The notes under the pieces: generated by a model
The model's database searches: none
The model's input: the letters and a program-made list of their open reading frames with translations, nothing else
Told to the model about the DNA's origin: nothing
From: an uncultured Candidatus Saccharibacteria bacterium
GTDB taxonomy: Bacteria; Patescibacteriota; Minisyncoccia; Phycocordibacterales; JAKFXT01
Length of the DNA stretch: 64,000 nt
Assembly: GCA_964385825.1 (NCBI GenBank)
Contig: CAYLPX010000001.1
Span: 173,797-237,796, forward strand
Reading direction: 5' to 3'
Position numbers and translations under genes: made by a program
Shown: positions 1 through 64,000 of the stretch, in pieces
How the letters are laid out: each line of letters begins with the position of its first letter
Numbering within the stretch: position 1 is the stretch's first letter

Positions 1-483
1 GGTATCTCGAAATGGAAATATTTTACGAATTAGTTTAAGCCCCTCCTTAAGCGTCGCGCCTTTGGTAAAAGGGCCCAGAAGATACAGCCGCGCAGCTGCT
101 GGGAACTTTTCATCTAGATCTTTACCTCGGACCACAAGTACACGAGGAAAGACTTCCTTCGTAACAACAAGGTAGTTATAACTTTTGTCATCTTTTTCTT
201 TGGTATTAAAGGCTGGTTTATACTGCTTTATGAGCCTTGTTTCCAGAATAAGGGCCTCCAAAACAGAATCTGTCTTTTCATAGGTAATACTCGTAGCCTT
301 TTCAAGCATTTGGACTAATAGTGGCCCTCGAGTAATAAAAAGGTCTTTTGCGAAATAACTTTTAACCCTATCACGAAGAGATGTCGCTTTCCCAATATAA
401 AGAATCTTTTTCCTACTATCACGGAAAAAGTAAACTCCGGGAGAGCCCGGTAAATTGACTGTTTTTAGTATATCGCTTTGCAT
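1..483 (-). CDS. uvrC: Excinuclease ABC subunit C, N-terminal part (GIY-YIG domain); gene continues past window start
   Basis: By-eye translation of minus strand from ATG at 481-483: MQSDILKTVNLPGSPGVYFFRDSRKKILYIGKATSLRDRVKSYF... matches the UvrC GIY-YIG N-terminus. Not in ORF track because it is open at the window edge. Confidence 0.8.
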   Translation of the reverse strand, partial: MQSDILKTVNLPGSPGVYFFRDSRKKILYIGKATSLRDRVKSYFAKDLFITRGPLLVQMLEKATSITYEKTDSVLEALILETRLIKQYKPAFNTKEKDDKSYNYLVVTKEVFPRVLVVRGKDLDEKFPAAARLYLLGPFTKGATLKEGLKLIRKIFPFRDT

Positions 484-558
484 ATTGAAATATTTCCCAT
501 AGTAAGGTAAAAAGAAGGCTGGTGCAAAATTGTTGTTTGATCAACCAAAGGAGAAAAC

Positions 559-948
559 GTGGAAACTGCTACCCCCACCGCCCCTACCGTCACCTTGTCC
601 GGTGAGCTTCACAAATTCGGGCAAAATCAGGGCAACGGCCCCGCTACCTTTTTCCTCGAAGCCTGCATGAATGGTGACGGGGAGCCGGTGGCCGGTCTTG
701 CCACCCTCTACTACCAGCGCAGCGAATTCGGTCGGGAGGAACTTCTCCGACTAACCAACCACAACATCCGCCTAGCGATTTTTGAACTCAGCATCCTCCG
801 AAGGGGGGCGTATCCCAGGATCGTCGGGTTCAGGATCGAGCGGAAGCCGGAGACGATCTGCGTGGCATTCGAGTGTCACGCCCTGGCCGAGGCCTTGGTG
901 AAACTCGGCTGGTTCGAAGAGGCGGAACTTCTTTCGACGACCGCCTGA
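559..948 (+). CDS. GC-rich cassette A: hypothetical 129-aa protein, GTG start preceded by AAGGAG
   Basis: ORF track. About 60% GC against AT-rich flanks. SD AAGGAG at 548-553. Followed by a GC hairpin plus T-run terminator at 968-995. No recognisable family. Confidence 0.6.
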   Translation: METATPTAPTVTLSGELHKFGQNQGNGPATFFLEACMNGDGEPVAGLATLYYQRSEFGREELLRLTNHNIRLAIFELSILRRGAYPRIVGFRIERKPETICVAFECHALAEALVKLGWFEEAELLSTTA

Positions 949-967
949 GGAAGCCCCTCCTCGCAAA

Positions 968-995
968 GCGCCCCAGCTCGGGGCGCCTTTTTTAT
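968..995 (+). terminator. Intrinsic terminator (gcgcccc-agct-cggggcgc + TTTTTT) after cassette A
   Basis: Perfect 8-bp GC stem and T-run read directly in sequence. Confidence 0.7.
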
Positions 996-1075
996 TTGCG
1001 ACGTAAAGTGAGTGAAATGAAAGTTCAATAATTTTCATTTCCGAACCGAGGAGCTACTATGGCTCGTAGAAAGCT

Positions 1076-3658
1076 CTATTTATGTTTAAGGGCGCGCTTT
1101 AGATACTTGGCGGTATGGCTTTTCTCACTATTTGCAACATTTTCTGGCGTACCTTTAGCAACTAACTGCCCGCCACCAACCCCTCCTTCGGGTCCGATGT
1201 CTAGAATATAGTCAGCAGATTTTATCACATCCATATTGTGCTCAATCACAACCACGGTGTTCCCCTTATCAACAAGTTTTTGCAAAATCTCAATAAGCTT
1301 CCGAACATCTTCATAATGAAGTCCGATGGTTGGCTCATCAAGTAGATAGATGGTTTTTTGTAAGTGTGCTCTATACAGTTCGGAAGATATTTTTACGCGC
1401 TGAGCCTCCCCACCTGAAAGCGTTGTGGCTGATTGCCCAAGCTCCAAATAACCAAGCCCCACATCAATGAGTGACTGTAATCTATCTGAAATAGCTGGTA
1501 TATCTTCAAAGAACTTACTAGCCTCCTCTACTGTCATGCGAAGTACTTGATAGATGTTTTTCTTTTTATACGTCACCTCTAACGTTTCTTTCATAAATCG
1601 CTTACCACTACACACATCACACGGTACGTACACGGTTGGCAGGAAGTGCATTTCAACGGCGATCTCTCCATTACCCTGACAGGCTTCACAGCGACCACCC
1701 TTAACGTTAAAAGAGAAACGATTCGCCTTCCACCCACGGGCTTTTGCTTCGCTTGTTTCAGCAAACATATCTCGTATGAAAGTGAAAGCTCCTGTATAAG
1801 TAGCTGGATTTGACCGTGGAGTACGCCCGATAGGTGACTGATCAATAAGGATTGTTCGACTTACATATTCCGACCCTTCAAAAGAGGCGCAGTTGTACGT
1901 TTTAGCACTACGATACCGCTTCTCAAGCCTTGCTTGAAGGTTCTTGTGAAGTACTTCATATACGAATGTGGATTTACCGGAACCGGATACACCAGTTACA
2001 AGCACGAGTTTACCAAGCGGGATTTCCGCATTCATGTTTTTAATATTAAATGCATGAGCCCCTTTGATTTTAATGGCACCCTTATCGCTGGTGCGCCGGG
2101 CCTCAGGAACAGCAATGAACTTCTCACCACGTAAATACGCAAGGGTAAGTGAACCAGAATCATTTTTCTTTGCTGTTAGGAGCTTTTCTAAATTATCAGC
2201 AACTACCACTTCCCCACCATGCACTCCAGCTCCCGGGCCAATATCAACAAGGTAATCAGAAGAAAAGATAGTATCCTCATCGTGTTCCACTACTAAAATA
2301 GTATTCCCCATGTCTCGCAAATGAATAAGGGTTTTTATGAGGCGATCATTATCACGCGAATGAAGCCCAATGGTTGGTTCATCGAGCACATAGAGAGCTC
2401 CTACAAGTCCAGAACCTAATTGCGAAGCAAGGCGAATACGCTGACTTTCCCCGCCCGAAAGTGTATTCGCCCGTCTATCGAGTGTTAAATAATCAAGTCC
2501 CACATTAAGCATGAAAGAAAGACGAGCATTTATTTCTTTCAAAATTACTTTAGCGATGCTTTTCTCTGTTGGTGTTAAGTTAATATTTTCAAAAAATGTA
2601 AAAGCGTCCTTGATAGAAAGCGAGGTAATCTCAACAATATTTTTTCTGGTCTTAATAGTATCTCCCAAGAATACATGGAGGGCTTCTGGTCGCAAACGTT
2701 GGCCTTTGCAGGCCTCACAAGCCTCATTACCAAAGAAATGTTTTGTACCAAGCCCATTACAAGTAGGACAGGCTCCATAAGGTGAGTTAAAAGAAAACAG
2801 CCGAGGCTCTATTTCAGGAAAGGAGAAACCATCATAGGGACACATAAACTTAGCTGAAATTAGTTTTTCTCCCTCAGGAGTTTCAATTTTCAAAAGTCCA
2901 TTTGATTCAGCAAGCGCCCGCTCAATAGCTTCGCTGAGACGTTCACGAAACGTACTCTTTTTATCATCCAGCTCTGAGAAATAAAACTTATCTACAAGCA
3001 CATCTATATCGTGCTTTTTATTCTTATCAATAATAATCTGATCACGAAGTTTGTGATCTTTTCCATCAATTTTTACTACTTCAAACCCCTTACCCAAAAG
3101 ATCATAAAGCAGCTGGTAGTACTCACCCTTTCGGCCTACCACAAGCGGTGCAAAAAGCTTAAGCTCAGCTTTATCATACGAAACACCCAAAACCTTTTCC
3201 TTTTTCACTTCTTTTTTCAAAGCTCCAACAGTTTCAAGAATGGTGTCTAAGATTTCTTCATTGGTCAGCTTTTTAATTTCTCTATCACAAATGAGACAGT
3301 GCGGGTGGCCTACGCGAGCAAACAGTATACGAAGGTAATCATAAATTTCAGTAATAGTTGCCACGGTTGAGCGTGGATTATTGGAGCGTGATTTTTGATC
3401 AATAGAGATTGCAGGAGAAAGCCCTACGATTTCATCAACGTCTGGCTTTTGCATTTGATTCAAAAACTGTCTTGCATACGCAGAAAGTGACTCAACATAA
3501 CGCCTCTGACCTTCAGCAAAAATAGTATCGAACGCCAAAGATGACTTCCCCGATCCAGAAAGCCCAGTAAACACCACCATCTTATTCCGTGGCATTGAAA
3601 CAGTAATGTTTTTTAAATTATGCGTTCTCGCGCCTTTAACTATAATTTCATCCCCCAT
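1076..3658 (-). CDS. uvrA: Excinuclease ABC subunit A
   Basis: Two ABC ATPase modules ([14 protein letters not shown]; [12 protein letters not shown]), zinc-finger Cys clusters, LSGGE signatures. Start probably at the [18 protein letters not shown] Met (3656-3658). Confidence 0.95.
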
Positions 3659-3731
3659 ATGGTAATTGCCCACGGATTACTCCCTGGGTGTATATAGCAG
3701 TGAGTATAGCACAAAATAGCAAAGCCGAAAG

Positions 3732-4541
3732 CTATGCACCAGTAGTGAGTACGGACTTAATTTGTGAAATAATCTCGTCCAAAGTAACAGTAGATTTAAC
3801 AAGGAACTTAAGTGCTCCAAGCTCCTTTCCTTTTTCTAAATCTGCCTTTTGACTAAGGTTGGAGAGAAGTATTACCGGGATTTTTGCTGTTGCCTCTCCT
3901 GCCTTAAGCTTTCTTAGAATTTCAAAGCCATCAGCTCCAGGCAGTAATATATCAAGGAGTATAACGTCAGGAACCTGTTTAGCTAACAGATTGAAAGCTT
4001 CTGTTTCATCAGCTGCGTGGAAAAGCTGGCACCCTTCATTGGAAAGGCGGACTGTAATAATATCTTTAAGAAAACGATCGTCCTCTACCCAAAGTAATTT
4101 TTTTCCAACCAGTGCTCCAGGAGGTTTAGGTGCCCCAACATTTGGATCAATACCAGTTGGACTCAACTTAGCTAACTCCTCCTTAACTTTTTCTACAGCC
4201 TCATCAGGATCAATATCAGCTTTAATAAGGTAATTCTTCACACCGAGCGTAAGCGCACGCTTTACTTCAACCGGCTGACCTGAGTTCGAAACAATAATCA
4301 CTGGGATATCTTTAATGTCTGGGTCAGCTTGCTTGGCCTCCAGGATTTGATAACCGTTCATTTCCGGCAAAATAATATCAAGAAGGATAAGGTCAGGGTG
4401 CATACTCTTAATACGGCGTAGTCCCTCTTTGCCGTTATTAGAAACTTCTGCCTTAAAACCAGAAGCTACAAGTTTATTAACCAGCACTTCAGCTAGAAAA
4501 ATATCATCTTCTATAATTAGGATTTGTTTACCTTTATCCAT
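3732..4541 (-). CDS. Response regulator with two tandem receiver (REC) domains and no output domain
   Basis: ILIIEDD...LLDIILPEMNG and LLWVEDD...LLDILLPGADG receiver motifs are both present. No DNA-binding or enzymatic output domain is visible. Confidence 0.85.
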   Translation of the reverse strand: MDKGKQILIIEDDIFLAEVLVNKLVASGFKAEVSNNGKEGLRRIKSMHPDLILLDIILPEMNGYQILEAKQADPDIKDIPVIIVSNSGQPVEVKRALTLGVKNYLIKADIDPDEAVEKVKEELAKLSPTGIDPNVGAPKPPGALVGKKLLWVEDDRFLKDIITVRLSNEGCQLFHAADETEAFNLLAKQVPDVILLDILLPGADGFEILRKLKAGEATAKIPVILLSNLSQKADLEKGKELGALKFLVKSTVTLDEIISQIKSVLTTGA

Positions 4542-4568
4542 AATACGTTGTCGCTAGTATATCAAAAG

Positions 4569-6116
4569 TTAAGCTTCTTTTCGAGGTACCGGTATGGAAA
4601 AATAGAAAGTAGATCCCTTTCCCTTATCGCTTTCAAACCAAACCTTACCACCATGTGCCTCAACGATAGCCTTAACCAGATAGAGGCCAAGTCCAGAACC
4701 TTCAGTTTGCATTTTGACAGCACTCGGTGCTCGATAAAACCGGGTAAAGATAGCTTTTTGCTCTTCCTTCGGCATGCCAATACCATCATCATTCACTGTC
4801 GTTAAAACTTCCCCACCTCGATTTCGCAATTCCAAGGTTACATGTCCACCACTCCCAGTATACTTAACAGCATTTTCAAGAATATTTTGGAACACTACTC
4901 GAATTTTCTCAGGGTCTGCTGCGACCAGTGGAATCTTAAGCCCTTTTCCACGGAAATTAATACTTACCTGCTTTTTATTAGCAAGCGGGTAAATATCCAG
5001 AAGCACACTTTCAGCGACGTGTTGAAGGTTAATGGGGGTGAAATTATATTCCAGGCGGCCAGTTTCAATTCTGTTTATAGAAAGAAGATCATTCACGAAC
5101 CGAATCATGCGCTCATTACCCTCATGAATCTTAAGTAGAAAGGTTTTCTGCTCTACTGTTAACGTACCAAGATCACCATTAATCAACATATCAAGTGTCC
5201 ACTTTATACCTGCAAGCGGCGTACGTAGTTGATGGGCTACTATTGAAACGAACTCCGATTTCAAGGCATCTATGTTTTTAAGCTTTCCGTTATTTTCCTC
5301 AAGCGCTACTTCCTGTTCGGCGAGCAACTTGTTTCGCTCATTTAATTCCTTATTTAAGTGCGCCAGCTGCCGCGCATGCTCCTCCTCATCTATTGTCATA
5401 AGATGTGGTCGCTTTTTTGAAACCCAATATCCAATAAGAGCTGCTAGGAAAATCCAAATGACTGTGAGCACAAGAATATTTTGCTTCATGTCATGTTCTG
5501 TTGCGGTAAGTTTCTCACTTTCGAAAGCAAGTGTCCCCTGAATATAGTTCCCCAAAGAGAACAAATTATCTTGCAATTGCGTTGCCTTAGTGTCTAGCGC
5601 TTTAAAATCATCCTCAGTTGTTCCGGAAGCTACGGTTTTACTAGATAGCTCGTTTTGGCGAGTAGAGAGATATTCAACACTAGCAACCACAAAGTCCTTG
5701 TACATACTTTGTGTTTGATCAAAAATACGTTTTTGTGGTTCATCAATAATATGTGGAGCGAGGTTGGTAAGCTCAGTGTTTGTTTTATTTTGCTGCTCTA
5801 AAAAGCGCTGAGCTAGATACGCATACTCTGACATGTCCTTCGGACTTAGAGCCTGTATTTTGGTAAGGAGAAATCTTTCTCTAGTTATAGTTTCTTCCAG
5901 AATATACAGTGAGCCGAGGGCCGGGATCTTTTCTTTAGAGAAGGCGTCAGTCGTAGTTGCTATCCTCGTTAGAGAAGTGACGCCTACAATTCCAAGCGTA
6001 AAGAGAAAGCACAGCACAAAAACAACCACAAGAATCACCTTGTAGGAAAGTGCTTTGTGTTCATCCTCTGAGCCACCAAAGCTTTCCGCTATGTTATGTA
6101 TATATCCGCTATTCAC
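4569..6116 (-). CDS. Sensor histidine kinase (2 TM helices, periplasmic/extracytoplasmic sensor domain, HisKA + HATPase_c)
   Basis: H-box SIVAHQLRTPL and G-boxes DDGIGMP / GSGLGLYLVKAIVEAHGG. It is adjacent to and co-oriented with the tandem-REC regulator. Confidence 0.9.
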   Translation of the reverse strand: MNSGYIHNIAESFGGSEDEHKALSYKVILVVVFVLCFLFTLGIVGVTSLTRIATTTDAFSKEKIPALGSLYILEETITRERFLLTKIQALSPKDMSEYAYLAQRFLEQQNKTNTELTNLAPHIIDEPQKRIFDQTQSMYKDFVVASVEYLSTRQNELSSKTVASGTTEDDFKALDTKATQLQDNLFSLGNYIQGTLAFESEKLTATEHDMKQNILVLTVIWIFLAALIGYWVSKKRPHLMTIDEEEHARQLAHLNKELNERNKLLAEQEVALEENNGKLKNIDALKSEFVSIVAHQLRTPLAGIKWTLDMLINGDLGTLTVEQKTFLLKIHEGNERMIRFVNDLLSINRIETGRLEYNFTPINLQHVAESVLLDIYPLANKKQVSINFRGKGLKIPLVAADPEKIRVVFQNILENAVKYTGSGGHVTLELRNRGGEVLTTVNDDGIGMPKEEQKAIFTRFYRAPSAVKMQTEGSGLGLYLVKAIVEAHGGKVWFESDKGKGSTFYFSIPVPRKEA

Positions 6117-6158
6117 GACATGAGGCCATAAAGGCTTATATGTCTATTATACGGTGCA

Positions 6159-8237
6159 CTAATCTTTTTTAGCTTTCTTTGCTTGACGCTTTTGTGGATA
6201 AGCCTCAGTCTTAGTAGTTCCTTTCTTGCTTAAAAGTAATTCAAGTTCACGAATTTCATCACGCAAAATAGCTGCTGTTTCAAAATCAAGTAACTTTACC
6301 GCTTCATACATTTGTCGCTCTTTATCTTTTATTAGTTTACGAGGTTCTTTTTTGAGTCTAGCTTCGTCAAGTGCCAAAAGCTGAAGCACAGTCTTTTTCT
6401 GTTCACTTTGAAGTTCCTCAGTAATATCGTGAATTTTCTTAATAATAGTTTTTGGCGTAATCCCATGCTCTTTGTTGTACGCTATTTGTATAGCACGTCT
6501 TCGGTTCGTCTCTCCAATTGCACGTTCCATAGACCCCGTCTCATGATCCGCATACAGAATAACCCGTCCTAGTACATTGCGCGCTGCTCGCCCAATGGTC
6601 TGAATGAGAGAGGTTTCTGAACGCAAAAAGCCTTCCTTATCAGCATCCAGAATGCCGATAAGTTCTACTTCTGGTAAATCTAGCCCTTCACGTAAAAGGT
6701 TAACCCCAACCAAACAATCAAACTTTCCCTTACGAAAATCAGTCAGAATGGTAATACGATCAATAGTCATAATATCGCTATGGAGGTATTCAGTCTTAAG
6801 TCCCTTTTCTTTAAGATACTCACTAAGGTCTTCTGCCATTTTTTTGGTAAGTGTTGTAGCCAGCACTCGACCACCCCCTTTGATAGTTTTCTCTGCTTCA
6901 AGGATAAAGTCTGCTATTTGTCCCTTATAGGAACCTTTTTCAACTACAGGGCGTATTTCGATAACAGGATCGGTAAGCCCTGTTGGACGAATAACTTGCT
7001 CAACGATTTGTTTGCTATGTTCTGCTTCATATTTTGAAGGAGTAGCGGAAGTAAAAATCATTTGCCCCATCCGCGCTTCAAACTCCTTAAGCGTTAGTGG
7101 TCTATTATCCCTCGCCGAAGGAAGCCTAAACCCAAAATCAATAAGTGATTGCTTTCGTGAAGCATCTCCTCCATGCATAGCCCCAATTTGCGGAATAGTT
7201 ACATGTGACTCATCAATAATAGTAAGAAAGTCGGGTGTACCGTCTGCTTTGTGCGGGAAGTAAGAAATGAGCGTAAAGGGCGGCTCACCTGGTTTTCGTC
7301 CATCAAAGTGACGAGAGTAGTTTTCAATACCATTACAGTAACCAACTTCTTTAATGAGAGCTAAATCATAGCGAGTACGCCGCTTAATACGCTCAGCTTC
7401 AAGAAGCTTTCCTTCTTTTTCAAATACTTTAAGCTGTGCATCAAGCTCAGCTTGAATATCTGCAATAGCTCGCTTCCGCTCCTTTTCTGGAGTAATGAAA
7501 TGCTTGGCGGGGAAAAGGAAAAAAGATTCCTGCTCTCTAATTATGGCGCGTGAAAGTGCATCAATAACTGTTATATGGCTAATATGCTCGCCTTCAAACG
7601 AGAGTCGATAAATCACTTTTTCATTGACTGGCATTATTTCAAGATTATTCCCTAGTCCGCGAAAAAGTCCTGGGGAAAGATCAGCGTTTGTTCTTTCAAA
7701 GTATATGCCAATAAGTCGACGAATAATTTCATTGCGTGTTTGCTTTTCTCCTACAGAAACCTTTACATGTACCTTTTGATACTCCTCGGGGCTACCAAGT
7801 CCATAAATACAGGAAACCGAAGCAACAATGATAACGTCCTTACGCGAAAGTAAAGCTTGCGTTGAGGCGTGACGAAGGCGCTCTATTTCAGCATTGATCT
7901 GTGCTTCCTTTTCTATATAGGTGTCAGAAGCTGATATATAGGCCTCTGGTTGGTAGTAATCATAGTAAGAAACAAAGTAATGCACAGCATTCTCTGGGAA
8001 AAAATCTCGGTACTCTTGCGCAAGCTGCGCAGCCAGCGTTTTATTGTGTGCGATAACAAGCGTTGGCTTCCCTACCGCCGCTATAACATTAGCAGCAGTA
8101 AATGTTTTACCAGATCCAGTAACGCCAAGTAGGGTCTGTTTATCGTAGCCCTTTTTGATCCCCTCAATCAAACCCTCTATGGCCTTTGGCTGATCTCCGG
8201 CAGGTTTGTATGCTGTGTTTAGTTTAAATACACTCAT
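6159..8237 (-). CDS. uvrB: Excinuclease ABC subunit B
   Basis: GVTGSGKTFT Walker A, helicase motifs, and a C-terminal UvrC-interaction region. Likely start at MSVFKLNTAYKPAGDQPKAI (cat at 8235-8237). Confidence 0.95.
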   Translation of the reverse strand: MSVFKLNTAYKPAGDQPKAIEGLIEGIKKGYDKQTLLGVTGSGKTFTAANVIAAVGKPTLVIAHNKTLAAQLAQEYRDFFPENAVHYFVSYYDYYQPEAYISASDTYIEKEAQINAEIERLRHASTQALLSRKDVIIVASVSCIYGLGSPEEYQKVHVKVSVGEKQTRNEIIRRLIGIYFERTNADLSPGLFRGLGNNLEIMPVNEKVIYRLSFEGEHISHITVIDALSRAIIREQESFFLFPAKHFITPEKERKRAIADIQAELDAQLKVFEKEGKLLEAERIKRRTRYDLALIKEVGYCNGIENYSRHFDGRKPGEPPFTLISYFPHKADGTPDFLTIIDESHVTIPQIGAMHGGDASRKQSLIDFGFRLPSARDNRPLTLKEFEARMGQMIFTSATPSKYEAEHSKQIVEQVIRPTGLTDPVIEIRPVVEKGSYKGQIADFILEAEKTIKGGGRVLATTLTKKMAEDLSEYLKEKGLKTEYLHSDIMTIDRITILTDFRKGKFDCLVGVNLLREGLDLPEVELIGILDADKEGFLRSETSLIQTIGRAARNVLGRVILYADHETGSMERAIGETNRRRAIQIAYNKEHGITPKTIIKKIHDITEELQSEQKKTVLQLLALDEARLKKEPRKLIKDKERQMYEAVKLLDFETAAILRDEIRELELLLSKKGTTKTEAYPQKRQAKKAKKD

Positions 8238-8241
8238 AGAA

Positions 8242-9426
8242 TTATTTATAGTACCGTGCAATAAAAGAATCTTTAAATTGGAGAAAAGTTTTATCCAAAA
8301 TACTGTTTCGCATCTCCCTTACTAAGTGAACTATGAAATAAAGGTTATGAATAGAGCCAAGTGTCGGGCCAAGCATTTCTTTAGCCCGGAAAAGGTGGGC
8401 AATATAGGCTTTAGTAAAGTTTTTGCAGGCATAACACCCACAATCCCTTTCAATTGGTGTATAATCCTCCCGATATTGATTGTTTAAAACATTTATTCTT
8501 CCCTCTTTGGTATAAAACGATCCTGTGCGACCAATACGGGTTGGCGCAACACAATCAAATGTATCACAGCCATTTTCTACCCCAAGGAACATATCCATTG
8601 GCTCTCCAATGCCAAGAAGGTGTCGTGGTTTTTCTTCCGGTAAGATTTCATTCACCCACTTTACTGCCGTTGCTATATCTTCTTTTACAAAAGAACCTCC
8701 GATACCGAAACCGTCAAAATCCATACTCCCAATTTTAGTCGCGCTTTCCTTGCGCAGATCTTCAAAGCGGCCACCTTGTACTATACCCATGAGGCCTTGA
8801 GGATTACTGAGGACTTTTTTATGTTGCGCAAGTGATCGCTCGGCCCAGCGGTGGGTGCGATCAAGGGCTTCTTTTTGGTACTCTCGTGGAGCTAAGGGCG
8901 AAGTACACTCATCAAAAGCAAAAATAATATCGGCTCCAATATTCCCCTGTATCTCAATAGACCGCTCTGGTGTAAATCGGTGTTCGCTGCCATCTAAAAA
9001 TGATTTAAAGGTAACCCCTTCCTCATCTATCTGTGCTAACTTCGGGACGGTTATCTCTTCATCGGTGTACTCCGCTATTTCCTCCCCTGTTGCTACCTTG
9101 CCTACACTCTTACCCATGGCTGCTCCTAGGGAAAATACTTGAAATCCCCCTGAATCAGTGAAAGTTGGTCTGTTCCAATTAGCATACTTGTGGAGTCCTC
9201 CAGCATCCTTAACTTTCAGATCTCCTGGCTCAAGATAGAGGTGATAGGTATTGGCAAGAAGAGACTGTGCGCCTAGTTCCTCTACTTGGGATGGGGTAAG
9301 TGATTTTACTGAACCCTTGGTACCAACCACAATAAAAGCTGGGGTTTCTATTACCCCATGTGGTGTTTCTATTTTTCCTGCCCGTGCGAGGGTACCAGTA
9401 AGCTTTTCCTCAACCCTGAATTTCAT
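8242..9426 (-). CDS. tgt: Queuine tRNA-ribosyltransferase (tRNA-guanine transglycosylase)
   Basis: GGFQVFSL, LLGIGEP, and zinc site CGCYACKNFTKAYIAHL. Confidence 0.9.
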   Translation of the reverse strand: MKFRVEEKLTGTLARAGKIETPHGVIETPAFIVVGTKGSVKSLTPSQVEELGAQSLLANTYHLYLEPGDLKVKDAGGLHKYANWNRPTFTDSGGFQVFSLGAAMGKSVGKVATGEEIAEYTDEEITVPKLAQIDEEGVTFKSFLDGSEHRFTPERSIEIQGNIGADIIFAFDECTSPLAPREYQKEALDRTHRWAERSLAQHKKVLSNPQGLMGIVQGGRFEDLRKESATKIGSMDFDGFGIGGSFVKEDIATAVKWVNEILPEEKPRHLLGIGEPMDMFLGVENGCDTFDCVAPTRIGRTGSFYTKEGRINVLNNQYREDYTPIERDCGCYACKNFTKAYIAHLFRAKEMLGPTLGSIHNLYFIVHLVREMRNSILDKTFLQFKDSFIARYYK

Positions 9427-9461
9427 GTACCGACTTTAACAGGAAAAAAGCCTTAAAACAA

Positions 9462-11645
9462 TTAACGGGTTTTTGCCTGCCCCTGTTTATATAGTTGCGC
9501 TACTTCATTCGCTGAAAGAGCACGGCTATACACCCTCACCTCATCTATCGTTCCATCAAAAAGGTTAGTTCCCGCAGCTCCATTTGTCTGAGCCCCCCCG
9601 ATGGTTGCAATATTATTATTATAGAGCGACATTGAGGAAACATAGCCAACTGAAGTAATGAGACTTCCATTTTCATAAAAATTAATTGTTGACCCATCGT
9701 ACGTTCCAACTAAGTGGTACCATTTATTGACTGAGTAAGTGTTTGGATCTTGAGCAGTTTGACCAGATACGTTGATTGAAAAACCGAAATGTCCTGCTGA
9801 CCCAGATATTCCAGAACCTAAGTAATAGTTAGTTCCACAACACGCCCCACTATCAAACGTAAAGACTGCCTTACCACTCATATTGGCAACAGTCGGATAC
9901 ACCCAAGCTGACACAGTGACGTTTTGGCTGAAGCGCAGTGAAGCTTGTGACCCAAGATTAATGTACTGTGAGGAACCAGAATTGAACCGAAGAGCCTGTC
10001 CCACCTTTCCTGAAATGGCTGAGGTTGTAGTACTAAAATTAACCAAAGTTCCAGTAAGTCCGTTCCCTGAACTGTCAGTAACTGTATTACTCGTCCAGTT
10101 GGTATTCTTACCATCGAGCGTCCAGTAACCCGCAAGCCCCTTTGAAAGACTAGTGCCACTTTGTCCCGCCAACACTTTGGGACTGACTGCAATAACTCCC
10201 CCACCTTGTTTATAGAGTTGCATAACCTCGGTTGCAGAAAGTGCCCGATTGTACACATGCACATCATCTATACTGCCCTGAAATGCTTCAGAAGATAGAT
10301 CATTGCCAATAAAAGAAAATGTGTTTGCTCCTACTCCTGTGTATGAAGTAGGATCGGCTACACCATTTACATAAAGAGTTAGCCTCCCGCTCGAAATGGA
10401 GGCTGCAACATGGGTCCATGTATTAACGGGAATACTACTTGCTGCGGTGTGATCCAAACCTGAAAAGTAATACGTCAACGAATAGGGGCCGCCGCTTGAG
10501 GTAAGGTATAGCCCCTGACCTCCAGCGCTATCGCCAACTATATTTTGATAGCCTATAAATCCACTTTTATCCACTTTTATCCACGCACTCAGTGTATGTG
10601 TTGTCCCCACTGAAATAGGCGAGCTAAATAGCGCAGCGGGGGTTGTTGCACTACCACCAAAATGCAGAGCTTGTCCAACTTTCCCCCTGACTACATCCGT
10701 ACTGGTACTAAAACCAGATAAAGTTACGGTGTTACCAGTACTACTCAAATCATTAGTTGTGTTTATGCGCCAATTGGTATCTTTACCATCAAAGGTCCAA
10801 TATCCAACAAGGCCTGATGAAAGACTGTTTATACCCACACCACTTACTATCTTTTGAGAAACCCCTACCTTGCTTTTCCCCTGCTTATAAAGTTGCATGA
10901 TTTCATCACTACTAATGGCGCGGTTATACATACGAACTTCATCTACCGAGCCATTAAACAGCCTTTTACCTGTGGTATAGGGAACCTGTCCCCCAATAGT
11001 CATAAACCCATTTGGAGTGTTTGGTGTTGATACAGAACTACCTGATTGCTGAACGCCATTAACATAAAATCTTATAGTGCCACTTTTGCGTTGCATAACA
11101 ACAAAGTACCAACGATTAGCAGCCGGAAAAGTAAATCCGCTATCAATCCAAGCAATACCAGAGAGTAGCCCGACGAGTTTACTTCCAGACTGTCCTGTTG
11201 CGTCCCCAATACCAAATCCATACCCAGTACAGTTTGCCGCTGGTGCACAAAGTCCATCGTCTCCCCCATTGTGCATAACAAAACCTGTAGTTGCAGTGAT
11301 AACCTTTGGATTCATCCAGGCAACAAGTGTCCAGTTATCAATAGCAGTTAAAGCTGAGGTTCCACTAGCCACATTTGTCGGGATGGTCGTTGAGGCAAAG
11401 AAAAAACCTTGCCCCACAGCACCGCTAATAGGAGTTGTACTCGTACTAAGTGAGTTGAGTGTCAATGTTCCACCGCCGGATCCCTGATTCGTTACCGTAC
11501 CCGTTTGCCAATTCACATACTTACCGTCGAGTGAGTAGTACCCAACGAGTCCATCAGTAAGGGCGGCTTCCCCAACGCTCGGCAAGAGGCAACACGACAA
11601 GAGGAAACTGAGAGAAAGAAAAGTTTTTAAAGATTTGGTAGACAT
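9462..11645 (-). CDS. Secreted protein with three tandem LamG / concanavalin-A-like lectin domains
   Basis: N-terminal signal peptide. A 3x repeated module ends in VDEVRMYNRAISSDEIMQLYKQG / IDDVHVYNRALSATEVMQLYKQG / IDEVRVYSRALSANEVAQLYKQG, typical of Laminin_G_3. Lies immediately downstream of the giant gene on the same strand. Confidence 0.8.
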   Translation of the reverse strand: MSTKSLKTFLSLSFLLSCCLLPSVGEAALTDGLVGYYSLDGKYVNWQTGTVTNQGSGGGTLTLNSLSTSTTPISGAVGQGFFFASTTIPTNVASGTSALTAIDNWTLVAWMNPKVITATTGFVMHNGGDDGLCAPAANCTGYGFGIGDATGQSGSKLVGLLSGIAWIDSGFTFPAANRWYFVVMQRKSGTIRFYVNGVQQSGSSVSTPNTPNGFMTIGGQVPYTTGKRLFNGSVDEVRMYNRAISSDEIMQLYKQGKSKVGVSQKIVSGVGINSLSSGLVGYWTFDGKDTNWRINTTNDLSSTGNTVTLSGFSTSTDVVRGKVGQALHFGGSATTPAALFSSPISVGTTHTLSAWIKVDKSGFIGYQNIVGDSAGGQGLYLTSSGGPYSLTYYFSGLDHTAASSIPVNTWTHVAASISSGRLTLYVNGVADPTSYTGVGANTFSFIGNDLSSEAFQGSIDDVHVYNRALSATEVMQLYKQGGGVIAVSPKVLAGQSGTSLSKGLAGYWTLDGKNTNWTSNTVTDSSGNGLTGTLVNFSTTTSAISGKVGQALRFNSGSSQYINLGSQASLRFSQNVTVSAWVYPTVANMSGKAVFTFDSGACCGTNYYLGSGISGSAGHFGFSINVSGQTAQDPNTYSVNKWYHLVGTYDGSTINFYENGSLITSVGYVSSMSLYNNNIATIGGAQTNGAAGTNLFDGTIDEVRVYSRALSANEVAQLYKQGQAKTR

Positions 11646-11654
11646 AGACGTTGT

Positions 11655-14600
11655 TTATTGGATAGCAGAAGACGTAGCTACTGGCGCAATATCTCCTAGA
11701 GCTGGAGCAGTTGAAGTAGCACTAAGATCAGTAGCTGCACTACTTGTTGCAGTACTTGTTCCCATATCTAGAACGATATCAGTGGAAGTTGCAGTTGAAG
11801 TTCCGATATCAAGGACTGGTGGACTTATAGGATTCTCTGGTGGAGCAACATAGATAGTACTTGTTGAAATACTAGCTGGTTGGCAAGAGCCACTAGTTGT
11901 CTCTACTGTCCCATTGTTCACCATCACACAGTATGGAGCTTTTGTTGTTTTATCAAAGAGTGTTATTCCAGCAGGCGAAGTACTGCTTCCCACAGTGAGT
12001 GAGTCTACCGCTGCATTTGCAATGTGTACTAACCCATCACTAACAAAGATACCAAAGGAGCTAAGTGCTGTTTTTAGTGTAGTGAGTGAGAATGGATTGT
12101 TACTATTCTCCGCTACAAAGAGTGAGGAGCTAGCATTCTCAAGGTTAAGGAGTCTAGCATCAAGCTCTTGTACACTCTTAGCAAGTACCGCAGTCATTTC
12201 TTCATAGCGAACTCCACGTGGGGTAATACCGTCATTTTCATAGAAGACAAGACGTGGATCAAGCGCATTCACTTCCTCGGCTATAAAACCAACACGAGCC
12301 TGATTCTCATCATTAGTTTCAAAGCTCACTGGGCGCAGTTGCCGGAGTAGTGCTAAGCCAGAAGTTGCTGTCAAAGATTCTATGTTGTGCTTGTAGCGAG
12401 CAGAAGATACGGTACAGGTTGGTGAACCAGTGTTTACCTGCACTTCCTTTGTTGTAGAGTCTATACAAAGAGCATCTTTAGTTCCCGCTTCAGCGGTGAG
12501 GCCGTTAACTGCCATAGTTCCGGTTACTGACAACGTCTTCCATGGTGAAGTACTTCCAATACCTACATATCCAGCTGGGCTCCATGTTTCGAGTGTTGTT
12601 GTTCCTGAATTACTGAAAGTAGTATCAGATGAAGTTCCCATATAGAGGTACCCACCTGATGAGCGATAGAACCAATGCTTAGCGTTTGTGCCCGCTGCTG
12701 TATCGGTAAGTACTAACTGGATAGCGTTACTTGCCGCCGAGGAGGAAGTGGCAAGTTGCATACGCCACTGTGGAGTTGAAGAGCCAAAGCCAGTTGCCTG
12801 TGTACCAAGGTTGTTAAGAGTGGTTCCAGGCGTAAGCGCTTGAAATATAGCGCCATCAGCACGTAATTGGAACCAATGGCTTCCAGATCCATTTTGGTAG
12901 GAAATGGGAGCTACTCCATTTGGAGTTATGAGAACGTTAGCTGCTCCACCAATATTTGAAAATGTATGCTGAGTATTAGTTACACTAGTAATAGCGCCTG
13001 TACGAAGGGTACCTGAAACAAGCAGGTTACTTGCCATACTGAGACTATATCCCGGCGTTGGAGTTGTAGTACCTATTCCAAATTCACCGTTACTACTTAT
13101 AGAAAGTGCCGGGATAGTCGAAGTGGAGAACGCATCACTGGAGGTTGCAAGATAGAAATTACCACCAATTGAACGTTGTACCCAGTGCTTAAGATTAGCG
13201 CCAGCTGAAGGGTCAGTAAGTACTAACTGTGGCGCAGTTGATGAAGCGAGTTGCAACATCCAGTTAGGAGTAGTGGTACCAAGACCAAGAGCACCATTCA
13301 TGGTCATGGTGAGGTAGTTGTTGTTTGAGGCATCAGCAATAGCAAGGAGTGGAGCGGTTTGACCACTAAGAGCGGCGATGGAGAGTTTACCAAACGGTGT
13401 AGTGGTACCCACACCAACAAAGCCGTTGCTAGTACTGTTGACGTTAGTAATGCGAAAAACTTCAGCAGCGGTTGATCCACCCTTATCATTACCAATGACG
13501 AAGTCATTAGTTGCCCCAGATGCGCCAACGGTTAAGATTGGTGAACCATTTGCAACTCCTGCACTATTAAAATAATTAATGTTTACCGCACCACTTCCTG
13601 ATGAGTTTCGAGAGATGTTCACAGAGCCAGGGTTAAGGGAGGTGAAAGAGTTTTGTACAGCATTATCTGCAACAATGAGTCCGTTGTTCCCCGTGTTGGT
13701 GCCAATGTTCATACGGTAGTTTGTGTAGTTGGTAGTAGTACCAAGTCCAAGCTGACCACCATTAGTACCGCTTAAGAAGAGTGAGGTTGAGGTACTACTT
13801 AGAGCATCACTACTAGTTCCAAAGTAGAAGTTACCGTTAGCAAAGCGCATCACACCGTGCTTGGCGTTAGTTCCGCCATTTGGATCAGTGAGAGCTAACT
13901 GTGGGGCAGTTGAAGTTGCAAGCTGTAGAAGCCAAGCAGAGGTTGAGGTACCGAAACCAGCATACCCAGCATCAGAGAGTCTGAAGAGGGTTGTCGAAGC
14001 GTTGTTCACTACTTCAATAGTGGATGAAGCTCCTGTTCCCCTGCCCCACACCGTAAGACGAGCATAGGGAGAAGTAGTCCCAATACCAATACCGGTGTTA
14101 CGAGCCACGGAACTTGCGTATGGTGTTGCCTCTCCATATACCGTAAGTACAGGATTGTCTCCAATAGACGCAGTGTAGGACTGTGGCGTACCTGTAGCAG
14201 CACTGACTATCGGGAGATTAGTCCACTGTACTACTCCAGCATCATCGTCAAAGGACTGTGTTCCGGAAATCAAACTTCCGGCATAGGTCTCTCCCGTTGA
14301 ATAATTGTACGTTAGTGCCCCATCACCAACATTAAGGCCGCCACGTAGTGTGGTTGTTGAAGTTGTGGCAGTAGCGAAGAAAACATCAGCCGATGAAGTA
14401 CCCGTAACTGAAAGGTTAGTCCAAGGTGATGTGGTTCCTACCCCTACATAACCGCTACTGTTTACCATTATTGCTGGAACGGTTGAGGTAGCATACGCAT
14501 CACTTGAGGTTGCAAGGTAGAAGTTACCACCGGCAACACGCTGTACCCAATGCTTAAGGTTAGTCCCTGCTCCGGAATCAGTAAGCGCCAACTGTGGGGC

Positions 14601-17600
14601 GGTCGATGAAGCGAGTTGTACCATCCAGTTAGGTGTAGTGGTGCCAAGTCCGAGGGCTCCTGAGGGAAGGAACTGGAGCAGTGCTTGATTGCTAGAACCA
14701 CCAATTGCAAAGAGTGGGGCGGTTTCTCCAGAATTTGCTTTGACTGAAAGGTGCGCCCATGGAGTTGAGGAGGCAAGTCCTAATGCACCGTTATGCGTAT
14801 CGTTGGCATTGTAGAAGCGAGCAATTTCTGTACCCACTTGATTACTACCTTGATCGTTAGTGAACTGAAGATCTGAGCTTGAGGTGGGGAGTATAATTGT
14901 AGCTCTTGAACTATTTCCTGTTTTTAAGATAAGTCCCATATTACCAACTACATCTGTTGCTCTAGCTATCGTAATACCATTACCACCTGAACCAGTTGTT
15001 GGGGCGAAGTTAATATAGTTACTGGTGCTATTAATATCAGTAAACTGCATGGAATCTCCCGAAAAACGGGTTTTTACTTCAAAAGCTCCCGTAGGGTTCA
15101 CTGTACCGATACCAACTGCGGTGGTTGAAGCGATGGTGAATAAGGTTGTGGTTGCATTCAATGCATCTGATGAAGTGCCGATATAGAAGTTGCCATTAGC
15201 AAAGCGGATGATACCGTGTTTGGCGTTGGTGCCACCGTTAGGGTCTGTGAGGGCGAGTTGGGGTGCAGTTGATGAAGCGAGTTGGAGAAGCCAAGCAGGG
15301 GTTGAAGTGCCAATACCAAGCGCTTTCTTACTGTTATCCCAGAAGAAATTGGTAGCGTCTCCTGCAAAAGAAGTACTGTTTGCGAATTGCACAGCACCAC
15401 TACCACCAGCAGCGTTAGTAGAACCATTTGTTGAAAGACAAGTTCCATTTACGGAGAAGCATCCAGAAGTGATCTGTATACCGTTAGTATAGGTGCTTGT
15501 GGCATTACTGGTGACATTAAGGGCACTTGTAAAGGTAGTTGATGAACCAGTGAGGGTGAAGTAGCTACTGGTTGCAGAGAGGGCGTCGGAAGAAGTACCG
15601 ATAGCAAAGACACCATTTGTGTTAGTGAGGATCCAGTGTTTGGCGTTAGTGGAGGCATCAGTGTCAGTGATGGCTACATAAGGAGTAGCTGAGGCAACTT
15701 GGAGTGACCAAGCAGGAGTGGTAGTGCCGAGGCCGAGGTTACCTACTGAAGTAAGAGTGAGGTAGTTAATTGAGGCTGAAGAAGATCCTACAGCAAAGAG
15801 TGGGGCGGTTTGTCCTGCACCGCCCGTAACAGAGAGCTTAGCCCAAGGGGTTGAAGAGCCAATACCAACGAAGCCGTTCGTTGCAAGACTGGTAGTGTTC
15901 ATGATGCGGAGGGTTTCGTCTCCCGCTGAAGTACCTCCACGGTCATTAAGGAAACGGAGATCACGTCCTGAAGCAAGTGTTGCAGCGGCTAGTACTTCAA
16001 AGCCACCTCCAGTGCCTCCCACTCCATTGTCATTTAGGTAGATACCCATTGCACTCTGGCTGACTGTTGCTCGGTTAACTACAATACCGCCAACACCATT
16101 ACCATCTGGGACTCCAAAGCGGGCATAGTTATTAGGATTACCGTCTTTACCTTGTACATTAATACCGCCTAATACACTTAAGTAAGTACCACCACTTGTG
16201 ACTGGCCCAGCCGTTAAATTAGTAGTGGTGCCGATACCTACTCCACCGAACTTGTTGATAGTGACATAGGTAGTTGTTGAAGTTAATGCATCGCTGCTTG
16301 TTCCGATATAGAAGTTACCATTAGCAAAGCGGATGATGCCATGTTTAGCGTCAGTGCCTCCATTTGGATCCGTGAGCGCAAGTTGTGGAGCGGTTGAGGA
16401 AGCAAGTTGAAGGAGCCAATTAGGAGTGGTGGTACCGATACCCACAGTGACACCGTAGACAGTGCCGACACCACCTAAAACAATAGCATTTGATTTGTTG
16501 ACGATTGCACCGGCACCGATTGCCGTTGAGTAATTAAGGTTACTTACCCCCGCATCTGATTGTGCACCGAGATAAGTATTGTAAATACCAGTATCGTTTA
16601 CCCGTCCACTCCAAGCACCAAGAGCAGTAGTTGAAGCCCCTGCGGTTTGGTTAAGCAGTGCATTCCAACCAACAGCAACTGATGCAGCGGCAGCTTGGTT
16701 TGAGTATAGAGCCCCATTACCAAAGGCGGTGTTAAAAGAACCTGTATTGTTTGCAAGAGCGGTGCCACCTACGGCAGTGTTGTTCTGTCCTGTTTGGTTA
16801 ACATACAAGGCAAGTGAACCAATAGCTACGTTGTTCACACCACTTGTATTAAATACAAGTGCACTTGATCCAACTACTGTATTATTTGTTCCTGTAGTAT
16901 TTGAATAAAGCGCCTCCCAGCCAAGAGCAGTGTTATCAGTTCCTGTGGTATTCCCTTGCATAGACTGATATCCGATTGCAGTATTGTTTCTAAAGTTTCC
17001 TGCATTATTTTCGTTTCTCGTACTTGTTCCTGCACCAAGCCCTAAGTAAAGAGAAGTTCCCGTTGCGGTTAAAAGTGGATTACCACCAAAGTAGAGCCAT
17101 GAATTCTTGTCAGTGGTAGTAGCAATATTAAGATTACCGGTAACGGTGAGGTTGGTAGCAAAGGTAGAAGTACCTTGGGTAAGGGTGAAGAGTGTTGAGG
17201 TACTACTTAATGCATCACTACTCGTTCCAAAGTAGAAGTTACCGTTAGCAAAGCGGATGATACCGTGTTTGGCGTTGGTGCCACCATTGGGGTCAGTGAG
17301 GGCGAGTTGGGGGGCAGTTGAGGAAGCAAGTTGAAGGAGCCAATTAGGAGTGGTGGTGCCAAGTCCGAGAGTTCCTTGTGTGTTGTTGTAGAAGAAATTG
17401 TTGGAGCCAGTAAGAGAATTAGTGCCATTCCAGAAGGTGACTTGGCCAGAAGAACCTGAGCCTGTGGTGCCATTTGTTGGAAGACAAGTATTATTAACTG
17501 CAAAACATCCTCCTGAAAGATTAATACCGTTCGCTGCAGTTGATGTTGCTGATCCAGTTAGATTGAGGGCGAAAATATTAACGCCTCCTGAAAAAGTAGA

Positions 17601-20600
17601 TGTTCCTGATCCTGCTAAATAGACAGTATTATCTTGTCCCTGGAAGAAGAAATTACCAGAAACAATAGTAGACTGAAGTCTTGTTGTGGTTCCATTTCCA
17701 CTCACAGTAAAATTACTTCCCACATTAAATGAACCAGTAGTGGTTCCATTACCATTTACAAAGGTATTACCTTCAACTGAGAGACGTGAGGTTGGGGTGG
17801 TAGAACCAATACCAACAAGGCCATTAGCGTTGATGGAGAAGGCGGACATAGAGGAAGTGGCAAAGGTAGAGGCACTAGAGGTAGCTAGATAGAAGAGTCC
17901 TCCTGCATTACGGAATGACCAGTGGTTAGTGGTAATAGAGGTTGGGTCAGTGAGGGTGAGTTGTGGAGCAGTACCGGTGGCGAGTTGGAGGAGCCAATTA
18001 GGAGTAGTAGAGCCAAAGCCTGAATATCCATCAGTCATAGTGAGGATGGTATTTGCTTCGGTGTTACCAACAAGACCACTAGGAAGTAGCTGAAAAACTA
18101 GTTTGTTTAGGCCACCAGCGGCAACATCGTACGCAATCATGGCTTTCTTTGTTGTCCCCTCTGCAAATACTAATGCACTATTAAATGAGTTGGCTGTTGC
18201 GGAATCATTTTGGAGATAGAAGAATGGTCCAACGTTTCCACCAGGACGAGCTAAGGTAAGTGTGTTGCCATTAATAATATCATCTGAAGAATTGTTATTT
18301 GCATTACCAAGTCTAAAACCACCCGCTACATCTAACTGGAAGGTTGGGGTATTAACTCCAATACCTACTAATCCATTAGCGGTTACAGAGAGTACGTTAG
18401 TGGTTGAAGTAGCAAAGGTACTAGGAGAAGCAGTAGCTATAGCGAAGGTATTACCTACTGAGCGGAAGGTGAAGTGATTGGAGGTGAGGGAGCCGTCGGA
18501 GAGTGCTAGCTGTGGGGCGGTACCGGTGGCGAGTTGTGTCAACCAACGAGAAGTAGTAGTACCTATACCGAAGTTGCCACCTGCGGTGATACGCATGCGT
18601 TCGGTATTGTTGGTACCGAGGAAAAAGTCGTTAGCAAGTGGGGTGCGCACAAAACCGACAGCACCAGCAAGTGCACCAGTGCCATTGAAAGTACCAAGTT
18701 CTACTTCTCCACCTGAACCAGTTGAATGCACCACGATCTGATCGGTTGAAGCTCCACCTGCTCCTCCATAGAAAGCAGCAATGGCTCCTCCGTTTTGGAG
18801 TGAACTTACCGTTCCTCCATTGGCTGTTGCAACGAACGTAGCGGTTGAGGGGAATACTTGTGAACCGATAGCAACACGGCCAGTGTTGTCTACAAAGAGT
18901 CCTGGGGCTCCGGTTGAGAGGGCTACGTTAAGGAGTCCGCCATTGTTAAGGGTTGAACCGGTATCTTGAATAGTTAAGCGCGATGATGGTGAAGTTGAGC
19001 CGATACCGACATTTCCTCCTGCTCTACCATTTATTGTTAAGTAAGTAGAGGTGGCTGAAAGCGCATCAGTAGATGAACCAAAGTAGAAGTTACCGTTGGC
19101 GAAGCGCATGATACCGTGTTTAGCATCGGTTGCTCCATTAGGGTCGGTGAGGGCGAGTTGGGGGGCGGTGCTGGATGCTAACTGTAGACTCCAAGCAGGA
19201 GTAGTGGTACCAAGGCCGAGGGCTCCTTTGTTGGTGTCATAGAAGAAGTTGTTAGAGCCAGCGAGAGCTGTAGTACCAGAGAAGAAAGTCACTTGTCCAG
19301 CAGCACCACTACCAGTGAAGTTAGAGCCTCCTACACAGGTGTTGTTAACCGTGACACAACCTGCAGCTAGAGTAAGTCCATTCGCGAAGGTACTAGTAGC
19401 TGCTCCAGTCACAGTAAGTGCTCCAACACTAAGACCAGAAGAGAATGTAGAGGTTGCTATATAGTTTAAGAAAATATTTGGCCCGGGAGTTGATCCTGAA
19501 ATTGAAAGTTGTCCACCAGTAATAGCAAGTGCTCCTGAAAGAGTTGTGGAAGTTCCACTACCAGAAACGGTAAGGGTATTTCCCACATTAAATGAACCAG
19601 TAGTAGTACCGTTACCATTTACAAAGGTATTACCTTCTACTGAAAGACGTGAGGTCGGAGTAGTAGAGCCGATGCCAAGGAAACCATTACTGGTAATGGT
19701 AAGGGCGGCCATGGTTGAAGTAGCAAGCGTTGAGGGAGAGGCTGTAGCAATATAGAAGTTACTACCTATTGAGCGGAACGTAAAATGATTAGAAGTTAAA
19801 GTTCCATCAGAGAGTGCCAACTGAGGAGCAGTAGAAGAAGCCACTTGTAGTGCAAAACGAGGAGTAGAAGTACCAATACCTACATTACCGCGGCTATTTC
19901 CAAGAAGTACATTTCCAGACCAGCCCGTTCCACCACCAATACCACCGTTAAGTACAATGTTGGCACCATTCACATTGGTAGCTCCACCATTTCCAGCAGT
20001 TAGTGTAATAGAGCCTCCAGTTCCAGTTCCATTTCCAGCTCCCCCACTTATAGTAAGGTTTCCTGCATTAGCATCAGCTGAGCCACCTCCAGTTGAGATA
20101 GTTAGTGCGCCACCATTACCCCCACTTCCACCAGCTCCACTGCTAAGAGAAAGACCTCCTCCCGTTCCTGCAGAGTTGGAGCCGGTAAGTGAGATGCTTG
20201 AGCCTGAGCCAAGTGAAGCACCAGAAGAAAGTGATACTGTTCCACCACTACCTGTTTGTGGAGTATTAGCTCCTCCTTGGATACTAACCGTACCCGGTGT
20301 TCCGCTTCCACCAACTGCACCGGACGCAATAGTGATAGCACCACTTGCCAAATTTCCTCCTGGGGCCCCACTTGTTATAGAGATAGCACCACCTGCGCCT
20401 GATGAACCACCGTTACCTGATGTAAACGACAAAGCTCCACCGTTCTGTGAGCCGTTTCCTACTCCTGCATTTATAGCAACATTACCCCCTCGTCCACTCG
20501 AGCCACCAGCTCCTGCTGCCAGAGTTAGTGTTCCGCCCGCCCCAGCTCCATTTCCAATACCAGTTTGTAGCGTAACCCCACCCCCTGCTGAACCAGCACT

Positions 20601-23600
20601 ACCTCCAGTTCCACCTTGTACATATAGAGCAAGTGGAGCATCTCCTGCAGGAGGTGTCTGCCCTACTACTGAGAAAAGTGCGGAAGGCGAAGTAGAACCT
20701 ATTCCAAAGAAACCAGTTTGTTTATCAACCGTTAATGCTAGTGCTGAAGAAGTTCCAACCGTAAAGAAGGAGCTAAATGATGGAGTTGAACTTCCGACTG
20801 CAAAGATACCGGCAATGGTGGAAGTTGCAGTTGTTGAAGTCGCGGTGAAGCTTTCGGCAACTACCGCTCCAGCAACAGAGAGTTTGGCATAAGGAGAAGA
20901 TGTTCCGATACCGAGGCGCTTGTTAGTATTGTCCCAGAAGAAAGTAGTACTGTCGCCACCAAATGTTCCACCTCCATTATTGAATTGCACCGCTCCTGGA
21001 TTATCAGCCACACCACTACCTGCTCCGCCAATACAAGTTCCGTTATAGGCATAACAGCCGGAAGCAATATTTATACCCTGAGCAAAAGTTGAGGTAGCGC
21101 TTCCGGTTATATTAAGTGCCAATGCCTGTAGTCCACTACTAATAGTGGTAGTCGCTCCACCGGTAACTGTTAAGGTATCGGTTGAAAGATTAGTAGTTGT
21201 CGCGCTTGAGCCGGTTGCATTAACGAAAGTGAAGTTCTGAAGCGTTGATGAGCCGGTAGCTAAGAAGTTCGCAGAGGTAAGTAACGAATTGATAAATGAA
21301 TTAGTGGCAGTGAAAGAAGTAGCGAAGAGATTAGTACTTGTTGCTTCAGTGCTCGTAGTTTTACCAAAGAGTGCAGTGCCGATATTGGCAATTGTTGCAA
21401 AAAGATTTGTGGAAGAAGCGGTGGTTGCAAAACTATTAGTAGTGGTAGCAGCTGAACCAGTGGCATTGATGAAAGTGAAGTTCTGAAGTGTTGAAGAGCC
21501 GGTAGCAAGGAAGTTGGTGGTGGTGGCACTTGTTATAGTAACTCTTCCTATAGTAAGAAGCTTTGCTGTATTGTCCCACGTAAAAGTACTATCCCCTCCA
21601 AGAACCCCACTATTATTGAACTGAACATTCCCATTCGCGCCTCCTGCACTCACGCCCCCGCTTCCGGCAACACAGGTTCCATTAATAGAGAAACAACCTG
21701 ATGCAATGGAAAGTCCATTTCCAAAGGTACTAGTACCGGCTCCTGTTACATTAAGCGCTGTTGTTTGTACTCCACCACCAAAGGTTGTTGTTGCATTCCC
21801 CGTAACCGTTAATGTTCCTGTTGATAGGTTGGTGGTCGTTGCATTTGATCCAGTAGCATTCACAAAAGTGAAGTTCTGAAGGGTTGATGAACCAGTTGCT
21901 AGGAAGTTGGTGGTGGTAGCAAAGGTGAAGAGTGCTGAAGAAGCAGAGAATAGACCCGTATTTGGATTAAATGTAAAACCTGATGAACCAGCTAGAGTGT
22001 TAGACCCAGTAAAGTAAGAAATTTGGTTAGCAATACCGCTTCCACTCACTGAACCATTACCGATACAGACTCCATTTATAGAGTAGCAACCAGTGGCTAA
22101 ATTAATTCCATTTGCAAAAGTACTGGTAGCTGCCCCAGTAACATTGAGTGCCGCTGTATTAATACCTGAAGTAAATGTGCTTGTTGCACTACCTGAGACT
22201 GTGAGTGTGGTCCCAACATTAAAGGCGCCAGTTGTTGTTGCGTTACTGCCAGTTGCATTAATGAAGGTGAAGTTTTGGAGTGTTGAAGAAGAAAGTGTCA
22301 AAAGCTGACCAAAACTTGAAACAGCTGAAGTGGTGGTTGCTGTAAAGTAACCAGCGACAGCTTCCCCTGCTACAGAAAGACGTGCATACGGAGATGAAGT
22401 CCCGATACCAAGATTTCCGTTTATGTATATGTTACCTTGCACTTCAAGTTTAGCAAGAGATGAAGTTGCTGATGCACCAATTAGCACCTGATTAGAAGTG
22501 GTTGCAACTGAAATGCCTGATCCATTAAAGAATGTCCAGTTAACGTCTGTTCCTGATCCCCCGGAACCGGAAGTGTCATTTCCACAAATAATGTTTCCAT
22601 TACTATCAGTAGTGAGTTTCCCTCCATTATTAAATAGTGTGCAATTCGCCGAACTAAGCGCTAGCCCACCAGAACTTATACGAAGACCATTGGCGATAGT
22701 TGAAGTAGCGCTTCCCGTGATGTCCAAGGCTGCTGCTGAAATACCTGAAGCAAATGTACTAGTAGCGCTTCCAGTAACTGTAAGTACTCCAGTTGAGAAA
22801 TTAGTAGTGGTAGCAGCGCTACCGGTTGCATTAACAAAAGTAAAGTTTTGAAGTGTTGAAGAACCAGTAGCTAGGAAGTTTGCGGAAGTGAGTAGTGAGT
22901 TAATGAACGCATTAGTTCCAACAAGGGTGGAAGCAAAGAGTGTTGTACTCGTACTATTGGTAGTAGTTGCATTTACCGCAGTGAAATTCTGGAGTGTTGA
23001 ACTTCCCGAAAGGAGGAGGTTAGCGAGGCTAAATGAGTTTGCAAACAAATTAGTAAAGGTTCCGCTAGTTGCAAAAAATGAAGTCGCTGTTGCATTAGTT
23101 GTAGTTGAATCGAGTCCAGTAAAGTTTTGCAAAGTGCTTGATCCTGCTGTTAGGAAGTTAGAAACAGTGAGCGATCCCAAATTACTATTTCCTGCCGTAA
23201 GTGTTGTTGCAAAGAGATTTGTAGAAGATGCAGTAGTTGCAAAACTATTAGTAGTGGTAGCAGCTGAACCAGTGGCATTAATGAAAGTGAAGTTCTGAAG
23301 GGTTGATGAGCCAGTTGCTAGGAAGTTGGTGGTGGTCGCGAAAGTGAAGAGTGCTGATGGAGAGGTGAGCAAACTAGTACCGCTATTAAACGTGAAAGCA
23401 GCAACACCTCCAAAGGCCCCATTATTGTTAAATTGAACTTGTGTATTGGCTCCACCAGGAGTTCCACTACCACCGGTTGCTGAAAGACAGGTTCCATTAA
23501 CTGAGAAACAACCTGAAGCAATGTTGATACCTTGAGCAAAGGTGCTGGTTCCTGAACCAGTCACATTGAGTGCGGCTGTTTGTAAGCCTCCGGCAAAACT

Positions 23601-25343
23601 AGAAGTTGCAGATGTTGTAGCTGTAAAGAAAGAGCCAACTATTTCACCAAGCACTGAAAGTGGTGCATACGGAGAAGAAGTTCCGATACCAAGATTTCCA
23701 TTTATGTAGGTGTTACCTTGCACTTCAAGTTTAGCGAGAGATGAAGTCGCTGATGCACCAACAACAATTTGATTAGATGTTGTGCCAAGACGGATACCAC
23801 TTCCATTAAAGAAGAGCCAGTTACTTTCTATCCCGGTACCTCCCGCATCAACTCCGCAAAGTACATCACCTCCAGTATTTGTATATAACTTTCCACAATC
23901 AGTTAACGATGAGAATGTAAGGCCACCCGCAAAAGAGGAAGTGGCTGTAGCATCAGTTATGTTAATGGTTCCACTAAAACTACTGTTAGTAATTGTGGCT
24001 CCAGAAATCCGTGCCGTATCAATTGTGACGTTAGTAAGTTTATCTATTCGGTTTGCAGCTGATGCCACTGGATAAAAACTAGGTGCAGCATTGTACTGAC
24101 CGGTTGTCTGAGCGGAGAGGGCATTAATTGAAAGATAGATTTTGTCCTGGAGGGTTTTTAGCTTCTGATCGACCGCATCACTAGTTACACCTCCTGTTTC
24201 AATAATCCTTTCAATAATTCTTGGGGAAGCTGTGGTACTCAGCGCCTTAACTACAGGAGTTTCGTTTTGCACCACAGCTGGTGTAACTACCTTAGGTACT
24301 GAAGCAATAATTTTTGTGCTTGTGGCTACCACAGGCACAGCAGGATTCTTTGTGCTTGAAGATGATGTGGCAACAGTAACACTAGAAGTAGTAACAGCGA
24401 GTTCTTTTGGTAGCTCATCTGAAGTTGCCAAATTTGGTGTGGAATTAGATACCGGTGGAGTTGTAGTCTTGGACTTAACAAAGGCAACAAACCTATTGCG
24501 CAACCCACCAAAACCAAGGGAAAGCACATCAAAAATGCTAGATGACCCTTCCTTAACTGAAGCGAGATTGAGTACCCCCTCCGTAATCTCGGATGAGCGA
24601 GAACCCCCAGAAACCGTTGCTACATGTGGGTTCTCGCCACCCTGTGTGGAAAGACCGAGGGCCAAGCTTCCGAAAACAACTAATACTGCAACCGCGAGGG
24701 CTGTAGCTTTTTTCTGGAGCTCAGCAAAGAAAATATTTTTTGACGAGCTTGAAGTTTCTAAAACTTTCGATGGCATCACGCGACGAGATGCAGGTCCAAA
24801 ATCTTTTCCTTTGAACTCAACACCTTTGCTAACTTTCTTTTTAAGTTCAGGGATTAAACTTTTTTCAAAATCTGGAAGGTATGCAAAAAAAGGTGAACGC
24901 CCAGTTGAAGCTACGGGAGTTGTACTTACCCTTTCGAAATTTTTCGAAACCTTTTCTTCTACCAAAACTGGAGACGCGACTGGAGGGTGCGCGATAGCTA
25001 CTTTTGGCTCAGACTTGATAGCCGGGATATTTACCGCAGCTGTTGCTGCAGTTTCAACATTAAAACTTGGTGAACTTGGAAGTGATTGTGTTGCCTCCTT
25101 TTTAATATTTTTAGAAACCGAGGCGACGGCTGCATACCCGTTAATTGTTTTTGAGAGGGCAGCATCTTTTTGATACTGAAGCAAAGCCTCAAGATCAACG
25201 TACCAACTACGACCAACCATTTGGGCCGGAATTTTATTCCCGCGACAAAGTTGTCCGATGTAGTCAGAAGTATACCCAGTTGCAGTTTTTGCATCCTTGG
25301 CGGAGATGAATTTTTTACCCTCTAAAATTAGGTCCGACGACAT
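11655..25343 (-). CDS. Giant (4562 aa) membrane-anchored surface fibre/adhesin with N-terminal HTH_17-like domain, single TM helix, long Ser/Thr/Gly-rich beta-helix repeats, and a Peptidase S74 (tail-fibre intramolecular chaperone) domain near the C-terminus
   Basis: Single uninterrupted ORF. N-terminus FISAKDAAKATGYTSDYIGQLCRGNKIPAQMVGRSWYVDLEAL. TM helix about aa 214-232. Repeated modules (TTTPNWLLQLASSTAPQLALTDPNGGTNAKHGIIRFANGNFYFGTSSDALS at least 6x; NTAIG..AL..NTTG..NTAVG fibre repeats; Gly-rich GGxGGxxG repeats). Near the C-terminus: SSARYKHNI...LRPVSFETNDEN...GFIAEEVNALDPRLV...GVRYEEM. Confidence 0.9.
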   Translation of the reverse strand: MSSDLILEGKKFISAKDAKTATGYTSDYIGQLCRGNKIPAQMVGRSWYVDLEALLQYQKDAALSKTINGYAAVASVSKNIKKEATQSLPSSPSFNVETAATAAVNIPAIKSEPKVAIAHPPVASPVLVEEKVSKNFERVSTTPVASTGRSPFFAYLPDFEKSLIPELKKKVSKGVEFKGKDFGPASRRVMPSKVLETSSSSKNIFFAELQKKATALAVAVLVVFGSLALGLSTQGGENPHVATVSGGSRSSEITEGVLNLASVKEGSSSIFDVLSLGFGGLRNRFVAFVKSKTTTPPVSNSTPNLATSDELPKELAVTTSSVTVATSSSSTKNPAVPVVATSTKIIASVPKVVTPAVVQNETPVVKALSTTASPRIIERIIETGGVTSDAVDQKLKTLQDKIYLSINALSAQTTGQYNAAPSFYPVASAANRIDKLTNVTIDTARISGATITNSSFSGTINITDATATSSFAGGLTFSSLTDCGKLYTNTGGDVLCGVDAGGTGIESNWLFFNGSGIRLGTTSNQIVVGASATSSLAKLEVQGNTYINGNLGIGTSSPYAPLSVLGEIVGSFFTATTSATSSFAGGLQTAALNVTGSGTSTFAQGINIASGCFSVNGTCLSATGGSGTPGGANTQVQFNNNGAFGGVAAFTFNSGTSLLTSPSALFTFATTTNFLATGSSTLQNFTFINATGSAATTTNSFATTASSTNLFATTLTAGNSNLGSLTVSNFLTAGSSTLQNFTGLDSTTTNATATSFFATSGTFTNLFANSFSLANLLLSGSSTLQNFTAVNATTTNSTSTTLFASTLVGTNAFINSLLTSANFLATGSSTLQNFTFVNATGSAATTTNFSTGVLTVTGSATSTFASGISAAALDITGSATSTIANGLRISSGGLALSSANCTLFNNGGKLTTDSNGNIICGNDTSGSGGSGTDVNWTFFNGSGISVATTSNQVLIGASATSSLAKLEVQGNIYINGNLGIGTSSPYARLSVAGEAVAGYFTATTTSAVSSFGQLLTLSSSTLQNFTFINATGSNATTTGAFNVGTTLTVSGSATSTFTSGINTAALNVTGAATSTFANGINLATGCYSINGVCIGNGSVSGSGIANQISYFTGSNTLAGSSGFTFNPNTGLFSASSALFTFATTTNFLATGSSTLQNFTFVNATGSNATTTNLSTGTLTVTGNATTTFGGGVQTTALNVTGAGTSTFGNGLSIASGCFSINGTCVAGSGGVSAGGANGNVQFNNSGVLGGDSTFTWDNTAKLLTIGRVTITSATTTNFLATGSSTLQNFTFINATGSAATTTNSFATTASSTNLFATIANIGTALFGKTTSTEATSTNLFATSFTATNSFINSLLTSANFLATGSSTLQNFTFVNATGSSATTTNLSTDTLTVTGGATTTISSGLQALALNITGSATSTFAQGINIASGCYAYNGTCIGGAGSGVADNPGAVQFNNGGGTFGGDSTTFFWDNTNKRLGIGTSSPYAKLSVAGAVVAESFTATSTTATSTIAGIFAVGSSTPSFSSFFTVGTSSALALTVDKQTGFFGIGSTSPSALFSVVGQTPPAGDAPLALYVQGGTGGSAGSAGGGVTLQTGIGNGAGAGGTLTLAAGAGGSSGRGGNVAINAGVGNGSQNGGALSFTSGNGGSSGAGGAISITSGAPGGNLASGAITIASGAVGGSGTPGTVSIQGGANTPQTGSGGTVSLSSGASLGSGSSISLTGSNSAGTGGGLSLSSGAGGSGGNGGALTISTGGGSADANAGNLTISGGAGNGTGTGGSITLTAGNGGATNVNGANIVLNGGIGGGTGWSGNVLLGNSRGNVGIGTSTPRFALQVASSTAPQLALSDGTLTSNHFTFRSIGSNFYIATASPSTLATSTMAALTITSNGFLGIGSTTPTSRLSVEGNTFVNGNGTTTGSFNVGNTLTVSGSGTSTTLSGALAITGGQLSISGSTPGPNIFLNYIATSTFSSGLSVGALTVTGAATSTFANGLTLAAGCVTVNNTCVGGSNFTGSGAAGQVTFFSGTTALAGSNNFFYDTNKGALGLGTTTPAWSLQLASSTAPQLALTDPNGATDAKHGIMRFANGNFYFGSSTDALSATSTYLTINGRAGGNVGIGSTSPSSRLTIQDTGSTLNNGGLLNVALSTGAPGLFVDNTGRVAIGSQVFPSTATFVATANGGTVSSLQNGGAIAAFYGGAGGASTDQIVVHSTGSGGEVELGTFNGTGALAGAVGFVRTPLANDFFLGTNNTERMRITAGGNFGIGTTTSRWLTQLATGTAPQLALSDGSLTSNHFTFRSVGNTFAIATASPSTFATSTTNVLSVTANGLVGIGVNTPTFQLDVAGGFRLGNANNNSSDDIINGNTLTLARPGGNVGPFFYLQNDSATANSFNSALVFAEGTTKKAMIAYDVAAGGLNKLVFQLLPSGLVGNTEANTILTMTDGYSGFGSTTPNWLLQLATGTAPQLTLTDPTSITTNHWSFRNAGGLFYLATSSASTFATSSMSAFSINANGLVGIGSTTPTSRLSVEGNTFVNGNGTTTGSFNVGSNFTVSGNGTTTRLQSTIVSGNFFFQGQDNTVYLAGSGTSTFSGGVNIFALNLTGSATSTAANGINLSGGCFAVNNTCLPTNGTTGSGSSGQVTFWNGTNSLTGSNNFFYNNTQGTLGLGTTTPNWLLQLASSTAPQLALTDPNGGTNAKHGIIRFANGNFYFGTSSDALSSTSTLFTLTQGTSTFATNLTVTGNLNIATTTDKNSWLYFGGNPLLTATGTSLYLGLGAGTSTRNENNAGNFRNNTAIGYQSMQGNTTGTDNTALGWEALYSNTTGTNNTVVGSSALVFNTSGVNNVAIGSLALYVNQTGQNNTAVGGTALANNTGSFNTAFGNGALYSNQAAAASVAVGWNALLNQTAGASTTALGAWSGRVNDTGIYNTYLGAQSDAGVSNLNYSTAIGAGAIVNKSNAIVLGGVGTVYGVTVGIGTTTPNWLLQLASSTAPQLALTDPNGGTDAKHGIIRFANGNFYIGTSSDALTSTTTYVTINKFGGVGIGTTTNLTAGPVTSGGTYLSVLGGINVQGKDGNPNNYARFGVPDGNGVGGIVVNRATVSQSAMGIYLNDNGVGGTGGGFEVLAAATLASGRDLRFLNDRGGTSAGDETLRIMNTTSLATNGFVGIGSSTPWAKLSVTGGAGQTAPLFAVGSSSASINYLTLTSVGNLGLGTTTPAWSLQVASATPYVAITDTDASTNAKHWILTNTNGVFAIGTSSDALSATSSYFTLTGSSTTFTSALNVTSNATSTYTNGIQITSGCFSVNGTCLSTNGSTNAAGGSGAVQFANSTSFAGDATNFFWDNSKKALGIGTSTPAWLLQLASSTAPQLALTDPNGGTNAKHGIIRFANGNFYIGTSSDALNATTTLFTIASTTAVGIGTVNPTGAFEVKTRFSGDSMQFTDINSTSNYINFAPTTGSGGNGITIARATDVVGNMGLILKTGNSSRATIILPTSSSDLQFTNDQGSNQVGTEIARFYNANDTHNGALGLASSTPWAHLSVKANSGETAPLFAIGGSSNQALLQFLPSGALGLGTTTPNWMVQLASSTAPQLALTDSGAGTNLKHWVQRVAGGNFYLATSSDAYATSTVPAIMVNSSGYVGVGTTSPWTNLSVTGTSSADVFFATATTSTTTLRGGLNVGDGALTYNYSTGETYAGSLISGTQSFDDDAGVVQWTNLPIVSAATGTPQSYTASIGDNPVLTVYGEATPYASSVARNTGIGIGTTSPYARLTVWGRGTGASSTIEVVNNASTTLFRLSDAGYAGFGTSTSAWLLQLATSTAPQLALTDPNGGTNAKHGVMRFANGNFYFGTSSDALSSTSTSLFLSGTNGGQLGLGTTTNYTNYRMNIGTNTGNNGLIVADNAVQNSFTSLNPGSVNISRNSSGSGAVNINYFNSAGVANGSPILTVGASGATNDFVIGNDKGGSTAAEVFRITNVNSTSNGFVGVGTTTPFGKLSIAALSGQTAPLLAIADASNNNYLTMTMNGALGLGTTTPNWMLQLASSTAPQLVLTDPSAGANLKHWVQRSIGGNFYLATSSDAFSTSTIPALSISSNGEFGIGTTTPTPGYSLSMASNLLVSGTLRTGAITSVTNTQHTFSNIGGAANVLITPNGVAPISYQNGSGSHWFQLRADGAIFQALTPGTTLNNLGTQATGFGSSTPQWRMQLATSSSAASNAIQLVLTDTAAGTNAKHWFYRSSGGYLYMGTSSDTTFSNSGTTTLETWSPAGYVGIGSTSPWKTLSVTGTMAVNGLTAEAGTKDALCIDSTTKEVQVNTGSPTCTVSSARYKHNIESLTATSGLALLRQLRPVSFETNDENQARVGFIAEEVNALDPRLVFYENDGITPRGVRYEEMTAVLAKSVQELDARLLNLENASSSLFVAENSNNPFSLTTLKTALSSFGIFVSDGLVHIANAAVDSLTVGSSTSPAGITLFDKTTKAPYCVMVNNGTVETTSGSCQPASISTSTIYVAPPENPISPPVLDIGTSTATSTDIVLDMGTSTATSSAATDLSATSTAPALGDIAPVATSSAIQ
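12138..12407 (-). other. Peptidase S74 / intramolecular chaperone auto-processing domain inside the giant gene (about 250 aa before its C-terminus)
   Basis: Minus-strand translation of 12381-12407 gives SSARYKHNI, matching the S-x-x-R-x-K catalytic Ser/Lys spacing of endosialidase-type tail-spike chaperones. Downstream block LRPVSFETNDENQARVGFIAEEVNALDPRLVFYENDGITPRGVRYEEMTAVL. Confidence 0.65.
25193..25316 (-). other. Excisionase/MerR-like HTH_17 motif at N-terminus of the giant protein
   Basis: Pattern a.k.tGyt.dyigqLcr.nkipa..vGrsWyvdleaL resembles PF12728-type HTH by eye. Assessed from memory of the family consensus only. Confidence 0.4.
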
Positions 25344-25655
25344 AGCTTTTCTTGGGTATAAGTATACCTTCTCGTTTTGCCGAGATTGCAGAGATATCTT
25401 GTGGATAAGCTGTATATTGGCAATTTTGTAGTAAAAAATTACACAAACTTTTTAAGCATCACGTCAAATTTTTTTTGACTCAAAAACATGGTGGTTTTTT
25501 ACAGCTTTTTTGAGTAAGGAGTTTATGAGTTTTTAAATACCCAAATCAGCTCTTTCCTAATGGGTTCGCCTAGAGGAGAATCGGCGTAATTGGATCGTGA
25601 ATATTTTTAGAGAATAAGAAATATTTTAAAACTTGAAATTAAATGAGAATTATTA

Positions 25656-25688
25656 GAAAAAGAAAAAGCACTGCATTTCCTGCGGTGC
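25656..25688 (-). terminator. Intrinsic terminator downstream of bipA (hairpin gcactgca...tgcggtgc followed by U-run on minus strand)
   Basis: Hairpin and A-run on the plus strand read directly. Confidence 0.5.
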
Positions 25689-25732
25689 TTCGTTCTTCCG
25701 AGATATGGCTTTATTGCTTGATTTCTCGGTAA

Positions 25733-27520
25733 TTACTTCCCTTCCCGCTTAGCCTTAGTTCTATCAATTTCCGTCAAATATATTTTTCGGAGGCGAACAC
25801 TTATAGGAGTTACTTCAAGATATTCATCATCCGACATGGTCTCAAGACCACGCTCAATGGTGAGTGTAAAAGGTGGAACAAGGACCATGGCTTCATCCGT
25901 GCCAGAAGATCGCATGTTAGAAAGTTGCTTCCCTTTTGTTGGGTTAACCTGCATTTCATCACCCTTTGAAGTGTTACCAATAACCATTCCTTCATACACT
26001 TCTGTTGCTGGTGCAATATACAACACACCACGATCTTGAAGATTCCACAAGGAGAAACCAAGTGCCTTTCCGCTTGCCATTGAGACCATAGAACCAGTAA
26101 CTCTTTTTCTAATTTCACCAGCATATGGTTTGAATCCGATGAAGCGCGAACATAAAATTCCTTCACCTTTTGTATCAATAACAAACTGTCCGCGATACCC
26201 AAGAAGACCACGCGTTGGTCCCTCCATTAAGAGTCTGATCTGATTACCATCTTGGGTCATGTTAGTCATAACAAACCCACGCATACCTAACTTTTCAATA
26301 ACCGCTCCCTGCACTTCACTTTTAATATCAATGGTTACTTCTTCGAATGGTTCAGACTTCACTCCATCAATTATTTTTACAATAGCTTGTGGTTGCGATA
26401 CCTGTACCTCATACCCTTCGCGGCGCATGTTCTCAAGTAAGATTGAGATGTGCATTTCTCCACGTCCAGAAACAATGAAATTCTCACTACTATCAAAATC
26501 AACACGGAGCCCCACGTTAACTTCAAGTTCACGCAGTAGCCTTTCACGGAGCTGACGACTTGTAACATACTTCCCTTCCTTACCAGCAAAGGGAGAATTA
26601 TTTACCACAAAGTTAAGAGTGATAGTAGGCTCATCAACTTCAATAGCTGGTAGGTTGGGTGTAGCAGCATCTTTAGTGATCGTCTCGCCAATATAGATAT
26701 CGGGTAGCCCAGAAATCATTACAATATCCCCTGCTACGGCTGTATTACCCTCTACTCTACTCACCCCTTCAAAGGTGAATATCTTAGCCACTTTACCGGT
26801 TCTCGTTTCCCCGTTTGGTTTCTTTATAACCACACTTTCACCTGCTTTAAGAACACCGTCATACACTCGTCCAATACCAAGGCGACCCAAGAAATTATCA
26901 TAGGCGAGATTAAATGTCTGCATACGAAAAGGCTCATCAATATGACCCTCTGCTCGTGGTACCTTTTCTAATACAAGATCAAGAAGGGGGGTTAAATCCT
27001 TACTATCATCACTAAGGTTTTTCTTAGCAATACCCTCTCGCCCAATGGCATACATTATTGGAAAATCTACCTGTTCATCATTTGCTCCAAGCTCTACAAA
27101 AAGATCAAAAACCTCGTCAATAACTCGGTTAGGGTCGGCGGCTGGTTTATCGATTTTATTGATGACGAGAATTGGCTTCAATCCTAGTTCAAGAGACTTC
27201 TTAAGCACAAAACGAGTTTGCGGCATAGGCCCCTCTTGAGCGTCAACAATTAAAAGCACTGCGTCGATGGAACGGAGTACTCGCTCCACCTCAGAGCCGA
27301 AGTCGGCGTGTCCTGGTGTATCTACAATATTAATCTTCGTCCCCTTATAGTTAATCGAAGCATTCTTAGCGTAAATGGTAATACCACGTTCAAGTTCAAG
27401 TGCGTTGGAATCCATTGAAACACCTTCAGCAATAGCCCCATTCTGGCGCATAATGGCGTCAGTCAATGTTGTTTTCCCATGGTCTACGTGGGCGATTATT
27501 GCAATGTTTCTAATTTCCAT
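25733..27520 (-). CDS. typA: Translational GTPase TypA/BipA
   Basis: IRNIAIIAHVDHGKTTLTDAIM G1 motif, EF-G-like domain order, 595 aa. Confidence 0.95.
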   Translation of the reverse strand: MEIRNIAIIAHVDHGKTTLTDAIMRQNGAIAEGVSMDSNALELERGITIYAKNASINYKGTKINIVDTPGHADFGSEVERVLRSIDAVLLIVDAQEGPMPQTRFVLKKSLELGLKPILVINKIDKPAADPNRVIDEVFDLFVELGANDEQVDFPIMYAIGREGIAKKNLSDDSKDLTPLLDLVLEKVPRAEGHIDEPFRMQTFNLAYDNFLGRLGIGRVYDGVLKAGESVVIKKPNGETRTGKVAKIFTFEGVSRVEGNTAVAGDIVMISGLPDIYIGETITKDAATPNLPAIEVDEPTITLNFVVNNSPFAGKEGKYVTSRQLRERLLRELEVNVGLRVDFDSSENFIVSGRGEMHISILLENMRREGYEVQVSQPQAIVKIIDGVKSEPFEEVTIDIKSEVQGAVIEKLGMRGFVMTNMTQDGNQIRLLMEGPTRGLLGYRGQFVIDTKGEGILCSRFIGFKPYAGEIRKRVTGSMVSMASGKALGFSLWNLQDRGVLYIAPATEVYEGMVIGNTSKGDEMQVNPTKGKQLSNMRSSGTDEAMVLVPPFTLTIERGLETMSDDEYLEVTPISVRLRKIYLTEIDRTKAKREGK

Positions 27521-27664
27521 ACAGTATTTAGCTTAAAAAATAAAAGACCTCACATGGGAGATCGACAGGGGCACACTATAGCACATCTCTTTTGGAATAG
27601 GAAGTGTGGATTAAGGCGACTTAGCCGAGAAATCCTTATAATTAGGCCTAAATTTCAATAATTA

Positions 27665-28297
27665 CTAGTTAGAAGCCTCATCAAGAACTTGCTTGAGAGC
27701 AGCTTGAAGCCTAAGGGTAACTATTTTATATCCCTTATCATTGGGGTGAATAGAGTCGTACATGAGCTCACGCTTAAAAATGACTCCGTCAAGAATGTTT
27801 GGTATATAAGCGCATGCATACTTTTTAGCTAACGCCTCATAGCGTGGAGCGAACTTATCCACAAAAACCCCGCCCCTAACCCCAACCAAAATTACAGCCG
27901 CCCCAGCTGTTTGGGCCTTTTGCACCATGGTTTCTAGGTTGGCAAAAGTTTCGTCCTCCGGAACCTTTTGAAGATAGTCATTACCGCCAAGAAGAAGGAA
28001 AACTATTTTAGGATCATTGTTAACTACATCAGTATCAAAACGTGCCAGCCCATCTCGTGTGGTATCGCCCGGGACACCTTTATTGATGATAGGTACCCCT
28101 AAGGCCTTACTGGCTAGGGAAAACATATCATTCCCGGGTGTTGAACCAATCCCATACACTAGACTATCTCCAAAAGCGATAATATTGCTACCACCCGAAT
28201 TAGCATTTTTTATTTGTGGGGCTTTTGACCAATAGATAATAGTGTGTGCAATAACTGCAAGTACTATAGTTATAGCTAAAACACGAAAAAGTTTCAT
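27665..28297 (-). CDS. SGNH/GDSL-family lipase/acylhydrolase, N-terminal signal/TM
   Basis: IIAFGDSLVYG (GDS(L) block I), GGND block, and C-terminal DxxHP. Confidence 0.75.
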   Translation of the reverse strand: MKLFRVLAITIVLAVIAHTIIYWSKAPQIKNANSGGSNIIAFGDSLVYGIGSTPGNDMFSLASKALGVPIINKGVPGDTTRDGLARFDTDVVNNDPKIVFLLLGGNDYLQKVPEDETFANLETMVQKAQTAGAAVILVGVRGGVFVDKFAPRYEALAKKYACAYIPNILDGVIFKRELMYDSIHPNDKGYKIVTLRLQAALKQVLDEASN

Positions 28298-28342
28298 TAG
28301 CTATAGTATAGCAAGTTTTTTGCTTCAAATTTGGTTTGTCCA

Positions 28343-29137
28343 CTAAACCCTTTTTCCTTCAAGTAGTAAGAAAAGCGGTATTTCCTTTCGAGCAGTATCC
28401 TCTGCTTTTTGGCGTGGCCCTTTTTGGCTTTTACGGTGTGAGTTCCACTCTTCAAGATGAGTTAAAATAAACCCTGCTTTTTCTAGTGCCTTTACGTAGT
28501 ATTGAAGTGGTCTATGGAAGGTAAGCGTGGAAGGACTTTTCTTATCCCCCGGATGCATCACAATACTTGTGGTGTGTTCACTAAGGTATCCTTCAATTCG
28601 GCGATACTGTATCCCCGCTTTCTGATCGAACTCCCACGCTGACTTTTGCGGTATCCGAAAAGCTGGGTGATTCAGAATAAAATAATACATCCCTCCTTTT
28701 TTTAAAACCCTTGAAACCTCAGCGAAGACTTCAGGAATTTCCTTTATATTCTGTAGTGCAAGCACACAAAAAACTTTATCAAAACTAGCAGTATTAAGCA
28801 TAGAGAGATCTTTGGCTTCACACACAAAATAGGTAATCCTTTTCCCCCCTTTCTCTTTCGCAATTGTTATTAACTCTTTGCTAATATCAACCCCAACCAT
28901 ATCCCCTCCCCGTTCACCAACTGCTTGAGTAAAAAAGCCCTGGCCACAGGCTAGGTCCAAAATGTGCTGATTTGATACATCTCCAAGTCGTCGAAGTAAG
29001 TTGGGCAAAATGAGTTCACTCTGGTAGGTATCCTTTCCATCTTCCAAAAGTCCATCGTACCAAGAAGCCACCGACCCCCAGCTAGTGTCAGTTTGCTTTA
29101 CAGTATTATTTTTTTTCGCTGATTCCTTTTTTGCCAT
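28343..29137 (-). CDS. Class I SAM-dependent methyltransferase
   Basis: ILDLACGQGFFT motif I. Likely start at MAKKESAKK (cat at 29135-29137). Confidence 0.7.
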   Translation of the reverse strand: MAKKESAKKNNTVKQTDTSWGSVASWYDGLLEDGKDTYQSELILPNLLRRLGDVSNQHILDLACGQGFFTQAVGERGGDMVGVDISKELITIAKEKGGKRITYFVCEAKDLSMLNTASFDKVFCVLALQNIKEIPEVFAEVSRVLKKGGMYYFILNHPAFRIPQKSAWEFDQKAGIQYRRIEGYLSEHTTSIVMHPGDKKSPSTLTFHRPLQYYVKALEKAGFILTHLEEWNSHRKSQKGPRQKAEDTARKEIPLFLLLEGKRV

Positions 29138-29181
29138 AGTGATACTATCCTTATAGCAAGAAACCACTTAAACTTCCAGCT

Positions 29182-29568
29182 CTAGAAAAGAGAAAAGATG
29201 GTGGCAATATAAAGCACGGTTATAGCCTTAAGACCTCCATAGAGTAGACTACTCCCAAGCGAAACTCTGCTATCCAGATAAAACTCTACGAGTGATGTTA
29301 AGCACCAACCAAGCCAAAGTAACGTCCCAGTTGTATAGAAGTTAAAGCCTGACTCTTTAGCTAGAATATATAAGGCTGAGCTTTGTAAGAAAAGCGAAAT
29401 CGCTAAAAGCGTTTCCTTTTTCCAATGAGTTGTTCTGACAGTTTTTCCTATATCATGCCTTTCCTTTACGTGACCATAAAAAAGCGATGAATACCAAATC
29501 GCCTCTATACAGAGAGAACCACCTATGGCCAAAAGAAAAACGCCCGCTAAGTCGGCTGAAAAATACAT
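29182..29568 (-). CDS. Hypothetical integral membrane protein (128 aa)
   Basis: ORF track. Four hydrophobic segments. Separated by 2 nt from the upstream gene. Confidence 0.5.
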   Translation of the reverse strand: MYFSADLAGVFLLAIGGSLCIEAIWYSSLFYGHVKERHDIGKTVRTTHWKKETLLAISLFLQSSALYILAKESGFNFYTTGTLLWLGWCLTSLVEFYLDSRVSLGSSLLYGGLKAITVLYIATIFSLF

Positions 29569-29570
29569 AG

Positions 29571-30455
29571 TTAAAGGTTCATATTACGCACCACTTCTGT
29601 ATCTATGAGAAAGCCTTCACCCTCACGAAGCGCTCCCCAAATACGAAGTGTGTCGCCACTCACAAAACGAGAGAGACTGACTGGCTGCTTATTCTTATTC
29701 AAAAAAGTAGTTTTGCTGTCAGTAAGTAGAGTGTAGGTTGTTCCTCCTTGTGAGACCATAAGCGTTGGAGTACTGGAGCCATTTATTGACGAAAGAGTTA
29801 CTGTGTAGAGCTTAGGGACAAAAAGGTTTGGATCAAGGTAGATAACGAGCCCACTTGTCTCAAGTTGTCGTGTTCCTAAGTTTAAAGAACCAGTAACTTG
29901 CTTTACCACATCCTTAGGCTTAATTTGCGTAATGCTTACTACCTTTGTCCCTCGAATAATTTGGGTTGTAGTACTAAGGAGTGCTGTTACCGCCCCATAT
30001 TTAGGAGTCATGATAACAACATTACTGTTGGTAGTATTATCAACTGATAGAACAGTACCTGATAAAGCGACCTGCTTTTTCTGGTCAGAACTATTCTTAA
30101 TAAGAGTCGGAATAAGTACAAGTGAAGTTCCGCCTGACTCAAGCTCCCCTTCCATGGTAAGCAAATCGCCTTCATTAATTTCATTTAAACTAGCACTTTC
30201 CCCAGTTGAGCGTAGAACTTTTGTAGTACCACTACCCTTCACTAGGAGACGCACATAGGCATCTCCCCAATACAATCTTGTATAAAGTGTAGGTCCAGCT
30301 TTTTGCATAACCCTAGCGTCACTTACAGTAACCTTTCCATCCTTTGTAATAGTTACTTCAGAACCATTAGCCAAGAGCAAAGTCGTGGGTACTAGTAAAA
30401 AGGTGGCCGCAAGAAACAGCCAAAGTGATACTAAGTATGAAAAGCGAGCATTCAT
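29571..30455 (-). CDS. Hypothetical secreted protein (signal peptide; Thr/Ser-rich beta-rich)
   Basis: ORF track. N-terminal LWLFLAATFLLVPTTLLLA signal. Confidence 0.5.
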   Translation of the reverse strand: MNARFSYLVSLWLFLAATFLLVPTTLLLANGSEVTITKDGKVTVSDARVMQKAGPTLYTRLYWGDAYVRLLVKGSGTTKVLRSTGESASLNEINEGDLLTMEGELESGGTSLVLIPTLIKNSSDQKKQVALSGTVLSVDNTTNSNVVIMTPKYGAVTALLSTTTQIIRGTKVVSITQIKPKDVVKQVTGSLNLGTRQLETSGLVIYLDPNLFVPKLYTVTLSSINGSSTPTLMVSQGGTTYTLLTDSKTTFLNKNKQPVSLSRFVSGDTLRIWGALREGEGFLIDTEVVRNMNL

Positions 30456-30704
30456 AGTTATGATACTACCGAACTCTAGTCCCGAGGAGCGCTAAGAGCT
30501 TCTAAATCAGCCTTAGCACTATCTCCTACTACTCCACCCTGTTCACTTGGTGTACTCATAAAAACTGATAATGCATTACTACTAAATAGTAGCCCTGCCA
30601 CAATAAGTGCCAACGTTATTGCAATACCACGTGTTACCTTGTTTTTCATATACTAATAAGTATAGGAGAAGTTGCCCTATTAGGAAAGATACTTACGCAC
30701 TTCT

Positions 30705-31595
30705 TTAACGTGAAGGTGTTGTAGTTACTCCAAGAAGTTTAAAAAACTTCTCTGGATCGATTGCTATACCATTACTGCGAATACTTAGATGGAGGTGCGC
30801 CCCCTCGGCATAGCCAGTATCCCCGGAGAGTCCGATTTTTTGCCCACCCGAGACGAGCTCTCCTTCTTTAACCAATCTTTTTGAAAGGTGTAGATAAAGT
30901 GAGTAAAGGCCATACCCGTGATCGACGGCAACTAAATTACCAAAAGTTCTGTAATACTGTGATATACGAACAACACCCCTATTGATAGCGAAAACGGGAG
31001 TTCCGGGAAGCGCTCTAAAGTCAGTACCTTTGTGTGCGATCTCTTCTCCAGCGGTAACTCGGGAATACCCATAACTATCAGTAACAATAGGTTTTGAAAT
31101 TGGGAACACAAAATCTTTTCGCCAGAACTGCTTTGCTGTACTCGGCGTTTTTTTCGTTAGTTGATATTGATCAGTCCCTAAATCACTAATTAACTTTTTA
31201 ACTGATGTGGTACTGGTCCCTCCGAGTTTTTGTGGTATCCCAAGTGGCGCTTCAATATGTGGCCGCGCTAGGATAGTAAATGGCATATGCTCAATCCTTC
31301 CATTTTTAAAATAAAGATCTACACTTGTAGTTCCAGTTTTTGCACGTAAATCCACACCGAAAAAAGCAACGGCTTCACCTTTATAGGTGAAAAAATTTAC
31401 CTTACTACCATTAATAGAAACCTTGCTTAGGCTCGAAGTTGAGGTAGTAGAAACTAAAGTTAGAAGGAGGGGCTCCCCTTGCATTACCGTACTTGGGGTT
31501 ATAGAGATACTTTGAGCGTAAGCTACATGGCCCCAAGAAGTCCCCAAAAATGCTGCGGTAATTAAAAGGGGGTAAAACAAATTTCTATGACTCAT
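30705..31595 (-). CDS. M23 family metallopeptidase (LytM-like), secreted
   Basis: HKGTDF and GDTGYAEGAHLHLSI motifs. Signal peptide begins at MSHRNLFYPLLITAAFL (start at 31593-31595). Confidence 0.85.
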   Translation of the reverse strand: MSHRNLFYPLLITAAFLGTSWGHVAYAQSISITPSTVMQGEPLLLTLVSTTSTSSLSKVSINGSKVNFFTYKGEAVAFFGVDLRAKTGTTSVDLYFKNGRIEHMPFTILARPHIEAPLGIPQKLGGTSTTSVKKLISDLGTDQYQLTKKTPSTAKQFWRKDFVFPISKPIVTDSYGYSRVTAGEEIAHKGTDFRALPGTPVFAINRGVVRISQYYRTFGNLVAVDHGYGLYSLYLHLSKRLVKEGELVSGGQKIGLSGDTGYAEGAHLHLSIRSNGIAIDPEKFFKLLGVTTTPSR

Positions 31596-31684
31596 AACTT
31601 CATTGTATGTGAGTACCTCCAAAAACAGAAGTTCACAGGAGGGTCTCTTCCGAAAACCCACCTTTTCTGGTATGGTAAGAACTT

Positions 31685-33154
31685 ATGGCAGGAGAAATAG
31701 TCGTCCGCTTTGAGGACGTATCATTTGAATACACCCCAAACAAACCCATCGTTGATGAGGTTTCTTTTACTGTGCGCCGTGGAAGCAAGGTAACCATTAT
31801 GGGTCAAAATGGGGCTGGCAAAAGCACCATTTTTAAACTGATCCGCAAAGGACTTGAGCCAACTAGCGGAGAAATCCACATTGGTCAAAAGCTTTCTATT
31901 GCAGAATCTCGTCAGGTTATCCCTCGAGATGAGCTGAGTTTAACTGTGCGAGATTTCTTCCAGAAGCAATTTACTGAAAAAATATATGATATCGATCCCC
32001 GTATTACTAAAATACTAGAAGTTGTAAATCTAAAACCACTTCATGGGAAAGTGGTGCATGACATGAAGATTAGTGAATTCTCAGGTGGCCAACAAGCCCG
32101 TATTCTTTTGGCCTCTGCACTCATCTTAAACCCTGACATACTTTTACTTGATGAGCCAACAAACAACTTGGATACTTCAGGAATTGAGCACTTAACAACC
32201 TTTATTAAAGAATACAAGAAAACAGTTATTGTCATTTCTCACGATGCCGAGTTCCTCAACTCTTTTACTGACTGTGTGCTCTACCTCGATGTTTTTACTA
32301 AAAAAGTTGAGCAGTATGCTGGTAACTACTTTGATGTGGTGCGAGAAATCACCGCCCGCATAGAGAGAGAAAATAAGAAGAATGCCCAACTCCAAAAAGC
32401 AATTCAGGCTAAAAAGGATCAGGCTAACGTCTTTGCTCATAAGGGAGGAAAGCTGCGACTAGTTGCAAGACGTATGCGCGAGTTAGCGGAAGAACTGGAG
32501 GAGGAAGTAGTTGATGTTCGCAAAGAAGACAAAACGATTAAACCCTTTACTATCCCCGCTCAAGACAATCTCTCGGGTGATGTGGTAACCTTTACTTCTA
32601 TTTCATACCTCAAAGAGCATAAACCTACAACTAAAAAACTATCACTTAAGCTAGGGAAGAAAACCCATGTCCTTTTGGCCGGCCCCAATGGAGTGGGTAA
32701 AACTACACTCCTTGAGGCCATAGCCAAAGGTGAAGCTAAGGGGGTGACTATAGTAGAGGGAACGCGTATTGGTTACTACCGCCAAGATTTCGGAAACCTA
32801 GACTTCAACCAGACAGTTTTTGAATGCCTTGTTGACTCAGCACCAGATAAATACAACCATGAAACAATGCGCTCCATTGCCTCCGGTTTTCATATTACTG
32901 GCGAAATGATGGGAACAAAGGTAGGAGCTCTTTCTGAGGGTCAAAAAGGGCTTGTTGCTTTTGCTAAAATTGTTATGGAAAAGCCAGGATTACTAATACT
33001 TGATGAACCCACCAACCACATCAACTTTCGTCACCTCCCTATTATCGCCAAAGCACTAGACCAGTATGAAGGAATTATGATTCTTGTCTCACACGTACCT
33101 GACTTCGTAAAGCAAATCCGTATTGATGAGATATTAGATCTGGGGGCTCTTTAA
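31685..33154 (+). CDS. ABC-F family ATPase (two ABC domains, no TMD)
   Basis: GQNGAGKST / LSGGQQARILLA and GPNGVGKTT / LSEGQKGLVAFA, with an inter-domain charged linker. Confidence 0.85.
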   Translation: MAGEIVVRFEDVSFEYTPNKPIVDEVSFTVRRGSKVTIMGQNGAGKSTIFKLIRKGLEPTSGEIHIGQKLSIAESRQVIPRDELSLTVRDFFQKQFTEKIYDIDPRITKILEVVNLKPLHGKVVHDMKISEFSGGQQARILLASALILNPDILLLDEPTNNLDTSGIEHLTTFIKEYKKTVIVISHDAEFLNSFTDCVLYLDVFTKKVEQYAGNYFDVVREITARIERENKKNAQLQKAIQAKKDQANVFAHKGGKLRLVARRMRELAEELEEEVVDVRKEDKTIKPFTIPAQDNLSGDVVTFTSISYLKEHKPTTKKLSLKLGKKTHVLLAGPNGVGKTTLLEAIAKGEAKGVTIVEGTRIGYYRQDFGNLDFNQTVFECLVDSAPDKYNHETMRSIASGFHITGEMMGTKVGALSEGQKGLVAFAKIVMEKPGLLILDEPTNHINFRHLPIIAKALDQYEGIMILVSHVPDFVKQIRIDEILDLGAL

Positions 33155-33159
33155 AACAA

Positions 33160-33188
33160 AAAACTCCCCGAAGGGAGCTTTTTGTTTT
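33160..33188. terminator. Bidirectional intrinsic terminator between ABC-F and DEAD-box helicase genes
   Basis: aaaaaactcccc-gaa-ggggagctttttgttttttt. Confidence 0.6.
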
Positions 33189-33190
33189 TT

Positions 33191-34438
33191 TTAGTCTACG
33201 AAAGTAAGAGCCTTACCCTTTTCTCCTCCGCGACCTGTTCGGCCGATTCGGTGCACATAGTCTTCATGCGTTGCTGGTAAATCGTAGTTAATTACATGCG
33301 ATACATTTGGAATATCGAGTCCACGTGCAGCCACATCAGTTGCCACCAATATTTGAGCTCGATTCTCTTTGAAATTACCAAGTGCGCGCTGACGCTGTGC
33401 ATGATTCTTGTCTCCATGAATAGATTCTGATTTAAAACCACGAGATGAGAGAGCGTTAGCCAACTTCTCTACTCCCCATTTGGTTTTTCCAAAGACAAGC
33501 ACTTTGTTGAACTCTTCTTTAGTTAAAAGATCATGAAGAATATCTATCTTTTCAGCACCTCGCTCAACGCGAACAATATCTTGATCAACATTTGCTGCAG
33601 TTTCTCCAGTACGAACAGAGATAGTGACAGGATCACGAAGAAAATCATGAATCAACCTTTCAATATCCTTTGAAAGGGTAGCGGAGAAGAAAAGCGTATG
33701 ATGCTTATACGGCATGAGTCCCATAATCTGACGCATGTCATTGATAAATCCCATGTCGAGCATACGATCAGCTTCATCAAGTACTACTGTATTAAAGGTG
33801 GATAGGTTAATAACCTTTCGCTCAATAAGATCCTTAATACGGCCTGGGGTGCCAATAATAAAACTATTATGATACCGAAGATCGCGAATCTGTTTACCGA
33901 TAGGAGCACCTCCAACTACGCACACTGAAAAAATGCGCATGCCTTCAGTAAACTTCCGAAGCTCATCTTCAATCTGAATAGCGAGCTCACGAGTTGGCAC
34001 CATAACCAAAATCTGCTCTTTGCGATTAAGCAAGACTTTATTAATAAGCGGAATGAGAAAAGCGGCTGTTTTACCAGTACCAGTATTTGCAATACCAACA
34101 ATATCCTTCCCCGCGAGTACTACAGGAATTGCATCGTCCTGAATTGGAGTTGGAGTAGTATACCCCTTTGATACAATATTTTTCTTTAAACCTTCTTCAA
34201 TAGCAAAATCCGTAAAGGCATGCTTACTGACATACGGCTTAGTAGCCACTTGCTCCTTGGCCTTGCTCACAAAACGAGAGACATCAATCCCTCGATCAAA
34301 AGGTGCTCGTCCACGACGAAAACCACCTCGCGAGCCACCACGAGAAATACCGGCACGACCCCTAAAGGTCCCATTACCTCTACTATATGGAGAGGCTCGG
34401 CCCCCGCTATGAGAGCCACTTGTTTGTCTTGAATACAT
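33191..34438 (-). CDS. DEAD-box ATP-dependent RNA helicase with N-terminal RGG/Gly-Arg-rich tail
   Basis: Q-motif and Walker A NTGTGKTAAF, plus PTRELA, VLDEADRMLDMGF, SAT, and HRIGRTGR motifs. Start at MYSRQ (cat at 34436-34438). Confidence 0.9.
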   Translation of the reverse strand: MYSRQTSGSHSGGRASPYSRGNGTFRGRAGISRGGSRGGFRRGRAPFDRGIDVSRFVSKAKEQVATKPYVSKHAFTDFAIEEGLKKNIVSKGYTTPTPIQDDAIPVVLAGKDIVGIANTGTGKTAAFLIPLINKVLLNRKEQILVMVPTRELAIQIEDELRKFTEGMRIFSVCVVGGAPIGKQIRDLRYHNSFIIGTPGRIKDLIERKVINLSTFNTVVLDEADRMLDMGFINDMRQIMGLMPYKHHTLFFSATLSKDIERLIHDFLRDPVTISVRTGETAANVDQDIVRVERGAEKIDILHDLLTKEEFNKVLVFGKTKWGVEKLANALSSRGFKSESIHGDKNHAQRQRALGNFKENRAQILVATDVAARGLDIPNVSHVINYDLPATHEDYVHRIGRTGRGGEKGKALTFVD

Positions 34439-34584
34439 TGCTTTTTCGTTGTTCTCTAAAACTCTGCTTTTGCTGATGCATATCAGGAAGAGAACAACCT
34501 CTTTCAAAACAAAACTTAAGAGAAATTAAGTAATGAAAGAATCATAGCGTAAAAGTCATTACTTGTCAAACTGGCACGAAGTAC

Positions 34585-35019
34585 TTAGCTAATCTTTTTT
34601 ACGGCCTTCTTTACAGTTTTTTTGGCTACTTTTGTACCCTTTGCAACTACTTTTTTTACCGTTTTTTTAGCCGCCCCTGCTTCTTTTTTTAATTCAGCAG
34701 CTACATCCTTCCATGCTCCCCCAACTACCCGAGCAAACTCAGCAACATCCTTCTTGTCTAACTTTTGTACTTGCTCATACTTCTTAGAAACAGTAGCAAT
34801 AATAGCCTTAACATTTTTTTCACTAAGTGCAGTATTTTTCAGCTTCTTTACTTCCGTTACGATCTCCTTCTCGGCCTTCTGCATCCATGATGCCATATGC
34901 TGTCTATGCTTCTTAGCTTCTTTACTGCCATAGAAGTAATAAGCTCCCGCTGCCGCACCAGCCGCTACAGCTGCTGCTCCTAATATACTAACTTTTGAAA
35001 TCGGTTTTGTTTTTTTCAT
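34585..35019 (-). CDS. Hypothetical protein with N-terminal TM and Lys/Ala-rich histone-H1-like C-terminal tail
   Basis: AKKTVKKVVAKGTKVAKKTVKKAVKK repeats. Confidence 0.45.
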   Translation of the reverse strand: MKKTKPISKVSILGAAAVAAGAAAGAYYFYGSKEAKKHRQHMASWMQKAEKEIVTEVKKLKNTALSEKNVKAIIATVSKKYEQVQKLDKKDVAEFARVVGGAWKDVAAELKKEAGAAKKTVKKVVAKGTKVAKKTVKKAVKKIS

Positions 35020-35031
35020 AGTGTGTTTTAA

Positions 35032-35352
35032 TTAGCTGCTCACATCTTCTTTCTCGTCTTTAACTTTACGTGTCTTTCTTTGAGCTTTTTCTTGTGGGAA
35101 CCAGCCAGCACGTTTACCAAAAAAATTTATAATATGTTTGAAACGCACACCGTCTTGCTCTACGTTGCGCCGCAGATCAAGTAAGTCCTTCCCTAAGACC
35201 TCACTCCCCCTTTCAACCCTACTCGTAATATTCCTGACATTTCTTAAAATTCCAACCACATAGTAGAGTGCCGCTGACAAAAGAATTGTCAGGACAACAA
35301 CTGCAATAGCAGTAATAAAGAAAAAAATATTGGCGTGAAGAATTTCGCTCAC
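35032..35352 (-). CDS. Hypothetical membrane protein (106 aa)
   Basis: ORF track. One TM helix and a charged C-terminus. Confidence 0.45.
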   Translation of the reverse strand: MSEILHANIFFFITAIAVVVLTILLSAALYYVVGILRNVRNITSRVERGSEVLGKDLLDLRRNVEQDGVRFKHIINFFGKRAGWFPQEKAQRKTRKVKDEKEDVSS

Positions 35353-35377
35353 CCTCTAAGTATACCCTGTAGTAGAG

Positions 35378-35866
35378 CTACTTAACAACAACCGTAGTTT
35401 TAAAGTTTATGACGGTAGTTGAACACCCCTTACCAGAATCACAATGTGGTCGCCCTTCAGCTCTAATAGTAGTCATTCCTGGCTTTAGACCCACATACGT
35501 ACCCTGAACACCACGGACGACTTGGAAGTTTTGTATTTGCCCAACAGTAGCTGTATCACCAATTAGCACGGTCCAATCAAATTCACCGAGTGCTAATGTA
35601 AAGTGAACTCCCTTTTTAACATTTACCACTTGATTGTTTTGCTTTTGAGTAATAGTGGTCACGTAGGTTACTGGACTCTCAACTGGAGTCTTACTAGTAA
35701 CTACAGGCTTAGTGGGTGTCGCACTTTTTACAGTAGTTGTACTTGTAGAATTAACTGCTGAAACAGGAGGATTACTTCCGCTCGGCATTACATAATCCGC
35801 CACCACAATGAGTACAATGATGACTCCTAAAACAATGATAGCGCTAGTTGATAATGCTTTTTTCAT
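35378..35866 (-). CDS. Hypothetical secreted/membrane-anchored protein (162 aa)
   Basis: ORF track. N-terminal TM, then a Ser/Thr-rich linker. Confidence 0.5.
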   Translation of the reverse strand: MKKALSTSAIIVLGVIIVLIVVADYVMPSGSNPPVSAVNSTSTTTVKSATPTKPVVTSKTPVESPVTYVTTITQKQNNQVVNVKKGVHFTLALGEFDWTVLIGDTATVGQIQNFQVVRGVQGTYVGLKPGMTTIRAEGRPHCDSGKGCSTTVINFKTTVVVK

Positions 35867-35959
35867 ACGAGCTAAAAATAATTTATTAATACTCTAAGTA
35901 TGTCAAACAAACATTACCTCGTACAGAAAGTACTGTGTAAATCTTTTATGGGTTATTCC

Positions 35960-36673
35960 TTAACCCCGAGTATCAGAGTAAAAAATGTTAGCCTTCCAAT
36001 TATCAATAACTTTCTTACTCATAAGAAAAATATTTTCCGGTAGATCATCAATATCAAACCAAGTCCAACCCTTAGACTTTTCCGGTTCCATAGTTTTAGG
36101 ATCTCCCACAAGAGAGTTAGCCAAGACCCCAACACTTACATAATGCTTTCCATACATGATATCGTTGCCCAGCGAGATTATTCCCTTTATTTCTATATCT
36201 ACAAGGCCAGTTTCTTCAGCCACTTCTCTTTTAGCAGTTTCCTCAAAAGTTTCTCCGTATTCTAAGTGCCCTCCAGGCAATTGAAAGTTTCCGCTTCCAT
36301 GTCCAGCCAAGCGCTCACCTAAAAGAATTTTCCCATTGCGCACCACTATTACTCCTATACCAACCTTTGGTCGACTTTCCTTACTTTTTGGCAACCCCCA
36401 CATCCACTTGGGAGACTCACCTGTTTTGTAACAAATTAAGATTAAAGCAGATACAAGCGCAAAAGTTTCTAATATAAAAGCAAGACCAGTCTCGTAAGGA
36501 GTTTCACCCCCTATCTTAAGGCGCAATGCATTCAGTACCAGCAACGCAACAAACACCAAGAGTACTGTCCATCCCTGCCAGGTAGCTGGCGTCCAACCCC
36601 AGCCATACAGCTTCCTTTTAAACCAATACTTCTCTGGATTCTTTTTTAGATACTCTATATATTCTTTAACCAT
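35960..36673 (-). CDS. NUDIX hydrolase fused to N-terminal membrane domain
   Basis: Nudix box GHLEYGETFEETAKREVAEETGL. Start ATG at 36671-36673 overlaps the TAA stop of the upstream gene (ATATG/TAA). Confidence 0.8.
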   Translation of the reverse strand: MVKEYIEYLKKNPEKYWFKRKLYGWGWTPATWQGWTVLLVFVALLVLNALRLKIGGETPYETGLAFILETFALVSALILICYKTGESPKWMWGLPKSKESRPKVGIGVIVVRNGKILLGERLAGHGSGNFQLPGGHLEYGETFEETAKREVAEETGLVDIEIKGIISLGNDIMYGKHYVSVGVLANSLVGDPKTMEPEKSKGWTWFDIDDLPENIFLMSKKVIDNWKANIFYSDTRG

Positions 36674-36674
36674 A

Positions 36675-37346
36675 TTAGTCGGCCACACAAACACCTCCAA
36701 CGTCACCAAAGGGTAGATGAGACCCAGGAACAGGCGCACAGTGGGCTCCTGCACTACAACTGAGGACTGTAGTCATGTTGCCGCCACAATGTTCACCTAT
36801 CTTTGCCGTACGTACCACTTCAAGAAGTGTATTCCCTTCAACCTTTAAATACTTACTTACACCAACTGAGGGCGGTGTCGTCATAGGATCCCCCACTTTC
36901 CGCTCAGCATAGTTTACAATGAGCTGCCCATCTTTTATTTCAGTACTCTGTGGAGCTATTCTATCTCCCAATAAAATCGCGTTGGTTCCCACATACCCAC
37001 CAACTCCTTTAAGTGCTACAACTACATAGTAAAAGGTTCCACTACCACCAGTACTCTGCGTTAAAATGAAAGCTGTATCAGCTTCCCCATTACCATCCAA
37101 GTCTCCCGTGGCCTCATTACCAAAATATTGAGTTAGGGTAGTTACTGAGGATGAGGGGGTTTCAGCAATTTCAGCTCGCCCATCAATTAAAGCCACTGAC
37201 TGCCCATGTATAAGGTAAGTACTGTTTTTGTAAGAGGGCACTTTAGGAGTCTGTGCAGTAGGTTGAGTATCTACGTGTCTACTATACCAATAGATACCCC
37301 CCACTAATAGGCAAACACAAATTAAGATCCAAATTGCTTTTTTCAT
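36675..37346 (-). CDS. Hypothetical secreted protein (N-terminal TM/signal)
   Basis: ORF track. Start probably at MKKAIWILICV. Confidence 0.5.
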   Translation of the reverse strand: MKKAIWILICVCLLVGGIYWYSRHVDTQPTAQTPKVPSYKNSTYLIHGQSVALIDGRAEIAETPSSSVTTLTQYFGNEATGDLDGNGEADTAFILTQSTGGSGTFYYVVVALKGVGGYVGTNAILLGDRIAPQSTEIKDGQLIVNYAERKVGDPMTTPPSVGVSKYLKVEGNTLLEVVRTAKIGEHCGGNMTTVLSCSAGAHCAPVPGSHLPFGDVGGVCVAD

Positions 37347-37357
37347 ACCAGTTAATA

Positions 37358-37636
37358 CTACCACCCCGTGTCACCATCCAAAAACCACCTTGAATCAATC
37401 TTAACCAATTTTATAATGTTACCAGAGGAAAGTTTGCAATATGCAAAAGTATCCTTTTTTTCAAGAAGTTCCTGACAACCTCTAAAATTGTAGTAATTTT
37501 CAAAACTGCTATGAGCAAGATGGAGATAGTGCGCCCACCACAAAGCAAAAACAATCCCTATCATAAAGAGTGTCCCAAGTATAAAAAGTGACTGTTTAAA
37601 CGGCATAGGCATATATACCTGTAACACGCACCACAC
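37358..37636 (-). CDS. Hypothetical small membrane protein
   Basis: ORF track. Confidence 0.4.
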   Translation of the reverse strand: MWCVLQVYMPMPFKQSLFILGTLFMIGIVFALWWAHYLHLAHSSFENYYNFRGCQELLEKKDTFAYCKLSSGNIIKLVKIDSRWFLDGDTGW

Positions 37637-37654
37637 TTAACAAGTGACCCCTCC

Positions 37655-37849
37655 CTAATGACTAATTTTAAAACCAAGATAAATACCTAGGAGTCCTCCA
37701 ACTGCCGTAAGTAAAATAGAAGTAAAGGAAAACAAACTTCCACCCCAAAGCACAGGTAAGTAACCACCTAGGGAAGAGCCAATGATCATACCGGTCATTA
37801 CTACTTTTTTACTATCCATAAAAGTTTTATATAAAAACAATACTATCAT
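37655..37849 (-). CDS. Hypothetical 64-aa two-TM protein
   Basis: ORF track. Gly-rich TM helices. Confidence 0.4.
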   Translation of the reverse strand: MIVLFLYKTFMDSKKVVMTGMIIGSSLGGYLPVLWGGSLFSFTSILLTAVGGLLGIYLGFKISH

Positions 37850-37877
37850 AAAAAAACGCCGCCCCTACGGGGCGGCG
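37850..37877 (-). terminator. Intrinsic terminator for cassette B (gccgcccc-tacg-gggcggc then U-run on minus strand)
   Basis: Read directly. Plus strand aaaaaaacgccgcccctacggggcggcggc. Confidence 0.7.
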
Positions 37878-37880
37878 GCC

Positions 37881-38285
37881 TCACACAGACGCCGGCAACG
37901 ACCGGACCGTGAGATTGAGAGTGGTACGCGCGTTGACCGACCCCATGACTTGGGCAATCAATGAACGGTACGGAGCCCACCCCTCCGTATGTTTGGTGTA
38001 GAAAATGATCTCCTCAACGCCGATTTCGTGAACCTGGCTGACCACCAGCATCACCAGGCGAGGCTCGATTTTCTGCAACTGATAATCGTAATACGGAACT
38101 GGGGCGGTTGAACTAATGAGACCGAAAAGTCCTGAGAGGATGAAGAATGGAATCCTCTCCTGCTCGGCAATCAATCTCACATAGCCAATATGGCTTCCCA
38201 GGTACCTTTCCTGCGCTGGTAAATCCTCATCATCATGCCGCTTTTCGCGGCTACAAATGGTTACCATAATTCGCTTCTTGGCCAT
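37881..38285 (-). CDS. GC-enriched cassette B: hypothetical 134-aa protein with own SD (AAAGGAGG) and terminator
   Basis: revcomp of 38286-38300 gives gaaaggaggtcagccATG. Terminator directly after the stop. Composition is richer in GC than its neighbours. Confidence 0.55.
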   Translation of the reverse strand: MAKKRIMVTICSREKRHDDEDLPAQERYLGSHIGYVRLIAEQERIPFFILSGLFGLISSTAPVPYYDYQLQKIEPRLVMLVVSQVHEIGVEEIIFYTKHTEGWAPYRSLIAQVMGSVNARTTLNLTVRSLPASV

Positions 38286-38323
38286 GGCTGACCTCCTTTC
38301 CTAGCGAACTATGCGTTATTTTT

Positions 38324-38761
38324 CTAAAAAAGTCTAGACTGCAGAAGGTATGGGCCAAATATCAAAATCCCAACAACAAAAGCCGTTAGTGCCGACAGGA
38401 AAACAGCTCCAGCGGCAACATCTTTAGTATTCCGCGCAAAAGGATGATATTCCGGAGAAGTAAGATCAATATCTATCTCTATCGCAGTATTGAATGCCTC
38501 AGAAACAAAAACAAAACCAGCTGCTAGTATCAAAAACATCCATTCTGTCTTAGTAATATGGAGCGCAAAGCCAAGGACAACGGCAAACAAAAAAAGAGTG
38601 CAATGTATCCACGCATTGTGTGTAGTGGTTATAAAAAGCCAAAGACCGCGAAGAGCATGCCTGAAACTTGAGACCCTTGCTCTAACAGTAAATTTTTTAT
38701 CAGTTTCCATATAACAAGTAAAACCTTTAGTGATGTCCCCCTCCTCCACCCTTACCACCAA
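38324..38761 (-). CDS. dgkA: Diacylglycerol kinase / undecaprenol kinase family (DgkA-like) membrane protein
   Basis: Three TM helices and a SEAFNTAIEIDID motif resembling the DgkA E..N.AIE signature. Confidence 0.55.
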   Translation of the reverse strand: MVVRVEEGDITKGFTCYMETDKKFTVRARVSSFRHALRGLWLFITTTHNAWIHCTLFLFAVVLGFALHITKTEWMFLILAAGFVFVSEAFNTAIEIDIDLTSPEYHPFARNTKDVAAGAVFLSALTAFVVGILIFGPYLLQSRLF

Positions 38762-38924
38762 GAAAAAGATGATTAAGGAGAAGGAGCACTACAAGTCCAA
38801 GTAGCGCTGACTCCAAAAAGCCAACAAAGTTAGTAAGCCCTCCATAGAAAAGTGCATGCAGAACGAGTACGACATACACCACATTTAGAATAATGATGAT
38901 AAAGCGCATACAGAAATAATATAC

Positions 38925-40415
38925 CTATTTTAAAATATTCCACATAGCCTGATCTTCTGCTCCGCCCATACTAAAGACTGCTACCCCACGAAGTCCGAGC
39001 CTTTTAGCCATGTCTATCTTATCCTTTATAGCCACTGCATCACTCCACGTCATGTAGTTAAAAGGCTGTGTTCCTCCAAGGAGCGAGCTGGCGTTCTGCA
39101 CAGTAGTTATAGTTGGTTCTGTTTGCTGTGTTTGTGCTGAATCATTGCCTGTCGGGGCCACGGCTGCCAAGACCTTAGGATCATAGGTAAAGCCGAGTTC
39201 GTTAGCACTTGTGCGCGACGGAGTAATGCCAAGCTTTGTTGCCACCTTCATGGCATAGTCAGGATTAAAGGCCCAGAGAACTTTATACCGATATGAGCCA
39301 CTAACTGGAGTGACCAGATATTCATACCCATAAGCCGGTACTCCGAGGATTAATTTGTTCTTAGCGATATTCTGCGCGGCCAAAGTTATCAAATCCTCCA
39401 CCCAGCCAGGATCAGCGACAGGTGCGTACGGAGCTTGACGTGCAATATTAAGACGTCTATCCACTGTACCCTGATCATAGGCCATGATTTCCACTCGATC
39501 ACAGTACTTATTCATAGCATTGTAATCATTAGCAAAATCAGTTGCGTCCGGCGGTATAGTTTCCCCAGGAAGATAACGATCTATAAGTGGCATACGAGCC
39601 TCAATAGTGCAGTACACTAACTTCTTTCCCATGCGCTGATAAAGCCCTTTAAGAAAAGTAGAGAAGTAGTCTCTTGTCTTTTCCTGCTTTGCTTCAAAAT
39701 CTATATCTATCCCATCAAAGTTATTATTTTTTACCAAAGCAACGATTTCATCCTCAAGGGCTATGCGTTTTTTAGTGTCACTCAGCACTGCATGTATCGC
39801 AGGTCCACTTCCCCACACCACCGTTGGCACAATACGAACCTTGTTCCTCCGAGCTTCAGCTAGAAAAGCTGGCCAAGGATCCTGACTTATTTTTGCATCA
39901 TCTATGAGGTGCCCATCACTCCCAACCTTGTATCCGAAGGGCATGACTGAGGTTAGCTGTTTAATATGTGGGAGTACATCTAAGGTTCCACTCGCCGCGC
40001 GCCAACCAGGAACCCAACCAGAATATTCAAAAGCCCCTTTCCATGGACCAGTAAGGGACGAACCAGTTATGGCCCCACCTGTACTAGCTGAAATAGGGAG
40101 CCCCGCGAGCGCTGTTGCGGTCTTGCCACTCACTACTCCGAAACCATTCGCCGATGTGCCTGTACAAACAATATTCTGATCACATTGGAACTTTTTCACC
40201 GCTTTTTCTGTGAGGGGGCCGAAATATCCTGTCGCGTTTCCACTTAAATATCCTTTACTAATTAACGTAGTTTGAAGTGTGACAACATCGTCCCCCGAAA
40301 GCCCGAGTGAGAGTGTGCGAGTAGCCGCACTACTAACGAGCGGCTGCAAGAAAAAAACACTTAGCGAAAAAGTGGCAAGCAGCCAAGGAAAATAATTTCT
40401 GGGTGTGCTGAACAT
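38925..40415 (-). CDS. Secreted glycoside hydrolase family 18 (chitinase/lysozyme-like) with N-terminal peptidoglycan-binding domain
   Basis: PG_binding_1-like LSLGLSGDDVVTLQTTLISKGYL...FGPLTEKAVKKFQ and GH18 catalytic motif FDGIDIDFE. Confidence 0.8.
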   Translation of the reverse strand: MFSTPRNYFPWLLATFSLSVFFLQPLVSSAATRTLSLGLSGDDVVTLQTTLISKGYLSGNATGYFGPLTEKAVKKFQCDQNIVCTGTSANGFGVVSGKTATALAGLPISASTGGAITGSSLTGPWKGAFEYSGWVPGWRAASGTLDVLPHIKQLTSVMPFGYKVGSDGHLIDDAKISQDPWPAFLAEARRNKVRIVPTVVWGSGPAIHAVLSDTKKRIALEDEIVALVKNNNFDGIDIDFEAKQEKTRDYFSTFLKGLYQRMGKKLVYCTIEARMPLIDRYLPGETIPPDATDFANDYNAMNKYCDRVEIMAYDQGTVDRRLNIARQAPYAPVADPGWVEDLITLAAQNIAKNKLILGVPAYGYEYLVTPVSGSYRYKVLWAFNPDYAMKVATKLGITPSRTSANELGFTYDPKVLAAVAPTGNDSAQTQQTEPTITTVQNASSLLGGTQPFNYMTWSDAVAIKDKIDMAKRLGLRGVAVFSMGGAEDQAMWNILK

Positions 40416-40486
40416 TATGCAATTCTACCACGCCAAACGAAGAGTAAAGAACTAGTTCACAAAATGCTGTTTTTAAATATAGCCGA

Positions 40487-40813
40487 CTAAAAGTTGGCCG
40501 GCACTAATACTGTACCTGTTTTAGCTTGAAAGAGAACGAATCCTAAAAAGACAAGGACAAAACAGACAAAGAAACCTACGGTTTTAAAAAAGAATACATA
40601 CGCTTCCTTTTTCTGTCCATCTATATAGAGCATGAGGGGTTTTGAAAGAAACAGGAATCCCATGACGAGTGCCGAGAGCACAAGGAGGCTAAGCATAATC
40701 ATAGGTACAAAGAGTTCTTTGCCTTGTATACCCTCTGTTATAGCATTCATCGTAAAGACAATACCTACTATGTATAAGGCTGCGGCACTCGCATGTATAA
40801 ATGGTTTGTTCAT
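40487..40813 (-). CDS. Hypothetical 4-TM membrane protein
   Basis: ORF track. Confidence 0.45.
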   Translation of the reverse strand: MNKPFIHASAAALYIVGIVFTMNAITEGIQGKELFVPMIMLSLLVLSALVMGFLFLSKPLMLYIDGQKKEAYVFFFKTVGFFVCFVLVFLGFVLFQAKTGTVLVPANF

Positions 40814-40850
40814 GAGAGTAGAACTAAGGGGATGTGAATAAGGTTACAAA

Positions 40851-41030
40851 CTATTTCACTTCAACATTCTTCGCAAGTGTCTTGAATCGCTCACCGCTTG
40901 CTTCTAGTACTGTTATAGTCACGGCTCCGGTCTTACTGGTGTTAATATCCCTTACCACACCGGACTTACCCTTGTGGGTACCAGCAATAACTTTGCAATG
41001 AGCTCCATCTTTGAGTTTGGTAGAAGTCAT
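40851..41030 (-). CDS. Small (59 aa) KOW-motif protein (ribosomal L24 N-terminus-like), not in ORF track
   Basis: Careful by-eye translation: MTSTKLKDGAHCKVIAGTHKGKSGVVRDINTSKTGAVTITVLEASGERFKTLAKNVEVK. The KVIAGTHKGKSGVV block resembles a KOW motif. Starts 8 nt after the LRR gene stop. Confidence 0.4.
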   Translation of the reverse strand: MTSTKLKDGAHCKVIAGTHKGKSGVVRDINTSKTGAVTITVLEASGERFKTLAKNVEVK

Positions 41031-41038
41031 TGATTATA

Positions 41039-49041: not shown

Positions 49042-50304
49042 CTATCCGATATATTCCTTACCCATAAATGGAACGAGGGCCTCCGGTACTTTTATGCGCC
49101 CATCTGCCTGTTGATAATTCTCAATAATTGAAACAAGAATGCGAGGAGTTGGAATAGCCGTACTATTCAAAGAGTGAGCGAAGCGCATAGAACCATCAAC
49201 ATCTTTATAACGGATACTAAGGCGACGAGTTTGAAAATCATGGAAATAAGAAGCCGAGCTTATCTCACGATACTTGTTTTCAAGTGGCACCCATAGCTCT
49301 ATGTCGTACTTCTTTACCTGCCCGAGTCCCAAGTCTCCACCACAATTCGCTACGGTATGGTATGGAATGGCGAGCGATTCTATGAATTCTTCAGTATTAC
49401 GATTAAGCCACTCATGGTATTTCACACTCTCTTCATGTGAAGCTTCACAGATAACCACCTGCTCCCATTTATAAAACTCATGTACCCGAATAAGGCCCCG
49501 AGTATCCTTGCCATGCGCCCCAGCTTCGCGACGAAAACAAGGACTAAACCCAAGATACTTAAGCGGTAACTCTTCCTTTTTTAGAACTTCATCCATGTGA
49601 TAGCCCATAACTCCAACCTCCGCCGTACCTGCTAAGAAATCGCCGTCCTGTGTTTTATACAAATCTTCTTCTCCTTGTGGTAAATACCCCGTACCCATAA
49701 AAACTTCGCGGCGAACTAATGAGGGAGCAATAATTGGATTAAACCCACGACTTAAGAAAAACTTTTGCGCATACTGCCACACCGCAAACGCTAAAAGTGC
49801 TCCATCCACCTTTAAAAAATATCCTCGAAAGCCAGCTACCTTAGTTCCTCGTTCAAAATCCACCATCCCGTGTTTTTCCATGAGATCAATGTGACTTTTC
49901 GGTTCAAAATCAAATGTAGGTTTTTCACCCCACACTTTTACTTCTTTGTTTTCAGAATCGTCAGAACCCTCGGGGACGGACATATCAGGAATGTTTGGGA
50001 CTTGAAGCATCAAAAGATGCCACTCTTTCATTACCTCTTTAAGCTTCTCCTCTTCTGCCACCAATAGTTCTTTAGACTTCTTAGACTGCTCTATAAGTTC
50101 TGCCCGCTTCGCTGTATCCTGCTCACGCGGCACAAGTTCAGCAATCTTGTTCTGTTCAGCTCGCTTGGCCTCCACTAAAGCAAGTGCTTCACGACGCTTA
50201 TCGTCAATCGCAATTAGGGACTCAACATTAAAATCAAGATGTTTTTTCTTAGCTCCCGCTGCTATGGCCTCCTTATTCTCCCTGATGAATTTAATATCAA
50301 GCAT
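49042..50304 (-). CDS. serS: Seryl-tRNA synthetase
   Basis: N-terminal coiled-coil arm MLDIKFIRENKEAI plus class II core motifs. Confidence 0.95.
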   Translation of the reverse strand: MLDIKFIRENKEAIAAGAKKKHLDFNVESLIAIDDKRREALALVEAKRAEQNKIAELVPREQDTAKRAELIEQSKKSKELLVAEEEKLKEVMKEWHLLMLQVPNIPDMSVPEGSDDSENKEVKVWGEKPTFDFEPKSHIDLMEKHGMVDFERGTKVAGFRGYFLKVDGALLAFAVWQYAQKFFLSRGFNPIIAPSLVRREVFMGTGYLPQGEEDLYKTQDGDFLAGTAEVGVMGYHMDEVLKKEELPLKYLGFSPCFRREAGAHGKDTRGLIRVHEFYKWEQVVICEASHEESVKYHEWLNRNTEEFIESLAIPYHTVANCGGDLGLGQVKKYDIELWVPLENKYREISSASYFHDFQTRRLSIRYKDVDGSMRFAHSLNSTAIPTPRILVSIIENYQQADGRIKVPEALVPFMGKEYIG

Positions 50305-50360
50305 AATTTATTCCCAATACGTAACAGTCTATAGTTAATAGAGGATAGAATCAAGAGAAT

Positions 50361-50386
50361 AGAAAAAGGGCGGCCTCCGGCCGCCC
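50361..50386 (-). terminator. Intrinsic terminator for cassette H (gggcggcc-ggag-gccgccc + U-run)
   Basis: Read directly. Confidence 0.65.
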
Positions 50387-50393
50387 CACACCC

Positions 50394-50747
50394 TCATATA
50401 TATTTCCCCATAAGTCGACATGCATCCGCGGCGACCTGTATGGGGGTCGGCTGAACGCTAAAGAGCCGCTCACGTGACGGAAAATCGGACGCGAGTAATG
50501 CTACCGACCCCCGAACGACGATGAAACCTTCCCAGTTGGCAACATCGAGAGACTCCAGATGCTGAGTGTTCACCTCTTCGGGATCACCCAGGGCGATAAC
50601 GCCATAGCCAGGAAAGTCGCGAAGATGCCGACTGGCCTCTTCCAGATCACGAGCTTCCCCCGTCGGAAACCCGGCCTGATTGAGCCAAAGGCACATGACT
50701 CGCCGCGCCTCAGCCTCCGCACAAAGAACCAGAACCTTCTTATGCAT
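50394..50747 (-). CDS. GC-rich cassette H: hypothetical 117-aa protein, possibly receiver-like fold
   Basis: ORF track. SD AGGGGG 5 nt upstream (50753-50758). GC-rich. KVLVLCAE..beta-alpha pattern is weakly receiver/CheY-like. Confidence 0.5.
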   Translation of the reverse strand: MHKKVLVLCAEAEARRVMCLWLNQAGFPTGEARDLEEASRHLRDFPGYGVIALGDPEEVNTQHLESLDVANWEGFIVVRGSVALLASDFPSRERLFSVQPTPIQVAADACRLMGKYI

Positions 50748-50830
50748 GTTTGCCCCCTAGGCAGTTTTTTCCTATTAGTAGTTTTTCCACATAACTTGAA
50801 GAATTGCAAATAGGTCGACTTTTTTAAGCT

Positions 50831-51700
50831 ATGATTACTATAATGGATGAAATACAGCTACTTCCTAAAGCAGACTTCCCGGAGCGACTTTTAGAAATCC
50901 CTGATGCTCCTAAATCACTCTATTATAGAGGGATACTTCCTGACTTTGAGGAGAATAGATTTCTCGCAGTGGTTGGCTCACGCAAGTTCAGCAATTATGG
51001 AAAGGAGGCTTGCCAAAAATTACTCTCTGGACTCTCTGGCTACCCCATAGTCGTCATATCTGGACTTGCGCTTGGAATAGATGCCATTGCCCATGAGTCA
51101 GCACTTTCTGCAGGGCTAAAAACACTGGCTGTTCCTGGTTCAGGACTTAATGATGCGGTACTCTATCCACGAATGAACTTCAACCTTGCTCAAAGGATTC
51201 TAAAAGAAGGAGGTGCGCTACTTTCAGAGTTTGAACCAGATGCAAAATCAGCTCCATACTTTTTCCCACAACGTAATCGCATTATGGCCGGACTCTCCCA
51301 TGCAGTCCTCATCATAGAAGCAGAGGGACAAAGTGGGACCTTGATTACTGCGCGCCTTGCTACCGAATACAACCGCGATGTGCTTACTGTCCCTGGTTCT
51401 ATTTTTAGCGAAACATCAGCTGGTCCACATTTACTTCTCAAACTCGGCGCAACCCCCATTCGCACGAGCGAAGACATACTTGAGGCACTCTATATAACAA
51501 CTATGAGTGAAGAAAAAGTAATGCCGAGCAACTTAACTCCAGACGAGCAAAGGGTTTTGGAACTTCTACGAGAACCAATCGAGAAAGAGATGATTTATGG
51601 ATGTCTTGCTCTTTCAACTAGTGAAGTCAACTCACTCTTAACTATGATGGAACTTAAGGGACTAATAAGAGAAAGTTTGGGGAAATTGTACCAAGTTTGA
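50831..51700 (+). CDS. dprA: DNA-processing protein A (DprA/Smf)
   Basis: Rossmann-like core GYPIVVISGLALGIDAIAHESAL and a C-terminal DML1-like domain. Confidence 0.9.
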   Translation: MITIMDEIQLLPKADFPERLLEIPDAPKSLYYRGILPDFEENRFLAVVGSRKFSNYGKEACQKLLSGLSGYPIVVISGLALGIDAIAHESALSAGLKTLAVPGSGLNDAVLYPRMNFNLAQRILKEGGALLSEFEPDAKSAPYFFPQRNRIMAGLSHAVLIIEAEGQSGTLITARLATEYNRDVLTVPGSIFSETSAGPHLLLKLGATPIRTSEDILEALYITTMSEEKVMPSNLTPDEQRVLELLREPIEKEMIYGCLALSTSEVNSLLTMMELKGLIRESLGKLYQV

Positions 51701-51755
51701 CAAGGCAGTTTTATACTATTAAATACTGATAGACCCACCACCCAAGGAGAGATAC

Positions 51756-52085
51756 ATGGAGTACATTGCCGCAATTGGTCCCAAGGACCCCACGCTCTCG
51801 GAACTCCGACTGACGACGTTTGAGCAGGCGGAGGTCGCCATGCTCGTAGCATGGCTCAACTACCATCTGCTGCTCACCGAAAACAAGATGACGATTGAGG
51901 GGAATTCCTCCATTGCGTTCAGCACCAAGGAGAATCCGGTACGCCTCGAACTTGGTCCAACCGCCTCATCGAACAACGTCGTGCGTGCCGTGATGAAACG
52001 GTTCCATGAGGTCGGCTGGGAATGTCGTGCCTTTGATGTCCCCATGAAAACCCTGAGCATGCATTTCTGGGCACTCAGTGGATGA
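51756..52085 (+). CDS. GC-rich cassette I: hypothetical 109-aa protein
   Basis: ORF track. Leader ccacccaaggagagatacATGga is identical to the cassette G leader. Followed by terminator 52101-52128. Confidence 0.55.
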   Translation: MEYIAAIGPKDPTLSELRLTTFEQAEVAMLVAWLNYHLLLTENKMTIEGNSSIAFSTKENPVRLELGPTASSNNVVRAVMKRFHEVGWECRAFDVPMKTLSMHFWALSG

Positions 52086-52100
52086 GCTGCCCCCTGCAAA

Positions 52101-52128
52101 CCCCCGCGTAATGCGGGGCGTTTTTTTA
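52101..52128 (+). terminator. Intrinsic terminator after cassette I (ccccgcg-taat-gcgggg + TTTTTTT)
   Basis: Read directly. Confidence 0.7.
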
Positions 52129-52205
52129 TTTAATTTAAATTTATTTTATTTATTTTTTATAGTTGTTATTTGACACGCACACAGGTTCTATAGTATTAGT
52201 TCGCT

Positions 52206-54404
52206 ATGCGATTACTAATTGTTGAGTCTCCCGCTAAGGCCAAAACTATTGAAAAATATCTTGGTGGCGATTTTACTGTACGTGCATCCATTGGTCACAT
52301 TCGTGATCTACCAAAGAATAATAAAAAGGCGATAGATATAGAGGGTGGCTTTATTCCCCACTACGAAGTTAGTAAGGGAAAGGAAAAAGTTATTGAGGAA
52401 TTGAAAGGTTTAGCTAAAAAAGCAAAGGCTATTTATCTAGCAACAGATCCAGACCGAGAAGGAGAAGCTATTGCCTGGCATATCAAAGAATCTTTGGGAC
52501 TCAAAAACCCTGAGCGCATTGTCTTTCATGAAATTACGGAAGAAGCGGTGAAGGAAGCCATGAATCACCCGCGCAAAATAGATATGCAACTCAAAGAAGC
52601 GCAGGAGGCACGCCGAGTACTTGACCGCCTTGTAGGCTATGACCTATCAGGCCTCATCTGGCAAAAGGTACGCTATGGACTCTCGGCTGGGCGGGTGCAA
52701 TCCCCCGCGCTCCGTATCATCATGGAGCGTGAGAGAGAAATACGCGCTTTTATCCCCGAACAATATTTTGTGATTACTGCTGAAGTGAAAGGAAAGAAGG
52801 GAAATTCATTCACTGTTTCTTGTGATGAAGAACCACGAGACATAAAGCTGGTTGAGAAAATTTTAAGTAAAGGAAAAAGTGGCGCCTGGCGCGTAAAAGA
52901 TATTACCGAAACTGAAGTGAAGCGTGCGGCTCGTGCCCCGTTTACCACATCTACTTTGCAGCAAACAGCAAGCTCGCGCCTCGGCTTCTCTCCTTCTCGC
53001 ACCATGGCTGTAGCGCAGAGGCTTTATGAATCTGGGCATATCACCTACATGCGTACTGACAGTACTACTCTTAGTGTTGTAGCACAGAAAGAAATCGCCC
53101 TCACCATTGAAAAGCAATTCGGAAAAGAATATTTGGACCTTAAACAATTTGCAACCAAAAGCAAGAACGCTCAAGAAGCTCACGAAGCCATCCGCCCTAC
53201 TCACGCCCTCAAAGCTACCGCAGGACTTACTGAGGAACAAAAGAAACTGTATGAACTGATTCGTAGTCGTACCATCGCCTCACAAATGACCGATGCCAAG
53301 ACACTTCGCATGAAATTGTCTGCGGAAGTGGTAGACGGTGATATACCAAACTTTAGCGTAAATGGCTCACGGGTACTTTTCGATGGATGGCTAAAAGCTG
53401 ATCCCGATGCCCGCGGCGAGGATATAGAACTCCCTAAAGTTGAGAAGGGTGAAGCGCTCACCTGCCTTGATATACAATCCCTTGAAAAGGCCACCGAGCC
53501 TCCAGGCCGCTATACCGAAGCTGGCCTCGTTAAGGAACTTGAAAAGCGCGGTATCGGGCGACCTTCTACCTACGCTTCCATTATGAAAACTATTGAGGAA
53601 CGTGGCTATGTGGACAAGCAAGGTAAAACGCTTATTCCAACCGACACGGGGGACGTAGTAAGTTCATTCCTCGAGAAAAACTTCGGGGATTATATCAGTG
53701 ACACTTTCACCGCGGAGATGGAAGATGAGCTTGATGATATTGCAAACGGTAAGCGTGAGTATGCCAAAACACTTAAAGACTTTTACACTCCATTTTCGAA
53801 AGAAATAAAAGTTCGTGGTAAGGCAACAGAGAAAATTACTAACCTGGGAGACGCACCAAAAGAATTCCCTTGCCCGAAATGTAATTCACCCATGATTTTC
53901 AAACTTTCCAAGAATGGAAAGTTTATGAGCTGCTCTCGTTTTCCTGACTGTGATGGAGCTCGTACCGTGGACGGTGTTGAACTTGAGGGGCCAAAACTAA
54001 CTGGTGAAGCCTGCCCTGAGTGTAAGGATGGCAAGCTTATGGAACGTGATGGGCGCTACGGACGCTTCATTGCTTGTTCTAATTATCCAAAATGTAAATT
54101 TATTAAAGAAGACCCAACTGAAAAAGCAAAAAAGGATAGTGGGATTGTTTGCCCTACTTGTGGCACAGGTACTATGATTGAACGCCGTGGACGTTTTGGT
54201 ATTTTTTACTCCTGCAGCAACTACCCAACATGCAAAAATGCCATCAAAGCGAAGCCAACCGGTAATATTTGTAAACTATGTGGAAGTTTAATGATGATCG
54301 GTACGAAGACTATTCCAGAACGCTGCTCAAATAAAACATGTCCAATGCATAATCCACATAAGATGGATGAGAAGCCTAAAGCAGGTCTTAAAAAGAAAAA
54401 ATAG
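52206..54404 (+). CDS. topA: DNA topoisomerase I with C-terminal zinc-ribbon repeats
   Basis: TOPRIM (LVIVESPAKAKTI, DPDREGE), catalytic Tyr region YITYMRTDS, and four C4 zinc ribbons (CPKC..C..C etc.). Confidence 0.95.
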   Translation: MRLLIVESPAKAKTIEKYLGGDFTVRASIGHIRDLPKNNKKAIDIEGGFIPHYEVSKGKEKVIEELKGLAKKAKAIYLATDPDREGEAIAWHIKESLGLKNPERIVFHEITEEAVKEAMNHPRKIDMQLKEAQEARRVLDRLVGYDLSGLIWQKVRYGLSAGRVQSPALRIIMEREREIRAFIPEQYFVITAEVKGKKGNSFTVSCDEEPRDIKLVEKILSKGKSGAWRVKDITETEVKRAARAPFTTSTLQQTASSRLGFSPSRTMAVAQRLYESGHITYMRTDSTTLSVVAQKEIALTIEKQFGKEYLDLKQFATKSKNAQEAHEAIRPTHALKATAGLTEEQKKLYELIRSRTIASQMTDAKTLRMKLSAEVVDGDIPNFSVNGSRVLFDGWLKADPDARGEDIELPKVEKGEALTCLDIQSLEKATEPPGRYTEAGLVKELEKRGIGRPSTYASIMKTIEERGYVDKQGKTLIPTDTGDVVSSFLEKNFGDYISDTFTAEMEDELDDIANGKREYAKTLKDFYTPFSKEIKVRGKATEKITNLGDAPKEFPCPKCNSPMIFKLSKNGKFMSCSRFPDCDGARTVDGVELEGPKLTGEACPECKDGKLMERDGRYGRFIACSNYPKCKFIKEDPTEKAKKDSGIVCPTCGTGTMIERRGRFGIFYSCSNYPTCKNAIKAKPTGNICKLCGSLMMIGTKTIPERCSNKTCPMHNPHKMDEKPKAGLKKKK

Positions 54405-54411
54405 AAATGTT

Positions 54412-54438
54412 AAACCGCGGCCGGGAGGCCGCGGTTGT
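54412..54438. terminator. Bidirectional terminator between topA and cassette J (ccgcggcc-ggga-ggccgcgg)
   Basis: Read directly. Confidence 0.6.
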
Positions 54439-54446
54439 GCTGATGT

Positions 54447-54809
54447 TCAGGCTCTCCGATTGTGGCGCCTACCAGCTTCAAAATCGCATGGCTGCTCCTC
54501 CATTTCCTCGTAAGCCTCCGAGGTAGTGGCAAGCCCCCATGCAAAGAAAAGTGAGATGATGGCGAGAGCTAAAAGCATGCTCGATACCCCACCGAAACCC
54601 CAACGAACCGTGTGACTAAGCAAGATCAGTACGAAGCACACCGTAGTGGCCAGTGCCGCCTTGCTGTAAGCATCACAGGCATTGGCCAAGGATTGTCTCT
54701 TCCGATACCCGATATGCGCAGTCAAACCACGTAGGGCGTAAAAGAGCGCGACGCCCACAAACACCAGCGTCAGTGCGATGCAGATTGCAGTCATGGCTAC
54801 TGTCAGCAT
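54447..54809 (-). CDS. GC-rich cassette J: hypothetical 120-aa polytopic membrane protein (SD AAGGAGGGG)
   Basis: True start MLTVAMTAICIAL at 54807-54809. The ORF-track N-terminal extension is AT-rich and unlikely to be coding. Confidence 0.5.
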   Translation of the reverse strand: MLTVAMTAICIALTLVFVGVALFYALRGLTAHIGYRKRQSLANACDAYSKAALATTVCFVLILLSHTVRWGFGGVSSMLLALAIISLFFAWGLATTSEAYEEMEEQPCDFEAGRRHNRRA

Positions 54810-54896
54810 GATTCCCCTCCTTAGGGAGCTATTGTCCAAAATCAGTAAACCGCTCGCACACTTGAATGTCAAGAAGAATATCCGTACTATAGAGAA

Positions 54897-56435
54897 ATGG
54901 AACAGCAAACCCCCAAAGTAACAGATATTATCTCCCTCCTCGATAACCCAAGCAAAGAAGATATTGCTGTTATTGAAAAAGCCTTTATTTTTGCTGAAAT
55001 TGCTCACAAGGACCACAAACGCTATTCAGGCGAACCGTATTTCACGCATCTTTTCTATACAGCCAAAAATCTAGCTACCCTCCAAATGGATGCTAAAAGT
55101 ATTGCTGCGGGACTCCTTCACGACACCATTGAAGATACCGGGGTAACTCCAGAAACTATTGAGAAGGAATTTGGAGGCGAAATCCTATTTCTTATCGATG
55201 GAGTAACTAAGCTAGGAAAAATTAAGTTTCGAGCCGACGCACAGCGGCACATCGAGAGTCTACGAAAATTATTCGTAGCCACAGCTCAAGACATACGCGT
55301 ACTTATTATTAAGCTTTGTGACCGACTTCATAACATGCAAACCCTTGAGCATGTCCCGAAAGAAAAACAACGTCGCATTGCCCTTGAAACACTAGAGGTA
55401 TATGCGCCCCTTGCTCATCGCCTCGGTATGCGCCAGATGAATCGTGAACTTGAAGACCTGGCATTCGCCTACACCAATGAGAAGGAGTATACGAGTACCA
55501 AACATTTGCTTAAAGAAGCAACGAGTAAGCATGCGGATGAAAACCTCACTAAGTTTCTAAATAGCATCAAGAAAGCTCTTGCCGCCTCTGGGCTCACTAA
55601 TTTTAAAAGTGACTACCGGGTTAAGGGTATTTACAGCCTTTACAAAAAATTGGAGCGTAAGAAAGATATTAGTACTATTTATGACCTACTTGCGATTCGT
55701 ATCATCGTTGAAACTGAAAGTGATTGCTACAAAGCGCTCGGCATCATACATGCGAACTTCCGCCCACTTTTAGGTCGTATCAAGGACTACATTGCTGTTC
55801 CTAAACCTAATGGTTATCAGTCCCTCCATACAACCGTTTTTATGGGAGATGGTTCCATTATTGAAATCCAAATCCGCACGAGCGCCATGCACCGAGAAGC
55901 TGAATTCGGTATTGCTTCACATCTCGCATACAAAGAAGGTGTACCTCTTGGGAAACTTGGAGCCAATATGTTATGGATTCGTCGCCTTCTACCATCCCCT
56001 ACCAAAATATTGAAACGTTTTACCGATGGGGAGCGAAAAGAGGGGCTCTCGGTACCACAGTGGATTAAGCAACTTGCGGAAAGTGAAACTGAAGAAGAAC
56101 CATCGGACGAATTCATGGAGAATTTGAAAAGCGACTTCTTTGAACACAGGCTTTTTGCGTTCACTCCCCGCGGAGACGTTATAGATCTCCCGGTTAATTC
56201 TTCCCCCGTAGACTTTGCTTACGCCATTCATTCAGATATTGGTAACCATGTATTCGGTGCCAAAGTTAATAACAAATTAGTCTCACTAGATACTCCACTA
56301 CAAAATGGAGATATCGTAGAAATTATTACCAAAACAAGTAGTAAACCGTCCAGAAAGTGGCTAGACTTTACCAAAACAACGTTAGCGCGTCGCCACATTA
56401 GAACTGCGCTTGATATCAAAGCTCCTGGAGCATAG
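54897..56435 (+). CDS. relA: Bifunctional (p)ppGpp synthetase/hydrolase RelA/SpoT homolog, short form (HD + synthetase + TGS, no ACT)
   Basis: HD motif HKDHKRYSGEPYFTHL...HD, RelA_SpoT block RIIVETESDCYKALGIIH, and TGS-like C-terminus. Confidence 0.9.
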   Translation: MEQQTPKVTDIISLLDNPSKEDIAVIEKAFIFAEIAHKDHKRYSGEPYFTHLFYTAKNLATLQMDAKSIAAGLLHDTIEDTGVTPETIEKEFGGEILFLIDGVTKLGKIKFRADAQRHIESLRKLFVATAQDIRVLIIKLCDRLHNMQTLEHVPKEKQRRIALETLEVYAPLAHRLGMRQMNRELEDLAFAYTNEKEYTSTKHLLKEATSKHADENLTKFLNSIKKALAASGLTNFKSDYRVKGIYSLYKKLERKKDISTIYDLLAIRIIVETESDCYKALGIIHANFRPLLGRIKDYIAVPKPNGYQSLHTTVFMGDGSIIEIQIRTSAMHREAEFGIASHLAYKEGVPLGKLGANMLWIRRLLPSPTKILKRFTDGERKEGLSVPQWIKQLAESETEEEPSDEFMENLKSDFFEHRLFAFTPRGDVIDLPVNSSPVDFAYAIHSDIGNHVFGAKVNNKLVSLDTPLQNGDIVEIITKTSSKPSRKWLDFTKTTLARRHIRTALDIKAPGA

Positions 56436-56493
56436 CTTCACAAGTACCACAAAAAGAGTAGTATAAACTCCGGATAAACTTTGGAGAAAGTCC

Positions 56494-56841
56494 ATGAGCA
56501 CCATACGCAGTATGACCGCAGCCGACCTTGAGAAGGTTGCGGAGAAGGTGATCCGCTATATTGCCCAGGAACACGGCAGGGCCGCCAAAGGAATTTTCCA
56601 GAAGGCGGGAAATGTCACGCTATCTGACGGAAGCGTGGCGCAGGAAATAACCATCCTGCCGCCGTGGCCACAGCGACTCAAGCTGTGGCTCCAGCTGAAA
56701 CCCACTACCTTCTGCTGGCTGGGCTTTAATAGGGGCAAACTGATCTGCCGGCCTAGTGTGAAAGAGGATGTAGCGCCCCTCAAGACGCTCCTTGCAACCC
56801 TCCAAACGCAGTTCACCTTCACCTTCGAGGTAAGGGGGTGA
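56494..56841 (+). CDS. GC-rich cassette K: hypothetical 115-aa protein
   Basis: ORF track. SD GGAG. Terminator 56855-56891 (gccgcgcg..cgcgcggc + TTTTTT). Confidence 0.55.
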   Translation: MSTIRSMTAADLEKVAEKVIRYIAQEHGRAAKGIFQKAGNVTLSDGSVAQEITILPPWPQRLKLWLQLKPTTFCWLGFNRGKLICRPSVKEDVAPLKTLLATLQTQFTFTFEVRG

Positions 56842-56854
56842 AATCCCAAACGCT

Positions 56855-56891
56855 GCCGCGCGACGCCCAAGGGCCCGCGCGGCAATTTTTT
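56855..56891 (+). terminator. Intrinsic terminator after cassette K
   Basis: Read directly. Confidence 0.65.
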
Positions 56892-58074
56892 AAATTACAA
56901 AATTTTTCACTGAGTAGAGATCCTCCTCTTGTTCCTCTCGACTGCGATCATCAACCGGAGCTTCAGGTTCTGAAGTTGTGGCTAGTTCTTGTTCAGCAAT
57001 AACGGCAGGAGACATTTGAGGAGCCACCTCTGGTACTGTTTCTGTAGACATTTCTGGTAAGTTGTTTGGTGCTATGTAAGGAGTAGTATCCGCTGCAACT
57101 TCTGGTAGCCCTGCTTCCCCACCAACTTTGCCACCTGTTAGTTCGGCTTCCCTTTCTGCTATAGCTTCCTGCATGGTTGGGCGAGTATTGGGATTTTGCT
57201 TTTCCTTTTCAATAAACTTATTAAGCAGATGATCGGCCCCCTTACTTTCCTTACTTTTAAGGGCTTCAGTAAGTGCTCGTAAATCCTCAGCACCAAAAAA
57301 ATCAATAACCACTTTCCCTCCTTTCTCTTTTTGTTCAATTTTCACCCGAGTACCCAAACTTTCTGTTAACTGCGTTTCAAGGTCGGCTATATCTGGATCT
57401 AGCAAGTACTCCTTCTTGCGTACACGATCGTACGCCACACGTCTTGCCAATCCTTCGGTTTCTCGCACAGAAAGACGTTTGTAGACAATCTCCTTAAACA
57501 AAACTAGCTGCTCATCTGGTCTATCGGCAAGCATGAGAAGCGGTCGTGTATGTCCTTCACTAATTTTTCCGGTTGATACCGCTTCTATCATTTCAGGTGG
57601 AAGCAAAAGGAGGCGTAATGTATTTGAAACATACTCACGACTCTTACCAACCTTCTCAGCAATCTGTGCATGCTTAAAGCCGAATTCATTTACAAGGCGC
57701 TCAAAAGCGCGAGCTCGGTCCACCGCGTTAAGATCCTCACGCTGTAAGTTCTCAATGATAGCTAATTCAAGTTTTACACGATTATCATCTTCTCCCGCGC
57801 GAATAGTAGCAGGAACCGTGGTAAGTCCTGCAAGCTTTGAAGCACGTAGACGTCTCTCACCAGCTATAAGTTCATAACGAGTTTGAAGCCCTCCGTCCTC
57901 CATCATCACTTCCTTACGAGTGACAGTGAGCGGCTGAAGAAAACCATACTGACGAAGTGAATCTGCAAGTTCCTTAAGGCGAGCCTCATCAAACTCACGA
58001 CGAGGTTGAAATGGATTGGGATCAATTTTATCGACCTCAATCCAAAAAATAGAATCACTTAAATATTGCGACAT
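56890..58074 (-). CDS. parB: Chromosome-partitioning protein ParB/Spo0J with extended acidic C-terminal tail
   Basis: ParB box GERRLRASKLAGLTTVPATIR, HTH, and a long Glu/Pro/Thr-rich C-terminus. Confidence 0.9.
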   Translation of the reverse strand: MSQYLSDSIFWIEVDKIDPNPFQPRREFDEARLKELADSLRQYGFLQPLTVTRKEVMMEDGGLQTRYELIAGERRLRASKLAGLTTVPATIRAGEDDNRVKLELAIIENLQREDLNAVDRARAFERLVNEFGFKHAQIAEKVGKSREYVSNTLRLLLLPPEMIEAVSTGKISEGHTRPLLMLADRPDEQLVLFKEIVYKRLSVRETEGLARRVAYDRVRKKEYLLDPDIADLETQLTESLGTRVKIEQKEKGGKVVIDFFGAEDLRALTEALKSKESKGADHLLNKFIEKEKQNPNTRPTMQEAIAEREAELTGGKVGGEAGLPEVAADTTPYIAPNNLPEMSTETVPEVAPQMSPAVIAEQELATTSEPEAPVDDRSREEQEEDLYSVKNFVI

Positions 58075-58155
58075 ACTGAGATTTTAGCACGCACTTCTTA
58101 AAGCATAAAATATTGAAGAAAATCCCTTCTTGCGGTAAGGTAAGCCTATTGCCGG

Positions 58156-58179
58156 AACCTGCCTGCCGGCAGGCAGGTT
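58156..58179. promoter_or_regulatory. 24-nt perfect GC-rich palindrome aacctgcctgccggcaggcaggtt in parB/GIY-YIG intergenic region
   Basis: Read directly. Unusual in an AT-rich spacer. Function unknown (operator, partition-related site, or terminator). Confidence 0.35.
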
Positions 58180-58187
58180 GGTAAAAC

Positions 58188-58430
58188 ATGTACACAGTCT
58201 ATGTAATCAAAAGTAAGGTAAGAAATTACATATACGTTGGGCTAACTTCAAATTTTTCTCAAAGATTGGACTGTCACAACTTAGGGAAAAATAAGACAAC
58301 CCGAGCCTATGCACCTTTTGATATAATTACCATTGAAAAATATCCGACAAGAATAGAAGCTAGGAAGCGTGAAAAGTATTTGAAAAGTGGAGTAGGAAAG
58401 GAGTATATTAAGAAAAGTCTGCCGCGGTGA
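58188..58430 (+). CDS. GIY-YIG nuclease-domain small protein (80 aa)
   Basis: YTVYVIKSKVRNYIYVGLTSNFSQRLDCHNLGK matches the GIY-YIG core. The last 10 nt overlap the tRNA-Leu 5' end. Confidence 0.75.
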   Translation: MYTVYVIKSKVRNYIYVGLTSNFSQRLDCHNLGKNKTTRAYAPFDIITIEKYPTRIEARKREKYLKSGVGKEYIKKSLPR

Positions 58431-58502
58431 CGGAATTGGTAGACGTACACGACTCAAAATCGTGCGGGGTAACCCATGGGAGTTCGATTCTCCCCCGCGG
58501 CA
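58421..58502 (+). tRNA. tRNA-Leu (anticodon CAA), type II with long variable arm, no encoded CCA
   Basis: Hand-folded. Acceptor GCCGCGG/CCGCGGC, anticodon stem CACGA/TCGTG with loop CTCAAAA, variable arm GGGGTAACCC, T-arm GGGAG-TTCGATT-CTCCC, discriminator A. Confidence 0.8.
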
Positions 58503-58610
58503 CTAAAAAACTGTTCTTGTTATGTTTTTTAGTGTTGGGAGAATCGAAGGCCGGAGCGCGACGGCGCGAGGCGGGGTTGCGAGATTTTTCACTAGAAAAA
58601 TACCTGTAAC

Positions 58611-64000: not shown

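What the first reader, a model, noticed from the sequence alone, without database searches (positions are those of the whole stretch)
11655..25343. 4562-aa membrane-anchored giant fibre protein carrying a phage tail-fibre Peptidase-S74 intramolecular-chaperone domain and an N-terminal excisionase-like HTH
One uninterrupted 13.7-kb ORF. It has a roughly 210-aa N-terminal cytoplasmic region beginning with an HTH_17/excisionase-like motif (FISAKDAAKATGYTSDYIGQLCRGNKIPAQMVGRSWYVDLEAL), then one TM helix (aa 214-232). Next come about 4000 aa of Ser/Thr/Gly/Asn-rich repeats. These include at least 6 copies of a roughly 50-aa module (TTTPNWLLQLASSTAPQLALTDPNGGTNAKHGIIRFANGNFYFGTSSDALS), NTAxG..AL..NTTG beta-helix fibre repeats like those of phage tail fibres and YadA-like heads, and Gly-rich GGxGG tracts. 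About 250 aa from the C-terminus sits a block with the endosialidase-type S74 auto-chaperone signature (SSARYKHNI...LRPVSFETNDEN...GFIAEEVNALDPRLV...GVRYEEM; Ser and Lys spaced as in the S/K catalytic dyad). In phage tail spikes this domain drives trimer folding and then self-cleaves. That implies the cell-surface fibre is a trimeric beta-helix matured by autoproteolysis and releasing a roughly 250-aa C-terminal fragment. The cytoplasmic HTH on a surface fibre is unusual and may be a membrane-proximal anchoring or regulatory module. A three-LamG lectin gene follows immediately on the same strand.
Basis: partly seen in the sequence, partly recalled or inferred. Interest (0 to 1): 0.75.

Follow-up and report, generated by a model that had tools for sequence, protein, structure and literature searches.

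The report
Giant membrane-anchored tail-fibre-like surface fibre
A tiny, probably host-dependent bacterium of the Patescibacteria (CPR) group encodes a 4562-residue cell-surface fibre built from the same parts as phage tail fibres and the prey-grabbing fibres of Bdellovibrio, but rooted in its own membrane behind a cytoplasmic DNA-binding-type domain. It is a strong candidate for how such cells recognise their partners.

Summary

New points:
- The repeat module occurs 12 times, not 6. Its profile matches the crystal structure of the Bdellovibrio MAT fibre Bd2133 (8OND, E 1.3e-11), and 25 MAT-type capping-loop motifs are present. The stalk is therefore a MAT/tail-fibre-type trimeric beta-helix.
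- The YadA-like claim found no support.
- The HTH-TM anchor is a very large family (6586 clusters at 50% identity). All 80 best genomic loci are Patescibacteria. Many head ORFs of 2000 to over 3390 aa with MAT modules, and three also carry S74.
- The fibre diverges much faster than its neighbour: 42% against 91% for BipA.

Best reading: an N-in, membrane-anchored trimeric adhesion fibre, folded from its C-terminal S74 chaperone and matured by self-cleavage. It is a new variant of a known kind. The role of the HTH is open.

The parts
11655..25343 (-). Whole ORF: 4562 aa plus stop, about 456 kDa
   Evidence: The exact protein is on record at NCBI.
25164..25316 (-). aa 10-60: cytoplasmic excisionase/MerR-type winged-helix (HTH_17-like) domain
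24708..25163 (-). aa 61-212: basic (pI 9.9), low-complexity cytoplasmic linker
   Evidence: Poorly conserved among homologues.
24648..24707 (-). aa 213-232: the single transmembrane helix (signal anchor, N-in)
   Evidence: It is the only Kyte-Doolittle 19-residue window above 2.0. KK precedes it. Homologues have a TM helix at a similar distance from the N-terminus.
24054..24647 (-). aa 233-430: Ser/Thr/Pro/Val-rich juxtamembrane spacer ending in a short heptad-like stretch
   Evidence: Read directly from the sequence. Its role as a wall-spanning spacer is an inference.
20724..24053 (-). aa 431-1540: proximal fibre half with eight SSTLQNFT units, GC..N..C loops and three GIGTSSPYA.L capping-loop motifs
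   Evidence: No Pfam hit.
19932..20723 (-). aa 1541-1804: Gly-rich (up to 33% G) GGxGG tract
   Evidence: A similar tract occurs in relative P0046.
12510..19931 (-). aa 1805-4278: array of 12 MAT-type beta-helix modules (GxGTTTPxWxxQLASSTAPQLALTD...) with interspersed capping loops
   Evidence: A profile of the modules hits PDB 8OND Bd2133 at E 1.3e-11 (47.6 bits), and more weakly 8OML, 8OJN and 8OL4.
16476..16985 (-). aa 2787-2956: ten 17-residue NTAxGxxALxxNTxGxx repeats inserted between modules 5 and 6
   Evidence: No Pfam or PDB match.
12408..12509 (-). aa 4279-4312: distal tip segment with the Cys4293/Cys4310 pair, immediately before the predicted cleavage site
   Evidence: Conserved in all 25 aligned homologues (C22 of alignment A1 is nearly invariant).
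12084..12407 (-). aa 4313-4420: Peptidase_S74 intramolecular chaperone / autoprotease domain with motif S4313-S-A-R-Y-K4318
   Evidence: Pfam E 2.8e-9 / 2.2e-10. S and K are invariant and R4337 (LRPV) nearly invariant. A PDB profile search hits the tail fibres 6F45 (E 8.5e-8) and 8JOV (E 2.8e-6), the latter aligning SSaRFK with SDERLK. AF2 pLDDT is 90-96.
11658..12083 (-). aa 4421-4562: post-S74 extension with helices, a small beta module bracketed by Cys4472/Cys4487, and a disordered Ser/Thr/Pro/Ala tail
   Evidence: The same module follows a different, non-S74 domain in L015 (read directly); P0046 ends in what looks like a related form, and both comparisons were made by eye.
9462..11645 (-). 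Downstream gene, 9 nt after the fibre stop: 727-aa protein with three Laminin_G_3 (concanavalin-like lectin) domains and a probable signal peptide
   Evidence: Pfam E 3e-76. The hydrophobic N-terminus is read by eye as a signal peptide. LamG genes also follow HTH-fibre ORFs in L024, L031 and L059.

Best explanation
The gene encodes a cell-surface adhesion fibre of a Patescibacteria (CPR) bacterium. It is the CPR counterpart of the Bdellovibrio MAT (mosaic adhesive trimeric) fibres and of phage tail fibres.

Proposed mechanism, step by step:
1. The protein is inserted N-in by its single TM helix. The roughly 210-aa N-terminal region with the excisionase-type winged helix stays in the cytoplasm, and about 4330 residues are exported. 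(Inferred from hydropathy, the KK flank, the absence of a signal peptide, and the Cys pattern.)
2. Three chains are registered and folded from the C-terminal end by the S74 intramolecular chaperone into an intertwined triple beta-helix. This consists of 12 MAT-type modules with 25 capping loops, interrupted by Gly-rich and 17-residue-repeat segments. (Homology is shown; trimerisation is inferred from the solved homologues.)
3. Once the trimer is formed, Ser4313/Lys4318 cut the chain before Ser4313. This frees a 250-aa, 26-kDa C-terminal fragment and exposes the Cys-bridged tip. (The motif is shown; cleavage is inferred.)
4. The mature fibre would be very roughly 150-270 nm long, scaling from Bd2133 and Bd3182. 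It projects from a cell of similar size and binds a surface structure of a partner or host cell, probably together with the co-transcribed secreted three-LamG lectin. (Inferred.)
5. The cytoplasmic HTH is the family's standard anchor module. Trimerisation outside the cell brings three copies together inside. Its own activity, whether DNA binding, tethering or signalling, is unknown.
For: - S74 domain above the Pfam cut-off, with invariant S and K.
- The repeat-module profile matches the crystal structure of the trimeric beta-helix of Bd2133 at E 1.3e-11, and three further MAT structures weakly.
- The MAT paper shows experimentally that such proteins are surface-exposed trimeric fibres. It shows that the S74 type (SDxxxK) self-cleaves at the Ser, and it reports a capping-loop consensus V-G-G/N-pi-x-x-P-x-x-x-L that my looser G[IVLF]G..-P-x-x-x-L pattern resembles (PMC10769870). 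That looser pattern occurs 25 times here.
- The last 560 aa align with phage tail-fibre proteins well beyond the S74 domain (Synechococcus phage S-B28, 71% of the query, E 2e-19).
- Topology: one TM helix. All 22 Cys beyond the TM helix form 11 close pairs (7-19 residues apart), while the N-terminal region has a single Cys in the invariant QLCR motif. The fibre part is acidic and the cytoplasmic part basic.
- Cellular, not viral: flanked by BipA, TGT, UvrB, UvrA, topoisomerase I, SerRS and ParB. BipA-fibre synteny is kept in L005, L034 and L064.
- The architecture recurs. Among the 80 best HTH loci, all Patescibacteria, 22 HTH-ORFs carry MAT modules and 3 also carry S74, including complete 2494- and 2697-aa proteins.
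- Fast divergence typical of interaction proteins: 42.5% identity to the L005 orthologue against 91% for the neighbouring BipA.
- LamG partners recur downstream.
Against: - There are no experimental data for this protein or any CPR homologue. Trimerisation, cleavage, surface exposure and host binding are all inferred.
- The organism's lifestyle and host are unknown, and the genome itself is not among the GTDB representatives searched.
- S74 is followed by about 140 residues, including a conserved module that would be lost on cleavage. This is awkward if the tip is the adhesin.
- The proximal half (aa 431-1800) matches no known family.
- The fold search on the C-terminal model was not significant (3GW6 was the top hit, E 0.7).
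- The defining N-terminal domain of Bdellovibrio MATs is absent.
- The first 2498 aa rest on a single assembly.
Confidence: 0.65

Rival explanations
1. Contact-sensing or chromosome-tethering device. The cytoplasmic winged helix would be a working DNA-binding domain. The fibre then acts as a membrane-tethered one-component regulator (ToxR/CadC-like, or released by proteolysis as in Notch or MYRF), or as a nucleoid-to-envelope tether (RacA-like), and so couples what the fibre touches to gene expression or DNA handling. Adhesion would be only half of the function.
For: - The fold matches DNA-binding Xis, MerR, BldC and RacA domains.
- Relatives pass the HTH_17 and TIGR01764 cut-offs.
- The domain is strongly conserved (84% identity to L005) while the fibre has diverged to about 42%.
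- Most family members are basic, with pI 8.6-10.1.
- The family is very large, and it includes short HTH-TM-small-ectodomain proteins that look like one-component sensors.
- MYRF is a precedent for a DNA-binding domain and an S74 domain in one membrane protein (PMC3742443).
Against: - Here S74 lies on the other side of the membrane from the HTH, so it cannot release it as in MYRF.
- This copy of the domain is nearly neutral (pI 7.8).
- No target DNA, protease site or regulated genes are known.
- Winged helices of this type also serve as protein-binding modules (CbpM and DafA are among the fold hits).
- A purely structural anchoring role explains the data equally well.
Confidence: 0.15
2. Structural envelope or matrix protein. 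The fibre would form a protective or spacing coat, like the fibrous surface layer seen on Vampirococcus, or mediate cell-cell cohesion among kin, rather than recognise a specific host.
For: - CPR cells with giant membrane proteins show a thick fibrous coat (PMC8080830).
- The Ser/Thr/Gly/Asn-rich composition is low in complexity and repetitive.
- No recognisable ligand-binding tip domain was found.
Against: - The closest solved homologues are prey-binding adhesins and phage receptor-binding fibres.
- Very fast divergence between close relatives and the linked lectin gene fit recognition better than bulk structure.
Confidence: 0.12
3. Phage or prophage tail-fibre gene, or a recent viral transfer that is not used by the cell.
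For: The S74 domain and modules are shared with phage tail fibres. NCBI names relatives 'tail fiber domain-containing protein'.
Against: - There are no phage genes around it. The flanks are housekeeping genes, and the position next to BipA is conserved in three related genomes.
- The N-terminal TM anchor and cytoplasmic domain do not fit a virion protein.
- PHROGs gives no structural hit for the fibre.
Confidence: 0.03
4. Delivery system for a released C-terminal effector. S74 cleavage would liberate the 26-kDa fragment, with its conserved Cys-bracketed module and variable tail, as the active product. The fibre would be only the carrier.
For: - The post-S74 extension is conserved as a module but variable in its tail. 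It is an Ig-like PF16403 domain in P0014 and P0026, and by eye in L064; it is Pro/Thr-rich in others.
- The same module follows a different pre-domain in L015, and P0046 appears to carry a related form.
Against: No toxin or enzyme domain was detected. The tail is predicted to be disordered. In every characterised S74 protein the released part is a spent chaperone (PMC10769870, PMC3742443).
Confidence: 0.05

Closest known systems
Bdellovibrio bacteriovorus MAT (mosaic adhesive trimeric) fibre family, S74 subgroup (e.g. Bd3182; structures 8OND Bd2133, 8OML, 8OJN, 8OL4; Caulton et al. 2024, PMC10769870)
   Same: Both are cellular, not viral, surface fibres. The repeat modules are homologous to the solved triple beta-helix (profile E 1.3e-11). 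A capping-loop-like motif recurs, resembling the published consensus. Both have a C-terminal S74 domain with the S-x-x-x-x-K dyad. Both belong to bacteria that live on other bacteria.
   Different: This protein is 4562 aa against roughly 1000 aa. MATs have a signal peptide followed by a conserved ~130-aa beta-rich surface-binding domain; this protein has a cytoplasmic HTH, a linker and a TM anchor. The envelope is a CPR one. There are extra Gly-rich, 17-residue-repeat and SSTLQNFT segments, and about 140 residues follow S74.
Phage tail fibres and tailspikes with a C-terminal intramolecular chaperone (K1F endosialidase 3GW6, T5 pb1 4UW8, S16 gp37 6F45, Synechococcus phage S-B28 tail fibre)
   Same: S74 domain and catalytic dyad. 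Similarity extends into the preceding fibre modules. The polarity is the same: N-terminus at the particle or cell, C-terminus distal.
   Different: The gene lies in a housekeeping chromosomal context rather than a phage. The protein is anchored by a TM helix, not by a virion-attachment domain. It is about ten times longer.
MYRF / MrfA membrane-bound transcription factors (PMC3742443)
   Same: One polypeptide combines a DNA-binding-type domain, a TM helix and an S74 (ICA) domain that trimerises the chain.
   Different: The domain order differs. In MYRF the DNA-binding and S74 domains lie on the same, cytosolic side, so cleavage frees the transcription factor. Here the membrane and about 4000 residues separate them. 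The DNA-binding folds are unrelated (Ndt80-like against excisionase-type winged helix).
Giant membrane proteins of CPR bacteria (e.g. Vampirococcus lugosii, 1392-4163 aa; PMC8080830)
   Same: They share the size class, the predicted membrane location and a presumed role in host attachment.
   Different: The domains reported there are WD40, PKD, integrin, fibronectin and DUF11. No S74/MAT modules or HTH anchor are described.
Excisionase/MerR-type winged-helix proteins (Pfam HTH_17, TIGR01764; Xis, BldC, RacA, TraN)
   Different: The known members are soluble DNA-binding proteins. This family is fused to a linker, a TM helix and an extracellular part, and no DNA binding is known.

Membership tests
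Peptidase_S74 / C-terminal intramolecular chaperone domain (CIMCD, ICA) | Match to the family profile above the curated threshold | tested here: met
   PF13884 at 37.6 and 41.1 bits against a cut-off of 22. A PDB profile search hits the tail fibres 6F45 and 8JOV.
Peptidase_S74 / C-terminal intramolecular chaperone domain (CIMCD, ICA) | Catalytic Ser and Lys five residues apart (S-D/S-x-x-x-K) | tested here: met
   S4313-S-A-R-Y-K4318. Both residues are invariant in 25 sequences. The motif aligns with SDERLK of 8JOV. R4337 in LRPV is nearly invariant.
Peptidase_S74 / C-terminal intramolecular chaperone domain (CIMCD, ICA) | Trimerisation-dependent self-cleavage at the Ser | not testable with these tools
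   Needs expression of aa ~4000-4562 with and without S4313A, as was done for Bd3182 (PMC10769870).
Peptidase_S74 / C-terminal intramolecular chaperone domain (CIMCD, ICA) | Fold of the chaperone domain | tested here: inconclusive
   The AF2 core has pLDDT 90-96. Foldseek on the whole 291-aa model gives 3GW6 as top hit, but at only E 0.7 and probability 0.25.
Bdellovibrio MAT fibre family | Triple beta-helix modules with the capping-loop motif | tested here: met
   The module profile hits 8OND at E 1.3e-11. There are 25 matches to my looser capping-loop pattern, which resembles the published consensus. This is homology by sequence; the trimeric state itself was not tested.
Bdellovibrio MAT fibre family | Signal peptide followed by the conserved ~130-aa beta-rich N-terminal domain | tested here: not met
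   Residues 1-232 are HTH, linker and TM helix, and 233-430 are low complexity. No direct comparison with a Bd N-terminal domain sequence was possible.
Bdellovibrio MAT fibre family | Exposure on the cell surface and binding to prey or host | not testable with these tools
   Needs microscopy or binding assays.
HTH_17 / excisionase-family DNA-binding domain | Match to the family profile above the curated threshold | tested here: not met
   13.5-16.8 bits against 27 for this protein. Relatives found with the family profile at E<=1e-40 do pass (28-43 bits), so membership is by transitive homology.
HTH_17 / excisionase-family DNA-binding domain | Winged-helix fold (two-strand N-terminal hairpin, two helices, two-strand wing, C-terminal helix) | tested here: met
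HTH_17 / excisionase-family DNA-binding domain | DNA binding | not testable with these tools
   The domain has pI 7.8 here and 7.9-10.1 (most 8.6 or above) in relatives. EMSA is needed.
Trimeric autotransporter adhesins (YadA-like head) | YadA_head / Hep_Hag repeats and a C-terminal beta-barrel anchor | tested here: not met
   No Pfam hit at E<=1 for any segment. No PDB hit for aa 2741-2970. The repeat period is 17 residues, and the C-terminus is a disordered Ser/Thr/Pro tail.
MYRF-type membrane-bound transcription factor | DNA-binding domain and S74 domain on the same side of the membrane, so that cleavage frees the DNA-binding domain | tested here: not met
   The order here is HTH, TM, fibre, S74.
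Phage tail fibre (virion component) | Encoded within a phage or prophage structural module | tested here: not met
   The neighbours are housekeeping genes and the synteny is conserved.

The most novel reading that the evidence does not exclude
The HTH-TM module, present in thousands of protein clusters whose best genomic matches are all Patescibacteria, could be a functional DNA-binding domain. These fibres and their short relatives would then be membrane-tethered transducers. Trimerisation or load on a fibre up to a few hundred nm long outside the cell would cluster or release three winged helices inside. That would link contact with a host cell directly to transcription or to nucleoid and DNA handling. 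It would be a bacterial analogue of MYRF or Notch logic, built from tail-fibre parts.
Probability: 0.15. Interest if true: 0.85.

Novelty: new variant of a known kind. Interest (0 to 1): 0.6.

Why it matters
How ultrasmall Patescibacteria find and hold their partners is largely unknown beyond type IV pili. This locus shows that they carry homologues of the prey-recognition fibres of Bdellovibrio and of phage receptor-binding fibres. These homologues are enlarged up to 4.5 times and rooted directly in the membrane. That gives concrete, fast-evolving candidate host-range determinants to test, along with a linked lectin.

It also brings out a very large, apparently undescribed family of membrane-anchored excisionase-type winged-helix proteins (6586 clusters at 50% identity). 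All 80 best genomic loci for this family are Patescibacteria genomes. Its function is open and could be regulatory.

On the practical side, short-read assemblies break inside these genes. They are therefore systematically under-represented in metagenome-assembled genomes.

Tried and rejected
- Pfam on ten overlapping 520-aa segments, and NCBIfam and PHROGs on the whole protein: nothing beyond S74 and the weak HTH. About 4000 aa have no family model.
- PDB sequence search with aa 2741-2970, the 'YadA-like' region: no hit at E<=1. The YadA idea is dropped.
- PDB profile search with the HTH alignment: nothing significant. The fold searches were informative instead.
- Exact look-up of the giant protein's encoding contig failed, although the sequence is in the collection.
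- Genome-contig scan with the N-terminal 293 aa: no relative found. The source genome is therefore not a GTDB representative, and the organism is named only through its relatives.
- Word-indexed homology search with the module profile gave only 11 small fragments and was uninformative.
- The Foldseek search on the C-terminal model was not significant.
- Rfam on the window: only three tRNAs.
- The promoter and terminator scan found fewer sites than the shuffled controls, so no conclusion on transcription units can be drawn from it.
- I considered that the 2064-aa cluster members were a short allele. They start 34 nt from a contig end, so they are truncated copies.
- I considered prophage origin and misassembly. 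Both were rejected on context, synteny, independent assemblies and diverged internal repeats.
- Literature searches found no description of S74/MAT fibres or HTH-anchored proteins in CPR. The only mention is a passing 'tail fibre-like protein' next to the pam pilus operon. The library is incomplete, so absence there is not proof.
Full report
**1. The observation.**
Window 11655..25343 holds a single ORF on the minus strand: ATG start, 4562 codons, no internal stop. The protein is about 456 kDa. It is dominated by Thr 15%, Gly 13%, Ser 12%, Ala 11% and Asn 8%.

The exact sequence is on record from NCBI on a 371,929-bp contig. Short-read assemblies from other samples all break inside the gene, but together they cover aa 2499-4562. 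The JGI 2064-aa version differs from the window protein at one residue, and three Logan contigs are 100% identical in DNA over the stretches they share. The 5' half has no second assembly. A sister-species orthologue (L005) is open and collinear for the 1165 residues available before its contig ends. The internal DNA repeats are short (at most 231 nt) and 77-92% identical. I see no sign of an artefact.

**2. The context is cellular.**
- Upstream on the same strand lies BipA/TypA.
- Downstream lie a three-LamG gene (9-nt gap), then TGT, UvrB, a histidine kinase, a response regulator and UvrA.
- Further along are topoisomerase I, SerRS, Dus, DnaX, RelA/SpoT and ParB.
- There are no phage genes. 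The BipA-fibre arrangement is conserved in three related genomes (L005, L034, L064).
- Homologues of both ends of the protein come from Candidatus Paceibacterota and other Patescibacteria.
- The source genome is not among the GTDB representatives, so I can only say it is a Patescibacteria (CPR) bacterium, probably in the Paceibacteria/Parcubacteria part of the group.

**3. Anatomy, N-terminus to C-terminus.**

*aa 10-60, the HTH.* This domain scores below the Pfam HTH_17 threshold (13.5-16.8 against 27 bits).
- A profile of 12 homologues (A2) finds 6586 cluster representatives at E<=0.001 and 4117 at E<=1e-10 among 1.84 billion proteins.
- Members such as P0049, P0057, P0088 and P0046 do pass the HTH_17 cut-off.
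- AlphaFold2 gives a beta-beta-alpha-alpha-beta-beta-alpha domain with core pLDDT about 87.

*aa 61-212.* A basic, poorly conserved linker.

*aa 213-232.* The only strongly hydrophobic stretch in the protein, preceded by KK.

*aa 233-430.* A Ser/Thr/Pro/Val-rich spacer.

*aa 431-1540.* Eight SSTLQNFT units and paired-Cys loops.

*aa 1541-1804.* A Gly-rich tract, up to 33% Gly.

*aa 1805-4278, the module array.* It holds 12 copies of a roughly 110-aa module, GxGTTTPxWxxQLASSTAPQLALTD...H...R...G.FY..TSSD. One insertion of ten 17-residue NTAxG repeats lies at aa 2787-2956.

*aa 4279-4312.* A conserved Cys-bracketed tip.

*aa 4313-4420, the S74 domain.* Pfam E 2.8e-9 on the whole protein and 2.2e-10 on the segment.
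- The motif S4313-S-A-R-Y-K4318 has S and K invariant in 25 aligned homologues.
- It aligns with SDERLK of the solved tail fibre 8JOV.
- The AF2 core has pLDDT 90-96.

*aa 4421-4562, the post-S74 extension.* It has helices, a small three-stranded module bracketed by Cys4472 and Cys4487 (pLDDT 80-88), and a disordered Ser/Thr/Pro/Ala tail.

*Topology from the Cys pattern.* All 22 Cys beyond the TM helix form 11 close pairs. The cytoplasmic part has one Cys, in the invariant QLCR motif. This fits an N-in, C-out topology. There is no LPXTG motif.

**4. What the stalk is.**
No Pfam, NCBIfam or PHROGs model covers the roughly 4000 middle residues. A profile of the 12 modules, however, hits the crystal structure 8OND at E 1.3e-11 (47.6 bits). 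It also hits 8OML, 8OJN and 8OL4 weakly. A profile of the C-terminal homologues hits the same set.

These entries are the Bdellovibrio bacteriovorus MAT (mosaic adhesive trimeric) fibres (PMC10769870). According to that paper:
- They are ~1000-aa proteins exposed on the predator's surface.
- They form intertwined triple beta-helices with capping loops of consensus V-G-G/N-pi-x-x-P-x-x-x-L.
- Thirteen of the 21 end in an S74 domain with an SDxxxK motif.
- Bd3182 cleaves itself at the Ser unless it is mutated.
- At least one binds prey glycans.

A looser capping-loop-like pattern that I wrote occurs 25 times in the giant protein. The last 560 aa also align with phage tail-fibre proteins across the modules as well as S74: Synechococcus phage S-B28, 27.6% identity over 71% of the query, E 2e-19.

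The 'trimeric beta-helix matured by S74' reading therefore now rests on homology to solved, experimentally characterised fibres. The 'YadA-like head' comparison found no support.

**5. The family.**
A scan of one genome per species with the HTH profile confirmed 495 loci. All 80 of the best are Patescibacteria MAGs. The ORFs that begin with the HTH fall into two kinds.
- Short proteins of 210-480 aa: HTH (often two copies), linker, TM helix and a small conserved ectodomain.
- Long ones: 16 of the 80 exceed 2000 aa, and several run past the 10-kb flank (at least 3390 aa).

Twenty-two of the HTH-ORFs hit my module HMM. Three also carry S74 followed by an extension, including the complete proteins L059 (2494 aa) and L064 (2697 aa). 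L064 is the BipA-linked orthologue. LamG genes follow the fibre gene in L024, L031 and L059 as well.

The window protein is therefore the largest complete member I saw of a recurrent architecture. I found no description of this architecture in the searchable literature. CPR papers mention giant membrane proteins with other domains (PMC8080830). A 2026 preprint mentions in passing a 'tail fibre-like protein' next to a pilus operon.

The fibre evolves fast. It shows 42.5% identity to the L005 orthologue over 1165 aa, against 91% for the adjacent BipA and 84% for the HTH itself.

**6. Mechanism (best explanation, confidence 0.65).**
- *Shown:* the domain content, the dyad, homology to MAT and tail-fibre beta-helices, the single TM helix, the Cys pattern, the chromosomal context and recurrence across genomes.
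- *Inferred from the characterised homologues:* the chain inserts N-in. Three chains are registered from the C-terminal S74 chaperone and zip into a triple beta-helix. Ser4313/Lys4318 then cut off a 250-aa, 26-kDa fragment. The mature fibre carries the Cys-bridged tip distally.
- *Length estimate:* scaling from Bd2133 (370 aa, about 145 Å) and Bd3182 (~920 aa, about 550 Å) gives roughly 150-270 nm for aa 431-4312. This is a crude estimate of my own.
- *Function:* adhesion to a partner or host cell, possibly with the secreted three-LamG lectin. This is inferred from the homologues' roles, the divergence rate and the lifestyle generally ascribed to CPR.

**7. Open points.**
1. *What the HTH does.* The strong conservation, the DNA-binding-type fold and the sheer size of the family argue that it is more than a plug. 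The rival and novel reading is a membrane-tethered transducer or nucleoid tether (probability about 0.15). MYRF shows that an S74 domain and a DNA-binding domain can cooperate in one membrane protein. Here, however, they sit on opposite sides of the membrane, so the MYRF mechanism as such is excluded.
2. *The post-S74 extension.* Its Cys-bracketed module is conserved. It also follows a different, non-S74 domain in L015, and P0046 ends in what looks like a related form; both comparisons were made by eye. In some relatives the extension ends in an Ig-like PF16403 domain (P0014 and P0026; L064 by eye). If cleavage occurs, all of this leaves with the chaperone, and I cannot explain why.
3. *The proximal half of the fibre* has no known relatives.

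**8. Verdict.**
The stalk is MAT-type, not YadA-like. The HTH anchor is a family trait, not an oddity. S74 is not terminal.
- Novelty: a new variant of a known kind, namely a MAT/tail-fibre-type adhesin with a new anchor, a new host lineage and exceptional size.
- Interest: 0.6.

Noticed in passing
window 11655-25343 (protein aa 483-4487): All 22 cysteines beyond the TM helix come in 11 close pairs, 7-19 residues apart (e.g. 612/619, 1086/1093, 4293/4310, 4472/4487). The cytoplasmic part has one Cys, inside the invariant QLCR motif of the HTH. The pattern suggests disulfide-stapled loops and supports the N-in/C-out topology.
   Followed up: partly
P0001-P0012, P0042, P0049 and similar; loci L017, L019, L032, L049 and others: The short members of the HTH-TM family (about 210-480 aa, often with two tandem HTH copies) commonly end in a small conserved ectodomain, roughly G(I/V)A(V/I)(V/A)PS...SFSD.V.(V/I).PD..G..G(V/I)ITP(V/E)F....F.YV(L/M)VP(I/V). 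No Pfam model matches it. The family has 6586 clusters at 50% identity and I found no description of it.
   Followed up: partly
L017 15911-19822; L027 12211-16572; L055 5222-9487; L078 12324-18251: In four loci where the HTH-TM ORF itself carries neither motif (213-853 aa), a separate 1300-2000-aa ORF with S74 and/or MAT modules lies within about 6 kb downstream on the same strand. These may be split versions of the fused architecture. I did not test whether this exceeds chance.
   Followed up: no
L015 (3009-aa ORF), P0046 (1692 aa): Some HTH-anchored fibres lack S74. Before the same Cys-bracketed C-terminal module they carry a different conserved domain (..TDLAEIY...PGDV(I/V)......G(V/I)(I/A)(S/T).(N/D)P......YPVAL.GRVPVKVS.ENG.I..GD.L). 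It has no Pfam hit and may be an alternative folding or processing domain.
   Followed up: no
L064 (2697-aa orthologue, C-terminus); P0014, P0026: In P0014 and P0026 the post-S74 extension ends in an Ig-like domain (PF16403 precomputed). The L064 orthologue ends in a similar-looking sequence by eye, instead of the disordered Ser/Thr/Pro tail seen in the window protein.
   Followed up: no
window 13845 (ends of L001 and L002), 11844 (end of L003); L004 starts at aa 2499: Every independent short-read assembly of this strain breaks inside the giant gene, and gene callers then report 490-2064-aa 'proteins' that start at internal Met codons. Giant fibre genes of this kind are likely under-counted and mis-sized in MAG catalogues.
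   Followed up: partly
window 38925-40415 (-) and 30705-31661 (-): A 496-aa protein combines a peptidoglycan-binding domain (PG_binding_1) with a GH18 glycosidase domain. There is also a Peptidase_M23 protein. Both are possible cell-wall-active enzymes, of interest in a host-dependent bacterium.
   Followed up: no
window 3732-6116 (-): A histidine kinase with a 4HB_MCP sensor module and a response regulator with two receiver stretches lie four and five genes downstream of the fibre gene on the same strand (after LamG, TGT and UvrB), and the order is kept in L004. A link to the fibre was not examined.
   Followed up: no
window 12001-24000: GC skew on the plus strand is mostly positive across the giant gene and negative over most other minus-strand genes of the window. 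This probably reflects the Thr/Ser/Ala-rich codon content rather than foreign origin, but I did not test that. GC content is not unusual (0.43-0.48).
   Followed up: partly
10.64898/2026.03.03.709456 (literature): A 2026 preprint on a CPR chaperone-usher-like 'Pam' pilus reports that a 'tail fibre-like protein' is consistently co-located with the pam operon across CPR lineages. Whether that protein belongs to the family described here was not checked.
   Followed up: no
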